DNA of 51,046 bases, taken from a virus (lineage: Duplodnaviria > Caudoviricetes). The stretch covers positions 1-51,046 of IMG/VR virus record IMGVR_UViG_3300032261_000008; one strand, 5' to 3'. Below, in pieces: positions 1 through 51,046 of the stretch. The notes beneath the pieces are model-generated. The model was given only the letters and a program-made list of their open reading frames with translations. It did not search any database and had not been told where the DNA came from. Both the position numbers and the translations under genes were made by a program. How positions within the stretch are numbered: the first letter of the stretch is position 1; every line of letters begins with the position of its first letter.

Positions 1-53
1 GAACCGTCGCCTCTCTTAAGGTACAAATAATTATTGAGCCATTGGGGCTCGCA
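1..53. repeat. 53-bp perfect inverted repeat, left copy (partner 950..1002)
   Basis: 1..53 is the exact reverse complement of 950..1002; identity stops at 54/949. Confidence 0.95.
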
Positions 54-67
54 TACAGGAGCATCAC
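36..67 (+). promoter_or_regulatory. Conserved early leader motif copy (GAGCC-ATTGG-GGCTC hairpin ... GAGCATCAC before ATG)
   Basis: Hairpin 36..50, GAGCATCAC 59..67, ATG 68; same motif at 1338..1371, 3740..3773 and 11628..11655. Confidence 0.85.
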
Positions 68-280
68 ATGACCAAGACCATACCGGGCGGCGAATTCGGT
101 GGAGCATGGGAAGCTCTTGCAGCGGCACGTCCTCGCCGTCGGTCTCGCTCGGTCTCGGAATGGGCGTTGTATACCACTTCTGAATTGATCTCTGATGTGG
201 AGTCTGATCAGCTTAGTGATATTCAGCGCGAAAGCATGCGTGCAGAGATCAGCCGGCGCTTAAATAAAAAGAGGGGATAA
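68..280 (+). CDS. Hypothetical early protein (70 aa)
   Basis: ORF starts directly after AGGAGCATCAC RBS motif. Confidence 0.75.
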   Translation: MTKTIPGGEFGGAWEALAAARPRRRSRSVSEWALYTTSELISDVESDQLSDIQRESMRAEISRRLNKKRG

Positions 281-287
281 GAGGATC

Positions 288-476
288 ATGAAAGCCAGAA
301 AACCGCACAGTCATCCCGCGCACCGCAATGTTGCGGACCAAGATAAAAGCGATGTGCCGCCGTTGCTGGAACGATCCTTCCTTTGTGGGGAGATCGAACT
401 GTACATGTACGAGGACCGCGTGCGCCGAGTGGACCAATGGCTCGAGCACGCGATCGCCCGCGCAAGGGAGGAATAA
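288..476 (+). CDS. Hypothetical protein (62 aa)
   Basis: GAGG RBS, follows 68..280 closely. Confidence 0.55.
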   Translation: MKARKPHSHPAHRNVADQDKSDVPPLLERSFLCGEIELYMYEDRVRRVDQWLEHAIARAREE

Positions 477-498
477 ACCCGCGCAAGGGAGGAATAAA
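457..498. repeat. Tandem 21-bp duplication CCCGCGCAAGGGAGGAATAAA x2 spanning the stop codon of 288..476
   Basis: Units 457..477 and 478..498 are identical. Confidence 0.95.
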
Positions 499-502
499 CA
501 AG

Positions 503-531
503 TTGGGGGTGCGGTACTACCGCACCCCCAA
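503..531. terminator. Perfect palindrome (14-bp arms, 1-nt centre); terminator-like hairpin
   Basis: TTGGGGGTGCGGTA-C-TACCGCACCCCCAA; no clear U-tract. Confidence 0.55.
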
Positions 532-567
532 GGCTTGGCTGGATGAGGTGACCAAGGAGGTGAAGTG

Positions 568-744
568 ATGAGTGACGTGAAAACGGTCTCAAATGACCAA
601 TTCGAAATGATCTGCCGTCTCACTGATCATGCGACAGCGCTTGAAGGCGCAGGCCGCAAAAGTGGGCTTTCGCTGAAAGACAAACTGGAGCTGAAGGCTT
701 TGGTCAAAGAGCTGCGGCGGGTTGCTAGTGAGATCGGCAAGTGA
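568..744 (+). CDS. Hypothetical protein (58 aa, MSDVKTVSND...VASEIGK; below ORF-track cutoff)
   Basis: Strong AAGGAGGTG RBS, open frame ATG568-TGA744. Confidence 0.7.
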   Translation: MSDVKTVSNDQFEMICRLTDHATALEGAGRKSGLSLKDKLELKALVKELRRVASEIGK

Positions 745-830
745 TCACTCCTAAAAGGCCCCAATGGCCCTTTCTACTGCCTCAAGCCCGGAAGCCGAAG
801 CGCCGGGCGTGAGAGCGATGCAGGGGACGC

Positions 831-949
831 TTATTTCGCCTCCTCCGCGATGTTGAGAAACTTGGCGAGAAGGGTCGCATTCTCGTAAGCAAGCTCTACG
901 GCATTCGGTTCAGTACCAAGCGTAAATTCATGAGCTACCGTGCGAGCCT
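831..949 (-). pseudogene. 5'-truncated gene fragment (...ARTVAHEFTLGTEPNAVELAYENATLLAKFLNIAEEAK*)
   Basis: Protein-like frame ending TAA 833..831; no ATG, and a TGA upstream inside the inverted repeat. Confidence 0.45.
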
Positions 950-1002
950 TGCGAGCCCCAATGGCTCAATAATTATTTGTACCTTAAGAGAGGCGACGGT
1001 TC
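950..1002. repeat. 53-bp perfect inverted repeat, right copy
   Basis: Reverse complement of 1..53. Confidence 0.95.
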
Positions 1003-1027
1003 AACCGTCGCCCCAAGTTATCCACAG
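953..1027 (-). promoter_or_regulatory. Early promoter module: DnaA box (1018..1026), -35 TTGAAC (1004..999), 17 bp, -10 TACAAA, leader hairpin 953..967
   Basis: TTATCCACA is a perfect DnaA box; canonical 17-bp spacing; the -35 lies inside palindrome 992..1012. Confidence 0.75.
992..1012 (-). terminator. Palindrome GGCGACGGTT-C-AACCGTCGCC; probable terminator of 1035..1337 overlapping the next -35
   Basis: 10-bp perfect arms just downstream of the stop at 1035, followed by TCTCTT on the minus strand. Confidence 0.55.
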
Positions 1028-1034
1028 CTATCCT

Positions 1035-1337
1035 TTACTCATCGTCGGAAACATGCCTCTGGACGATAGCTACCAGTGTACCCTGTGCATCTAAGGCGTC
1101 AATTTCTGCTCTCGCGGAACCGTCAGAGAACGAGGGATAGTCGCTAGGAACAGTGTAGACAAGATAGGCACTGTCGTCAGATGCAAGAGAGCAGCCTGGC
1201 CGGTATTCAGTGTAGTCGTAGCCGAACTCCTTATCCACGGTCCCATCAGTCTTACGCGCCGCGTGCACGGGATCGTCAGCGTCAAGATCAGACCAGATAT
1301 AACCGGACGCGTTATCAACCAAAATGTAGCGGGTCAT
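1035..1337 (-). CDS. Hypothetical early protein (100 aa, MTRYILVDNASGYIW...)
   Basis: Start moved to the ATG following the GAGCATCAC motif. Confidence 0.85.
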   Translation of the reverse strand: MTRYILVDNASGYIWSDLDADDPVHAARKTDGTVDKEFGYDYTEYRPGCSLASDDSAYLVYTVPSDYPSFSDGSARAEIDALDAQGTLVAIVQRHVSDDE

Positions 1338-1432
1338 GTGATGCTCTTTCGTTGGCGAGCCCCAGTGGCTCAATAACGATATGTAGCCACAGCCATGGCA
1401 TCGGTTCAATTGCTATCTCGAGTTATCCACAG
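1338..1432 (-). promoter_or_regulatory. Early promoter module: DnaA box 1423..1431, -35 TTGAAC (1409..1404), 17 bp, -10 CTACAT, hairpin 1357..1371, GAGCATCAC 1338..1346
   Basis: All elements read directly; matches the alphaproteobacterial sigma70 pattern TTGAC-N17-CTATAT. Confidence 0.85.
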
Positions 1433-1679
1433 TTTGATGCAGAATGCTCTCGATGATCAGCTGCAGATCGAGCGCGACCGTGCGTAGAGCTTTGCAGCGC
1501 TCGCTGTGCTCGTGAAGCGCCATCCTAACATCTCCGCCCTGATAGTCCCGGACTTGTGGCCAAACACCTGCAAGGGCTTTTATGGCTTCCTCACAGGATT
1601 TCTGCGCGATCTTGTAGTCTTGCAAAAGGTCCTCAGGGTGGGTCCCTGTTAGCCTATTGATCTGCGGATATTCCATCAT
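1413..1679 (-). CDS. Hypothetical protein (MMEYPQINRL...)
   Basis: GGGAGG RBS before ATG 1679; overlaps the upstream ORF end. Confidence 0.75.
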   Translation of the reverse strand: MMEYPQINRLTGTHPEDLLQDYKIAQKSCEEAIKALAGVWPQVRDYQGGDVRMALHEHSERCKALRTVALDLQLIIESILHQTVDNSR

Positions 1680-1887
1680 TTTCCTCCCGGTGATGCATGC
1701 GGGCATGCTCCATAAGCGTAAAAATATTCTCGAGTTCTACTCTCTTGCAGGCATCGGCTAGCCGCCAGCCTTGCGAGCAGTGATCACATTCGATGACCCA
1801 ATGAGGATGCCGTATATAAACGGAAAAGTCTCTCCTCAAGAGCGTCCGAGCTTGTTTCCTGCTATTGTCCGCTTTCATTCGTCCCAT
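1654..1887 (-). CDS. Small putative zinc-binding protein (CDHC...HARMH)
   Basis: CxxC plus HxxxH; AAAGGA RBS. Confidence 0.7.
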   Translation of the reverse strand: MGRMKADNSRKQARTLLRRDFSVYIRHPHWVIECDHCSQGWRLADACKRVELENIFTLMEHARMHHREENDGISADQ

Positions 1888-1903
1888 TGCGGTTCCTTTC
1901 CAA

Positions 1904-1923
1904 GATCCTGGTTAACCAGGATC
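1904..1923. promoter_or_regulatory. Perfect 20-bp palindrome GATCCTGGTTAACCAGGATC, possible operator
   Basis: Lies between a TACTAT -10-like hexamer and the RBS of 1654..1887. Confidence 0.45.
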
Positions 1924-1929
1924 ATAGTA

Positions 1930-1967
1930 ACAAGATAACGGGCGCCGGCGAAATATGCTGGCGCCCG
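1930..1967 (-). terminator. Intrinsic terminator after 1987..2358
   Basis: CGGGCGCCAGC-loop-GCCGGCGCCCG followed by TTATCTTG. Confidence 0.6.
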
Positions 1968-1986
1968 CCACCTCCCAGCCTATTGG

Positions 1987-2358
1987 TTATGGAACAGTGT
2001 TTGTGAAACCTACACCCACGCCCACACCAACATTCCTGGACGCGCCAGCCGCGACCGCCGCACCGTTACCGATGCTCGCTGCACCGGAAATGCTATTGCT
2101 TTGACCCGCCGAGGCACCGACTGCACTGGTCAATGAACCGGCCGGCGTAGTGGTAGCAATACCAGCACCCAACGACGTATTGGTGCCAGTAGCCAGTGAA
2201 CCTGCGGCAGCAGTTCCAGTTGATGCCGCCAGGTTCGCAGTGTTGACTTGACCAAAATTGGCCCCCGCACCGAACGATAGAGCTGATGCAGCATTAGCTG
2301 CGTCCCCCATTGCCAGGAGCAACGCACACGCCGAGACAACGTACCAGACTTTCTTCAT
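1987..2358 (-). CDS. Secreted Ala/Gly/Ser-rich low-complexity protein
   Basis: MKK + hydrophobic core + AxA signal peptide; repetitive G/A/S/N/T mature part. Confidence 0.85.
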   Translation of the reverse strand: MKKVWYVVSACALLLAMGDAANAASALSFGAGANFGQVNTANLAASTGTAAAGSLATGTNTSLGAGIATTTPAGSLTSAVGASAGQSNSISGAASIGNGAAVAAGASRNVGVGVGVGFTNTVP

Positions 2359-3322
2359 TCCGTTTTTCCTCTTCTGTTTTCGCCTTGGGTTGGACTTCAG
2401 GATGGATCATCTGCAGCCAAAGCGGCGTCTGCAGTGAGTCCGCCAATCTAGAGATCGAATGAGGCTCTACAGCCTTTTCAGTCTGCTTCTTGACGGGACT
2501 TGGTACCGGCAGGGGTACTGCCACCGACGATGGTCTAGTGATAGGCCCCGAAGCCACATGCGGAACTTGTTTTGGCTTCGAGGTTACGGCGTCGGCCCAG
2601 TGTCGGCATTTCTGGTGGCCTTCGTCGTAATTGGAACACGGGCGTTCTTTGCCCGTTGCGCCCTCGATCAACATAAGCGTTCCCGAAGGCAGAGATGCTG
2701 TTTGCACCGAGGCGTAGGTCGCAGGCAAAGCAGTTGGCGCATAAACCGGCGCCGGCCGAGGCATATACTGCCCGCACACTTCGGGCATCGAGTTATAAAC
2801 TTCCGTCGTCTGACATATCCGGGCCACAGCCGCCTTCTTGAGACCCATGGACCACAAAGTTCGACTGTCTAAACGCGCACTACAGTCTCGATCAGGGATC
2901 GAACCACCAAGTGTGATCCCAGTCCCGAGCCAAGACCCACCGCCGCTCACCGAACCAAGGCAGCTTTCGATCCCCGCGGCCGCGAGCCCCGGCGCAAAAA
3001 CCGACGGAACAGTCGAGACCGAGCTATGGCCAACGTTATCGATGGTGCTGGTGCTGGTCGTGGAAGCCGGACCCGGGTTGATGATGACAGCGCCGCCGAC
3101 AGCGGAGCCGCCCGTACCAACTCCAACACCTACGCCAGTCCCGCCTTTGCCGCCTTGACCGCCCTGACCCGAGATCGCCGTCGCCTGCGATGCAGAGATC
3201 GAGGTCGACTTAGCCGCACCGACACCTATCGCAGTGTTACTACCCTGCTGAGGCAAACCACCCGCAAGCGCAGGTGTAGCCGAGAGCGCCAAGAACGTGG
3301 CGCCCAGAAACAACGTTTTCAT
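2294..3322 (-). CDS. Secreted Gly-rich, Cys-containing protein (MKTLFLGATFLALSATPALA...)
   Basis: Signal peptide after GGGGAG RBS; ...CLGSVSGG...DRDCSARLDSRTLWSMGLKKAAVARIC core. Confidence 0.85.
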   Translation of the reverse strand: MKTLFLGATFLALSATPALAGGLPQQGSNTAIGVGAAKSTSISASQATAISGQGGQGGKGGTGVGVGVGTGGSAVGGAVIINPGPASTTSTSTIDNVGHSSVSTVPSVFAPGLAAAGIESCLGSVSGGGSWLGTGITLGGSIPDRDCSARLDSRTLWSMGLKKAAVARICQTTEVYNSMPEVCGQYMPRPAPVYAPTALPATYASVQTASLPSGTLMLIEGATGKERPCSNYDEGHQKCRHWADAVTSKPKQVPHVASGPITRPSSVAVPLPVPSPVKKQTEKAVEPHSISRLADSLQTPLWLQMIHPEVQPKAKTEEEKRNEESLVRCLGVCVAPGNGGRS

Positions 3323-3562
3323 GTGGAATGCTCCCCTATATGGAATACGATGTGATGCATTTGATCTGGGGCACCAGTTCACAGGAGATAAGACCGGTGC
3401 CCCAGAGGCGGGCGTTATTTCATGACCACGGACACCTCCCGCTGGTCCATGTCACAGAACCTCGACGCATATGCCTAGATCTCTGCGCCAAGCCCCCTGT
3501 GCCGGGGTAACAACACGTGCAGTGTTCACTTGTTTATGTCCGCATTGTGTCGATCGAGAACA

Positions 3563-3739
3563 TTATTTTACTTCGATGATGCGGATGGTATCGCCAATTC
3601 GGAGATCCCACCCCCGGATCACTTCTTGAGCAACTTCACTAACCTTGATGTCAAACCCCTCGTCAGCCTCGTCGAGGTTGACAGTGGCACTATCCAATTT
3701 GCCGCCGCGACCGCCGAGAATGATCTCAATTTTACACAT
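3563..3739 (-). CDS. Hypothetical early protein (58 aa, MCKIEIILGGRGG...IRIIEVK; not in ORF track)
   Basis: ATG directly follows the GAGAGCATCAC motif; open to TAA 3565..3563. Confidence 0.8.
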   Translation of the reverse strand: MCKIEIILGGRGGKLDSATVNLDEADEGFDIKVSEVAQEVIRGWDLRIGDTIRIIEVK

Positions 3740-3849
3740 GTGATGCTCTCTGTTTGGTGAGCCCCAGTGGCTCGTTCATGAGGTGGTGTCTTGTGCCATG
3801 CTCTAGGTTCAATGTCAACGTGACGTTGACCCTTTCCCTGTGGATAACT
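3740..3849 (-). promoter_or_regulatory. Early promoter module: DnaA box 3839..3847, -35 TTGACA (3818..3813), 17 bp, -10 CACAAG, hairpin 3759..3773, GAGCATCAC 3740..3748
   Basis: Perfect TTGACA; palindrome GTCAACGT-G-ACGTTGAC (3814..3830) overlaps the -35. Confidence 0.8.
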
Positions 3850-4045
3850 CGGCAGCGGTCCTTGCTTGCTCCCGCAGCTCTTTATCGACCACCATCCAAG
3901 CCTCTACGCCACCATCGGCGCAAACCTCGTCGGGATCGATCCCGCGTCGTGCGCATTCCTCCCGCGCCTCAGTCTCTCGTTCTTGTTCCGGGGTGATGTC
4001 GTGATACCCGATATCGATCAAATGGTCTCCAAACATGATGCCCAT
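3815..4045 (-). CDS. Hypothetical protein (76 aa)
   Basis: Follows the helicase with AAGGAGG RBS. Confidence 0.75.
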   Translation of the reverse strand: MGIMFGDHLIDIGYHDITPEQERETEAREECARRGIDPDEVCADGGVEAWMVVDKELREQARTAAELSTGKGSTSR

Positions 4046-4048
4046 GGC

Positions 4049-5542
4049 TCAGTCCTCCTTTGCTATCGGCCATCTCGCGTTTCTTCCCTTGCCCCGCACC
4101 CACGCGATATTGCGATGGGTGATCCAGTTTTTCGTATCCCTCGAGATCGCCGGCGCAGCCCGCACGTCCTTCATGGCGTTGGGCCATACCTCAAACCGCT
4201 CGCGATATACATTGGCAGCCCAGCCCGGCTTCCACCCCTTTAGCTGGGCATAGGCCAAAAGCTCGGCGTAGAACACGCGCCGATCAATACTCGCCCGCTC
4301 TTCCTTCTTCTTGCGCTCGATCTCTTTAAGCTCACCCGGTGTCGGCTCAATCGTGCAATGCGCCACAGTCACATGCTGACACATCGGGCATTTAGACATG
4401 CCGGGAGCTTTCAAAAAACCACAGGCGGGGCATTCCTTCGGCAGCCTGATGCGATCAGTTACGCTCGCAACGCGGTCGGTGTCCGCCAATAATTCAGTAT
4501 GGTTGACATCGATATCCGTCACAAAGCCGAGGTTCGAATGAGTGCTGGTATGATCGAGAACTAAAAGGAAGTCTTTGCCGGGAGCCGTCCGCAGGCCACG
4601 CCCCATGATCTGCACAAACAACATCTCGCTCTTAGTCGGCCGCGCCAGGATGATACACCTGACATCCCAGTCTATGCCCATTGTCAACGTACCAATATTC
4701 ACCACGACCTCGATCGAACCATCATGAAAGCCGCGCTTGATCTCGGCGCGACCGTTTGGTGTCGTGAATGCATCCTGATAAGCGGTTCTGACGCCACGCG
4801 CCTCAAATTGCTCGTGCAGCTTCTTCGCATGCGTGCGATCGACAGCAAAGCATAACGTCGACCGACCGCGACCCTGCTCGATCCATGTCTCGATGATATC
4901 CGCGACCAGCTTAACCTTGCTCATACGTCGTGACAGTTCGCCCTTTTCATAGTCGCCCTGCACCGTCCTGACCCCATCAAGATCCGGATGACTCGATGCA
5001 TAAACTTTGAAGTCGGATAGCAAGCCCTTGTCTATCAATTCCTGCGTCGTCGATGCTTTGATCAGCCGCTTGAAATATGTCCCTAACACTTTGTGCCAGG
5101 GCGTAGCCGATAAACCGATAACAGGCTTTTCCCACCATACCCCAGGTGTCTGCATCCACGTGCCATAGGCATCGGACCAACGATGCACCTCATCTATCAC
5201 CACGACGTCGGCCGGCGGCATCTCACGTCGCTGCAACGTCTGCACCGAGGCCACCTGTACCGGCATGCAGCCATCCGTCTGCCGATGGTTCTGCTGGATC
5301 ACCCCGATATCGCTGATGCCCTGCCCATTGAACATCTCGACCGTTTGATCGATCAAAGAGATCGCAGGAACGATGAAAAGGACTTTCTTGTCTTTCATGC
5401 GCGCCCTATTCACCAGTTCAGCCGACAATACCGTCTTGCCATAGCCTGTCGGCGCCTGCATCACGATATGCCTGTCCCCCTCACCAACCGCCGCCCGCAA
5501 ATTATTCAACGCCTCGGTTTGATCCTCCCGCAATGACCTCAT
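4049..5542 (-). CDS. Superfamily 2 DEAD/DEAH-type DNA helicase with C-terminal zinc ribbon (RadD/YejH-like)
   Basis: APTGYGKT Walker A, DEVH, SATP, QIMGRGLR, CPACG..CPMC. Confidence 0.95.
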   Translation of the reverse strand: MRSLREDQTEALNNLRAAVGEGDRHIVMQAPTGYGKTVLSAELVNRARMKDKKVLFIVPAISLIDQTVEMFNGQGISDIGVIQQNHRQTDGCMPVQVASVQTLQRREMPPADVVVIDEVHRWSDAYGTWMQTPGVWWEKPVIGLSATPWHKVLGTYFKRLIKASTTQELIDKGLLSDFKVYASSHPDLDGVRTVQGDYEKGELSRRMSKVKLVADIIETWIEQGRGRSTLCFAVDRTHAKKLHEQFEARGVRTAYQDAFTTPNGRAEIKRGFHDGSIEVVVNIGTLTMGIDWDVRCIILARPTKSEMLFVQIMGRGLRTAPGKDFLLVLDHTSTHSNLGFVTDIDVNHTELLADTDRVASVTDRIRLPKECPACGFLKAPGMSKCPMCQHVTVAHCTIEPTPGELKEIERKKKEERASIDRRVFYAELLAYAQLKGWKPGWAANVYRERFEVWPNAMKDVRAAPAISRDTKNWITHRNIAWVRGKGRNARWPIAKED

Positions 5543-5793
5543 TGGCAGCCCCCCTGAGCGGTTTTCCACTGCTCGAAGCTGTCCGGTAGCCCGGCAGGCA
5601 AATGATCGATGGTGGTGCCCTCTGCGCCCTTCTCACGCAGGCATCTGGCCAGGACATCTCTGTCCGACCGGACAAACGACACATTGCGCCACCGTTTGGA
5701 ACTTTCATGACGCTGCAGGATCCACTGAATACCGTCACTCGCCAGCGCCCAACCGTCCGCGACCGCAAATTGCTTATCCTCAGTCGACTTCAT
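5539..5793 (-). CDS. Hypothetical protein (MKSTEDKQFAVADGWALASDGIQWILQR...)
   Basis: 4-nt ATGA overlaps with both neighbours. Confidence 0.75.
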   Translation of the reverse strand: MKSTEDKQFAVADGWALASDGIQWILQRHESSKRWRNVSFVRSDRDVLARCLREKGAEGTTIDHLPAGLPDSFEQWKTAQGGCQ

Positions 5794-5990
5794 GCCTTCA
5801 CTCCCCATCGTTTGAACTTCACGATCAACGCAACATGCGTCTTGTCGCAACAAAACCGTTTCGCAATGACGCGGTGAGCAATACCGGCCGCCGCCATCAT
5901 CCTGATCTCGATCACGTCAAGCCACGTCAGGCGGGCATGGGGGTTATTCTCGCCGGATCGATGTCCGTTTGCCGGCCAAACCTTGCTCAT
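5790..5990 (-). CDS. Small HTH DNA-binding protein resembling the C-terminal domain of phage HNH endonucleases
   Basis: GENNPHARLT..DVIEIR...IAKRF...V..IVK...W pattern; no HNH core. Confidence 0.7.
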   Translation of the reverse strand: MSKVWPANGHRSGENNPHARLTWLDVIEIRMMAAAGIAHRVIAKRFCCDKTHVALIVKFKRWGVKA

Positions 5991-6304
5991 TGCGCACCCC
6001 CATTCCCAACACGGGGCAAAACCTCATCAGGCTGATCGATGTCGCCCCATGTGGTCTGAGCAACCCGGCCAACTTCCTCCGGTATCGCCCCAACTATCCA
6101 GCCCAGCCCAGCCTCCCTGATCCACGCCAACGCCGTATTGCTCCCGATCAGGCCATTCCTGAGCGCTACCCCAATAGTCGTCATGTCTGCATCCCACGTT
6201 TTTGCCCTGAGGCTGGCGGCCCGAAGCGCGGTCAGCAAAAATTCGCGGTGAATGTCTTCCTGTGCGTCGCTCATGGTTCTGTTTCCCGTCCGTCGTTTCG
6301 TCAT
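5987..6304 (-). CDS. Hypothetical protein (105 aa)
   Basis: GGAGGAGCATCAC upstream; ATGA overlap downstream. Confidence 0.75.
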   Translation of the reverse strand: MTKRRTGNRTMSDAQEDIHREFLLTALRAASLRAKTWDADMTTIGVALRNGLIGSNTALAWIREAGLGWIVGAIPEEVGRVAQTTWGDIDQPDEVLPRVGNGGAQ

Positions 6305-6325
6305 GCTGTGATGCTCCTCCCTGTA

Positions 6326-6652
6326 TTATCGGCAGGGCTCGCCTGACATCTCCGCTAGCACGTCCATCACCACGTCGCGGCCCTTGATGATCGGCGGTTT
6401 TGACGGTGCTAGTGATGGATTGCGGGAGATGTCGTATGGCGTCGGTTTGTACAGGTCCTTAACCTTTGGCGGCTTCTTGCGCTGCTGTTGCTGCAGCCAT
6501 TGCCGTTCTGCTTTGCGCGCCTTCGCTTCGAGCGTATCCCGTGCTTCGTTGTAGACCATGCGTCCGGTACGCTTGATCACCGTGCCATGCTCCAACCTCT
6601 CCTCCCTTGCTTTGAATTTTCGCGCCCGTCCCCAGTTCATTTTTCCGGTCAC
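6326..6652 (-). CDS. Basic hypothetical protein (108 aa)
   Basis: GTG start with AGGAG RBS; first gene after the long non-coding region. Confidence 0.7.
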   Translation of the reverse strand: MTGKMNWGRARKFKAREERLEHGTVIKRTGRMVYNEARDTLEAKARKAERQWLQQQQRKKPPKVKDLYKPTPYDISRNPSLAPSKPPIIKGRDVVMDVLAEMSGEPCR

Positions 6653-6674
6653 CGTGTTGCTCCTGTTTCCTGAA

Positions 6675-7088
6675 TTTTAGACATACTGCCCCATTTCTTT
6701 CCTGAGATAGCCTAGTAGGCTTGTCTCTCGTCCGGTCCCCGGACGGCGGGCGCGCTGCCCGGCGGAAAGGTCTTTCTCAGGTGGTTCGCCAGCCGTAAAC
6801 GGGTCAAACCGGGCAAGCCCAATAGCCTGCATTCCCTCTGGCAAGGGTATTACGACCGAAACCGGCTTCTATGGGGCGGGACATCCGTGCGACACCCAAC
6901 AGCTCGGTTTCAGACCGACCACTGGGCAGGACAAACGATCCCGTCCAGAGGTTTTTTGGAAACCACCGGTGGAACCTGCTTGCAATTTGTGGGGGGTGTG
7001 TTAAGTAAGAGACACAACGACCGCAATTCCAAACATTTCGGTAGTTTCAGAGAGGGCCAGCGCTGACAACGTCTGGCCCTTTCGCTTT
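6675..7088 (-). ncRNA. Putative long structured RNA / replication-primer-like leader
   Basis: No credible ORF; many hairpins (6704..6727, 6729..6745, 6834..6847, 6904..6918, 6929..6946); upstream TTGCAT-N17-CTTACT promoter. Confidence 0.5.
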
Positions 7089-7089
7089 T
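7010..7089 (+). ncRNA. Putative ~80-nt antisense (countertranscript) RNA
   Basis: TTGCAA (6980) ... TAAGT (7002) promoter-like site, then hairpin AGGGCCAG/CTGGCCCT (7053..7080) + TTCGCTTTT. Confidence 0.5.
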
Positions 7090-7090
7090 G

Positions 7091-7120
7091 TAGTAAGCCT
7101 CAATTCAAACCGTCATGCAA
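7091..7120 (-). promoter_or_regulatory. Putative sigma70 promoter driving the structured RNA and helicase operon
   Basis: TTGCAT (7120..7115), 17 bp, CTTACT. Confidence 0.45.
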
Positions 7121-7175
7121 GTGTTAAAAATATCACACTGGAAGATGATACCGCATCGGCCGTGGGTATTGTAAT

Positions 7176-8477
7176 ATGGCGCATGAACAGCTTGTAAAAA
7201 ACAAAGTTCTTCTATGTCCGGGCGATGCTTGGCATTTTTTGAAAGATACTCCAGACAACAGATATGATGCGGTCGTGACCGACCCGCCTTATGAATTGGG
7301 TTTCATGGGCAAAGACTGGGATCGTCGCGGCATTGCGTTTGATGCAATGTTCTGGGCTGAAGTGCTTCGTGTTCTCAAGCCTGGTGGCCACCTTACAGCA
7401 TTTGGTGCCTCTCGCAATTATCATAGGATGGCCTGTGCGATCGAGGATGCAGGCTTTGAGGTTCGCGATAGCCTGATGTGGATCTTTGGGACGGGGTTCC
7501 CGAAGTCACATGACATCAGCAAAGGGATCGATAAAGCGGCAGGGGCGGTACAGGAAGTTGTCGGTACTCGACCCAATGCCGTGCCATCTTATAGAAATAG
7601 CGCCAAAGGCGACGGCACAAAAACCAATGACGGGCGCGACGCCGCCAACTGGGATGAATATAAGGCGCGCAGCACAAAGAATATTACTATCGCGTCAACC
7701 GCCGCCGCCCGCGAATGGCAAGGTTTCGGCACATCTCTAAAGCCAGCATTCGAGCCCATCGTTCTCGCGCGCAAGCCGCTGTCGGAAAAGACCGTTGCCG
7801 CCAACGTGCTGCGCTGGGGAACGGGGGCGATCAATGTTGATGGGTGTCGGGTTGGCATTCGAGAGAAGCCGAAAGTAACTAATCCTAAACGCACTTCGAA
7901 CACCTATGGTGCAATTGAATCGCCGGGCGGAAAACTACTACCGGATAGCCGCTGGCCGGCTAATATCTGCCACGACGGCAGCGACGAAGTGGTGGGGATG
8001 TTTCCGATGACCGGGCCGAGCAATGTGCGCCGCTCCGAAAACGAAGACATCGCTCAATCGACTTGGGCGTTAGGACGTACAGGCATCACGCCGAGGGGCG
8101 TATCGGATAACGGCGGCTCCGCCGCCCGCTTTTTCTACAGCGCAAAAGCTGATAGCAATGATCGCATCGCTTCCAAACATCCGACTGTAAAACCTATCGA
8201 CTTGATGCGATGGTTGATCCGTCTTGTAACGCCCCCCAATGGCTTAATATTGGACCCGTTTGCAGGAACTGGAACAACGGCCATTGCTGCGCTCTATGAA
8301 GGTATGCGATGCGTCTTGGTCGAGAATGAAAAAGAATACCAGGATGATATCAAACGCCGCATGAAATTATACGGAATGGGACCGGACCAATACGCCTATG
8401 AATTAGCGAAGTTGAAACCAGTCGACCTTGGACCACTTTTTTCTTATTCCAATATTTCTGCACTCGATGGCAAATGA
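7176..8477 (+). CDS. DNA N6-adenine/N4-cytosine methyltransferase (beta class)
   Basis: TDPPY catalytic motif before LDPFAGTGTT SAM motif; HPTVKP; GFPKS. Confidence 0.95.
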   Translation: MAHEQLVKNKVLLCPGDAWHFLKDTPDNRYDAVVTDPPYELGFMGKDWDRRGIAFDAMFWAEVLRVLKPGGHLTAFGASRNYHRMACAIEDAGFEVRDSLMWIFGTGFPKSHDISKGIDKAAGAVQEVVGTRPNAVPSYRNSAKGDGTKTNDGRDAANWDEYKARSTKNITIASTAAAREWQGFGTSLKPAFEPIVLARKPLSEKTVAANVLRWGTGAINVDGCRVGIREKPKVTNPKRTSNTYGAIESPGGKLLPDSRWPANICHDGSDEVVGMFPMTGPSNVRRSENEDIAQSTWALGRTGITPRGVSDNGGSAARFFYSAKADSNDRIASKHPTVKPIDLMRWLIRLVTPPNGLILDPFAGTGTTAIAALYEGMRCVLVENEKEYQDDIKRRMKLYGMGPDQYAYELAKLKPVDLGPLFSYSNISALDGK

Positions 8478-8953
8478 TAAGCCTTCGCTCGGTTCCATAT
8501 TTTTAGAACCTTGAACTGGTCTTGGTGAAATATCCCGAACTGACTGTCGGGGGGGTCGTTGACCTTGATCGCGTACGGCTGCAGATCAAAAGGAAAGGGA
8601 ATTTCCAGAATTGAGTAAGCGTCTATCTTCTTTTCGTCCTCGCTTACGAAACCATAAAGAAAATACTTCACGGTCCCCTTTCTGATCTTGTCAATCTCAG
8701 TCAGCGTACCATTGGGGCGAGACCATCTGATCGTGATATCGAATGGATGAGCAATAAGCCACTTGGCTGTGCGCAGCCGAAGCGCGCACCTGATCGTCGG
8801 AGCCGCCAGCACAAAAAAGTCCGTCGCTTCTTTCTGATCGGCCCACTGGTCCTGAATAAAGCTTGAAGCATCCAACCCGAAGAACCGGCCAAGAATGCGC
8901 TTGACCATATCGGCATGATGCTTTTCCAGGCGCATGTCATCCTGAACAGTCAT
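8444..8953 (-). CDS. Hypothetical protein, possible PD-(D/E)XK-like nuclease fold
   Basis: D...ATDFFVL...CALRLR...DITIR...TEIDKI pattern; coupled to the MT-A70 gene. Confidence 0.55.
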   Translation of the reverse strand: MTVQDDMRLEKHHADMVKRILGRFFGLDASSFIQDQWADQKEATDFFVLAAPTIRCALRLRTAKWLIAHPFDITIRWSRPNGTLTEIDKIRKGTVKYFLYGFVSEDEKKIDAYSILEIPFPFDLQPYAIKVNDPPDSQFGIFHQDQFKVLKIWNRAKAYHLPSSAEILE

Positions 8954-10038
8954 TCGGCTGCTCTCTTGAATTTCGCCGTCTCATTGCCAAACTGAGCAAA
9001 ACCTGGATGCTGTTCACGAGAAAAAACATCCAGCCGTGATCCAGCTGTGACCCGCGCAATGAGTTCGTAGAATTCCTTCGGCTTGCGCGAGTGTTCACGC
9101 CGCGGCCATTCATTACAGACAAAGAAATTTTTCGTGTCAACAAAGACCGGCGTACCCTTCCGAGCATAGACGATGAACTCGGCATTATACTGGGGCAGAT
9201 CATGCGGTTGAAACCCGCCAGGCTTGTGCCAGATCATTGTCAGCACATACCGCAGCGACAATTGATCCAGTATAGCGAGGCAGGACGGCAGATATTTCTC
9301 TGTCGTCCACCAGAAAATATGAGCATCCAGCTTTAGCCTCGGCGCAATTTCTCTTTCCCAGTGAGCCTTAATTTCATCAAGCTTCATGACGGGATAGTCG
9401 AAGGCATCCTGGTTGGGTCTGACATCACGATCGATCTTCTGCATGTACCATGGCGGATCACTCACGACCACGTCGAACGGTCCTTCTGCGGAAAATGCCG
9501 CAGCCATGATCTTCCTTTTCATTTTCGCCTTGTTGTGCTGCCGGTGCTTTTGAAGGACCGCATTCGGGTTTACTGCCTTACCTTCATCGACAAGTTCTCT
9601 GCAATACCGGTCCTGCACAGGTTCTGGAATTTCATTCAGCTTTGTAGCCCGCGCCGATCGCTTATAACCAATGCCCATCTCGGCCCGCGTTGGGATGTTC
9701 TTTTCTGGCACTTCCACTAGGGCCATGCCAGTAATTAACCCGCGCTGCCCACGTTTCCCTGGCTTCGCACCTCGTATCTGCCCTTGTGTCCCCTTGGCCT
9801 TCCCGATGATAGTTAATTCCCGAGCAAGACGTAATTCAGCCTTGACCCAGATCTCACCTGCTTTATTGGCCACATCACTCACTGCGGAATATTTCCTCTG
9901 AACTTCCTTCGCCTCGACAATTACCGCGTCGAGTTCAGATAATGTTCGCGCCCCTTTGATCTCTATAGCGAGACGTTCCAATGCCTTGAGAACTTTTGGC
10001 ACTTCTGCAAATGTCTTGAATGAAACAATTTTCCCCAT
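8950..10038 (-). CDS. MT-A70-family adenine methyltransferase with N-terminal extension
   Basis: FDVVVSDPPW, YPVM, WHKP, HSRKP, RLDVFSR, FGNE motifs. Confidence 0.92.
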   Translation of the reverse strand: MGKIVSFKTFAEVPKVLKALERLAIEIKGARTLSELDAVIVEAKEVQRKYSAVSDVANKAGEIWVKAELRLARELTIIGKAKGTQGQIRGAKPGKRGQRGLITGMALVEVPEKNIPTRAEMGIGYKRSARATKLNEIPEPVQDRYCRELVDEGKAVNPNAVLQKHRQHNKAKMKRKIMAAAFSAEGPFDVVVSDPPWYMQKIDRDVRPNQDAFDYPVMKLDEIKAHWEREIAPRLKLDAHIFWWTTEKYLPSCLAILDQLSLRYVLTMIWHKPGGFQPHDLPQYNAEFIVYARKGTPVFVDTKNFFVCNEWPRREHSRKPKEFYELIARVTAGSRLDVFSREQHPGFAQFGNETAKFKRAAE

Positions 10039-10039
10039 A

Positions 10040-10519
10040 TTACCAATTCCTCCCTATTGGTGGTCTTATCGCCCACCAGGCCAATAACATCGCCTCGGCC
10101 CTGTTGTGATCTCGTTTGCGAGGCAGGAAGTTTTCGAGATGAGGCCATAGCCTGAGCGCCAACCCGCGGGATGCTTCCTTGTCTTCACTGATCAGCTTAA
10201 AATAGCTTTTCCATGTCTGCGGCGCGACCAGTTCGAGCGGCGCACCAGTCGCTATGATGCTGGCCGCTTTGAGCATCCCATAGGTCACGCCGAAGCGGAA
10301 TGACCCGACACGACCATCGCGCGGCATCGAATGGACTTCCTCGATGACAACGCGCTGTGGCATCAGACGATACATCCAAGGCCACAGCGCGCCGACATTG
10401 ATCTCCCGCCGCTTGCCGACATTGAGGGTCGGAAGATCAATGACATCAGCGAACTCGCCATTGGTCGGGTCTAGCGCAGCGGCGGCCCCATCAATACCAG
10501 GATCGATCGCGATGATCAC
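10040..10519 (-). CDS. RuvC-like Holliday junction resolvase
   Basis: IAIDPG, VIEEV, FG..YG, PQTWK, DHNRAEA. Confidence 0.9.
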   Translation of the reverse strand: MIIAIDPGIDGAAAALDPTNGEFADVIDLPTLNVGKRREINVGALWPWMYRLMPQRVVIEEVHSMPRDGRVGSFRFGVTYGMLKAASIIATGAPLELVAPQTWKSYFKLISEDKEASRGLALRLWPHLENFLPRKRDHNRAEAMLLAWWAIRPPIGRNW

Positions 10520-11220
10520 GCCGCAGGTTCTTGACGCTTGGTAAACAGCGGACGCTCTTCCACGACGTCAGCCACAGCCTTGATCTGATGCGCTCTGAAC
10601 TGCGATCGCGTCATCGAGACACCAGAAGAGACCGGTACCTCTTCCTCATCAAGCTTTTTGAACCCTTTGGTAAGCTCTTCTTGATGATCGTGAAAGCCGC
10701 GCATGTAGGCATCATATCCAGGCGTGCCGGGTGCGTAGACCGGCGATGCCGGCTCGCCGGTACGACTGGCTTCCTCACCATCGGCATAGGCCATCATCTC
10801 AACATCATGACTGTCTTCTTCCTGCATGAACAGATCTAGCTGCTTGCCGAGGGAATACCCAAGCCAGCCAGCGATCGTGCAGTCTCGTGCGATCTGCATT
10901 TTGATCTGTTTCTCGCCTGCTTCCGCTTGCAGTCGGAAAGCCATGTCGAAGTCGCGCTGTAAAAACCCGTCCGCTTTGGCTGACTTGTACCCGTTGCGCA
11001 CGTTTGACTGCGCCGTCGCCAACGCAGCTTTGAGCTTTGCTATTTTGGGGAGATGAACATCGAGAAACAATTTCTTTGCCTCGGCATCCACCTTGGCATT
11101 GCGCCGAAGCGCGATCTCCGGGGCCCTGTCTATAGTCCTGGCAGACCTCATTGCCGCTTTGCGCTTGATGCCGGCCGGTATGCGCTTCGCTTTTGCTTTC
11201 TTGGTAGCTCGCTGTTTCAT
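10516..11220 (-). CDS. GapR/UPF0335-like DNA-binding protein with an RMF-like C-terminal motif
   Basis: VRNGYKSAKADGF resembles the GapR KDVYAEAKxxGF motif; AYADGEEA...PVY...AYMRGF resembles the RMF-type motif; start set at MKQR after GGAG. Confidence 0.6.
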   Translation of the reverse strand: MKQRATKKAKAKRIPAGIKRKAAMRSARTIDRAPEIALRRNAKVDAEAKKLFLDVHLPKIAKLKAALATAQSNVRNGYKSAKADGFLQRDFDMAFRLQAEAGEKQIKMQIARDCTIAGWLGYSLGKQLDLFMQEEDSHDVEMMAYADGEEASRTGEPASPVYAPGTPGYDAYMRGFHDHQEELTKGFKKLDEEEVPVSSGVSMTRSQFRAHQIKAVADVVEERPLFTKRQEPAA

Positions 11221-11254
11221 CGATGTCTCCGTCATGTGAGTAGGGAAGGGCGGA

Positions 11255-11287
11255 CCCGGCAGCACCTGGGGGGACACTGCTGCCGGG
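11255..11287 (-). terminator. GC-rich hairpin between cro-like and GapR-like genes (terminator/attenuator)
   Basis: CCCGGCAGCA / TGCTGCCGGG 10-bp arms; weak U-tract. Confidence 0.4.
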
Positions 11288-11347
11288 CCCTATCGCGGCC
11301 TTCTATCCGTCCGAGGGGGGCACGACGAACGGACTTCCAGCCCCGAA

Positions 11348-11563
11348 TTACGTATAGTCGGAAGGTCGCAGATGTTCCCGGGAAATACCAATGGCCTTAG
11401 ACAATTTTGTCACATGCTTCAACGGGATCACCTTCCACCTGGTTATGGCCTGTCTGCTGATCCCCAATATCTCGGCGAGCTGCACTCGGGTATACCCGCG
11501 CCTAAGCAGGTTCCGATATGCCTCTCTATCGTTTCTGTGGATAACTTGCCAATTACTGCCCAT
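11348..11563 (-). CDS. Cro/YdaS-like HTH transcriptional regulator
   Basis: QLAEILGISRQAITRW HTH and terminal LRP motif; at the divergence point. Confidence 0.85.
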   Translation of the reverse strand: MGSNWQVIHRNDREAYRNLLRRGYTRVQLAEILGISRQAITRWKVIPLKHVTKLSKAIGISREHLRPSDYT

Positions 11564-11655
11564 GCCACATTATGCCGATGCAAAGCTATGTTGACAAGAA
11601 CAATACATCCGTTTACGAAAGACCCATGGGCCACAGGGGCCCGCTGGAGCATCAC
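11535..11655 (+). promoter_or_regulatory. Early promoter module: DnaA box 11536..11544, -35 TTGACA 11591, 17 bp, -10 TACGAA, hairpin GGGCC-ACAGG-GGCCC 11628..11642, GAGCATCAC 11647..11655
   Basis: All elements read directly; the stem shows a compensatory change. Confidence 0.85.
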
Positions 11656-11880
11656 ATGTCTGACTTCCCCACCATGATCATCGAACTGAACGACAATTCT
11701 TTCTGGCAAGTTCGCGAGACCGGTTCTGCCGATCTTGCTCACGTCTGGCTCGGTGTTCAGGGCCGCTTCAATGCCAAGACCAAGGTCTTCACACCAAAGC
11801 CGAACCGCAAAGGCTCAGGCAACCGTCCCCGGCTAGTTTCCAAAGCTCACTGCTATCGCGTTCACGTGGCTGCCAATTAG
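11656..11880 (+). CDS. Hypothetical early protein (74 aa, MSDFPTMIIELND...)
   Basis: Start moved to the ATG after GGAGCATCAC; basic C-terminus. Confidence 0.8.
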   Translation: MSDFPTMIIELNDNSFWQVRETGSADLAHVWLGVQGRFNAKTKVFTPKPNRKGSGNRPRLVSKAHCYRVHVAAN

Positions 11881-11897
11881 GCAGCCACTTCCTTTCC
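11866..11897 (+). terminator. Intrinsic terminator-like hairpin after the first rightward gene
   Basis: GTGGCTGCC-AATTA-GGCAGCCAC + TTCCTTTCC. Confidence 0.55.
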
Positions 11898-11928
11898 TCA
11901 TTCCCGCAACCAACACCGAGCATCACCC

Positions 11929-12093
11929 ATGTTTACCGTTGAAACCTCGAATGGCCAATATGCCAAATTTTTCAGCCTCCAGGACGCCAAACGGTTCGCC
12001 GAAAACCTCAGGGAACTGACCGGCAGGAACTATGACATTTACAAGCATGAGATGGTCTGGACGACGTCGCTGCTGGAGGAGGCATACCCATGA
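11929..12093 (+). CDS. Hypothetical protein (54 aa, MFTVETSNGQ...; not in ORF track)
   Basis: GAGCATCAC at 11918..11926 precedes the ATG. Confidence 0.7.
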   Translation: MFTVETSNGQYAKFFSLQDAKRFAENLRELTGRNYDIYKHEMVWTTSLLEEAYP

Positions 12094-12188
12094 AAAAGGA
12101 TCTTCTTGTCGACATCGGAATATGCCTGTTCCAAGCTGCCTGCGTTACCGTCATCATCATCGCCCTAGCAACTTTGATCGGAGTCTGA
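12090..12188 (+). CDS. Small single-TM membrane peptide (32 aa)
   Basis: ATGA overlap, GGAGG RBS, MKKDLLVDIGICLFQAACVTVIIIALATLIGV. Confidence 0.6.
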   Translation: MKKDLLVDIGICLFQAACVTVIIIALATLIGV

Positions 12189-12189
12189 C

Positions 12190-13086
12190 ATGTCAAACGT
12201 TGAAACCCGCGGCATTGGCGACAACGTCAACGTCGATCAAGCCAAGATCGTCACCAACCGCTTAGAACTCGACTATGCGGAAAGCGTCAAGCGGGTCCAC
12301 AAATTGTGCGATGAAGCCCTCGCCCAGCCTGACGTCGTCCTCAGTGATCAGACTGCCCTGCAGCTGGGCGCCCTAATCAAACGCATCCGCGATCATGATC
12401 GCAAACTTGAAGCCTTTCGTGTCGCCGAGAAAGACCCTTATTTGCGCGCCGAACAGGGGGTCGACACTTTCTTCTTTTCGCTTCGTGATCTTTTGACAAG
12501 ACGGAATAAAAATGACCGCGCGGTGAAGCCCGGTGCAGCCGATGATCTGCAGGCGCGGATCGACCGCTGGCAGGATGAAAAAGCGGCCAAGGAAAAGGCT
12601 CGCCTGGAAGCCGAGCGCCAACGCGCCGAGCGTGAGGCCGCGGAAGAAGCCGCTAAGCTAGCCGCGGCACAGGCAGAAGCTGATGAGGCTGCCCGGGCGG
12701 CTAGCCGGGCCAGGTCCTATCAGAAAAAAAACCAACTCGCCGAATTGGCTCGCGATGCTTCCGACCGTGAGGCGGATGCCAAGGCGGCGGCCGATCTTGC
12801 GGCCATCAGGGCCGAGGAGGCCCGCGTAGCTACGCTGGCCAAGCCGGCTGACTTGGTCAGAGTCCGTGGCAATGATGCCAATGGAGGCGGTGTCACACTG
12901 ACAGCCGCGCGCGAGGGCTACGCTATCCTCATCGATCGCAACAAACTCGATCTCAATGCCATACTTCCGTATCTTACCGATAGCGAGCTTGAGAAAGCAT
13001 TGCGCGGGTTTGCCAAAGCCACTGGCTACGTGAAGCAACTTCCCGGCGCCGAGATCGGCTTCAAAAATAGAGGGGTGACCCGCTAA
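12190..13086 (+). CDS. Coiled-coil recombination-module protein (Gam/Gp157-like position)
   Basis: RGIGDN N-terminus, long Ala/Glu coiled coil, LPGAEI C-terminus. Confidence 0.7.
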   Translation: MSNVETRGIGDNVNVDQAKIVTNRLELDYAESVKRVHKLCDEALAQPDVVLSDQTALQLGALIKRIRDHDRKLEAFRVAEKDPYLRAEQGVDTFFFSLRDLLTRRNKNDRAVKPGAADDLQARIDRWQDEKAAKEKARLEAERQRAEREAAEEAAKLAAAQAEADEAARAASRARSYQKKNQLAELARDASDREADAKAAADLAAIRAEEARVATLAKPADLVRVRGNDANGGGVTLTAAREGYAILIDRNKLDLNAILPYLTDSELEKALRGFAKATGYVKQLPGAEIGFKNRGVTR

Positions 13087-13346
13087 TGTCTATGCAGCAA
13101 GATATCAACAACAAAGTTGAGGCTGAGTTTAGCCGATGGTTGATCACCTCGGTGGATCTTTACAGAACGGCTGACCTTCCTTTCGAAGCATCAACCGAGC
13201 ATATAACATCCCTCATGTTGACGGGCGCGCTCTCGGCGCTGATGGCCAACATGAAAGGCCCGAAAAATAAAAAGCTGAAAAAAATACACGCCGCTATTGA
13301 TACCGCATTCGAAATAGCCTGTAAGCGCGCGGATAAGGAACTTTAA
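13086..13346 (+). CDS. Hypothetical protein (86 aa)
   Basis: TAATG overlap with the upstream gene. Confidence 0.7.
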   Translation: MSMQQDINNKVEAEFSRWLITSVDLYRTADLPFEASTEHITSLMLTGALSALMANMKGPKNKKLKKIHAAIDTAFEIACKRADKEL

Positions 13347-13409
13347 AACAATGAAACGCCCATACATTCCGCTGCACGCGCCGGTAAAGAGGAAGAAGAT
13401 TGTCTAACC

Positions 13410-13895
13410 ATGAAACGACCAAATGTTCCTTTCCGAATAAGACTTAAGGTGCTCGAAAGACAAGTTTTCCTCGACCGCAAATTTTTGAACGAGGATGAGA
13501 GGGAAGCATATCGCGAATGGTGCAATCTGCGCTGCCACGGCAAGAACATGCGTTGCAAGATACGCATCCTGATCGAGATCTTGTTCGGCGGCAGACAGGT
13601 TGAGCTGGACCATGATCCGGCTCTGGTATTACGACGCAGGAATAAGCGCACAGGTGACTATATACCTGCTGCTAACAATCCTCGCTTTCTCGTGTATCGG
13701 ACTAAACCTGATCACCTGCGCAAGACTATTGGGCGAGCTACCGGCGCTGAACGAACCGTCACAAGCAAAGGATCGGATCGATGGCTGGCGAAAAAATTCC
13801 AGAAACTGGAACACCCGAAAAAGTCGAAGTCACGGAAGATACCATCGAGATCGTTCCGTCGCGCATCGCCACGACCGGCGCCCTCCTGCCGGTGA
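13410..13895 (+). CDS. Degenerate HNH-like nuclease
   Basis: VELDHDPAL...NNP...HLRKT; basic KIPSRSF tail. Confidence 0.65.
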   Translation: MKRPNVPFRIRLKVLERQVFLDRKFLNEDEREAYREWCNLRCHGKNMRCKIRILIEILFGGRQVELDHDPALVLRRRNKRTGDYIPAANNPRFLVYRTKPDHLRKTIGRATGAERTVTSKGSDRWLAKKFQKLEHPKKSKSRKIPSRSFRRASPRPAPSCR

Positions 13896-14122
13896 TCATC
13901 TGTGACTGTTGCGGAAAAGGGTTTTTGAATTGGCTACCAAGCGGGGTCGATGAGGATCCGCTGTGGTACTGGGACGGAGGCAACGTCGGCGGTTATGTCT
14001 GCGGTGGAGCCCTCAGAATGATCAGCCGCGAAACTGCCATCATGATCGCGGATAATTTTCAAAAGATAGGAGTGGAAGCATGGTTAAGAGGACAACGAAA
14101 GCCGGACGAATTACTGCAATAG
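13892..14122 (+). CDS. Small Cys-containing hypothetical protein
   Basis: GTGA overlap; CDCCG motif. Confidence 0.5.
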   Translation: MIICDCCGKGFLNWLPSGVDEDPLWYWDGGNVGGYVCGGALRMISRETAIMIADNFQKIGVEAWLRGQRKPDELLQ

Positions 14123-14976
14123 TGCCGGCGCACAATGTAGTCGCGATAGATAGCACATCGCGGCTGATGCAGGCCATTGCCATAGCGGCCGCGGACCCGA
14201 AGTGCAATGTGCAGAAGATGCAGGCGCTGCAAAAGATGTTCGAGGACATGGAGGATCGTCTGGCGAAGATCGCCTATGACAATGCACTCGCCGAACTGCA
14301 GGCTGAACTGCCTCAAATAGATCGCACCGGCCGGCTGATCATCCGCAAGAAAGACCCGAAAACCGGCGAGAGAACCGGCCCCATTGACCAGGCGACGGCT
14401 TATGCGAGATGGGAAGACATCATGGATATTCTGCGGCCGGTCCTCAGCCGGTTCAGGTTCTCGCTGTCATTTCGCACCGCCAATGATGATGCCGGACGCA
14501 TCAAGGTAACCGGTGTCCTGGCGCGCAGTGGGCATCGCGAGGAGACTACCATCACGCTACAGCATGATAGCACCGGCTCGAAAAACCCGGTGCAGGCGGT
14601 CGGATCATCCAACTCATACGGCAAACGCTACACTGCTGGACTGCTTCTGAACATCGTCACCTGCGGCGAGGACGATGATGGCGGCACCCGACGCGAGCCT
14701 GCCGGCAGAAAGACAATAAGCCCCGAACAACATGCCGAATTGATCAAACTTGCAGAGGAAGCTGGCGCTGACATCGCACGGTTCTGCGCTATGCTCAAGG
14801 TCGACAGCCTCATCGACATCCCGGCATTGCGGTATGAGGAAGCCAAGGCCCAGCTGTTGCGCAAGAAGAAGGCGAAGGAGAGAAAAGCCGCCGAGGCAAC
14901 CTCTGACTTCCCGGGTGACAGACCTCTCAAGACTGAACCACCCAAGAACGAGTTCACCAAGGGAGGGATGCGATGA
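14080..14976 (+). CDS. ERF-family single-strand annealing protein
   Basis: YARWEDI, GHREET, QAVGSSNSYGKRY, EDDDG. Confidence 0.9.
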   Translation: MVKRTTKAGRITAIVPAHNVVAIDSTSRLMQAIAIAAADPKCNVQKMQALQKMFEDMEDRLAKIAYDNALAELQAELPQIDRTGRLIIRKKDPKTGERTGPIDQATAYARWEDIMDILRPVLSRFRFSLSFRTANDDAGRIKVTGVLARSGHREETTITLQHDSTGSKNPVQAVGSSNSYGKRYTAGLLLNIVTCGEDDDGGTRREPAGRKTISPEQHAELIKLAEEAGADIARFCAMLKVDSLIDIPALRYEEAKAQLLRKKKAKERKAAEATSDFPGDRPLKTEPPKNEFTKGGMR

Positions 14977-15611
14977 AGGTGATGAGAGAAAGACCGTCGA
15001 TGACGTCTCGATATAACATCATTGAGTGCGAGCAGGGATCGCCGGAATGGTACGCCGCCCGGCGCGGCATCCCGACATCAAGTCGCTTCGGCGATATGAT
15101 GGCTATTGGCGAAGGCAAGACACGCCTGCGCTATATGCGTGAATTGGCTGCCGAAGTTATCACCAATGAAACCACCGAGACCTTTTCCAACGAAAAGATG
15201 GAGCGCGGCCGCAAGTTTCAGGCGAGGCTAGAGGCGATGTACCTCTATGACAATGACGATATCCAGGTCGAACACGTCGGCTTTATCCGTTCTACATTGA
15301 TGGCGACGGGCTGCAGCCCGGATGGCTTGATCGGCGATCGGGGCATGGTTGAATTCAAGTCGACCGAGCCTCATTTGCTGGTCGAAATACTGCAGACCGG
15401 AAAAGTCCCGAACCACAGGGCGCAGGTACAGGGCCAGCTCTGGATCACAGGCCGCGAGTGGTGTGATCTCGTGATAGGCTGGCCAAAGATGCCGCTCTCA
15501 GTCACCCGCATCCACCGCGATGAGAGCTATATGGCTGGTCTACGGTTGGAGCTACAACGCTTCAATACCGAACTTGATCTTCTAGTCTCTCAATTGAAAG
15601 CGAAATTATGA
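14973..15611 (+). CDS. YqaJ/lambda-exonuclease-family nuclease
   Basis: QGSPEWYAARRGIPTSS, GCSPDGLI, EFK, QVQGQLW. Confidence 0.93.
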   Translation: MKVMRERPSMTSRYNIIECEQGSPEWYAARRGIPTSSRFGDMMAIGEGKTRLRYMRELAAEVITNETTETFSNEKMERGRKFQARLEAMYLYDNDDIQVEHVGFIRSTLMATGCSPDGLIGDRGMVEFKSTEPHLLVEILQTGKVPNHRAQVQGQLWITGREWCDLVIGWPKMPLSVTRIHRDESYMAGLRLELQRFNTELDLLVSQLKAKL

Positions 15612-16123
15612 GACGTCGCCCGATCAAAGTCGTATGGACCGGCGCTTCGTTCGTTCCTCAGGGCCGGGAGATGACCTATTGTCAGCATATGTTCAGGGTT
15701 GGCGAGATCTTCACGATCGACCCCGAGCAGGAACGCGACATGAATTCACACCGGCATTATTTCGTCCAGCTGAAGGAAGCGTGGGAGAATTTGCCAGAGG
15801 AATATGGAGAGCAGTACCCGGACGAAGAAATTTTCCGCAAAAAGCTGTTGATCCAGTGCGGCTATTACAATGAGTCGAGCATCGTCTGCGACACCACCAA
15901 TGACGCCTTCATCCTGGCTGCGTTCATGGCGGACGCGGATAGGTCAGCTACGATCAACGTGCACGGCAATGTCATTCAGAAATTTGTGGCGCGATCCCAG
16001 AAAGTGCAGTTAATGGGACGGAAAGAGTTTCAGCAGTCGAAATGGGCGGTGCTCGAATTGGCTGCCTGTATGATCAATGTCACCCCAAAACAGCTGGAAA
16101 AAAATGCCGGGAGGAGCGCCTAA
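15608..16123 (+). CDS. Recombination-module protein (DUF1367/NinB-like)
   Basis: RDMNSHRHYF...AWENLPE...RKKLLI.CGY...RSQ...M...EFQQSK. Confidence 0.6.
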   Translation: MRRRPIKVVWTGASFVPQGREMTYCQHMFRVGEIFTIDPEQERDMNSHRHYFVQLKEAWENLPEEYGEQYPDEEIFRKKLLIQCGYYNESSIVCDTTNDAFILAAFMADADRSATINVHGNVIQKFVARSQKVQLMGRKEFQQSKWAVLELAACMINVTPKQLEKNAGRSA

Positions 16124-16526
16124 AAAAGTACCTGATGAGATCGTGGCCTTTATCAAGGAGATCATCAACATTGACCGGCGCGAGCGACAGATGGCAGGCT
16201 TTATCCAGGGAACCACCCATCTGGTAGACCGGATCGCTGCACACTTTGGCCTCAGCGTTGACTATGTGCAAGACATCAAGAAATTGAAAGAACGCCGGTA
16301 TGTGCGTGCGTCCCTGTTATTAGCAAACGACTGGTATACGGTTCCACTTGAAAAGCTTGAGCGAATACGTCAACGCCGCATACGTAAAGGTTTTATAGAG
16401 GGCCCCTGGAAGCCGGTCTATACGTACGGCCGTCCTGGTACGGGAAGCTTCAAACAACGACTGAGGCGCCGCGCTAAGCGATCTAAAGGGGCATTACGCA
16501 GGCTTCCCCCCAAACAACAGCATTAG
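16077..16526 (+). CDS. Basic hypothetical protein, possible HTH
   Basis: Last ORF of the rightward operon; RIAAHFGLSVDYVQDI is HTH-like. Confidence 0.6.
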   Translation: MSPQNSWKKMPGGAPKKVPDEIVAFIKEIINIDRRERQMAGFIQGTTHLVDRIAAHFGLSVDYVQDIKKLKERRYVRASLLLANDWYTVPLEKLERIRQRRIRKGFIEGPWKPVYTYGRPGTGSFKQRLRRRAKRSKGALRRLPPKQQH

Positions 16527-16819
16527 AACTCTTTCGGGCGACGGTAGATGCAAAACAGGCTCTGCCCCCGGGAACAAACATGGTCCTGGTCATCCTCCGA
16601 CCAATGCAGCCTCGGGTCGGAATAAGACAACATCGGAAACCCGCGGACCCTGACACCATCCTTCAGTTCTTCGACCACCCCATTGGGAACCGGGCGGCAG
16701 TCAGCCCCGCCACAGCATTGCGGTGAATACCAGCTGTGACCTTGCGCAGATGCGCATGCGCATAAAACCATCCCCATTAGAATACCGACCGCGACCTTAA
16801 CCAGTTGGAATATCATCAC
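16523..16819 (-). CDS. Small secreted Cys-rich protein
   Basis: Signal peptide then HSWYSPQCCGGADCRPV...DHVC...LFCIY. Confidence 0.8.
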   Translation of the reverse strand: MMIFQLVKVAVGILMGMVLCACASAQGHSWYSPQCCGGADCRPVPNGVVEELKDGVRVRGFPMLSYSDPRLHWSEDDQDHVCSRGQSLFCIYRRPKEF

Positions 16820-16914
16820 TATCCTTCCGAGGTTCCAAATAGGCCGTTAATTTGGCAAATTAGCCGCCAATTTCTTTTTGTTCCCCCGACGTTCCGCCTC
16901 TGTTCGAACCTCGG

Positions 16915-16967
16915 ACAAAATGCCCCCCCCCTATTTCTGTCCGGGACAGAAACTAAACGGGGGGGCG
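16915..16967 (-). terminator. Long hairpin/terminator downstream of the endolysin
   Basis: G/C-run arms enclosing TTTCTGTCC-G-GGACAGAAA, then ATTTTG on the minus strand. Confidence 0.55.
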
Positions 16968-16968
16968 G

Positions 16969-17982
16969 TCATCCAATGAGCGCGGGTGCCGGGTAGATCA
17001 CCTCGACGGTATCGTCGGTTCCGATCCCTAATGCCACCATCAAGCCCGGGCTTAAGTCTGCCACCCGTCCGGTGTCCTCATGTGGGCCCCAGTCTGCCGG
17101 CCATGCCAGAGCCTGCCGGCCGGTCTTGGGAGAGCGGACAAACGCCCGCAGCGTCGGATCCGCCAGCATGGTCTTGGGTGTAATTTCGTAGTCCCACCGG
17201 CAGGCGATATACGGCTTTGACGGATCGAGGCGCCTGGCAAGCCCAGACGTGCCCGGTGGCTGCTCGTCTAAAAACAGGTGGGGTGCGTCTTCGTATTCGT
17301 AAAAAAATGCAAGCCCTTCGTCCGGGTCCACACCCGTGTCAGCCGGTCCGCCGAACCAGCTGCACTTGCCGACTTCGGTTATGGCCACATTGATCTCTAA
17401 ACGATCTCGTTCCTTCTCTCCCGCTTCCGCCACCGTAAGGTCCTTGCCGGCGAGCACTTCCGCGATCGCGAGGCACAGCTCATCGAAATGCTCGTGGTAG
17501 AGATCAACGTCAGCCTGCGAGTCCACAAAGCAAACCTCGATCAGCACTGCTGGGGCTGCCGTATTGTTAAGAAAAAACAGATCATCAGTATGCTTGCCAC
17601 CGCGGTCTATGAAACCGGCCGTATAGGCCATCGTCGCCGATAGATCGATCGCGAGCGCATCAGCAGTCGTATAGAAGACCTCACAGCCTTTTGGCTCGTC
17701 GGTAGTCTGACCTTCCGGAAGATAGGCATTGAAATGAACGCTTGCGTCGATGTCATGCGGCCCTTGAGCATTATGAAAGTCAACGATGCGGTTCAGATTT
17801 TCCTGTTGATCGTTGCTGACATCATCATGGTATGTCACCACGTCGACGCCCAAACGCCTGAGATATTTTGCGACTTCTTCAACAACACGCCGCGCTTCAT
17901 CAACTTCATCGATGATGCCCTCGGCGCCGCGGATATGCAGTCCATGACCACTGCTCATCACAATCCGTAATTTGGCATCCAT
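16969..17982 (-). CDS. Endolysin: Amidase_3 N-acetylmuramoyl-L-alanine amidase + DPBB/RlpA-like domain
   Basis: SSGHG, E, SVHFNA, VLIEVCFVDS; C-terminal SWFGG...DWGP...GRVADLS. Confidence 0.9.
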   Translation of the reverse strand: MDAKLRIVMSSGHGLHIRGAEGIIDEVDEARRVVEEVAKYLRRLGVDVVTYHDDVSNDQQENLNRIVDFHNAQGPHDIDASVHFNAYLPEGQTTDEPKGCEVFYTTADALAIDLSATMAYTAGFIDRGGKHTDDLFFLNNTAAPAVLIEVCFVDSQADVDLYHEHFDELCLAIAEVLAGKDLTVAEAGEKERDRLEINVAITEVGKCSWFGGPADTGVDPDEGLAFFYEYEDAPHLFLDEQPPGTSGLARRLDPSKPYIACRWDYEITPKTMLADPTLRAFVRSPKTGRQALAWPADWGPHEDTGRVADLSPGLMVALGIGTDDTVEVIYPAPALIG

Positions 17983-18023
17983 GCAAACCTGCCTTTCTCA
18001 TCACGCTTAAGAGGACGGTGGTT

Positions 18024-19280
18024 CTAATTTCTGGGAAAAGGCGCTGTCGGCACCACAAAACCTGCATCACTGGCATAACGGGCAACGCCTTTGGTGATGC
18101 GAACTTCGTCCACATAACCTTGGAATGGATATAGACCGGCGGCATCCATTCCAATTGATATCTTGGCGGTGCAATTAGCGAGATTTCTTACCGTCGTTGT
18201 GCTGCCGATCATGACGCCATCGGAATACATCCGAACCTTTGCTCCATCACAGTCGACAGCAATATGATGCCATGCATTGATGGACGGTGTGCTTGCCGGC
18301 GCCGCTATATCAAAATTATTATCCGTTACAGCAACCGCTGTATTCCATGAAAGCTGATTAACATTAAACCACAGCACCCAGGCATGCTGATTGCCAAGAT
18401 GATCCCATTGCGACAGAATAAACGAATTTGCAGAACCATAAGCGAGAGGATATATCCAAAGCTCGACCGTGAAATTGCTCGTGCTGAAATACCAGTCATT
18501 GCTATCAGGCCACGTTATCGCGCCATTACCGCCATTATAAGCATTGAGCGATGCTGTCCCGAACTTTTTGTTGCCTGTGCTGATTACAGCGGTGCCGACC
18601 ACAGTCGCCGTGCCATGCACGCTCGGACTTTCATCAGTCATTCCAGGCGTGGTGGTTGAGCCGTTCACGTCTTCAAAACCCAACAGCAGAACGACATTGC
18701 TGATATAGGGATCATGCGAGCCAAATACACAAAGCCCGATACTTTCATAAGCGAAACACTGACCGCCCGTACCAACATAGAAATATGAATTTGGAGCATT
18801 TTCCGATGACATCCAAACAGTGGGGACATCGGTAAAAGCAGTGCTCAATTTTCCCGAAACTGTGACATTAAACCCGGTCCCTACTGGGGTTATGGTTGCG
18901 GTGCCTACAGCGCCAGTGCCTAGAGCAGTCGGGCCACTGGCCGTGCCGGCCTGCAAATCAAGCTCGCTATAGAACCCGTAGATCGAACCACCATCTGTTA
19001 TCCACAGTCTGACATAGCGGTTATTAGCGCCAGTACCGCGGGCAATCCAAAGTGAGGCCCGTATGCTTGTATTGGCGGTGACATTGACCCCTGTGTACTT
19101 GGTATTATGATTCCCATTAAGGGTATTATCTGCAAATGTGGAAGCAGTCATTGATCCGCTGGCGCCAATCGCATTATTAGGCGTATCTGTTCCCAAATTT
19201 ACGTTGGGACCCGTAAGCGTCCGGGGAATACAGACGGGCGCGCCAGATGGCCAGAGCAATGGCTGTGACTGTGGTTGCAT
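18024..19280 (-). CDS. LamG/concanavalin-A-like receptor-binding/tail protein
   Basis: NVVLLLGF, NFTVELWIY, WHHIAV, FQGYVDEVRITKGVARY. Confidence 0.88.
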   Translation of the reverse strand: MQPQSQPLLWPSGAPVCIPRTLTGPNVNLGTDTPNNAIGASGSMTASTFADNTLNGNHNTKYTGVNVTANTSIRASLWIARGTGANNRYVRLWITDGGSIYGFYSELDLQAGTASGPTALGTGAVGTATITPVGTGFNVTVSGKLSTAFTDVPTVWMSSENAPNSYFYVGTGGQCFAYESIGLCVFGSHDPYISNVVLLLGFEDVNGSTTTPGMTDESPSVHGTATVVGTAVISTGNKKFGTASLNAYNGGNGAITWPDSNDWYFSTSNFTVELWIYPLAYGSANSFILSQWDHLGNQHAWVLWFNVNQLSWNTAVAVTDNNFDIAAPASTPSINAWHHIAVDCDGAKVRMYSDGVMIGSTTTVRNLANCTAKISIGMDAAGLYPFQGYVDEVRITKGVARYASDAGFVVPTAPFPRN

Positions 19281-19342
19281 TACGTTAGTCCTGTTTCATG
19301 CTTCGTCAAATTCGCGGGCCTTTCGCCATTCAATGTTTATGG

Positions 19343-20185
19343 TCATGAAAGATTTGTACCAGATATGATCCAGGCCGTCGTATCGGTCTTCAGCGCCGTG
19401 CAACAGCCATATTGCGCCAATGTGCGCGAGCCCGTGGTGCCCGCACCCGCGAGATACATGGTGTCACTGGCAATGGCGATCGTCAGAGCATTGGCGCTCA
19501 GGTTCACGAACGATATGACCGTGCCAAGCGTATAGGCCACACTAGCATTAGCTGCGATGGTGAATGTCCTGGCATTGGCGTCACTAGCCGGATGATAAAT
19601 GAACTTGCCGGCGTCGCTCAGCACAGTCGTATAATTGGCGCTATTGGAATTCTCAGGAATAATGCCGGGCGTCCCAATAGCTGTGGTGACAAACGCCGTC
19701 GTCGCGATCTGCGTCGTGCTGGTCCCGACCGTTGCTGTTGGCGCAGTAGGCACACCGGTTAGCGCCGGAGAAGCCAAAGTCGCATAACTCTGATTGACAG
19801 CCGCGGTCACCAACCCCTTGCCGTTGACGGTGATGCCTTGAAACGTGCCGATATTGGAATTGACCGTTGCGAGGGTCGTGGTGATTGTAGCCGCGCCAGC
19901 GCCAGTGACATCGCCAGATAGCGTTATTGATGTCCCAGTCGCAGCCAGCACATTCGCCCAAGTCGCATTGATCCTGCCATAGATCGTCCCATCAGACGGC
20001 GCATCGGCAAGACCACCACCGCCACCGCCCCCCGACGCCGCCGCCAATTGATCGATGGCATCCTGCACATTCGTCGCAGTGAGCGTACCGCCACCGGACA
20101 ATGGCACGCCTTGATCCGCACGAACATTCCGAGCTGGACCATCGGTTGATCGCAATGACTGCTCGCTATCGATCACCGGCATCAC
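19343..20185 (-). CDS. Tail fibre protein
   Basis: LTATNVQDAIDQL, DAPSDGTIYGR, SPALTGVPTAPT fibre motifs. Confidence 0.85.
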   Translation of the reverse strand: MMPVIDSEQSLRSTDGPARNVRADQGVPLSGGGTLTATNVQDAIDQLAAASGGGGGGGLADAPSDGTIYGRINATWANVLAATGTSITLSGDVTGAGAATITTTLATVNSNIGTFQGITVNGKGLVTAAVNQSYATLASPALTGVPTAPTATVGTSTTQIATTAFVTTAIGTPGIIPENSNSANYTTVLSDAGKFIYHPASDANARTFTIAANASVAYTLGTVISFVNLSANALTIAIASDTMYLAGAGTTGSRTLAQYGCCTALKTDTTAWIISGTNLS

Positions 20186-21285
20186 AACACCCTGATGATG
20201 TAGTTCACGCCAACCGTCGGCTGCACGATCGGATGAAAAGTACTGCTGCCGGCATCGTATGTATTGCTGTTTCCATTTGCGCCGCCATTGACTAGAACAC
20301 CGGTCGTGCTGCTGCCCGTGGTTCCGCCAGTCGGTGAATTGTTGATCGTATAGTAACCAGTGACATCGGTCGTAGCGATCCCAACTGCCGGAAAATAGTT
20401 ATAGGTATGAGTATGACCAGGATCGTATATGTCGGCCCTATGGTGATGTGCCGCCAGTTCTGCCACAGTCAGCTGATGGCTTTCGCTGCCGTTTGCGCAA
20501 CTGGCACCGACCACTGTCATCGCCGTTCCGCATCCAGTCGAAGCAGACGTCAGCCTGCCAGCTGCAGAGCTACCCGGCATGGTGTCGAGCCCGGCAATAA
20601 CGCGCCCGCGAAGATCGATCACCTGAAATAGACCGGCCGAACAGATACCCGGTGCCGGGCTGCCGATCAGGGCCCAATAGGTCGCGTAAGTCGTAGTCGA
20701 GATGCACTGACCATTGGCGAAAACATAGCCAGCTGGCGCCACCGTGCCTGTATACGCAATGACGCTACCGAGCGGCGTACCGCCACCGCCGCCGCTGCGC
20801 ACGATCCACGAACTGCTTGCCGCCTGATATAACATGATCGTCGGCACGCCAGCCGATACAGTAGCTGGGCTGCCGGGCGATGAGACAATCGCCTTCGCCG
20901 CTCCTCCATCAGCCGCAAGCGTCGGGCTTCCAGAGCTATTGACGTTGAACGTGACGCCAATAACCATCCCGTCATTCGGTGGATCTGGAAAACCTTGATT
21001 GGTCGTAACGGCAAAAGCGGTCGGGCCGCCAGTCGTCTTTAATGCGCCAGAGGTATCGGCCGCCTGTTCGGCTAGCCGCGCCATCATCGCGCGGGCGCTG
21101 TCGTTCACGACCGATGGCGGCATTCCTTCTATGAACGATATCGATGGATCAGAATTCCCGTTCTGGGAGGCTGTCATACTCCATTGCCAGAAAGCTGCGC
21201 GCGCCTGCTCGATCCCATATTGCATGCTCAGCGAGACCGCAGCGATCAAACTGATAAGACCGAGAGCCTTAAGCATCCGCTTCAT
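20182..21285 (-). CDS. Tail fibre with tail-collar domain and an N-terminal signal-peptide-like segment
   Basis: PLGSVIAYTG..AP.GY..ANGQ, DLRGRVIAGLD, QPTVGVNYII; EGMPPSVVNDSARAMMA attachment region. Confidence 0.88.
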   Translation of the reverse strand: MKRMLKALGLISLIAAVSLSMQYGIEQARAAFWQWSMTASQNGNSDPSISFIEGMPPSVVNDSARAMMARLAEQAADTSGALKTTGGPTAFAVTTNQGFPDPPNDGMVIGVTFNVNSSGSPTLAADGGAAKAIVSSPGSPATVSAGVPTIMLYQAASSSWIVRSGGGGGTPLGSVIAYTGTVAPAGYVFANGQCISTTTYATYWALIGSPAPGICSAGLFQVIDLRGRVIAGLDTMPGSSAAGRLTSASTGCGTAMTVVGASCANGSESHQLTVAELAAHHHRADIYDPGHTHTYNYFPAVGIATTDVTGYYTINNSPTGGTTGSSTTGVLVNGGANGNSNTYDAGSSTFHPIVQPTVGVNYIIRVL

Positions 21286-22109
21286 GTCGCTTGCTCCGGT
21301 GGTGATGGCGGCGTGAGACCGAGGGTGCGGTTCATCATCGCCTGTGACAACATCCGAGCCCGCATCATCGCAGGCGTCATCATTGGCTGTATGGGCGCCA
21401 TCGGTGGCAATGAGGGTGGGGCATTGGCCTGTTCCTGCTGAGCGATCCTGTCTTGTATGTCTTTCATCTGGCCCGCAACATCAGGTCCCTGTGGCTGCTG
21501 TGTACCATCCTCGGTCTGATCGGTCGACTCTGCTTCTGCGACGGCCCCCGGCTGTCCCGGCTGTGCTGTGGCATAGCCTCCTGATGGCGACATGCCACGC
21601 GTGCCAGCAACAGACTGGAACGGCGCCATAGCCTGACCGCCCATTCGCGCCACCTTGTCTTCCATATTCCGTCGCCAACCCTCCTCAAACGACTGCGGCG
21701 TCTGCAACGAAGCTTTCATATTCTTCTCAAACGGGTTGCCGGCAATATTCGACATCTGCCCCTTAGTATAAAACCCTGCGCCCTGCTGATGCATCATGTA
21801 GGTCTCGATCGGCGTCGGATCGCGACCGAAATGAGCCCTGAACTCGGCGGCATTGGCTTGCGCATAGCGCGCGGCCGCCATCGCATTGTCCATCGGGTTG
21901 TAGATGTCGCCTTGGCCATGATCATGCCATACACCGTGGCCAAGCTGGTACAGGCCTTTGAATTGCGTGGCATTGCGCATGTTACTAAACGGGTTTACGC
22001 CGCTCTCGATCTGGGCAACAGCGCGCCAATGTGCCGGATCCATCCCAGCTATGGCAGCCGTCCTGTTGATCGCGTCATCCACACTCGAATAACCCTGAGC
22101 ATCATCCAT
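21282..22109 (-). CDS. Virion lytic transglycosylase-like (SLT/lysozyme fold) ejection protein
   Basis: AVAQIESG...KGLYQL...NPMDNAMAAARY. Confidence 0.8.
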   Translation of the reverse strand: MDDAQGYSSVDDAINRTAAIAGMDPAHWRAVAQIESGVNPFSNMRNATQFKGLYQLGHGVWHDHGQGDIYNPMDNAMAAARYAQANAAEFRAHFGRDPTPIETYMMHQQGAGFYTKGQMSNIAGNPFEKNMKASLQTPQSFEEGWRRNMEDKVARMGGQAMAPFQSVAGTRGMSPSGGYATAQPGQPGAVAEAESTDQTEDGTQQPQGPDVAGQMKDIQDRIAQQEQANAPPSLPPMAPIQPMMTPAMMRARMLSQAMMNRTLGLTPPSPPEQAT

Positions 22110-22281
22110 GATCGTCCGCCTCGTCTTTATCGTCTATCTGCTCGTCATTATCGGCGTCATTCATTTGTGGCATCGCTTCACGGTGTGGTTTGTTAGAGAA
22201 GAAGGCATTGTGCCCGGTCTCTTTCTCTGTGCTGCGCTCCTTCTGATCGCATGCCTGCCTTATTGGAATGCGAACGACTGA
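22108..22281 (+). CDS. Small two-TM membrane protein, antisense within the late operon (57 aa; not in ORF track)
   Basis: MIVRLVFIVYLLVIIGVIHLW...GLFLCAALLLIACLPYW; fills the gap between two minus-strand genes. Confidence 0.7.
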   Translation: MIVRLVFIVYLLVIIGVIHLWHRFTVWFVREEGIVPGLFLCAALLLIACLPYWNAND

Positions 22282-22285
22282 TACC

Positions 22286-24907
22286 CTACTGGGATGACTG
22301 ATCATCCTGCCGCGTCAATTGCGGGAACGTCATCGCACCTATCTTGCCAGGATAATATGCGCCCTGCCGTGGAAAAGGTGCACGCTGGCCCAAGAACAAG
22401 TCCTTTGCACGCCGCGTTTGCCGCCACGTCGCGAGCTTATCAATAGCCTCCGAAGCCGCATGGCCCGCGCTATAGTGAGCCCCGATGCCGATCAAGCCAT
22501 GCCCGAGCCCCAAACCAGTGATCGCCATCTTGATCAAATTCTTCGTCATGCCTCTCGCAGTTTCCATGTTCTCATAACCCGAACGCGAATAGTTCACGGT
22601 GCCTTTCACAGGAACTATCCGTCGATGCGCCTCACCGATCGACTTAAGCACCAGCTTCTCATTGGGTGTCAGCATCTTGTCGGCAAGATCAGTGTCGAGA
22701 AAATTACCGATATTGTTAGCGATCTTCTGATGACCCCATTTGGTAGTACCCTCGACTTCTTTAGTAACCTCCAATAGCTTGGCGAGCTTGAGCCTCGCCC
22801 ATGTGTCGGCATTGCCGCTGTTGACCAATGCATCCCGCAACGCTTCTGCGACTTTCCCGCCACCCGCTTTATCCAGCGTCGCCAGCAGCTGCTCGCCCGT
22901 CATGCGCACGCCACCAATCCGACCCGTCAGCTTGCCAATGATATGCTCAGGCGTATCCTTGACCGGATCGATGTCCGCAACCCTGCGCAGGTCGCTGGCA
23001 TGCTGCCGCAGCCGCGTCTGCTGGCCCTGATCGTACACCGCATCCGCCAACTGCCGGTGAGACAGCATCTTCTCGATCCGCTGCGCCTGCTGCACAAACG
23101 GCACCGGCTTGCCACCGGCCGGCGTTTCAGTCAGATGCTTGATCATGCCACTTTTGATCTCCCCCCATTCCGGACTGTTGGCGCCGAACACCCGATCACG
23201 CAAGTGGTTCAGGATCGGCACCGCATTGCTGGCGAACGGGTTGTCAGGCGTGCCAAACAATGTGCTGACGATCTTTTCCGGCTGCATTTCCTGACCAGGG
23301 TATTTGCCGATCACATTTTCCATAAACTTGCCGACAACATCGCCCGTTCCCTTTCGCGAGAATGTCTCGCGTTCTTGTGCATGAGCCGCCCGCGCCGCTT
23401 GCAGGGACGATAGGATGTCATCTGCATTGCCTGTAAGCAGACCACCGTCAGTCGTTGTCCTTTCCAACCAATTCTGAAATTCGTCTGTAATGCGACCAAC
23501 CGCGCGCGCATCCGTGTAAACGCCGCTCGATCGTGCCTCCGCATTAGCCAACCGCCGATAGATCACTAGTTCCTTGAGGATATTGTTCATATCGTCTGGT
23601 GTGATCGCCCGCGGTGGAGGCTGCCCTGGAGCCCGAGCCTCGTTCGTAAAGCGAAGACGTCCAACCTCGTCATCGATCATCTTCAAAGCAGCAGAGCCAT
23701 ACTTTGTCGTAAGGGGATCAAGCCTAACCCGGTCTGCACCAGGAGCCGTATCCAATGCCGTACGAAGTTCATTGCCGACACTGACCAACCTGCTTGGATC
23801 ATAGCTGCCTGGCTGCCTACGGAAGTAGTCATAGGCGCGGTTGGTGGCATCCCGCGCAGTCCTGAACAGTCCGCGAATGCCTCCGCTAACCGTATCGCCG
23901 ACGTCCCGAGCCGCCGTCGCCGCAGGCGCTGCACCACCGACCGCCGCCGCAGGCGCTGCACCGCCAACATCTCGGATCAGCTGCTCGGTCTGCTGCTGAG
24001 CCGCGCCGGCGCGCGCAGCCTCGGCTGCTGCCCGCTGGTCCTCCATCTGCCCGATGTCGAAAGCCGCCCTGTTGCCAGCCTGCAGCGGCGTCATGCCGGC
24101 CGATCGCCCCGAGGGATCGATATAGTCGTGAAGGGTCTGATGCGCGGCCTTCATGGCCGCGTCGGTCTGCGCTTCAGCATCCGTCGCGGTCGGCACCTGC
24201 GTGCCGATCATCCTCTGCTCTTCGGCGCTGGTCGCCGGGTTTTGCGTAACCACTGACTCACGAACCGGTATGTTCTGTATCTCTCCAGTCGGCGTTGTGA
24301 CCGGGATCGTGTTGGGGGCGCGCGGCCGCGGCACCCACATTCTTCGCGCGGCATCCCAGATATGCCCGGCTGCCTTGCCGATCAGCACGCCGCCTACCCC
24401 GCCACCTAAGCCCCTGAGCGCCCCTTCCTTGGGGTCCTCACCGCGCAGATAGGCGTCAACAGCGCCTATGGCAGCATTAGAAGCCCCACCCATAATTGAC
24501 GCGGGGACAACATCGCCAGTCATCCCGAGCAGCCTGGCAGGCCCTGCAAACTCGCCAGCAAACATGTACGGGAGCGAACCGATAGCAGCGCCTTCCACCT
24601 TGCTCCTGATGGGATGCGCCTGCCGGTAAGCATCAATGCCAGCCCGTATCTGCGCCAGGTTCTGAGCCTGCGTGCCACCCTTAGCTTTGGTTCGAAGCCA
24701 CGCTGCAGCTGGAGCGGCATAGGCGCCGATCCCCGGCAGATCTTCTGCCGCGGAGATCGCCGAATAGTTGCTTCCATCGCCCTGATCTGGAGCCGGAGCC
24801 TGCGTGCCGGCATAGTGTTGAGACATCGCCGAACTAATAGTGTCCTGCGGCGTGTCATCCGGAAAATTGAACTTCGACTGATCTGGCCCAATGATAGTGA
24901 TGGTCAT
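22286..24907 (-). CDS. Large DNA-ejection/internal virion protein
   Basis: MTITIIGPD...FPDDTP N-terminus, Ala/Gly-rich helical sequence, position. Confidence 0.8.
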   Translation of the reverse strand: MTITIIGPDQSKFNFPDDTPQDTISSAMSQHYAGTQAPAPDQGDGSNYSAISAAEDLPGIGAYAAPAAAWLRTKAKGGTQAQNLAQIRAGIDAYRQAHPIRSKVEGAAIGSLPYMFAGEFAGPARLLGMTGDVVPASIMGGASNAAIGAVDAYLRGEDPKEGALRGLGGGVGGVLIGKAAGHIWDAARRMWVPRPRAPNTIPVTTPTGEIQNIPVRESVVTQNPATSAEEQRMIGTQVPTATDAEAQTDAAMKAAHQTLHDYIDPSGRSAGMTPLQAGNRAAFDIGQMEDQRAAAEAARAGAAQQQTEQLIRDVGGAAPAAAVGGAAPAATAARDVGDTVSGGIRGLFRTARDATNRAYDYFRRQPGSYDPSRLVSVGNELRTALDTAPGADRVRLDPLTTKYGSAALKMIDDEVGRLRFTNEARAPGQPPPRAITPDDMNNILKELVIYRRLANAEARSSGVYTDARAVGRITDEFQNWLERTTTDGGLLTGNADDILSSLQAARAAHAQERETFSRKGTGDVVGKFMENVIGKYPGQEMQPEKIVSTLFGTPDNPFASNAVPILNHLRDRVFGANSPEWGEIKSGMIKHLTETPAGGKPVPFVQQAQRIEKMLSHRQLADAVYDQGQQTRLRQHASDLRRVADIDPVKDTPEHIIGKLTGRIGGVRMTGEQLLATLDKAGGGKVAEALRDALVNSGNADTWARLKLAKLLEVTKEVEGTTKWGHQKIANNIGNFLDTDLADKMLTPNEKLVLKSIGEAHRRIVPVKGTVNYSRSGYENMETARGMTKNLIKMAITGLGLGHGLIGIGAHYSAGHAASEAIDKLATWRQTRRAKDLFLGQRAPFPRQGAYYPGKIGAMTFPQLTRQDDQSSQ

Positions 24908-27273
24908 TGTGTAAATCTCTTGGTAGTCGGATCCCAATTATAAGTGCTGCCCGGCTTCACCACCTGTATTCCTCTTGCAGCCGCGTCAGCCTTAGCTGCC
25001 TCTTCGTGCATCTTGTCTCCTCCAACCATCCGGTCGACCTTCTTGCCGGTCTTTAGCCCCTCGATAACATCCTCAATATGCGCAATTTGCGCCCGCTCCT
25101 TGTCAGTCACGAAATTCGCGCCTTTCGGCCAGTAGCGGGGATCATCCCCATATTTTCGGTCGCGATCGGCTTCAGTCTCTTCGAGACCACCCTTCAAAAG
25201 GTCAAGCATACCCTCCAGGGAGCCGGCTGCTCCCTGCCTCGACTGGAAGATATCAGAAAGATATCCCTTCATCATCGCACGCTCATGGACACCGCCCGAC
25301 CTCGTGCCTGACGTGAGCGCACCGACTTCGCCCGTAAGGCCCTGACCGGTTACACCGACCCTATGCTCAAGGCCTTCCATCTCGCTGCTTTCCGCTTTCA
25401 GCCTGTTAAGACCATGAGCCACCCTCTTCCAAGGGAAGCCGGACAAATGCGCATCCATCATATCGTCAGCAATGCTGACAAAGTGATCCAAGCCCTGCCC
25501 CAAACTGAAAGCTCTCAGACCGGCGCCTTTTGTTGTGCCACCAAGCTCACTTTCATAGGCTTTGCGAGCGTTGATGGCGACAGGATCATATTGTTGACCG
25601 ATGCCGGCGCCATATAGGCGAGCAAATGACTCAATACCCTTGCCATACGCCTGACGTCCCGCAGGGTTGAACATTCCAGCTAGAGCGGCTTTTATGTCAC
25701 TCTGCACAACAGGTGAAAATTGGTTGAGAAATTCATCGGCAACCTTGTTCTGATCAAAGTTCTGCTCGTTATATCCCGGTGCGAAGAAACCAAACCCAGT
25801 GCCACCAAAAGACCGTGGCGCATTTTGATCTCCCAGCTGTTGTGGCTGGCCGCCCGTTTGCTGAATGTTGCTTCCCGCAGGAGCATTGGGCAGGGTTGGT
25901 CCAGTAGGCGACGGAGCGCCACTACCAGTGCCACCACCCCCGCCTCCACCGACACCACCGCGACTACCCGGTCCCTCGTCGAGATAGAAATGATCTGCCG
26001 GGTTCTGCGGATCAACCATTATTACTCGTTTGGTCGGGCCAAACATACCAGGCTGCTCGACTTCCACCTTCTCATACTTAGTCGGGCTTGCAAACTTCGT
26101 CATCAACGAGTCAAAAAGCTTCGGGTTGGTTGCGCCAGCCAGAGCAAGGTTGTGAGCCTGCTGCGGATCCATGCCGCTGTTCTGCAGCGAAGAGAGCAGC
26201 GCGTTGTAGCTTGCTTGCATGCCGCCCTGCTGCTGCTGCATCGCGATGTCTTGCTGGATCGCCGGGATCGAATAAGCAGCCGCTCGCCCGATGCCCTGAT
26301 GCAGGCCTGGCGCCCCCGACATACCGGCGCTGATCGCCAACAGCTGGTTCTGGTGCTTACTTAACCAGTCGCCAATGCCGCCAAGAATGCCAGCTGCATT
26401 GAACGGAGACTGTGGAGCAGACTGATCCGACATAACCGTCTGCCGCGCAGCAGGCGAGACCGCCGACGGAGGCTGACCAGTCGTCGTCGGGGTGATAGTA
26501 AGAGGAGCACCAGGCGCAGTATGCGGATCATGTACGCCCAGCCGCTCGCCTTCCGTTATGTCCCCGGTCGAGCCATCGACCTCGCGAGATGATCCCGCCA
26601 CACCTTCCGGTCCCAGCTGAGAAGTCTGCTGCTCAGGCTGCCCTCCTACTACACCTTCCGGTCCCATCTGAGATGTAGCAGCTGTTGCAGGTGTCGATGG
26701 CAACAGCCCTGCACTGGGCGACCAGAAAATATTTTGCCCAGGCTTCGCTTCGGAAAACGCTTTCAGGTTCTCTCCGATCTTACGGAAAGGCTGACTTTCA
26801 CCGATCCTGCGCAGAACCGCGCTATCACTTGTCTCATCAGGAGAATAAATACCGAGAGGGTTACGATCCACTGGCGGCAAGGATGGCCAAGACAAGGAAC
26901 GCTTGTCTGTCTCCTCCGGCCTTAATTCAGTCGGTGTTTGTATAGGAAGATCCGGAGGCCGCCGCGGTGGGTACGGCTGCGCTGTGTTAAAACCCTGCAA
27001 GTTTGCACCGAGCGTTGCAACACCTCTCCTAAGCGGCGGCACCCATGGCGACCCACCCACCTCGCCTTGGCTCAAATTGGTCGACGTCTGCTGTGGCAAG
27101 GGGGGAGATATTACTTGCGGGGGAGGATATGGTGTATTGAAACTCTGCAGGTTTCTGCCGAGCCCGGTCACGACAGGGTTCGGACCCATCTCATCCGGGC
27201 TATAGGTGCCCAATGGGTTATAATACATCCGGTTGAGAAGGTTCTCCAGATAGTTGGCCACGTCAGCCTCCAA
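24904..27273 (-). CDS. Internal virion/ejection protein with Pro-rich N-terminal repeats
   Basis: Long ORF coupled to its neighbours; start may be GTG 27261. Confidence 0.75.
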   Translation of the reverse strand: MEADVANYLENLLNRMYYNPLGTYSPDEMGPNPVVTGLGRNLQSFNTPYPPPQVISPPLPQQTSTNLSQGEVGGSPWVPPLRRGVATLGANLQGFNTAQPYPPRRPPDLPIQTPTELRPEETDKRSLSWPSLPPVDRNPLGIYSPDETSDSAVLRRIGESQPFRKIGENLKAFSEAKPGQNIFWSPSAGLLPSTPATAATSQMGPEGVVGGQPEQQTSQLGPEGVAGSSREVDGSTGDITEGERLGVHDPHTAPGAPLTITPTTTGQPPSAVSPAARQTVMSDQSAPQSPFNAAGILGGIGDWLSKHQNQLLAISAGMSGAPGLHQGIGRAAAYSIPAIQQDIAMQQQQGGMQASYNALLSSLQNSGMDPQQAHNLALAGATNPKLFDSLMTKFASPTKYEKVEVEQPGMFGPTKRVIMVDPQNPADHFYLDEGPGSRGGVGGGGGGGTGSGAPSPTGPTLPNAPAGSNIQQTGGQPQQLGDQNAPRSFGGTGFGFFAPGYNEQNFDQNKVADEFLNQFSPVVQSDIKAALAGMFNPAGRQAYGKGIESFARLYGAGIGQQYDPVAINARKAYESELGGTTKGAGLRAFSLGQGLDHFVSIADDMMDAHLSGFPWKRVAHGLNRLKAESSEMEGLEHRVGVTGQGLTGEVGALTSGTRSGGVHERAMMKGYLSDIFQSRQGAAGSLEGMLDLLKGGLEETEADRDRKYGDDPRYWPKGANFVTDKERAQIAHIEDVIEGLKTGKKVDRMVGGDKMHEEAAKADAAARGIQVVKPGSTYNWDPTTKRFTQ

Positions 27274-27288
27274 AACCCTGTGTCCCGG

Positions 27289-27843
27289 TTAACCTCCGAA
27301 ACCCTGTGATCCGGGCAAAATGCCTGCGCCTTGCATGATCGCCGAGCCCGGCAGTTGCGCTTGCTGTGGTGACATTGGAACCCCACCCGGTTGGTTCAGA
27401 CTAGCTCTGATCATGTTCATCCAATTTATCGGGTTGAGCTGTCCCAACGGCGAGGTCTGCGGGTTGAACGGATAAGGCTGTGCCGGCGTCGGCAGCTGCA
27501 CCGGCGGCTGCTGCAGCCCGGCCTGCTGTGGCGAGAGGATGGACTGCTGGCCTGGCGGCGGAGCCGCGGGCCCGTATTGCGGGCTGTAAGGCGATCCAGG
27601 CAGTCCCTGTTGGCCCGGAAGCGGCGGCGGTCCCTGAGGCCCACCGGCCGCGACCGTCGTATCCGGGACCGTAGCGCCTGGCGCTATATTAGCCTGCGGG
27701 GCAACGGTTGGAGCCAGCGCCGCCTTCGCCGAAGCGAGGTTCTTACCAAGCCCCTGCAACGACTTGCCCATCGACGGTGCATCTTTGATATCGGCATACG
27801 ACAACGTAGGAAAATTTGCCATTGGTGGTGCGCCACTGGGCAT
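27289..27843 (-). CDS. Pro/Gln-rich hypothetical virion-region protein
   Basis: AAGGAG RBS, operon position. Confidence 0.7.
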   Translation of the reverse strand: MPSGAPPMANFPTLSYADIKDAPSMGKSLQGLGKNLASAKAALAPTVAPQANIAPGATVPDTTVAAGGPQGPPPLPGQQGLPGSPYSPQYGPAAPPPGQQSILSPQQAGLQQPPVQLPTPAQPYPFNPQTSPLGQLNPINWMNMIRASLNQPGGVPMSPQQAQLPGSAIMQGAGILPGSQGFGG

Positions 27844-27846
27844 TTG

Positions 27847-28935
27847 TCATCTCCTTGCGTCTTGCAGCATACCCATCGTTGCTGCCTTGCGAGTTGCGAG
27901 ATTGTAGCTAACATGTTTGAGACCGGCAGGATCGGTCGCGACAGCCTGTGGTGTCTTCTTCTCGACTTCATCGGCCATCATGCCAATCTGATGCGTCGGA
28001 GATCCCTTGAAACGGAAGCTATATATTTTCTGATCGTCGTGCGTCCTGCCGATATCCTTGATGTCGGTCTTGGCCCGGCGATCGGACTTGGGCCACAGCG
28101 ACCCGATCGTGCCGGCGATACCGGAAATGTCGCCGATCAAGTTCGAAAACTGGTTCTCTGCAGGCTTCTGTATGCCGGTTTGTGTCTGGTTGGCAGTGGT
28201 CGTGCCACCCATGCCGCCAAGCCCCATGGCAGCTGCCAGCCCCGGCTGGGCATTCGCGAACGGCTGCTGCTGCAATTGGTTCGCCACCTGCCATTGCGCC
28301 ATGGATGGCGCCATACCAAGGCTCGGTAACAGGCCGGCACCCGCCAATGCCTGCTGCATATTGCCGCCGATGGCTTGCGCCGTGTTGATGCCGGCATTGG
28401 CCAACGTCTGGTTGGCAGTCATGAGGTTGCCAACATTTCTGTTGTACTGGTCTTGAATGAGCGGCGCCTCACCTTGTGCCAGACCGAGCGCGGCTGTTTT
28501 CGCTTCGCCTCCCGCACCGCTCGGCTCGCGTCCCGCAGCGGCATATTGCCCCTTTACCGTATTCATAATGTTCTGGTTCAGCGTATTGAGCGCTTCGCCA
28601 AAACCGGGGGTACCGTAGGGGTTTAAGTTTGCAGGGTTGGCAAGACCGGACAAGTTGGTCTGCAGGTTTTGGTAGCTGGCCGGCAACATGCCGGCTGCAT
28701 TGAAAACGCCTTGAACCGACTTCGAGGCTTGCGGAAGATAATTCGGAAGACCGCCCGCTGAAGTCCACAGGTTCTGGCCAGCTTGCTGCTGTTGACTCGT
28801 CATGGCCGGGTTGAGACCACCATAGTACTGCGCCATGCTGGTCAACAGCGGCGATGCAGTTGCCCATGGGTTCGCTGTCGTCGTGCCACTCGACGTTTGC
28901 GTGGTAGTTGCAGGCGTGGTGTCGAAAAAACCCAT
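27847..28935 (-). CDS. Ejection (DNA-transfer) protein with C-terminal S74-type intramolecular chaperone domain
   Basis: Gln/Asn/Ala-rich body, NPY motif; SDRRAKTDI...IYSFRFK...GMMADEVE...VSY. Confidence 0.8.
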   Translation of the reverse strand: MGFFDTTPATTTQTSSGTTTANPWATASPLLTSMAQYYGGLNPAMTSQQQQAGQNLWTSAGGLPNYLPQASKSVQGVFNAAGMLPASYQNLQTNLSGLANPANLNPYGTPGFGEALNTLNQNIMNTVKGQYAAAGREPSGAGGEAKTAALGLAQGEAPLIQDQYNRNVGNLMTANQTLANAGINTAQAIGGNMQQALAGAGLLPSLGMAPSMAQWQVANQLQQQPFANAQPGLAAAMGLGGMGGTTTANQTQTGIQKPAENQFSNLIGDISGIAGTIGSLWPKSDRRAKTDIKDIGRTHDDQKIYSFRFKGSPTHQIGMMADEVEKKTPQAVATDPAGLKHVSYNLATRKAATMGMLQDARR

Positions 28936-28965
28936 TGTCAGCCTCCGATCGCTGTACTCATTGTA

Positions 28966-29274
28966 TCAGCCTCCGACCGCTGAAAAGTCGAAAAAGCGAT
29001 CCATCGCCGGGTTACTGTCGTGCGTGATGATGAAGCTACCATTTAACACGGTGGAAACCCAGACCGACGTTTGTGTTGCAGCTGCACTCGCACTACGTGG
29101 TGTCAATGCGACCATCGAGGACACCGAAATAGTCGGAAAAGTCACCATCGTCGAGGTAGCATTCGGTGTCAGCTGTATCTGACCGACATTATTCGAACGC
29201 CCATCAACCAGTTCATTCACAGTCGAGACGACCGCGTAAAGATCCTTTTCGTGTGGCTGAAGCCGCCGTGCCAC
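28966..29274 (-). CDS. Small tail-associated protein
   Basis: VNELVDGRSNNVG...FIITH; GTG start with GAGG RBS. Confidence 0.7.
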   Translation of the reverse strand: MARRLQPHEKDLYAVVSTVNELVDGRSNNVGQIQLTPNATSTMVTFPTISVSSMVALTPRSASAAATQTSVWVSTVLNGSFIITHDSNPAMDRFFDFSAVGG

Positions 29275-29276
29275 TG

Positions 29277-31580
29277 CTAACCTCGTGTACCCAAGAAACC
29301 AAGATCAGGCGACCGTGTTCCTCTGTATGGGAGGACCGGCGGCACCGGCTTGGCCCCCGGTGGAAGCTCATCTTCTTCGTCACCTCTTAGTGCGTGATAC
29401 CAGTCTCGGTAACGTGTTTTCCTTTCATCAGTTTGCTGCTGCGCATGCTGCGCTACTGCAGGCGCCGCCCCGATACCGCTATCTTCGAATAGGCTCATTG
29501 GTTTGGTCAGCAATTCGCGGCGCAGACTGTCGGGAATATCCATGTGATAAACAGAATAAGCTTTCGGCTCAAAAGGTTGTCGTCTCTCCTCGTTTGGTAA
29601 TTCACTGCGCACAACCTGCACGCCATGAGCCTTGCCGATCTTGTTGGCCTGGTCGACACGGCGGCGGTTGTAATAGTCGCGAATGCCTTTGTCGGCTTGG
29701 ATCGCTTCAGCCCGCTGATCCGGGGCTAATTCCGATATATCACGACCTTGGTCGCGCAGCATCACCAATGGGTTGGTGGTATTTTCCTCACCTGCCGTCC
29801 ACGAAATACGCGGATAGCCTTTTTCTGCAGCCTCACGCAATTGATCATGCAGCGCGAGACGCTCCCAGCCAGTGCCCGCGAATGGAGCGTTCGGCACAAC
29901 ATCCTTACTTTGCAAACGGCCAATTTGATATCGAAGCGTTCCGATCTGGTTATTAAGATCGTCCAAGTTTGCCATATATCTTGGATCGTTCTGATCCAAC
30001 TGGTCACGCTGTCGTCTCAGATCATCCCGTTGTTTTGACAAACCTGCTACTTGTGTATCGATGTCTTTAGCATATCCCTTATCCCGTCCCTGCTGATGCC
30101 AGTCGCTCTGGTTCTCTTCATCGTGCAGACTGCGAATTGTTTGTGGCCACACCTCATTTGGCATGTTGCGACGTAGATCATCCTCCTGAGCCCGCAAAGC
30201 CTGCAATTTGTCCTGTAGCGGCTTCATTTCTGGAATATTTTCCGCCGCCTCAAACTGTCGCCTCACCTCTCTCGCATCAATCCTTCCCTCACTATAATCC
30301 TGCCTGATCCGATCATCATGTTGACGGCGTATTCCATTGATCTGTCGCGCAACCTCTCCCTGTTGCTGTTGAATATCATCGTTCTGCTGCAACATTCTTT
30401 CACGCTGAAAGTTCTGTGCCGCCTGCTCTGGCGTTAATGGCTGATCGAAAGAACGATCAGTAGACCGCCGATGAAACAGCACATTCGGCTCATCCCAATG
30501 GCTGCCATGTTCTCTAGTGAAATTGTCACCTGATGTCGGCATCTGGATTAGCCGCTCACGATAGTTCTCGCCACCGGGAAGCTTGTATTCCTCATATTCT
30601 GGTACTTGAAATGATGAATTTAAAGAACCATTGCGTTGTAAATATTCATAATACTCTTTTGGGTTATCCCATAGCGCAGCGTCTTTAGCGCTTAGATCAT
30701 CATACTGATCCTTGATATTGTATTGCTGCTGTGCCGTCAGATCTTCCCACGACTTATTACCTTTCTCAATTCTGTTGAGTTGAACCGGGTTCGCTTGAAG
30801 ATGCTCCTCGATCCCAGTACGAGATATCTTGGTGTTGCCCAACCCTTCCAATGCCGGCCCAAGCTCACGCCATTGTAATTCTTCAGGCTTGGCGCCGAAC
30901 CGCTTCAGCTGGTTGAGCCATTGCAGCCCGGTCAATTCCTGCGAGGGAATACGAGCAAGCGCGCTTTCAATGCCTGTCGTGTATTGTGGCGCATGCGCTG
31001 CAGTCGAGATCGCCATACCGGGTTGGCCGGTGTCGGATAATAACTTCCTACCCATGACGCGAAGATCAAGCCCCGGCGCAGCCGCCCTTTCTAGCGCGCT
31101 TGCCCCGCCGCCGCCTGCTAAGCTTGCCAGATCCACAGAACGTTGGATCGGCTCATCAGATGAATGGCCGCTCGGCCCCCACATTGACACCCTGCCAGCA
31201 TAGACATCGCTCGGCAATGTGGCTCCGCTCTTGATCACCTCATCAACACCTCGCACCAGGTTCTGGCCTGTGGACGTCGCAAGTCTGCCGAATGCTGTAC
31301 CAGGAGATATCTGCGGCCCCGAGGGGATCAGCGGCGCCCCAACATCTGGAAGGTTGTTACCGCCTCCTTGTTGCGGCCTAGGGCCAATATCTGGCGATGC
31401 TGGGACCGGTGCCGACGACGTTAACGCATGAAACATCGGATAAAGCGATGGATGCTTGATCGCCGACCACATCGTCGACAAGCCGCTCGGCCGATCAGCA
31501 TCCTGCTGGGCGGCAAGGTTTTCCAGCGCCTCCTGGTCCTGCCGGTCATTGCTCGGTGCCAGTGTGCCAAAGCCGGGCAT
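29277..31580 (-). CDS. Large polyvalent-protein-like injected protein
   Basis: LPGGENYRERL, HWDEPNVL.H.R, EENQSDWHQQGR, APF...W..LAL...AAEKGY. Confidence 0.65.
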   Translation of the reverse strand: MPGFGTLAPSNDRQDQEALENLAAQQDADRPSGLSTMWSAIKHPSLYPMFHALTSSAPVPASPDIGPRPQQGGGNNLPDVGAPLIPSGPQISPGTAFGRLATSTGQNLVRGVDEVIKSGATLPSDVYAGRVSMWGPSGHSSDEPIQRSVDLASLAGGGGASALERAAAPGLDLRVMGRKLLSDTGQPGMAISTAAHAPQYTTGIESALARIPSQELTGLQWLNQLKRFGAKPEELQWRELGPALEGLGNTKISRTGIEEHLQANPVQLNRIEKGNKSWEDLTAQQQYNIKDQYDDLSAKDAALWDNPKEYYEYLQRNGSLNSSFQVPEYEEYKLPGGENYRERLIQMPTSGDNFTREHGSHWDEPNVLFHRRSTDRSFDQPLTPEQAAQNFQRERMLQQNDDIQQQQGEVARQINGIRRQHDDRIRQDYSEGRIDAREVRRQFEAAENIPEMKPLQDKLQALRAQEDDLRRNMPNEVWPQTIRSLHDEENQSDWHQQGRDKGYAKDIDTQVAGLSKQRDDLRRQRDQLDQNDPRYMANLDDLNNQIGTLRYQIGRLQSKDVVPNAPFAGTGWERLALHDQLREAAEKGYPRISWTAGEENTTNPLVMLRDQGRDISELAPDQRAEAIQADKGIRDYYNRRRVDQANKIGKAHGVQVVRSELPNEERRQPFEPKAYSVYHMDIPDSLRRELLTKPMSLFEDSGIGAAPAVAQHAQQQTDERKTRYRDWYHALRGDEEDELPPGAKPVPPVLPYRGTRSPDLGFLGTRG

Positions 31581-33325
31581 CAGCGATCTCCCGCTATTTC
31601 GCTCTCAGGCTGCGCGCCACGCACATAGGTCCAACTCGATCCCGCCGTAATGCGCACCCGCATGCGCTGGTAGCGGCTCTCGATCGGATCGATCGGCGCC
31701 ATCCCCATGTCATCAATCAGATTCTCTGCGGTGTAGAGCGGGAGACTTTGCGGCGAATTGCGGTAAGAGACCGAGCAGTACACCTGCGTTGCATCGGTGA
31801 TCGGCCGCATCGCATTGGTGAACAGCATCTTGCCCTTGCCATCCGCCTCGCCGGTTTCCAATGTGGCCTCCAACGTCGGACCATCGAAAAAGTTAAGCGC
31901 ATGGTTGGCATCGAAAGCCGACAGCTGCGCGATAGCCGCCTTAACAATGCTGTCGAAAGAAAATGACGGCTTCACCATGCCGCCCATGTCCGGATAGGTC
32001 ATGGCCTCGATCGAACCGCCGATCGCACCACCGGACACGTAAGGATGCACGAAGGTCGAGCCAATGAGATCGGCATGGGTATCGTCAATGATGTTAAAGC
32101 GCCAAACGCCATTGGCTTCGATCGTACCCTGAACCCCCTGCACCGTCGCGAAGGGCTGCGCTGCAAGGCTGAAGCTGGGCTTGACCACAGCGTCAAGCGT
32201 CAGCCGGATCGCTCCAGCGCCGTTATCCTGCGCATTCTGTACGTATAATTGCTCAAGTGTGTATGTATCCAAATTTTCCAATGTCAGACCGGGCTTTGCC
32301 AATGAAGCGATGAACTCGCCAGTGACATTAACCCGCGTCCATTTGTTGAGCACATAGTCATAGACCAGCATGCGGTTGAACTGCCCGAACGCCCCGCTGA
32401 GCTTGGTCTTGTAAACCCAATAGACACGCGTCGCTGTCGGACCCACAGCGCCAATGATCAGCTGCAACTGAGAGGAGTCAACTTCATTGAAAAAAGTGAT
32501 ATTGACCTTATCCTTGCCGATGTCGACAGGATCGGTAGTCGAGACGATCATCCTGAACCCGGCCGCACTCAGATAGAACACGCGGTTGCCGACGTTCATG
32601 ACCGAATATTTGGCATACAGCACCTCCTGCGTCGAAAAGCGATAAAACTGGAAGATCGCCACGCTGCCGGCCGCATACGTCATCGAACGGATAGACTGCT
32701 CCTGAAAGATCGTGCCATAAGCATCGCCGCCGCTCACTACCAAAGTCGAGCCACCATCCGGGAAGTCCTGAAAGTCCGATAGCCCACTGCCTGAGTCCCA
32801 TTTCTCTGGGTCATCAAGGTCGCTCCATTGCACCCGCTGAGCACTTTCTTGCAGTGCTGTGAGCACCACGAAAAACCCGATGATAGCGACCCAACCGGCA
32901 AATGGTGGGTTGCCGTCAAGGTCCACGAACGAAGTCGATGTCGACTGCAAAAGCTTCTGTGGCGGAACATTCTTCTGCACCGCGATAATGAGATCGTTGA
33001 ACTGAGCAAACACCCAATTGTCGTCGATCGGAACGGCGCCATAGGACACGCCGCCCTTCGACGCCAAGGTCCACGACAGATCAACCTGGTTCATGATGTA
33101 AAGATCAGTGGCAGTGCCAGCCACGATCGTCACCGTGCCATCAGCCTTGCGGCCATAGAAGTAGCCACGACAGGGACCGGGCAATGACTGCGTGTATGAT
33201 GTCATGCTCTGGATAGGGCCGTATCCATCGCTCTTCGGCACGACATTGAAGATCACCTGCGAGTCCGCCTGCCCGAGCGGCGAGATGTCAGGTGCATAGT
33301 CCGGAAATGGTATCGTGTCGGACAT
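31580..33325 (-). CDS. Tail tubular protein B / nozzle (beta-propeller)
   Basis: Position after the adaptor; WVFAQFND, VQWSDLDDPEKW, SDFQDFPDGG. Confidence 0.8.
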   Translation of the reverse strand: MSDTIPFPDYAPDISPLGQADSQVIFNVVPKSDGYGPIQSMTSYTQSLPGPCRGYFYGRKADGTVTIVAGTATDLYIMNQVDLSWTLASKGGVSYGAVPIDDNWVFAQFNDLIIAVQKNVPPQKLLQSTSTSFVDLDGNPPFAGWVAIIGFFVVLTALQESAQRVQWSDLDDPEKWDSGSGLSDFQDFPDGGSTLVVSGGDAYGTIFQEQSIRSMTYAAGSVAIFQFYRFSTQEVLYAKYSVMNVGNRVFYLSAAGFRMIVSTTDPVDIGKDKVNITFFNEVDSSQLQLIIGAVGPTATRVYWVYKTKLSGAFGQFNRMLVYDYVLNKWTRVNVTGEFIASLAKPGLTLENLDTYTLEQLYVQNAQDNGAGAIRLTLDAVVKPSFSLAAQPFATVQGVQGTIEANGVWRFNIIDDTHADLIGSTFVHPYVSGGAIGGSIEAMTYPDMGGMVKPSFSFDSIVKAAIAQLSAFDANHALNFFDGPTLEATLETGEADGKGKMLFTNAMRPITDATQVYCSVSYRNSPQSLPLYTAENLIDDMGMAPIDPIESRYQRMRVRITAGSSWTYVRGAQPESEIAGDR

Positions 33326-33333
33326 AATTCATC

Positions 33334-34110
33334 TCAAAAGCTCATTGGACGCACCCGCCCTAGCGTCGATGTGATCTTATTGCCTTCGCGTTTCAGCTCA
33401 GTGAATGCGCGATAGGCCTCACCAGGCTGCGGGTCCGGATAGGGCGACATCGCAAGTGCCATCTGTTGGTTTCGCGTGACGTGTGTCGCGACCTCAAACT
33501 TCGCACGAGATCGGATCAGCCGCTCAGCGTTCTGCGGCGTCATCCAAACATTGTTTTCCTCGACGTCTGACGATGGCGGCGGCATTGCAAGATGGCAGCC
33601 GATCCAACATTTATAGGCCGCCACCGGGACCGGATAGAGGATCAGCGTATTGCCTTCATATGCATAGCTCGTCGGCAACCCGAATTGCGTAAAAAGCTGA
33701 ATGTTCAGGTGCTGGCGTTCCGGCGTATTCTGCGACAGTTTCATCAATGTATTGCCAATTTGAATGTTGATGTAGTCGATCATAAACATGGTCGAGATGG
33801 CTGGGCAGTCGGCCGTCGAATAAGTCGACTGAGATGGCACCGTCATGAACGTAGTCGGCATCGCCGGATCGATCTCATTGAAGCGAAAACGGTGCTTCTG
33901 ATACTCATAGATCGCCGTATCGATCGCATTGCGGATCGCCTCGGCATTCGGCCGTGACTGAGTTGCCGTGCCGCGCGCACCGGCCAGATCAAACCGTGCT
34001 CCAAGCTCAGCCGCGATCCGAAAGATCATGGTCGTGAGATCAGACACGATGCCAACGCCAGCAAAGCCGGCGCTAAACCCTGGACTAAAGGCGCGATCGG
34101 TATCGCTCAT
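33334..34110 (-). CDS. Head-tail adaptor / tail tubular protein A
   Basis: RFRFNE, GLPTSYA...LILYPVP, NVWM...ERLIRSRAK; position. Confidence 0.78.
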   Translation of the reverse strand: MSDTDRAFSPGFSAGFAGVGIVSDLTTMIFRIAAELGARFDLAGARGTATQSRPNAEAIRNAIDTAIYEYQKHRFRFNEIDPAMPTTFMTVPSQSTYSTADCPAISTMFMIDYINIQIGNTLMKLSQNTPERQHLNIQLFTQFGLPTSYAYEGNTLILYPVPVAAYKCWIGCHLAMPPPSSDVEENNVWMTPQNAERLIRSRAKFEVATHVTRNQQMALAMSPYPDPQPGEAYRAFTELKREGNKITSTLGRVRPMSF

Positions 34111-34132
34111 TGTATTCTCATTGCAGTGCCAC

Positions 34133-35353
34133 TCATTGTATTCTCATCGCCGTCACTGTGCTGTCTTTAGAATTGCCGGTCGTATTGAACGCGATCTTGC
34201 CGGTAGTTGCGGTGATATCCTTGCAGCTGATCCTGATGTTGCCGGCCGGCGTTGCAAGAACGCCAGATAGTGATATCTTGGTCGTGGCCGCCGCAGTGAT
34301 CTGTGCAGCAGCGCTAGAGATAACTGTCGTACCATCCCACAACTTGCAGTAAAACGTCGCCGCAGCCGTGTCATTCAGCGTCACCGTCCCACTCGCAAAC
34401 CATGTGCCACTGACGCCCTGTGCCACGCTTGGTCCATCGAAGTAATTCGCAGTGTTTGTAAGTGAAACATCCGCACCGAGAGAATTGACAACAGAAGTCA
34501 ATGATACCGCGCAGGTACCCGTGCTTGTGATCACGCCACCCGATAGGCCGGTGCCACAGCCGACCGACGTCACAGCCGGCGGGATGGTCGGCTGACCCCA
34601 CGCCGGAATGCCTGTTGCATTTTCAGAGAGGAAATTAGTCCCAGAATTGTTCCCCGGGATCGTGACCCAAGCGCTGCCATTATAGTAGGCGACATCACCG
34701 GCGCGAGTCGGCGTCGGGAATGCAAGGCTAGCAAGGTTGCTCGCCCACGACGGAACACCGCTGCTGCTTTCCTGTAGAACTGCAGTTGACGTATTGTTGC
34801 CGGGAATGGTGACCCAAGCGGTCCCATTGTAATAAGCAACATCGCCGGCTCGGGTCGGCGTGGGAAACGCAAGGCCGCTGAGGTTGGTGACCCATGAGGG
34901 AACGCCTCCACCCGTCTCCTGCAGCACAGCCGGCGTTGTATTATTGCCAGCTAACGTAACCCACTGTGTCCCGTTCCAATAGGCGATGTCTCCCGTCCGG
35001 GTGATCGGGGGAAAGATATTGTTAGCCGCACCAGACTGTGTAGTCGCGCCTGTACCACCTCCAGCGAGCCCAAGCGCGACTGAGCAGACGTTGGTGAGAC
35101 CGGTGGTGCCGAAGTAACAGGCATGGCTGTTGGCCGTGAGCGGCGATGTCGGCAGCATCGAATAAATGACATTATTGAGAAACTGACGCAGAATGGCCGG
35201 CGTGATGCCACCCGCGGTCTGATCGGGAAATTGCGTCTGCACGTCATTGAGAAGCTGCTGTTGCGTACAGGGCGCCGTGCATGTCGGGGTCGTCTGAGCT
35301 TCGCAGACAGACAGCCATAGCGTGGAAAGCAGGATAGCAAGAAGTGCTCGCAT
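34133..35353 (-). CDS. Fibre-like repeat protein with a signal peptide
   Basis: MRALLAILLSTLWLSVCEA; three FP.PTRAGDVAYYNG.AWVTIPGNN repeats; GGTGATT and VTSV..GTGLSGG.IT fibre motifs. Confidence 0.8.
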   Translation of the reverse strand: MRALLAILLSTLWLSVCEAQTTPTCTAPCTQQQLLNDVQTQFPDQTAGGITPAILRQFLNNVIYSMLPTSPLTANSHACYFGTTGLTNVCSVALGLAGGGTGATTQSGAANNIFPPITRTGDIAYWNGTQWVTLAGNNTTPAVLQETGGGVPSWVTNLSGLAFPTPTRAGDVAYYNGTAWVTIPGNNTSTAVLQESSSGVPSWASNLASLAFPTPTRAGDVAYYNGSAWVTIPGNNSGTNFLSENATGIPAWGQPTIPPAVTSVGCGTGLSGGVITSTGTCAVSLTSVVNSLGADVSLTNTANYFDGPSVAQGVSGTWFASGTVTLNDTAAATFYCKLWDGTTVISSAAAQITAAATTKISLSGVLATPAGNIRISCKDITATTGKIAFNTTGNSKDSTVTAMRIQ

Positions 35354-35389
35354 ACGCGCCTCCTCCGCGGTAACCGCGGCTGAACCGCG

Positions 35390-35884
35390 CTACCCTATAA
35401 TACAATACCAGCGACCAGTAGACGTTGCCGACCAGCATGATGCGCTCTTCAATGCTGCAACGGCCATGGCCGCACCAGCACTCGCCGCAGCACCACCACT
35501 GACGATAACGTCGGTCGCTGCAAACGGAAACACGTTCATACTGTTAGCAGTGTTATTGACTACGATGATGTTTAACGCCGCATCCACATTGGTTGGCGCC
35601 CCCAAGGCTGTGATCGATGGCATCTTTACACTATCGCCGATCGTCGCAACGGTCGTAACCAAGGTAAAACCGGCTGTGATCTGATAGGAATTAACCTGGG
35701 TGCCCGATGCCGTCGCGGTCACACCAAGATCAGTCGACAACGCCCGTATCCCCACCTGGCTGATGGAACGCTGCTGCGAGGTATCCCGGCCGCTGATAGT
35801 CAGCGCCAGTGCCGCCGAAGCCAGAACACCCACCAGGCCCAAAACGATGCCACCACGGACGCCTAAATTAAGCAAACGCTTCAT
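35390..35884 (-). CDS. Capsid-region beta-rich protein with a signal-peptide-like N-terminus
   Basis: Basic-hydrophobic-ALA leader; position after the decoration gene. Confidence 0.75.
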   Translation of the reverse strand: MKRLLNLGVRGGIVLGLVGVLASAALALTISGRDTSQQRSISQVGIRALSTDLGVTATASGTQVNSYQITAGFTLVTTVATIGDSVKMPSITALGAPTNVDAALNIIVVNNTANSMNVFPFAATDVIVSGGAAASAGAAMAVAALKSASCWSATSTGRWYCIIG

Positions 35885-35950
35885 GGTCCTGTCCCTCGCA
35901 AAAAGAGGCTAGGCGGAAGAGGAGCCACCGCCCGGCCCAAGGCTGGGAGG

Positions 35951-36367
35951 TTACGACTGCCATCCGCCCTCGTATTCGATGACGACAATGGCTTGTCCTG
36001 CCGTCGGTGCACCTGTGGCGTTCCATACCGCCTGCGGCAGCACATCGCCTGCCGCCGTCAACGACCGCCCCATACCACGGGTAATAGAATTGACCACCAC
36101 CGCCCCGGTCCATCCTACGTCGCCCGCCGCAACGATGTTGTTGTATGCCGCGCCAACAGTACCAACCGTCACCGTGGGCGTGGTGCCATTGAACGCTGTC
36201 ACCACCTCCACCGAAACGTTCAGAATATAAGCGCCCTGTGGCAAATAGTTCGCAAAAGGAACAGCGACACCCGAGGCGGCGTCGTTCCAATTGATGGTCT
36301 TTTTCAGCGTATTTGCAACTTGCCGCGGGTCCTGGCGGGCAGCCGTGCCTAGAACATTGGTAGCCAT
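35951..36367 (-). CDS. Capsid decoration/cement protein
   Basis: Immediately after the capsid gene; LPQGAYIL...VVTAFNG...TVG...G.A.VVIEY. Confidence 0.75.
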   Translation of the reverse strand: MATNVLGTAARQDPRQVANTLKKTINWNDAASGVAVPFANYLPQGAYILNVSVEVVTAFNGTTPTVTVGTVGAAYNNIVAAGDVGWTGAVVVNSITRGMGRSLTAAGDVLPQAVWNATGAPTAGQAIVVIEYEGGWQS

Positions 36368-36377
36368 ATCTGCCTCC

Positions 36378-37490
36378 TTAGGTCGCCGGTGCCGCGTATG
36401 TCGACATGACGATCGTGCCGTAGTCGATGTTGTTGTACTTGGTCTTCTTCATGCCGTGGATGGTGAGCGCGCTGATCTCAAGCCTGCGCTTATGATCAAA
36501 CAGTTCCTCGTTCCACGTCAGTTTGCTCGGGCCATTGTCACGACCAAAGCCCATCATGCAGGCCTGCCCACCCAGAAAGATCGCCCGCCGCACGGTCGGC
36601 ACGTCGGCGCCGGCCGCCGAAACGCCGTCGGTGACGTCATAAGCTGAGCGCAAGATGGTGGAATTGTAGATACCGATCGAACCGTTGAAGATGCGGTTGC
36701 CGGTTTCCTGTCGGCCCATCGATGCCGCTTTCTGAATATCGATGAACTGACCGGTCGAGGTGTTGCGGCGGACCGCCGTCACTTGGTAGGGATGGAGGTA
36801 TGCGACATACATATCCTCCAACGTGTTGTTGTAGTCGCTACGGCCGTTCGAGCGCGGATCGGTCCCCTTGATACGGATCGGCCGGATCAGCGGTGTCGCC
36901 GTGATAGCCGCCTCCTTGGCCTTATCGATCATGTCGAGCGTAAACGTATCGCCAGCGACCAGAAGATCGTCGGAAGTTCGGTTCGACTGCCGAATAATGC
37001 GCGATGCCGATGGTGCAGTAGCCGGGTTAAGCCCGGTATAGCGGACATCGGTCTGAACCGAATACCCGCAAACCTGGTTAAAGAATGCCACCGAATACCG
37101 CTTGGCATACCAGTCGCCGAGGCGGCTCTTGGCGGTGTTGCGCAGGTCCCATGGGACACGCTGCTGGTCGATGGTGCGCCGGCTCTTGACGCCCGCCACA
37201 GCCATCAGCTCGTTAATGACAAGCTGGTCGCTGTAGGTCGTGAGAGCCTCGCCGTTGCCTTCCGCCAGCTGGTTCTCAGAGAAACCAGCCTGCTGCAGCT
37301 GCATCACGATCGCATAGGTGATGGCATCACCCGGACCTTTCGATAATGCATCCTGCATATGGATGATACTGTTCTCATCGTCACCGATGAGAGGCGCAAT
37401 AGCCGTATATTTCAATGCTTCGTAGTCAAGGACGCGAGACCATAGCTTGACCGCCATGGTGTCATTGACGGGAAAGGAGGTAGTGGCCAT
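36378..37490 (-). CDS. Major capsid protein (N4-gp56/DUF4043 type)
   Basis: AVKLWS, KGPGDAIT, EGNGEAL..YSD, IDQQR...DLR..AK..L.DW, GMKKTKYN..DYG. Confidence 0.93.
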   Translation of the reverse strand: MATTSFPVNDTMAVKLWSRVLDYEALKYTAIAPLIGDDENSIIHMQDALSKGPGDAITYAIVMQLQQAGFSENQLAEGNGEALTTYSDQLVINELMAVAGVKSRRTIDQQRVPWDLRNTAKSRLGDWYAKRYSVAFFNQVCGYSVQTDVRYTGLNPATAPSASRIIRQSNRTSDDLLVAGDTFTLDMIDKAKEAAITATPLIRPIRIKGTDPRSNGRSDYNNTLEDMYVAYLHPYQVTAVRRNTSTGQFIDIQKAASMGRQETGNRIFNGSIGIYNSTILRSAYDVTDGVSAAGADVPTVRRAIFLGGQACMMGFGRDNGPSKLTWNEELFDHKRRLEISALTIHGMKKTKYNNIDYGTIVMSTYAAPAT

Positions 37491-37763
37491 GGTGGCACCC
37501 TTGCGGTCGCGCCCGGACCCATAAGAGCCCGTGGCACATTCTGCGATATGCGTGGGTGCAGAGTTTTTAACGCCTTAGTGCGTTCTCCCCTACTGCAGGG
37601 GGCGGAAACCGGTTAACGAGGCGGCACTCGGAGGGTTTTCGATGCCCACAAACGGGGAGGTATTCCTCCACAGAGACGCTTTACCTTGCCTAGATGTGGC
37701 GGCCAGCCCGTCTCTGAAGTCGGCATAAAGACATATTTACCTCAAACCAGAGAAAGACGCAAG

Positions 37764-37973
37764 CTAGCTATGAAACTTGGGCCGCCTATCACCGGCCATC
37801 TGCCGACGAAATATTTCTTTGGCGTTGGCTTCGTCCTTCATCATGCATTCGAAGCAAACGTTGGCACCATTTTTGCCATAGGGCCGAAGCTCGTCTTCCT
37901 TGCCGCAGTCCTCACACTTGCCATCTGGCTCGGCATAAATGAGGAAAATGTTGCCGTCTATCGTTCGGCTCAT
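37764..37973 (-). CDS. Small zinc-finger protein
   Basis: CEDCG...ELRPYG...CFEC; start at MSRTIDG after GGAG. Confidence 0.75.
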   Translation of the reverse strand: MSRTIDGNIFLIYAEPDGKCEDCGKEDELRPYGKNGANVCFECMMKDEANAKEIFRRQMAGDRRPKFHS

Positions 37974-37984
37974 TAGTTGGTCTC

Positions 37985-38230
37985 CTACCTCGAGGGAAAG
38001 TGCAAGCCACCGCCGGAACCCAAGAGGCAGCTGAAGAACGCGAAGATCACATAAACCACCATGATCGCCACGATCGCCCAAAGGATGATCTCGAGAATAC
38101 GGCCAATGATTGGAAAACCCGAGAGGCTGTCAAGGAATGGGATCAGCAAGCGGATAATGGCCACGATCGCAATGATGATGATGAGCCACACCAGCAACTG
38201 TTCGAGGAATCCAAGGTTGAAGCAGCTCAT
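37985..38230 (-). CDS. Two-TM membrane protein (holin candidate)
   Basis: Two long Ile/Val-rich helices; GGAGG RBS. Confidence 0.75.
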   Translation of the reverse strand: MSCFNLGFLEQLLVWLIIIIAIVAIIRLLIPFLDSLSGFPIIGRILEIILWAIVAIMVVYVIFAFFSCLLGSGGGLHFPSR

Positions 38231-38241
38231 ATCAGCCTCCG

Positions 38242-38577
38242 TCAGTATCGCCAGCCCCAGCGCCTGCCATAGTAGCGACGAACCATCAACGGCGGCCGAA
38301 GGCCATACACCTCGTCATCGCTCTCAGCATAGCCATTGCGATAGCCATAGGCCGAGATCGCTGGAAATGGATCGATCACGACTGGACCACCGTAGTAGCC
38401 ATAGCTCGGGCCACCACCGTAGTAGCCATAACTCGGCAATACCGGCAAAGCGCCTTGACCCCCCCAAGCCGATGCATTGCCATAACCGTCATAACAGCCG
38501 CATTTCGCTAGGACGGGAGATGTAACAAAAAATAGTGCAACAATTATTGTTATAAAAACCCTCAAGAGCATTTTCAT
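38242..38577 (-). CDS. Secreted Gly/Tyr-rich protein
   Basis: Signal peptide ending VLA; PSYGYYGG repeats. Confidence 0.7.
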   Translation of the reverse strand: MKMLLRVFITIIVALFFVTSPVLAKCGCYDGYGNASAWGGQGALPVLPSYGYYGGGPSYGYYGGPVVIDPFPAISAYGYRNGYAESDDEVYGLRPPLMVRRYYGRRWGWRY

Positions 38578-38588
38578 TGAAATTCCTC

Positions 38589-39875
38589 CTAATATCGCCC
38601 CGAGAAGTCCCGCCCCATGATCGCATCCAGTTGAGACTTCGGCATATTATCAACATAAATACCGAATTCTTCGTCGTTCATATGCAGCAGCCGCTCCATG
38701 CTCAGAGGCTCGCCTGGCGGACTGCCGCCGCCATCGGACAGCGAGCGTGACGCATTCGCACCGGCCATTTCCGCCTGTATCTGCGCCACCGCACTGGGCA
38801 TCCGTGGGGCAAGACCATTGGACATCCCGGGGGCAAGACCATTGACGGCAGGCCGGTTTTGCCCCAGCCCCCCCGATCTGGGCGCCACTGGAACTCTGGT
38901 CGGGGGTGCAGGCTGCTGCTGTTGGGGCTGCGGCGGCCGCCAACCACGCGCCTGGGCATAGCGCATGATAGAACGCGCCGGGCTGCGCCGGTTCTGCAGC
39001 GCATCACTGACCAACTGCCGTTCCTCATTGTTGAACTCGTTAATGATCTGGTCGACCTCGGCTTGCGTGAACCGTTCATTCGGGTCTCGCGGGTCCTTCT
39101 CGAAGAGCGCAAAGCTTAGCTCGAGCAGCCGGCTGTTCTTCAAAAACTGATAAGCGCCCTCGGGCCCAAAAAAGTGCTGCCCCTCCGCAGTCTGCGTAAA
39201 CCGGTTGGTGTCGTTGGTGTAGTCACGCACCATGTTCTGATAGGACAGCTGGTCTTGCGTATCCTCCTGCTGCTGCATAGAGGAATTCATCATGAATATC
39301 TGCCGGCGCTGCATCTGCGCGATCGAGGCGGCCAAATCGATATTCGGGTCGATCGTTTGCTCCAACATCGGGTTCTGCAGAATTTGCTGCTGCCGGGCGT
39401 ATTCCTGCTCTTGCGGTGTCAGTTCCCGAGGGGGTGGCGGCGCCATCAGCGCGTCATTGAGGATCGCCAGCCTTTCCGCCAGCTTGGCCTGGCTGATCCG
39501 CCCCTCTTCCAGCTGGGCTCGGAACGCCTCATTATCGGCGCGCGCCTGTTTCAACAGCCGTTGGTGCTTGCCATAAGAGATCGTGCGCTGTTCCCTGCCG
39601 GTCCGCGGATCTCGGATCACCTGATCCGGTTCATCATCCTCTTCAGGCTCAGGCTTGGGCTGTGCGGGAGCCGGTGGTGCGTGCTCTCCGGTGTCGGGCC
39701 CGGGCGCATCAGCACCCTCCTCTGGGGTTTTTGGCAGCGTCCTGTCGGCATCGCGCATCTCGTCGAAGGCTTGCTGTTCCTCCGGCGTCAGCCCCTGCTC
39801 GTTAAGCTGATCGGTCGGTTCCGGGATATGGCCTTCCTCAACGTCCCCAATTCTCTCCGCCTGCAAGCCTGCCAT
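38589..39875 (-). CDS. Capsid scaffolding protein
   Basis: Acidic N-terminus, coiled coil, C-terminal SRSLS..GG...LLHMNDEEF; between portal and capsid genes. Confidence 0.8.
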   Translation of the reverse strand: MAGLQAERIGDVEEGHIPEPTDQLNEQGLTPEEQQAFDEMRDADRTLPKTPEEGADAPGPDTGEHAPPAPAQPKPEPEEDDEPDQVIRDPRTGREQRTISYGKHQRLLKQARADNEAFRAQLEEGRISQAKLAERLAILNDALMAPPPPRELTPQEQEYARQQQILQNPMLEQTIDPNIDLAASIAQMQRRQIFMMNSSMQQQEDTQDQLSYQNMVRDYTNDTNRFTQTAEGQHFFGPEGAYQFLKNSRLLELSFALFEKDPRDPNERFTQAEVDQIINEFNNEERQLVSDALQNRRSPARSIMRYAQARGWRPPQPQQQQPAPPTRVPVAPRSGGLGQNRPAVNGLAPGMSNGLAPRMPSAVAQIQAEMAGANASRSLSDGGGSPPGEPLSMERLLHMNDEEFGIYVDNMPKSQLDAIMGRDFSGRY

Positions 39876-40224
39876 CGTCCTCTCCCTGCTGTTTCTTGTG
39901 CTCGATGATAAAATTGGCCACGTTTATCCATGTCGAGGCATCAAGCGGCCCCTGAACTGAACTGTTCCCCTTAATGACCTTGACGCACCCGAGCGGCCAT
40001 TGCGGATCCTCGAACGGGCTGAACATCTCTAACCGAAACCCGTTGAAATGCGCGCTCACAAGGTCGCGGACCTTGCCCTGTTCTCGGTTTCCCCTCACCG
40101 CAGCAACAGGGATCGGCTTGTCGACCACGACATCGTCCCATTTGACGGCATCGAGCAGCAGCAGGTGGAAATACTCTTGGGCCTGCCGAAGCATGGCGTG
40201 CCGGGCTGAGATCGTTGAGATCAT
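39838..40224 (-). CDS. Hypothetical protein (128 aa)
   Basis: ATGA overlap with the portal. Confidence 0.7.
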   Translation of the reverse strand: MISTISARHAMLRQAQEYFHLLLLDAVKWDDVVVDKPIPVAAVRGNREQGKVRDLVSAHFNGFRLEMFSPFEDPQWPLGCVKVIKGNSSVQGPLDASTWINVANFIIEHKKQQGEDDGRLAGGENWGR

Positions 40225-42764
40225 TGTTGGCCTTCTGATGGCCCCTGTAATGCCCCCGCCATTGCCGTAAAGCGGGCAATATCACTCGTCCGCCTGTTAT
40301 GCTCGTCCTGCTGCCTCAGCTGCTGCCCCTTGAGCCCCTGGTCGCCGGTCTGTTTCCGCCTTTGCAGCTCGCGTTCTGCCTGCTGGTTGTTCTGATCCAT
40401 CTGCATCTGTTGCGCATCCAACTGCTGCTGCCGGGCCGTTAAATGCGCCTGAATGCGATCGGTCAAGGCCTTGTGCCTGGCAGTCTCCGCCGTGTGGCGA
40501 TCGATCATGGCGCCGTGGGTTTCGACCGCAGCACCATGCCGGGCTACTGCGCGGTCGGTGGCGTCGTTCATCATGTTGCTGGCATGCTGCTCGCGATCGA
40601 TATTGCCCTGCTGCATGGTGTTGTGCGCGTCGATCAGCGCCTGATGCGCCTTGGCCCGATCCAGTTCAGCCTTTGCAGCCGTACTCATGGCGTCGATATG
40701 ATGCTCAAACCCAGCCACGTCGTTCTTGGCCATCAGGTTCTGCGCCATGGCCAAGTCGTAAGTCGCCGTCGATGTCGTGCCGCCGGCCTTCGCATTCTGC
40801 ATTTCCGCCGTGCTCTGATCCTTGTTGATCTCCGCCACCAGCTTAGAGATCGCCAGCTGCTTCATCGTCTCCTGCCACTGCTGCTGGCCCGGATCGGTCT
40901 GCTGCTTCTTGGCAAAGGTCTTCTTGAGCGCATCAACAAAGGCGGCCGGCAGCGGCGAATACTCCAGCGCCAGGATCAATAGCTCTGGATCAGACATGAA
41001 TTGTTCCTTGAACGCCGAGAGCATCGGCTGCATCACCGCCCAATTCGCCTCTTTCATGTTGGGCGACGTCGGCGCATCATCGACCACGACGTCATAGGTG
41101 CCTGTCGTCTTGTCCTTTGTCACCGCCACCACGCCGGCAAATTCCTGCCCGGCCACCCGCACCATCGTGCCATCCGGAATACGCGTCTGAATAAAGAATA
41201 GCCGCTTGCGTCCCACGATCTTGAGGAAACCGCGCAGGCTGTCAAACATGGTCGCAAGCACCGTCATGCCAGCCTGCTTGCGCATGTGCTCGATGATGCC
41301 AGGCTGGTCCTTGTCGGCCTGTCCGAGCAGTTCGAGGTTGATGCCGGTCACTGCCGTAATTGACTGGATCGCATAGGTAAGCAAGTTGACATAGGCAGAA
41401 GCATCACCCTGACCAGGCTTCGGCATAACCTTGGGTTTGTTGCCGCTCAATGCCCCCGGCGCCATCCACGTAATGCCCTCCGGCATCGCATAGGTCTCTT
41501 CCGCCTGCCGTTGATCATCGAACGCATCCGCCTCGGCGAGAATACCGCCCTTGGCCGTCGAGTTCATGATCTGCATGATCTGGGACATGAACTTGTTGGC
41601 CCACAATTGCGGATCGCGCATCACCCGCACCAAACCATACCACTGCCGCTTTTTGGCATCGAAGGCGCCTGTAATGACGCCCCATGAAAACTGCTGGCCA
41701 CAGGGCGCGGGATCAACCTTATCAAGTAACCCTTCGGCACCGAGGAAAGCCTGGTAGTAACGCCAGCGAAAGGCCTTACGCGAATGGATGGCGATGTTGG
41801 TACCAACCTTCTTGCCGATCTGCTTCATGCGCCCGGCGATCTTGGCATACTGATCTTCGTCATACTCCTGCACAGTGTTCGTTGCGGCATCGGCAACGCG
41901 CCAATAAGGCTCCTTTTCGCGCCATTGCACCACCACCACTGTTACCTCATTGCGATCGTCATAGTCCTCCCATAGCGCGGTATTTTCGTTCCGAATGCGC
42001 TTTTCCTCGATGCTCTTGAGCGTGGCCTCATCGAGGTAGTTCTGGTTGGCCCATTGCGCATCGATCTGCAGCCGGGTCTTACCAGGAAACATCTGCAGTG
42101 CATCGATCAACGGCATCCGGCGCAGCCGTCCCATGCGTCGCGCATCACGCAGGTTTTTCTTACGCGAGGTGCGGTCCCAAACGAACTCGCGACTGTCGAT
42201 CTGTTCCTCGATATATGATCCTTCCGGCTCGTTCTCATAGGAATAACGCGACTCGGAAACACCTAAACCAGTGCCCAATGCCTGCTGAAATGACTCTGAC
42301 TGTTCGTCTTCGGCATCACAGCCATCACCCATCCATTTCGACGTCGCGGTAAGCAACTCATTCTTGGCACTGTCGGCATTGTTGCGGGGAAGGAAGTTGA
42401 TCTCATGCCGGCCATTGATCTCCATGCCGGCAATGGCGCGCAGAATGGTCTCAACCCGGTTGAAAACAATATGCGGCCGGCCCTGCTCGTCTAACAGCTG
42501 CTTATCTTCATCCGAAAGCTGATCGCCAGAGACAAAGCCAAGGTCGTCGGTGGCTTGTTTGCGCCACTTCAGGGAATATTCGAGATCGGAAATGATATTC
42601 GCTTTGAGGATACGGAATTGCTGCTGCGGCGGCTTCTTCGACAGAGGGATCAGCGCGCGACGGTCGGCCTCATCTGTCCCCGACATCCCATCATGTTCTG
42701 AACCCGGTGTAACGTCCGAATAGTCAACATCGTCCAGAACTGCCGCCGCTGCGTTCCGCGCCAT
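40221..42764 (-). CDS. Portal protein (P22-like) with long C-terminal barrel
   Basis: GDQL...GRP.IVFN, YGLVRVMRDPQ..ANK, GTYDVVVD.AP. Confidence 0.93.
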   Translation of the reverse strand: MARNAAAAVLDDVDYSDVTPGSEHDGMSGTDEADRRALIPLSKKPPQQQFRILKANIISDLEYSLKWRKQATDDLGFVSGDQLSDEDKQLLDEQGRPHIVFNRVETILRAIAGMEINGRHEINFLPRNNADSAKNELLTATSKWMGDGCDAEDEQSESFQQALGTGLGVSESRYSYENEPEGSYIEEQIDSREFVWDRTSRKKNLRDARRMGRLRRMPLIDALQMFPGKTRLQIDAQWANQNYLDEATLKSIEEKRIRNENTALWEDYDDRNEVTVVVVQWREKEPYWRVADAATNTVQEYDEDQYAKIAGRMKQIGKKVGTNIAIHSRKAFRWRYYQAFLGAEGLLDKVDPAPCGQQFSWGVITGAFDAKKRQWYGLVRVMRDPQLWANKFMSQIMQIMNSTAKGGILAEADAFDDQRQAEETYAMPEGITWMAPGALSGNKPKVMPKPGQGDASAYVNLLTYAIQSITAVTGINLELLGQADKDQPGIIEHMRKQAGMTVLATMFDSLRGFLKIVGRKRLFFIQTRIPDGTMVRVAGQEFAGVVAVTKDKTTGTYDVVVDDAPTSPNMKEANWAVMQPMLSAFKEQFMSDPELLILALEYSPLPAAFVDALKKTFAKKQQTDPGQQQWQETMKQLAISKLVAEINKDQSTAEMQNAKAGGTTSTATYDLAMAQNLMAKNDVAGFEHHIDAMSTAAKAELDRAKAHQALIDAHNTMQQGNIDREQHASNMMNDATDRAVARHGAAVETHGAMIDRHTAETARHKALTDRIQAHLTARQQQLDAQQMQMDQNNQQAERELQRRKQTGDQGLKGQQLRQQDEHNRRTSDIARFTAMAGALQGPSEGQQ

Positions 42765-42790
42765 GTCTCATCTCGCTGGATACCCGTCTC

Positions 42791-43279
42791 TCAGCCCCCC
42801 ATCCTCTTTTCCAGTATCTTAAGCCGCTTGTCGAAGTCATCGAGATATTCGATCATGCTCTTCGGCGGCGCATTGTATTCCCCATACATCTGTTGCCGCA
42901 GCACGTTGATCTTGTCCTGCAGCATCACCGCATTGTCGTCGGTGGCATCGTACAGCATCTCAAGCGTCAATTGGCTTGGCCTCGGTTCATTCTGGATCGG
43001 TATGACCGCAGTCCAGCAATGATGCTGCTGCTGCTCACTATACTCATGAACCCGCTGCTCCCAGATCACATCCTCAGCCTCAAAACAAACAATGAGGTCG
43101 ACCGAGCCATCGTCCTCGTGCTGCTTGAGCACGACCGCGGGAAACTCAGTGCGTCCCTGTCGCATTGCACCATGGCGGCCGCGATAGACCACCCAATTGC
43201 CGATCCCAACACGTTTGATCTTCTGGATATTCGGATCGGCCTCAGCCATCCGCTTTGTCGTCTCCATGAGATGGCTCAC
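42791..43279 (-). CDS. Hypothetical protein (SH3-like N-terminal domain)
   Basis: IGNWVVY...PAVV....DGSVDL.V. Confidence 0.7.
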   Translation of the reverse strand: MSHLMETTKRMAEADPNIQKIKRVGIGNWVVYRGRHGAMRQGRTEFPAVVLKQHEDDGSVDLIVCFEAEDVIWEQRVHEYSEQQQHHCWTAVIPIQNEPRPSQLTLEMLYDATDDNAVMLQDKINVLRQQMYGEYNAPPKSMIEYLDDFDKRLKILEKRMGG

Positions 43280-43532
43280 TTTGGGGTACCTCCTTCATAA
43301 ACTGCTTGGCCGCCTTGATCGCTAATTCATTGATATCCTCGCGCAGAGGTGCCTCGATCTCTACCGTATGCTCGGTTCCCCCGGGATCAATAACACGGAA
43401 TGTCAAAACCTGCCACTGACCCTTGCCATCCGAGGTGGCACGATAGTTCATCAAGCCGTCTTTGAGACTATAGCCAGCTGGCAACTGATCTATGAAGTGC
43501 TGTCGCACCAGCCTTATTCCCGAGAGCGGCAT
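43242..43532 (-). CDS. Hypothetical protein (MPLSGIRLVR...)
   Basis: Overlapping operon position, GGAG RBS. Confidence 0.65.
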   Translation of the reverse strand: MPLSGIRLVRQHFIDQLPAGYSLKDGLMNYRATSDGKGQWQVLTFRVIDPGGTEHTVEIEAPLREDINELAIKAAKQFMKEVPQSEPSHGDDKADG

Positions 43533-43801
43533 TTCTTCTTCTCCCATGCCTCGATCATACGCTCGCTATACTCATCCGCAGCCATCAGCCTGTTTCGATC
43601 ATCAAGCTTAACCTCAATGACGTTACAACGGTCAGAGGTTGGCGGTGCGTCATAGTCGGTCACCCTGGGATCATGCCAAAGCTGAATGCGATATCGGCCA
43701 TTGGGGCCAAGGCGATCCATCAACATATGATGGGCTTGATCCAGCTGTGTCGCATGGCTGCACTCAAACATATACATCGCAGTACCTCGGTCTCTCATCA
43801 C
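43514..43801 (-). CDS. Hypothetical protein (95 aa)
   Basis: Operon position. Confidence 0.65.
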   Translation of the reverse strand: MMRDRGTAMYMFECSHATQLDQAHHMLMDRLGPNGRYRIQLWHDPRVTDYDAPPTSDRCNVIEVKLDDRNRLMAADEYSERMIEAWEKKKCRSRE

Positions 43802-43813
43802 TCTTTCCTGTCA

Positions 43814-43832
43814 AAATACTTGCACCAGCCCT
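43814..43832. repeat. 19-bp direct repeat AAATACTTGCACCAGCCCT (partner 44636..44654)
   Basis: Exact match; the two copies flank the PAPS-reductase-like gene. Confidence 0.9.
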
Positions 43833-43834
43833 GA

Positions 43835-44614
43835 CTATACACCGCACATCCCCTCACATTCATTGTTGAAAAGATCAGGCTGACCGATCTCGGCATCACT
43901 GCGAAGATCTACTTCCGCCAACAGCTTGCATGACCGATGCATGAATTGTTGTCCTTTCATCTTCGCCTGATGGCGGATGGCTGTATCGACTTTAATCGCA
44001 TCAGCCAATTCCTCACTGCTCAATGACCGCCATTGCGCATCAGAATGAAATGGACACCCAATGCAAGAAGACTTCGGAGCATTCCAACCGGCGCGATCGA
44101 GCCACGCATGACAGTCCGCACGGTTCATTCTTAATTCGATCAATGGCCATCGGTTAACGACATACTGCACGCGCGATGGTTTCATGCGGAAAGCTTCATC
44201 GGTGGAGATGCCAAGCCACATCTCCGTGGCACCCTTTGCGCGCCGACCGCCGTACATCTCCACGATCTTGCGACGAACTGGCTCGAGCTTGTAATGCGCA
44301 GTACATTGCCGGCGACCCATGCCGATCGATCCATCAGTCTTGATAATAAACCAGGGAACCGCAGCATATTGTCCAGCGCGAGCCGATACCCCGGCGATCA
44401 TGTCATCGCGAATATTGCTCGTGCTGACCCGATAGACTGGAAACGCTAAAACTTTCTCTAGCCGGCCAAGATGCTCGTAGACCGCCCTAGGCTCCCAACC
44501 CGTATCGGCAAAGATCGCACAGTCCGGCATAGGTCCGATCTCTCGCTTTGTCGCCATCAACGCAAGCGTCGTCGACTGCACACCAGCCCCGAGAGAAATG
44601 ATCCTCAATACCAT
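43835..44614 (-). CDS. PAPS-reductase/PP-loop-family protein (phage type, Cys-rich)
   Basis: ISLGAGVQST, FADTGWE, RQCT..YK, GISTDE, KSSCIGCPF, CEGMCGV. Confidence 0.85.
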   Translation of the reverse strand: MVLRIISLGAGVQSTTLALMATKREIGPMPDCAIFADTGWEPRAVYEHLGRLEKVLAFPVYRVSTSNIRDDMIAGVSARAGQYAAVPWFIIKTDGSIGMGRRQCTAHYKLEPVRRKIVEMYGGRRAKGATEMWLGISTDEAFRMKPSRVQYVVNRWPLIELRMNRADCHAWLDRAGWNAPKSSCIGCPFHSDAQWRSLSSEELADAIKVDTAIRHQAKMKGQQFMHRSCKLLAEVDLRSDAEIGQPDLFNNECEGMCGV

Positions 44615-44619
44615 AATTA

Positions 44620-44784
44620 TCACCCCTTCCGATCGAAATACTTGCACCAGCCCTTCGGACTGATCAGCCCCTTCACGATCTTGCAGCCATCCGGCTCAAT
44701 GAAAAACCTGCACAGCGCGCAACGCTCGTTCATGTATTTTGCCCAAGACGTATAGTCTGCCGCCTCCTTGCTCATGGTACCCAT
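44620..44784 (-). CDS. HiPIP-like [4Fe-4S] mini-protein (54 aa; not in ORF track)
   Basis: RCALCRFFIEPDGCKIVKGLISPKGWCKYF matches the HiPIP four-Cys pattern; AAGGA RBS. Confidence 0.8.
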   Translation of the reverse strand: MGTMSKEAADYTSWAKYMNERCALCRFFIEPDGCKIVKGLISPKGWCKYFDRKG

Positions 44785-44800
44785 TATGTTTCCTTATTCG

Positions 44801-44995
44801 TCATAGATCATCCACAAACTGGAATAATTCGATATCCGTAAAATATCTGGTCCAGGCCGGATCTTGCCTCACATGCGTAAGAAAGGCCGCCTTGGCATGA
44901 TCGTGATCCTTCGCAAACCGCAGACACGCCGGCCATAGCTCATCCATATCCCATTCGCGTTTCCATTTATCAAACCATCGTCTTATAACGCCCAT
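44801..44995 (-). CDS. Hypothetical protein (64 aa)
   Basis: Overlaps the TerL end. Confidence 0.6.
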   Translation of the reverse strand: MGVIRRWFDKWKREWDMDELWPACLRFAKDHDHAKAAFLTHVRQDPAWTRYFTDIELFQFVDDL

Positions 44996-46545
44996 TGCGA
45001 GCCTTTCATTTTCTTTTTCTCCTTGCTGCGGCTGCCATCCGCCAGCCAGATGCCGTCAGGCTTCAGTCCGACCGCCCCCGTCATCCCGGCGTCAGCCGCA
45101 TTGCTCGCCCAATTGTGCAACGGGACCGACGTCCACTGTGCCAGCTGTTTGCTCCACGTCTTGCGGTAATTATCGAGGCATTCCACCAGCCTCGTACAAT
45201 GCTCGCTATCGATCCACGTCAATGACAGCATCTTGCGCAACGCCTCGATCGCATCCTCCTTGTCAAGTACCCGAGGCACGATCTCGAAGTCGATCCCAAG
45301 GTCTGACGCTATCTCCTTCCGCGTCTTCGCATCATTCGCCCAACTGCGATGGCCAATATCATGCGGGCCATAATGTTTGCCAAGCGTAAAGCCACGCTTT
45401 GCAGCGATCTCATGCACCTTGCTGGCATAATGCTGCACGCCCTCGCCAACGTTCTCGTAATAGTCGATAATGCGATGCCGCGTTCCGTCCGTCTGATGAA
45501 ACCAAATAGCGTTCTGGTTATTCTTGGTTTCCAACCCGATATCCCAGAACGTATTGACCAAATAGTTGGGATCATGCGGGATCGGATAGCCTATCCTGCG
45601 CTCTTCTCTAGCCTTCTGCATCTCCTTCTTAAACCACGTGCCCTCCATCGAATTGTAGAAGGTCTCTTCCATCATGCTCGGAAATTCCGAGTGCATGTCG
45701 TCGCGCCCGAGCGTCTGATGCTTCAGCACATACCAAGCTTTCTGCTCCGGCGTCAGACTGATGGCGTGCTTGTGGAACAGAATATCAAAATAGTCGCGCA
45801 TCTCGCTGCTGATGATCGCAAGGTTGGTCTGCACCGCATATTTCGGGTCCATCCACCATGCGAAAAAATGTAACCTGAAGTCTAGCTGTGACAGCGACTG
45901 CCCTGAGCGCATCTTGGCCTCGGCGGTCTGCACCATGTCATAGAATTGACCGCTTGTGCCGTGCGCGGTGCTTTCGATCTTTACCTTTTGACCGGGGGCG
46001 ATGGTATTTAAGGCGCCCGTTTTTATCTCGCGTGCAATATCCGGTTTGTCCGTCGCTATCTTCCCATACTCCGATATATGCAAATACTGCAGCGTCCCAC
46101 CGCGGTGGCTGGTCCCCACATAACACGTAGATCCGTTTGACCATTTAAGCTCCTCTTCGTTGTCCTTGATCAACCGGATCGTTTCGCGCACCGAAGACGG
46201 CGTCCCTATATAGGCGGTCCTAACCTTCTGCAGCTTCAGCTTGGCATCATCCAGCGTATAGTCGATGATGCCTGCCGTGAAGTTCTTGCGCCAAATACAA
46301 TGATCGGCAATGTCTATGGCTATCTCAGAAGACATGCCAAGCTGCCGGGCCTTGACCACGATATCAAGCAGCCATTGCTCTCGTGCATACTTCTGTTGAG
46401 CTACCCGCCGCCGATAGGGCACCAATTGCCCCTGTTCATTAAGGATCGAATACAGAGAATTCATCCGCCTATCACGATCGGAAAACCGATAGCGCAAGTC
46501 TTTATAAATGTCTGACCCCTTGAGAATAGAAACTGGTTCGGTCAT
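44983..46545 (-). CDS. terL: Terminase large subunit
   Basis: KARQLGMS Walker A, RGGTLQYLHISE Walker B, ESTA, TFWDIG, HNWASNAADA. Confidence 0.95.
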   Translation of the reverse strand: MTEPVSILKGSDIYKDLRYRFSDRDRRMNSLYSILNEQGQLVPYRRRVAQQKYAREQWLLDIVVKARQLGMSSEIAIDIADHCIWRKNFTAGIIDYTLDDAKLKLQKVRTAYIGTPSSVRETIRLIKDNEEELKWSNGSTCYVGTSHRGGTLQYLHISEYGKIATDKPDIAREIKTGALNTIAPGQKVKIESTAHGTSGQFYDMVQTAEAKMRSGQSLSQLDFRLHFFAWWMDPKYAVQTNLAIISSEMRDYFDILFHKHAISLTPEQKAWYVLKHQTLGRDDMHSEFPSMMEETFYNSMEGTWFKKEMQKAREERRIGYPIPHDPNYLVNTFWDIGLETKNNQNAIWFHQTDGTRHRIIDYYENVGEGVQHYASKVHEIAAKRGFTLGKHYGPHDIGHRSWANDAKTRKEIASDLGIDFEIVPRVLDKEDAIEALRKMLSLTWIDSEHCTRLVECLDNYRKTWSKQLAQWTSVPLHNWASNAADAGMTGAVGLKPDGIWLADGSRSKEKKKMKGSQWAL

Positions 46546-46551
46546 CGCGCA

Positions 46552-46920
46552 TCACAAGAATGAAGCCGCGTCGCAGAACGAAAAGGTCGCTCCCGCGTTC
46601 CAGTTGATATAATTAAAACCCGATAGCCGTCGCGACAAATTCCCGGCTGTGCGCGCATTGCTGGCAAGTGGCCCAAGTAACTGCAACTCATATCTAATTT
46701 GCTGGTTATCCGGAACCTCAATCCCAAGCACCCTTGCCGTGTCAATACCCGGGCCAGGGAAGATGATCGACACCGGCGTCGCACCATTGGAAACCCCCAG
46801 CGCGCTCCATACGGGGGGTTCTTCAGCAAGCCACACCGTATCCACCGCCATGCGCCGCTGATGCGAGACAAACATTTGCGCAAGGCCGTTGTACCCGAAG
46901 ATGCGGACCGTGAAAGCCAT
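46552..46920 (-). CDS. Hypothetical protein (122 aa)
   Basis: TGATG coupling, operon position. Confidence 0.75.
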   Translation of the reverse strand: MAFTVRIFGYNGLAQMFVSHQRRMAVDTVWLAEEPPVWSALGVSNGATPVSIIFPGPGIDTARVLGIEVPDNQQIRYELQLLGPLASNARTAGNLSRRLSGFNYINWNAGATFSFCDAASFL

Positions 46921-47120
46921 CAGTGTCTTATCCCTATCGAACCAAACCGGCGCTTGCCGACCGGCTTACCTTTGTGCACCCGCGCCGGAAGGTGCTTATA
47001 GGCTCCCGGCCCATGTGGTGATGCCGCTATGAACTCCCGCGCCACCTTTGCGGTCTTCTCTGGGGCATTTTCTGCTGCCCAGCGAGCCCACCGGTTTTGT
47101 GCCAAAGACACGAGCGGCAT
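46920..47120 (-). CDS. Small basic phage protein (MPxxSxAQ type)
   Basis: MPLVSLAQNRW...VAREF...LPARV; GGAGG RBS. Confidence 0.75.
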   Translation of the reverse strand: MPLVSLAQNRWARWAAENAPEKTAKVAREFIAASPHGPGAYKHLPARVHKGKPVGKRRFGSIGIRH

Positions 47121-47138
47121 TTCACCCTCCTCATCTAT

Positions 47139-47225
47139 TTACCAACCGGACTTTGGCTTCGGCCTGCGCCAGCTAGGCTTTGGCTTCGGTCTGCGAGGCG
47201 GCTTGGGTTTTGGTTTCCTTGCCAT
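47139..47225 (-). CDS. 28-aa Lys/Arg/Pro-rich peptide MARKPKPKPPRRPKPKPSWRRPKPKSGW
   Basis: GAGGAG RBS; open to TAA 47141..47139. Confidence 0.6.
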   Translation of the reverse strand: MARKPKPKPPRRPKPKPSWRRPKPKSGW

Positions 47226-47328
47226 TTCGTTCTCCTCATTTTCACCTACGGGCTTGGCTTTACTGGCGATGCCCTGCTGGAACCGCCAGTAAACATCTTT
47301 GATCATCTACGAACCTGGCCACCCCCTG

Positions 47329-47907
47329 TTACCTACGGGGTTGGCCACCGCTGTAGGCGACTGAACCACTCGCGGAAGCTGAACCGCTTGCGCTCCCGCT
47401 GCCGCCGTCCGGGGGGACCGGTTGCGGCTTGCCACCTCCGCCCGGTGGGTACCAGATCAGAACAAAACCCCACCTGTTCGTCCAGTACCATTGCCAGCCC
47501 TCGCTAAGCCCACCATCGGGCGGACATATCGGCGGCTTTTCCGGTGGGGTTGGCGGTTCTGGCAGCACGATCGGATGCGCCGGATGGGGCGGCATCGGCC
47601 GCGCCCACGGCGGCGAATAACCCGGATCAACCGGAGGCTCGGGATAGTGGATCGGCGGTGTCGCCACTGGAGGATAATAGATCGGCGGCGTCGCTATGCC
47701 AGCAGGAGGATAGTGGATCGGTGGCGTGACCACAGCATCTGGAGGCCATACCCCAGGCGGTTGGTAGATCGGATGCGCCGGATAGACCGGGGGTGTCGCG
47801 ATCGGATGCGCAGGAACAGGCGGCGGTCCAGGGATGCCATAGCCTGGATCGACCGGACGCTGCTGATCATCAAGCAGAATGATGTACGCAAGAGAACTCC
47901 TCGCCAT
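47329..47907 (-). CDS. Proline-rich repeat protein (PVDPGY / HPI..PP repeats)
   Basis: AGGAGG RBS; internal repeats; WYW..RWG C-terminal motif. Confidence 0.8.
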   Translation of the reverse strand: MARSSLAYIILLDDQQRPVDPGYGIPGPPPVPAHPIATPPVYPAHPIYQPPGVWPPDAVVTPPIHYPPAGIATPPIYYPPVATPPIHYPEPPVDPGYSPPWARPMPPHPAHPIVLPEPPTPPEKPPICPPDGGLSEGWQWYWTNRWGFVLIWYPPGGGGKPQPVPPDGGSGSASGSASASGSVAYSGGQPRR

Positions 47908-47921
47908 TGTGACCTCCTAGC

Positions 47922-48290
47922 CTATTGGTTATCCGCCATGAACCCGGGGGGAAGCACATTCCCCATCCCACCGGTAACACCGGGGACCGCTGTCGGTGCG
48001 CCCATGTCCGGTAACGAGGCCGCAGCGCCCGGAACGGGTAAAGGCGCAGCAACGGGCCGTTTCTTTCCGATCGCCCCAAAGGGCGCTTTCGGCAATGCTG
48101 GCATTTTGGGGATACCAGGCGGGGCCGCGATCGAAGCGGCGATCCTGTCATGATGGGCTTGCGTGATGTGCCCCTGCTGCAGCAGATGTTTTGCACTGGC
48201 ACGGGTCAGGTTGCGCATATGAGACGGCGTCTGTGCCATCATCTGAGCCGGTGTCTTTGTCATCATCATATGAGCTGATATCTTTGCCAT
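47922..48290 (-). CDS. Hypothetical Pro/Ala/Met-rich protein
   Basis: Operon position. Confidence 0.65.
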   Translation of the reverse strand: MAKISAHMMMTKTPAQMMAQTPSHMRNLTRASAKHLLQQGHITQAHHDRIAASIAAPPGIPKMPALPKAPFGAIGKKRPVAAPLPVPGAAASLPDMGAPTAVPGVTGGMGNVLPPGFMADNQ

Positions 48291-48332
48291 GATAGCGACC
48301 CTTTCTCAAAACGCCGGCACCGTATCAGACCA

Positions 48333-48572
48333 TCATGACAGATGCCATATTCTCACGAGTTTGAGCCCCTTTTCGGTGCGCTGCATCTTCCACAGATGGC
48401 CCTTCTGATCGGCGAATACCTGCATGAGACCGGCTTGCTCTGGCAGCATGGCCGCCTGCCACGGTATCTCATCGATACCGCCGTTCAAGATCATATACCG
48501 GATGGTATTATGGTTGGCCTTGATCTGTTCGATCGGCGTCAGTCGGCCGCCATCATCCGCGCGCTTATCCAT
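48333..48572 (-). CDS. Hypothetical protein (79 aa)
   Basis: GGAGGGG RBS. Confidence 0.65.
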   Translation of the reverse strand: MDKRADDGGRLTPIEQIKANHNTIRYMILNGGIDEIPWQAAMLPEQAGLMQVFADQKGHLWKMQRTEKGLKLVRIWHLS

Positions 48573-48588
48573 TATGACCCCTCCTCGA

Positions 48589-48630
48589 GAAAAAGGGCGG
48601 CGGAAGGAGCATCACCACCTCCCGCCGCCC
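48589..48630 (-). terminator. Intrinsic terminator with a 10-nt loop UGGUGAUGCU
   Basis: 13-bp stem GGGCGGCGGGAGG/CCTTCCGCCGCCC + TTTTT. Confidence 0.8.
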
Positions 48631-48680
48631 CGGCGTCGCACGCTTGCTGCTGCTGCAAGGACCATACGCCAAGCCACATT

Positions 48681-49004
48681 CTATCTCTGAGGTTCCACAT
48701 GGTCAACTGGGGGCTTACTCTCGACTGGAAGCTTATTCCCTTCGGTCTCGACTCGGGGCTTATTACCTTCGATCATCTGCTGCACGACCTCGCAAGTCTC
48801 AATGACCGCCACCGCCTTGCCATCAGCCAAATTGATCAGGCAATTGGTGGCCTTGTGATACATCCGATCATGCTCGGTCACACCTTCCCGCGGCCCACGC
48901 AGACTCGTTATCTGATCCGGGTTGACCTCAATGGCCGCGCCATCAGCACCATGCAATAGAATAAGAACGAACAGGAAGAGCATATCTTCCCCCATCTGTT
49001 GCAC
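48681..49004 (-). CDS. FlbD-like small protein with hydrophobic N-terminus
   Basis: ILLHGADG..IEVNPDQITSL...INLADGK.VAV.ET...V...I. Confidence 0.55.
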   Translation of the reverse strand: MQQMGEDMLFLFVLILLHGADGAAIEVNPDQITSLRGPREGVTEHDRMYHKATNCLINLADGKAVAVIETCEVVQQMIEGNKPRVETEGNKLPVESKPPVDHVEPQR

Positions 49005-50800
49005 TACGCAAGGACAACCCCCTTCCAGGCGCCGTCATATATCCAGAACTTGTGGTTGGTCGTGTCATAGATCATAGGCACAAGACCGGTATATGTCGCC
49101 GCGGGAACACCAGTCGGTGCACCGGCGCACGTGGGAATGTAAAAGAAGCCGGTTGTGGCAGTCGTAGCAAGCGCGCCACCGACAGCGGCCCCGACAGCAA
49201 CATTGCGCTTGCTGTCGATACGAAGCGCCTCAATAGGGGAAACAGAGCCACTGGCGGCAACATCGAAATACAAAGCCCCCGGCATCCCGCCAACAGCTGG
49301 AACATTATCAACCAGCGCACGGATCTGAGACGATCTGCCAAACTGCGTGCTGTCATCCCCGGCAAACACAAGCCGGCCAATTTCATCCGCATTCTGAACC
49401 GTGGTGAATGTACCGGGACTGGTAGACCGGGACTTGAGCATCTGCAGAGAAACGCCTCGGTTATCCGCTATCCAGGCCTGATAACCCGCCCCACCGGTAA
49501 AGTCAGCATAACCGGCAATATTCAACCTCGGTACGGATAACCCGGATGCCGCATAACGCTGGCCCGTGGTCAGGCCCAGGAATGTCTCCCCACTCGGTCC
49601 GGTAAATATGCCAGCCAGCGCAGGCGAGCTGACGTTGCCGCCCCCGTTGCCAACGTACCACGTGTTTCGAACCATGATGGTCGTGTTGGCAACGGCATTG
49701 TTGATACCATAGCCAGCATTGTTGCGGATCGTTGTGCCATCAACAAGGATGATAACCGTCGTACTGTTGTTCCGAATGCCATCCCGACCCGAATTGTAAA
49801 TTGTCCCGCCGATAAACTGCACAATGCCGTTATGGCCGCTGACAATACTTACATCGTCCTGGCCGGACGAACTCGATGCGATCCAGGTGCCATCAAATGA
49901 AAACCAAGCACTGGCATTGGTCAACGTGTCGGCAAGCTGAACACATGGCCCGCTTGACGGACTATCAAGCGCCAAAGCCGGACCGAAGAAAACCTCACGG
50001 TTGCCCTCGGCGGCATAGTCATTTGAAATACGTAAATTTATGCCGTTGCCAATAACGTTGCCCGAATTGAAATACAGTCCGCCAAACCCGCCAGCGACAT
50101 GAACGCCGATAGCGCATAATGAAACCTTCAGGCCTTCGCGAATGGTTAGATCAGCCTTTGCACCTGTACCCACTGTGCCGTTAATGCGCAGTCCATCCTG
50201 TTGGGCAACTATCTCACGCCCACCATAGACGCAATTATCCAAAGCATCCCACCAAACGCCATTGAAAAGCTTGTTGCCGGCCGCGCCGTAGCGGGACTGC
50301 CCGGCTACGCTGAAATTAATTTCGGACTGGATGACGTTCTTGATATGAACGGCAGCGCCTGCCGTCATGGTCGTATTGCTATCGATATAAATAGAACCAA
50401 TTCTTATCCGGGCCTGCTGCACAGCGCCAGTAATGTCACCCACAGTAATGATGTCTGATGTGGTTCCCGCACCTGTATATCTAATTACGACCTCTGTAGC
50501 GGCACTCTGGGTTTCTAACGCAAAATAACTGCCATTCAACGTCAACGGCTGCGATGTCATGTAAATGCCGGAAGATAAAACACCGGCTCGAGGAGCAGAT
50601 AAAGAAGCGCCTGCCAGCCATGTAAAAAACGCCTGCAAAGCAATACTGTCATCCGTCGCACCATTCCCAACAGCGCCAAAGTCTTTTGCATTCGCAACCA
50701 TTGCAAACCGGTCCGCAAGGTCCTGCGATGTCGTTCCCACACTCGCCAAAAACGGCAAGCTATTTATGTCGGTCCCCACAATTTGGCGAGAAAAGACCAT
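49004..50800 (-). CDS. Tailspike/depolymerase-like right-handed beta-helix protein
   Basis: NAKDFGAVGNGATDDSIALQA pectate-lyase-3-type start; beta-helix repeats; start set at MVFS after GGAGG. Confidence 0.88.
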   Translation of the reverse strand: MVFSRQIVGTDINSLPFLASVGTTSQDLADRFAMVANAKDFGAVGNGATDDSIALQAFFTWLAGASLSAPRAGVLSSGIYMTSQPLTLNGSYFALETQSAATEVVIRYTGAGTTSDIITVGDITGAVQQARIRIGSIYIDSNTTMTAGAAVHIKNVIQSEINFSVAGQSRYGAAGNKLFNGVWWDALDNCVYGGREIVAQQDGLRINGTVGTGAKADLTIREGLKVSLCAIGVHVAGGFGGLYFNSGNVIGNGINLRISNDYAAEGNREVFFGPALALDSPSSGPCVQLADTLTNASAWFSFDGTWIASSSSGQDDVSIVSGHNGIVQFIGGTIYNSGRDGIRNNSTTVIILVDGTTIRNNAGYGINNAVANTTIMVRNTWYVGNGGGNVSSPALAGIFTGPSGETFLGLTTGQRYAASGLSVPRLNIAGYADFTGGAGYQAWIADNRGVSLQMLKSRSTSPGTFTTVQNADEIGRLVFAGDDSTQFGRSSQIRALVDNVPAVGGMPGALYFDVAASGSVSPIEALRIDSKRNVAVGAAVGGALATTATTGFFYIPTCAGAPTGVPAATYTGLVPMIYDTTNHKFWIYDGAWKGVVLA

Positions 50801-50811
50801 TGTTGCCTCCA

Positions 50812-50861
50812 TTCATCTCATGTAGGTCCCAACAAGTTCATCTCATGTAGGTCCCAGCAAG
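50812..50861. repeat. Tandem 25-bp duplication spanning the stop of 50843..51025
   Basis: TTCATCTCATGTAGGTCCCA(A/G)CAAG x2. Confidence 0.9.
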
Positions 50862-51025
50862 TAAAAACCATCCGCACCCAAAAGAAGCTCACCGTCAGCC
50901 CCCACCAAATAAACCAACCCAGACCCCAATAAATAAGCACCATCTCCACCCTGAAGGAACGCGCCATCAGCCCCCTGCAAATAAACTAACCCATCCGGTG
51001 GAACAGGAAGCTGAGGCTCAAACAC
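50843..51025 (-). CDS. Small repeat protein (L.GADG.YL repeats), probably 5'-incomplete
   Basis: Repeats of LxGADGxxL; near the window edge. Confidence 0.65.
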   Translation of the reverse strand: MFEPQLPVPPDGLVYLQGADGAFLQGGDGAYLLGSGLVYLVGADGELLLGADGFYLLGPT

Positions 51026-51046
51026 AATGCGCCGCGCGCTCTCGAT

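Follow-up and report, generated by a model that had tools for sequence, protein, structure and literature searches.

A conserved, structured non-coding element in the initiator-gene slot of a P22-like podophage: a candidate RNA-initiated origin of replication

The locus and its genomic setting

The window analyzed here, a stretch of 51,046 nt that makes up the linear IMG/VR record IMGVR_UViG_3300032261_000008 (78% complete), carries the gene set of a P22-like podophage, with a portal, a capsid protein, ERF, YqaJ, two methyltransferases and a superfamily-2 helicase recognized in Pfam and PHROG scans. Two solved relatives of the helicase (4049..5542, minus strand; ResIII/Helicase_C, phrog_16) were found, one of them RadD, and the best relatives from cultured phages are only ~37% identical; a 59% identical helicase is encoded on a Bradyrhizobium MAG contig, which suggests an alphaproteobacterial host. 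An overlapping record (G001), with a helicase identical to that of the window, matches window positions 42548-51046 at 100% over 8,499 bp, and this overlap closes the genome and exposes the ~12.8 kb missing from the window. The exposed part contains a repetitive, Thr/Gly/Ser-rich frame of 2,164 codons (L134, 5009-11503) that has no confident family match and is possibly a surface or tail protein; the window itself ends in a gene-free segment with short direct repeats (50843-51046).

Three small genes on the minus strand separate the helicase from the region of interest. The first encodes a 66-aa protein (5790..5990) with a weak match to the tail of an HNH-endonuclease family (phrog_20467, E 1.5e-4). 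The second encodes a 105-aa helical protein (5987..6304) that is kept between the slot discussed below and the helicase in RNA-type and initiator-type relatives alike; its structure model (mean pLDDT 75) yielded no fold match in a structure search, and a search for longer homologs returned nothing. The third, directly behind the RNA that we denote type B, encodes a 108-aa basic protein (6326..6652) without a Pfam or PHROG match that belongs to a family of 25 unnamed or hypothetical proteins. All 16 loci found with the profile of this protein carry a type-B RNA upstream; among them are five distinct new sequences, which were reached via the neighboring protein rather than via the RNA and all of which proved to be RNA-bearing. 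The 108-aa protein is a candidate partner of the RNA or of an origin.

Upstream of these genes lies the slot itself (6653-7120), which had been described from sequence alone as a long structured RNA with a facing antisense RNA where a replication initiator gene would sit. The presence of a structured non-coding stretch is confirmed. No open reading frame of at least 60 aa (ATG, GTG or TTG starts) lies inside 6674-7175, in agreement with that description, and each of the six frames of the 237-nt core is interrupted by stops. Folding gave z -3.42 for the minus strand of 6653-7095 (none of 100 shuffles as stable) and z -2.45 for the plus strand of 6653-7120 (one of 100). On the other side of the slot (7176-8477), a DNA methyltransferase gene points away from it, opposite to its neighbors, and is absent there from the mapped relatives.

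Database searches with this region were negative. Rfam gave no match in the window at gathering score, no relevant match at E<=10, and none in the RNA-slot regions of homologs; a blastn search of 6600-7200 against 50,697 phage records returned four short matches (E>=2), none from a mycobacteriophage; and among 72,556 plasmids the window region had a single 31-bp chance match, with none for the corresponding regions of two relatives (L116 and L076). We found no paper that describes this RNA element, and the motif did not occur in the four of the nine supplementary files of PMC10690425 that were searched. We conclude that the structured element of the slot is real and is uncatalogued in the libraries searched.

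A conserved 5' module with facing promoters

Comparison with relatives gathered by helicase-based and pattern scans reveals a common plan of the slot that consists of a 5' module, a variable middle and a purine-rich tail before the first gene. The 5' module (~170 nt) recurs in 21 loci and comprises a promoter, hairpin I and hairpin II, the last of which encloses a facing promoter. The predicted leftward promoter (7092..7120, minus strand), with a -35 element at 7120-7115 that is conserved in most of the 21 loci and a weak -10 element at ~7097-7092, would produce a non-coding RNA of ~410 nt (6680..7090, minus strand; z -3.42, no Rfam match) that runs into the helicase operon. The predicted rightward promoter inside this RNA (6980..7007, plus strand), for which a matching -35/-10 pair is seen by eye at the corresponding place in homologs, would produce an antisense RNA of ~78 nt (7013..7091, plus strand) that is complementary to the 5' end of the long RNA and is predicted to fold into two stem-loops followed by a U tail (z -3.72 for 7012-7092). 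Hairpin I (7050..7085) is the first stem of the long RNA and, on the plus strand, the predicted antisense terminator, with a U run at 7086-7089. Hairpin II (6959..7048, minus strand) is a long stem; the antisense RNA covers its 5' strand and would set its 3' strand free.

Both hairpins pass a pairing test across the 21 loci: cognate strands pair better than non-cognate ones in hairpin I (-22.7 vs -14.5 kcal/mol, permutation p<0.0002) and in hairpin II (-9.3 vs -7.2 kcal/mol, p<0.0002), with a control at p 0.81. On the antisense strand, 12 of the 21 loci have at least four consecutive U residues after hairpin I, as judged by eye; in the remaining loci the U runs are shorter or lie within the stem. 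The position of the facing promoters postulated in the sequence-only reading is conserved across the 21 aligned loci, but a consensus scan of 5500-8500 listed neither of them, nor the antisense terminator, and the leftward -10 element is weak, so that the case for these elements comes from conservation.

Single minimum-energy folds of three loci illustrate how the antisense RNA might act. When the part covered by it is left out, hairpin III and P4 of the core are predicted to refold in the window, and the fold of a second locus (L151) is altered. In the third locus (L071), a protein initiator gene follows, and the fold predicts that the freed strand pairs with the ribosome-binding region of this gene, a region that is partly paired in the full leader as well.

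The type-B RNA core

The middle of the slot in the window is the type-B core, an RNA of ~240 nt (6688..6924, minus strand) with helices P1-P6. It was aligned across 13 sequences, most of which are 50-69% identical, with two further pairs of groups at 76% and 81-95%. Four helices covary, namely P1 (6917-6904/6869-6853), P4 (6830-6813), the long-range P5 (6803-6797/6697-6691) and P6 (6781-6775/6707-6701); P2 (6903-6867), a hairpin with a conserved loop, and P3 (6847-6834) are nearly invariant. All of these elements are on the minus strand, as is the purine-rich 3' tail (6676..6710) with a conserved motif at ~6686-6679, which, by inference, is a candidate zone for hybrid formation or for the switch from RNA to DNA.

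In the 13-sequence comparison, the energies of cognate and non-cognate pairing were -13.3 vs -8.8 kcal/mol for P1, -11.1 vs -6.6 for P4, -11.0 vs -8.6 for P5 (p 0.0004) and -9.8 vs -6.1 for P6. All four helices reach p<=0.0004, and p<=0.0008 with 10 sequences after three near-duplicates were dropped, compared with p 0.39-0.70 for controls (0.63 and 0.60 for the two control pairings of the 13-sequence test); the windows for this test were chosen by eye, and neither its statistics nor those of the alignment test that follows correct for phylogeny. On the plain alignment, 85% of the cells pair, compared with 77% in shuffles and 40-49% when the partners are slid, and both sides have changed in 18 of 35 pairs, a value that none of 500 shuffles reached. 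P4 attains only 58% pairing on the plain alignment because its register shifts. Consensus folding favors the strand of the long RNA (-15.4 vs -7.9 kcal/mol). The folding energy of the core is ordinary in the homologs (mean z -0.48 over the 13 sequences; -2.46 in the window).

These data refine the structural details of the sequence-only reading. Its five hairpins all lie at the positions given for them, but the one at 6904-6918 lacks homolog support, and 6904-6917 pairs instead with 6853-6869. Both of its long-range pairs are likewise present in the sequence; the one between 6701 and 6775 is the covarying helix P6, but the one between 6686 and 6924 has no backing from homologs, which support the pairing of 6691-6697 with 6797-6803 in its place. 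In most of the 13 homologs, the proposed ColE1-like processing motif at ~6679-6686 recurs 4-8 nt past the last helix as a loose pattern seen by eye, and its likeness to the ColE1 site is only loose. In the window, an 11-codon frame (6684-6649) begins at this motif and overlaps the next start codon.

Several other interpretations of the core gained no support. A group-I-like pseudoknot and a loop-loop contact, both seen by eye, were not backed by the pairing test (p 0.06 and 0.17 for the crossing helix that the pseudoknot needs). The pattern of the conserved loop matched the leaders of ffh genes (Rfam ffh sRNA, RF01793) in bacterial genomes, which was judged to be chance: the pattern matched 20 of 401 bacterial genomes, a control pattern matched about as often, none of 15 fetched bacterial loci matched the type-A, type-B or leader profiles, and the type-B loci gave no ffh match to RF01793 at E<=10 or E<=1. 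One locus (L092, ~3060-3170 and 3185-3374) has, by eye, a second, partial P2-like hairpin upstream of its type-B core.

The slot as an exchangeable cassette

Relatives that are 83-99% identical on both flanks hold in the slot either a type-B RNA, an unrelated pseudoknotted RNA (type A) or a gene for an O-like initiator with iterons. The presence of a protein initiator at exactly the slot position in close relatives is the strongest support for the initiator-slot interpretation and goes beyond what the sequence-only reading could see. The clearest case is the comparison of a type-A locus (L004) with an initiator-type locus (L071), whose sequences agree at 93.6% over 172 bp in front of the slot and at 91.5% over 566 bp beginning with the tail, with unmatched middles; in the antisense zone identity drops to 72% over 82 bp, that is, the antisense loops diverge between close relatives whose flanks exceed 90%. 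The middle of L071 encodes a 108-aa HTH_36 O-like initiator (phrog_1032, E 6e-19) followed by iteron-like repeats. An initiator also occupies the slot in L108 (phrog_1408) and, apparently, by eye, in L008 and L009; type A and type B RNAs are absent from all four of these loci. Three further loci (L072, L074, L075) hold three unrelated middles between flanks that are 83-99.5% identical, and L078 and L080 combine identical helicase N-halves with different middles.

Among 43 helicase loci (duplicates included), 7 carry type B, 13 type A and 6 the 5' module only, one of these six with a protein initiator; 17 have none of these. The profiles used for this count are sequence-only models built in part from the same loci, so that for those loci the searches are circular. 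On a tree of 28 chosen helicases, the slot labels require 15 changes, compared with 15.8 for shuffled labels; slot type thus does not follow the descent of the helicase. By these sequence comparisons, the slot behaves as a swappable cassette. The purine-rich tail is common to RNA-type and initiator-type slots, and the gene that follows the slot differs, being that for the 108-aa protein, the 105-aa protein, a primase or, in L123, a 252-aa protein.

The type-A middles, of which nine sequences were compared (L004 4248-4459, L006 3772-3969, L076 2824-3022 and six more), contain a covarying H-type pseudoknot (p<0.0002) with an inserted hairpin, followed by a long stem closing on a G-rich strand. 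They have no match in Rfam, ribozymes included. A core pseudoknot is a feature of group I intron-like or self-cleaving ribozymes, and the strand order of type A presumably resembles that of the glmS core, as judged by eye; the type-A RNA is a candidate self-cleaving RNA. Additional middles that are unrelated to types A and B, fold strongly and end in a purine-rich tail are found in L074 (3041-3330; z -3.6 sense and -4.6 antisense) and L091 (2031-2480; z -5.2). Two loci have an antisense leader with an unstructured middle: L078 (1033-1230; z +0.7), with short direct repeats, and L087 (2523-2780; z -0.7), with an inverted purine-rich tail.

The pattern scans yielded many spurious matches: 37 of 40 in metagenomes were unrelated and the other three were copies of known loci, 5 of 15 were unrelated in the first viral scan, and 1 of 7 in the second type-A scan. 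Eight of the metagenome contigs (L030, L031, L036, L037, L038, L042, L044 and L054) share a recurring sequence without a phage link at the pattern match, and none of them matched the profiles built here. Downstream of helicases we also observed a Proteo-phage-1 RNA (Rfam RF03044; L006 8270-8357) and ~550 bp of short GC-rich repeats (L099 5761-6307).

Search for a protein initiator elsewhere in the genomes

The closed genome yielded no initiator, primase, polymerase or integrase. The earlier statement that no primase, initiator or polymerase is visible holds not only for the window but also for the ~12.8 kb outside it; the sequence-only reading had allowed for a conventional initiator or primase in that part, and family searches detected neither. 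No initiator, primase or polymerase was recognized by PHROG and Pfam among 27 of the 126 listed frames of the part outside the window, among 46 of the 274 window ORFs (30 of them in one of the two scans), or among 143 picked ORFs of two further genomes (G004 and G009). In six-frame family searches, each over five records whose set differs between families, phrog_1408, HTH_36, phrog_391 and tyrosine integrases had no match in any record, and phrog_270 matched one (G007), in its C-terminal part only; the window record had no match for four initiator families and the overlapping record none for three. ParA and ParB were absent among the 46 window ORFs and the 27 of the part outside it, save for a 40-residue match to phrog_795 (E 5e-4) far from the slot.

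Other genomes of the group differ in this respect. The primase of L006 has matches in G003, G005 and G008 and none in G001, G002, G004, G006, G007 and G009; G003 and G008 thus encode their own primase beside a type-A RNA, so that an RNA primer is not needed there. Stand-alone C-terminal domains of an initiator (phrog_270) are found in RNA-bearing phages (L126 3401-3814; L141 ~8500-8945). Two genomes combine such a domain with a type-B RNA: in G006 it stands right behind the RNA and the 108-aa homolog, and in G007 behind a gene that reads as DnaB-like by eye. In lambda O, the N-terminal half is the origin-binding one, and the arrangement in these two genomes looks as if the RNA had replaced that half of the initiator. 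An unfamiliar initiator could be hidden among the orphan proteins. Fourteen of the 17 helicase loci without the RNA module, which belong to more distant relatives, have no initiator evident by eye in their listed ORFs either, so that a missing initiator does not by itself require this RNA.

Strand asymmetry

Genes of either orientation show an excess of G on the strand of the long RNA at four-fold sites (+0.136 vs -0.237, p 3e-20), and the skew is the same on both sides of the slot, without a flip at it. In G004 and G009 the difference is weak (p 0.003), and G006 and G007 show none. Genes on the opposite strand are few. G-richness is a mark of the leading strand, and the skew fits one-way replication along the direction of the RNA without locating the origin.

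A proposed RNA-initiated origin and the alternatives

Taken together, these comparisons describe, as far as sequence can, a slot that is non-coding, conserved and covarying and is exchanged with initiator genes, in a genome that lacks a known initiator; the long structured RNA with a facing antisense RNA in the initiator slot, as originally proposed, is supported by this comparative evidence. Given that the predicted RNA sits where close relatives carry an initiator gene, it is likely to start DNA copying without an initiator protein. The explanation that we favor, and consider moderately probable, is an RNA-initiated origin under antisense control, similar to those of ColE1, the Vibrio MRB plasmids or mycobacteriophages. 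Under this model, in which both transcripts, the R-loop, the priming and the antisense control are inferred, the host RNA polymerase would transcribe leftward from ~7090 and the transcript would fold into the covarying core, a structure backed by comparison. By analogy, its purine-rich 3' part would stay hybridized to the template near 6680-6710 and open the duplex; the RNA end would then serve as primer for the host polymerase, or the replisome would be loaded by the displaced strand, and the phage helicase and both small proteins would act as helpers. Replication would run one way, leftward. The predicted 78-nt antisense RNA is likely to control such an origin: by binding to the first 80 nt it would release the 3' strand of hairpin II and cause the core to misfold, and the outcome may be copy control or incompatibility between related phages.

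Several observations speak against an RNA origin, including the ordinary stability of the core in homologs, the 17 of 43 helicase loci without the RNA module, and the slots with an unstructured middle (L078 and L087). The transcript, moreover, would run straight into the operon, with no terminator seen in the consensus scan between the RNA and the first gene, which is leader-like. This brings up an explanation that we regard as fairly unlikely, namely that the long RNA serves the helicase operon as its 5' leader, switched by the antisense RNA between read-through and termination or a translation block, and that replication starts elsewhere or via the helicase and orphan proteins. In L071, the 5' module stands in front of a protein initiator, with a predicted pairing of the freed strand and the ribosome-binding region, and hence the module can serve plain gene control; in addition, P5 has a purine-rich 3' strand, after which a start codon comes in 11 of the 13 sequences, by eye. 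The short ORFs that begin there, however, vary in frame and length and are absent in two of the 13, the first real gene has its own ribosome-binding site ~25-35 nt beyond P5, and the downstream gene is not constant. A leader would also leave unexplained the one-for-one exchange of the middle with an initiator gene plus iterons and the missing N-terminal initiator domain in RNA-bearing complete genomes.

The structure might instead act at the level of DNA, as a single-stranded site for loading a primosome or primase or as a protein-binding site, with transcription only aiding the opening. Covariation cannot separate RNA from single-stranded DNA, an ambiguity raised for the plasmid motifs ARRPOF, GEBRO and PAGEV in the part of PMC5737381 that deals with them, and the purine-rich tail of both slot types, the short repeats without a stable fold in L078 and the inverted tail of L087 would fit such a site. 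However, the G-U pairs favor one strand, as the consensus energies indicate, and a transcript is indicated by the conserved promoter at which the structure starts and by the conserved antisense unit that overlaps it; we consider an origin of this kind improbable. That the slot holds a decayed initiator gene or functionless chance hairpins is largely refuted already and appears highly improbable. The slot has the size and place of an initiator gene, and a 13-codon stretch reads alike in several homologs, but indels break the frame, 5 of the 13 cores have stops in all three sense frames, and a coding reading of the conserved loop was rejected; the ordinary folding energies of the homologs would suit chance hairpins, but four helices covary against controls.

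Extended to the whole group, the RNA-origin model would imply that these phages start whole-genome replication from a folded RNA that replaces the origin-binding half of a lambda-O-like initiator, that one antisense module is followed by cassettes exchanged among protein initiators and two or more unrelated RNA folds, and that phages like this one encode no initiator or primer source other than the RNA. We put this forward tentatively and consider it rather doubtful in its full form. The contrast between ColE1 and ColE2 can be likened to such a single control module in front of an RNA or a protein initiator.

Comparison with known systems

Short terminated antisense RNAs over the leader of a replication gene are known from repABC (the counter-transcribed RNA), ColE2 (RNA I) and P4 (CI RNA). 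Leaders of this type fit L071, where an initiator gene follows, but the window has no initiator gene after the RNA, and the slot RNAs have no Rfam match to the repABC, ColE2 or P4 CI RNA families.

As far as the available parts of the sources go, the slot RNA is laid out most like the MRB and ColE1 systems and fails sequence membership where this was tested. In ColE1, an antisense RNA of ~110 nt with three stem-loops faces a long RNA of 550 nt (PMC5043065, in the portion seen). The likeness extends to the absence of an encoded initiator, a predicted long RNA from an upstream promoter, a predicted short antisense RNA at its 5' end and a purine-rich end zone, but the slot antisense RNA (~78 nt, two stem-loops) and long RNA (~410 nt) are shorter. 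The original interpretation is partly supported, in its RNA layout and its initiator slot. There is no sequence relation to ColE1-type origins: neither Rfam nor the plasmid blastn search gave a relevant match, and the slot lies in the helicase operon of a tailed phage. For the slot, a persistent R-loop with RNase H processing and Pol I priming as in ColE1 would be an analogy.

The closest system in layout, with two overlapping opposite RNAs that match the predicted ones, is that of the MRB plasmids, described in the accessible part of PMC3035462: an origin of ~500 bp without Rep, a 68-nt two-loop RNA I with a terminator and an RNA II of 250-500 nt. RNA I variants confer compatibility there, and pES213 keeps only the RNA I core, the remainder being unrelated (same source). 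In contrast to the slot, MRB plasmids belong to Vibrionaceae, and exchange with initiator genes is not described in that part of the source. As far as the plasmid collection represents MRB members, the searches with the slot regions of the window, L116 and L076 gave no match to the conserved 110-bp MRB RNA I core.

Prophages of cluster A mycobacteriophages use either RepA or an RNA for replication, with RNA origins of ~500-600 bp that lie next to parABS, serve the prophage only and can be deleted with normal lytic growth (PMC7157519, in the sections covered). These are likewise phage origins with a non-coding RNA whose relatives use a protein initiator or an RNA, but no antisense RNA or structure is described in those sections, and the slot lacks parABS and heads the helicase operon of a P22-like podophage in which no other origin system was found. 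The blastn search of 6600-7200 against the 50,697 phage records detected no homology to the RedRock, Alma and LadyBird origin regions. The T4 origins oriF and oriG (~100 bp) combine a promoter with a downstream unwinding zone and use the RNA as leading-strand primer, with the UvsW helicase involved (PMC3016281, as excerpted). They resemble the proposed slot origin as phage promoter-origins with an RNA primer and a helicase acting on branched nucleic acids; in contrast, no large folded RNA or antisense control is described for T4 in this excerpt, and T4 encodes its own replisome. For pLS20, the portion of PMC8557374 consulted describes no RNA mechanism.

Implications

RNA-initiated replicons that have been tested are few, comprising, in the sources as far as they were covered, ColE1, the MRB plasmids and the prophage origins of mycobacteriophages. 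The natural swapping of an RNA and a protein initiator between near-identical flanks provides for a direct test of whether the RNA does the job of the initiator and of which of its parts count. The predicted antisense negative control, together with the absence of a detectable tyrosine integrase, suggests a plasmid-like carrier state or the exclusion of kin. If the RNA-origin model holds, it would account for the replication of many uncultured phages that carry a lone helicase, and it would introduce plasmid-style copy or incompatibility control into phages without an integrase. The slot RNA might also yield small replicons for alphaproteobacteria.
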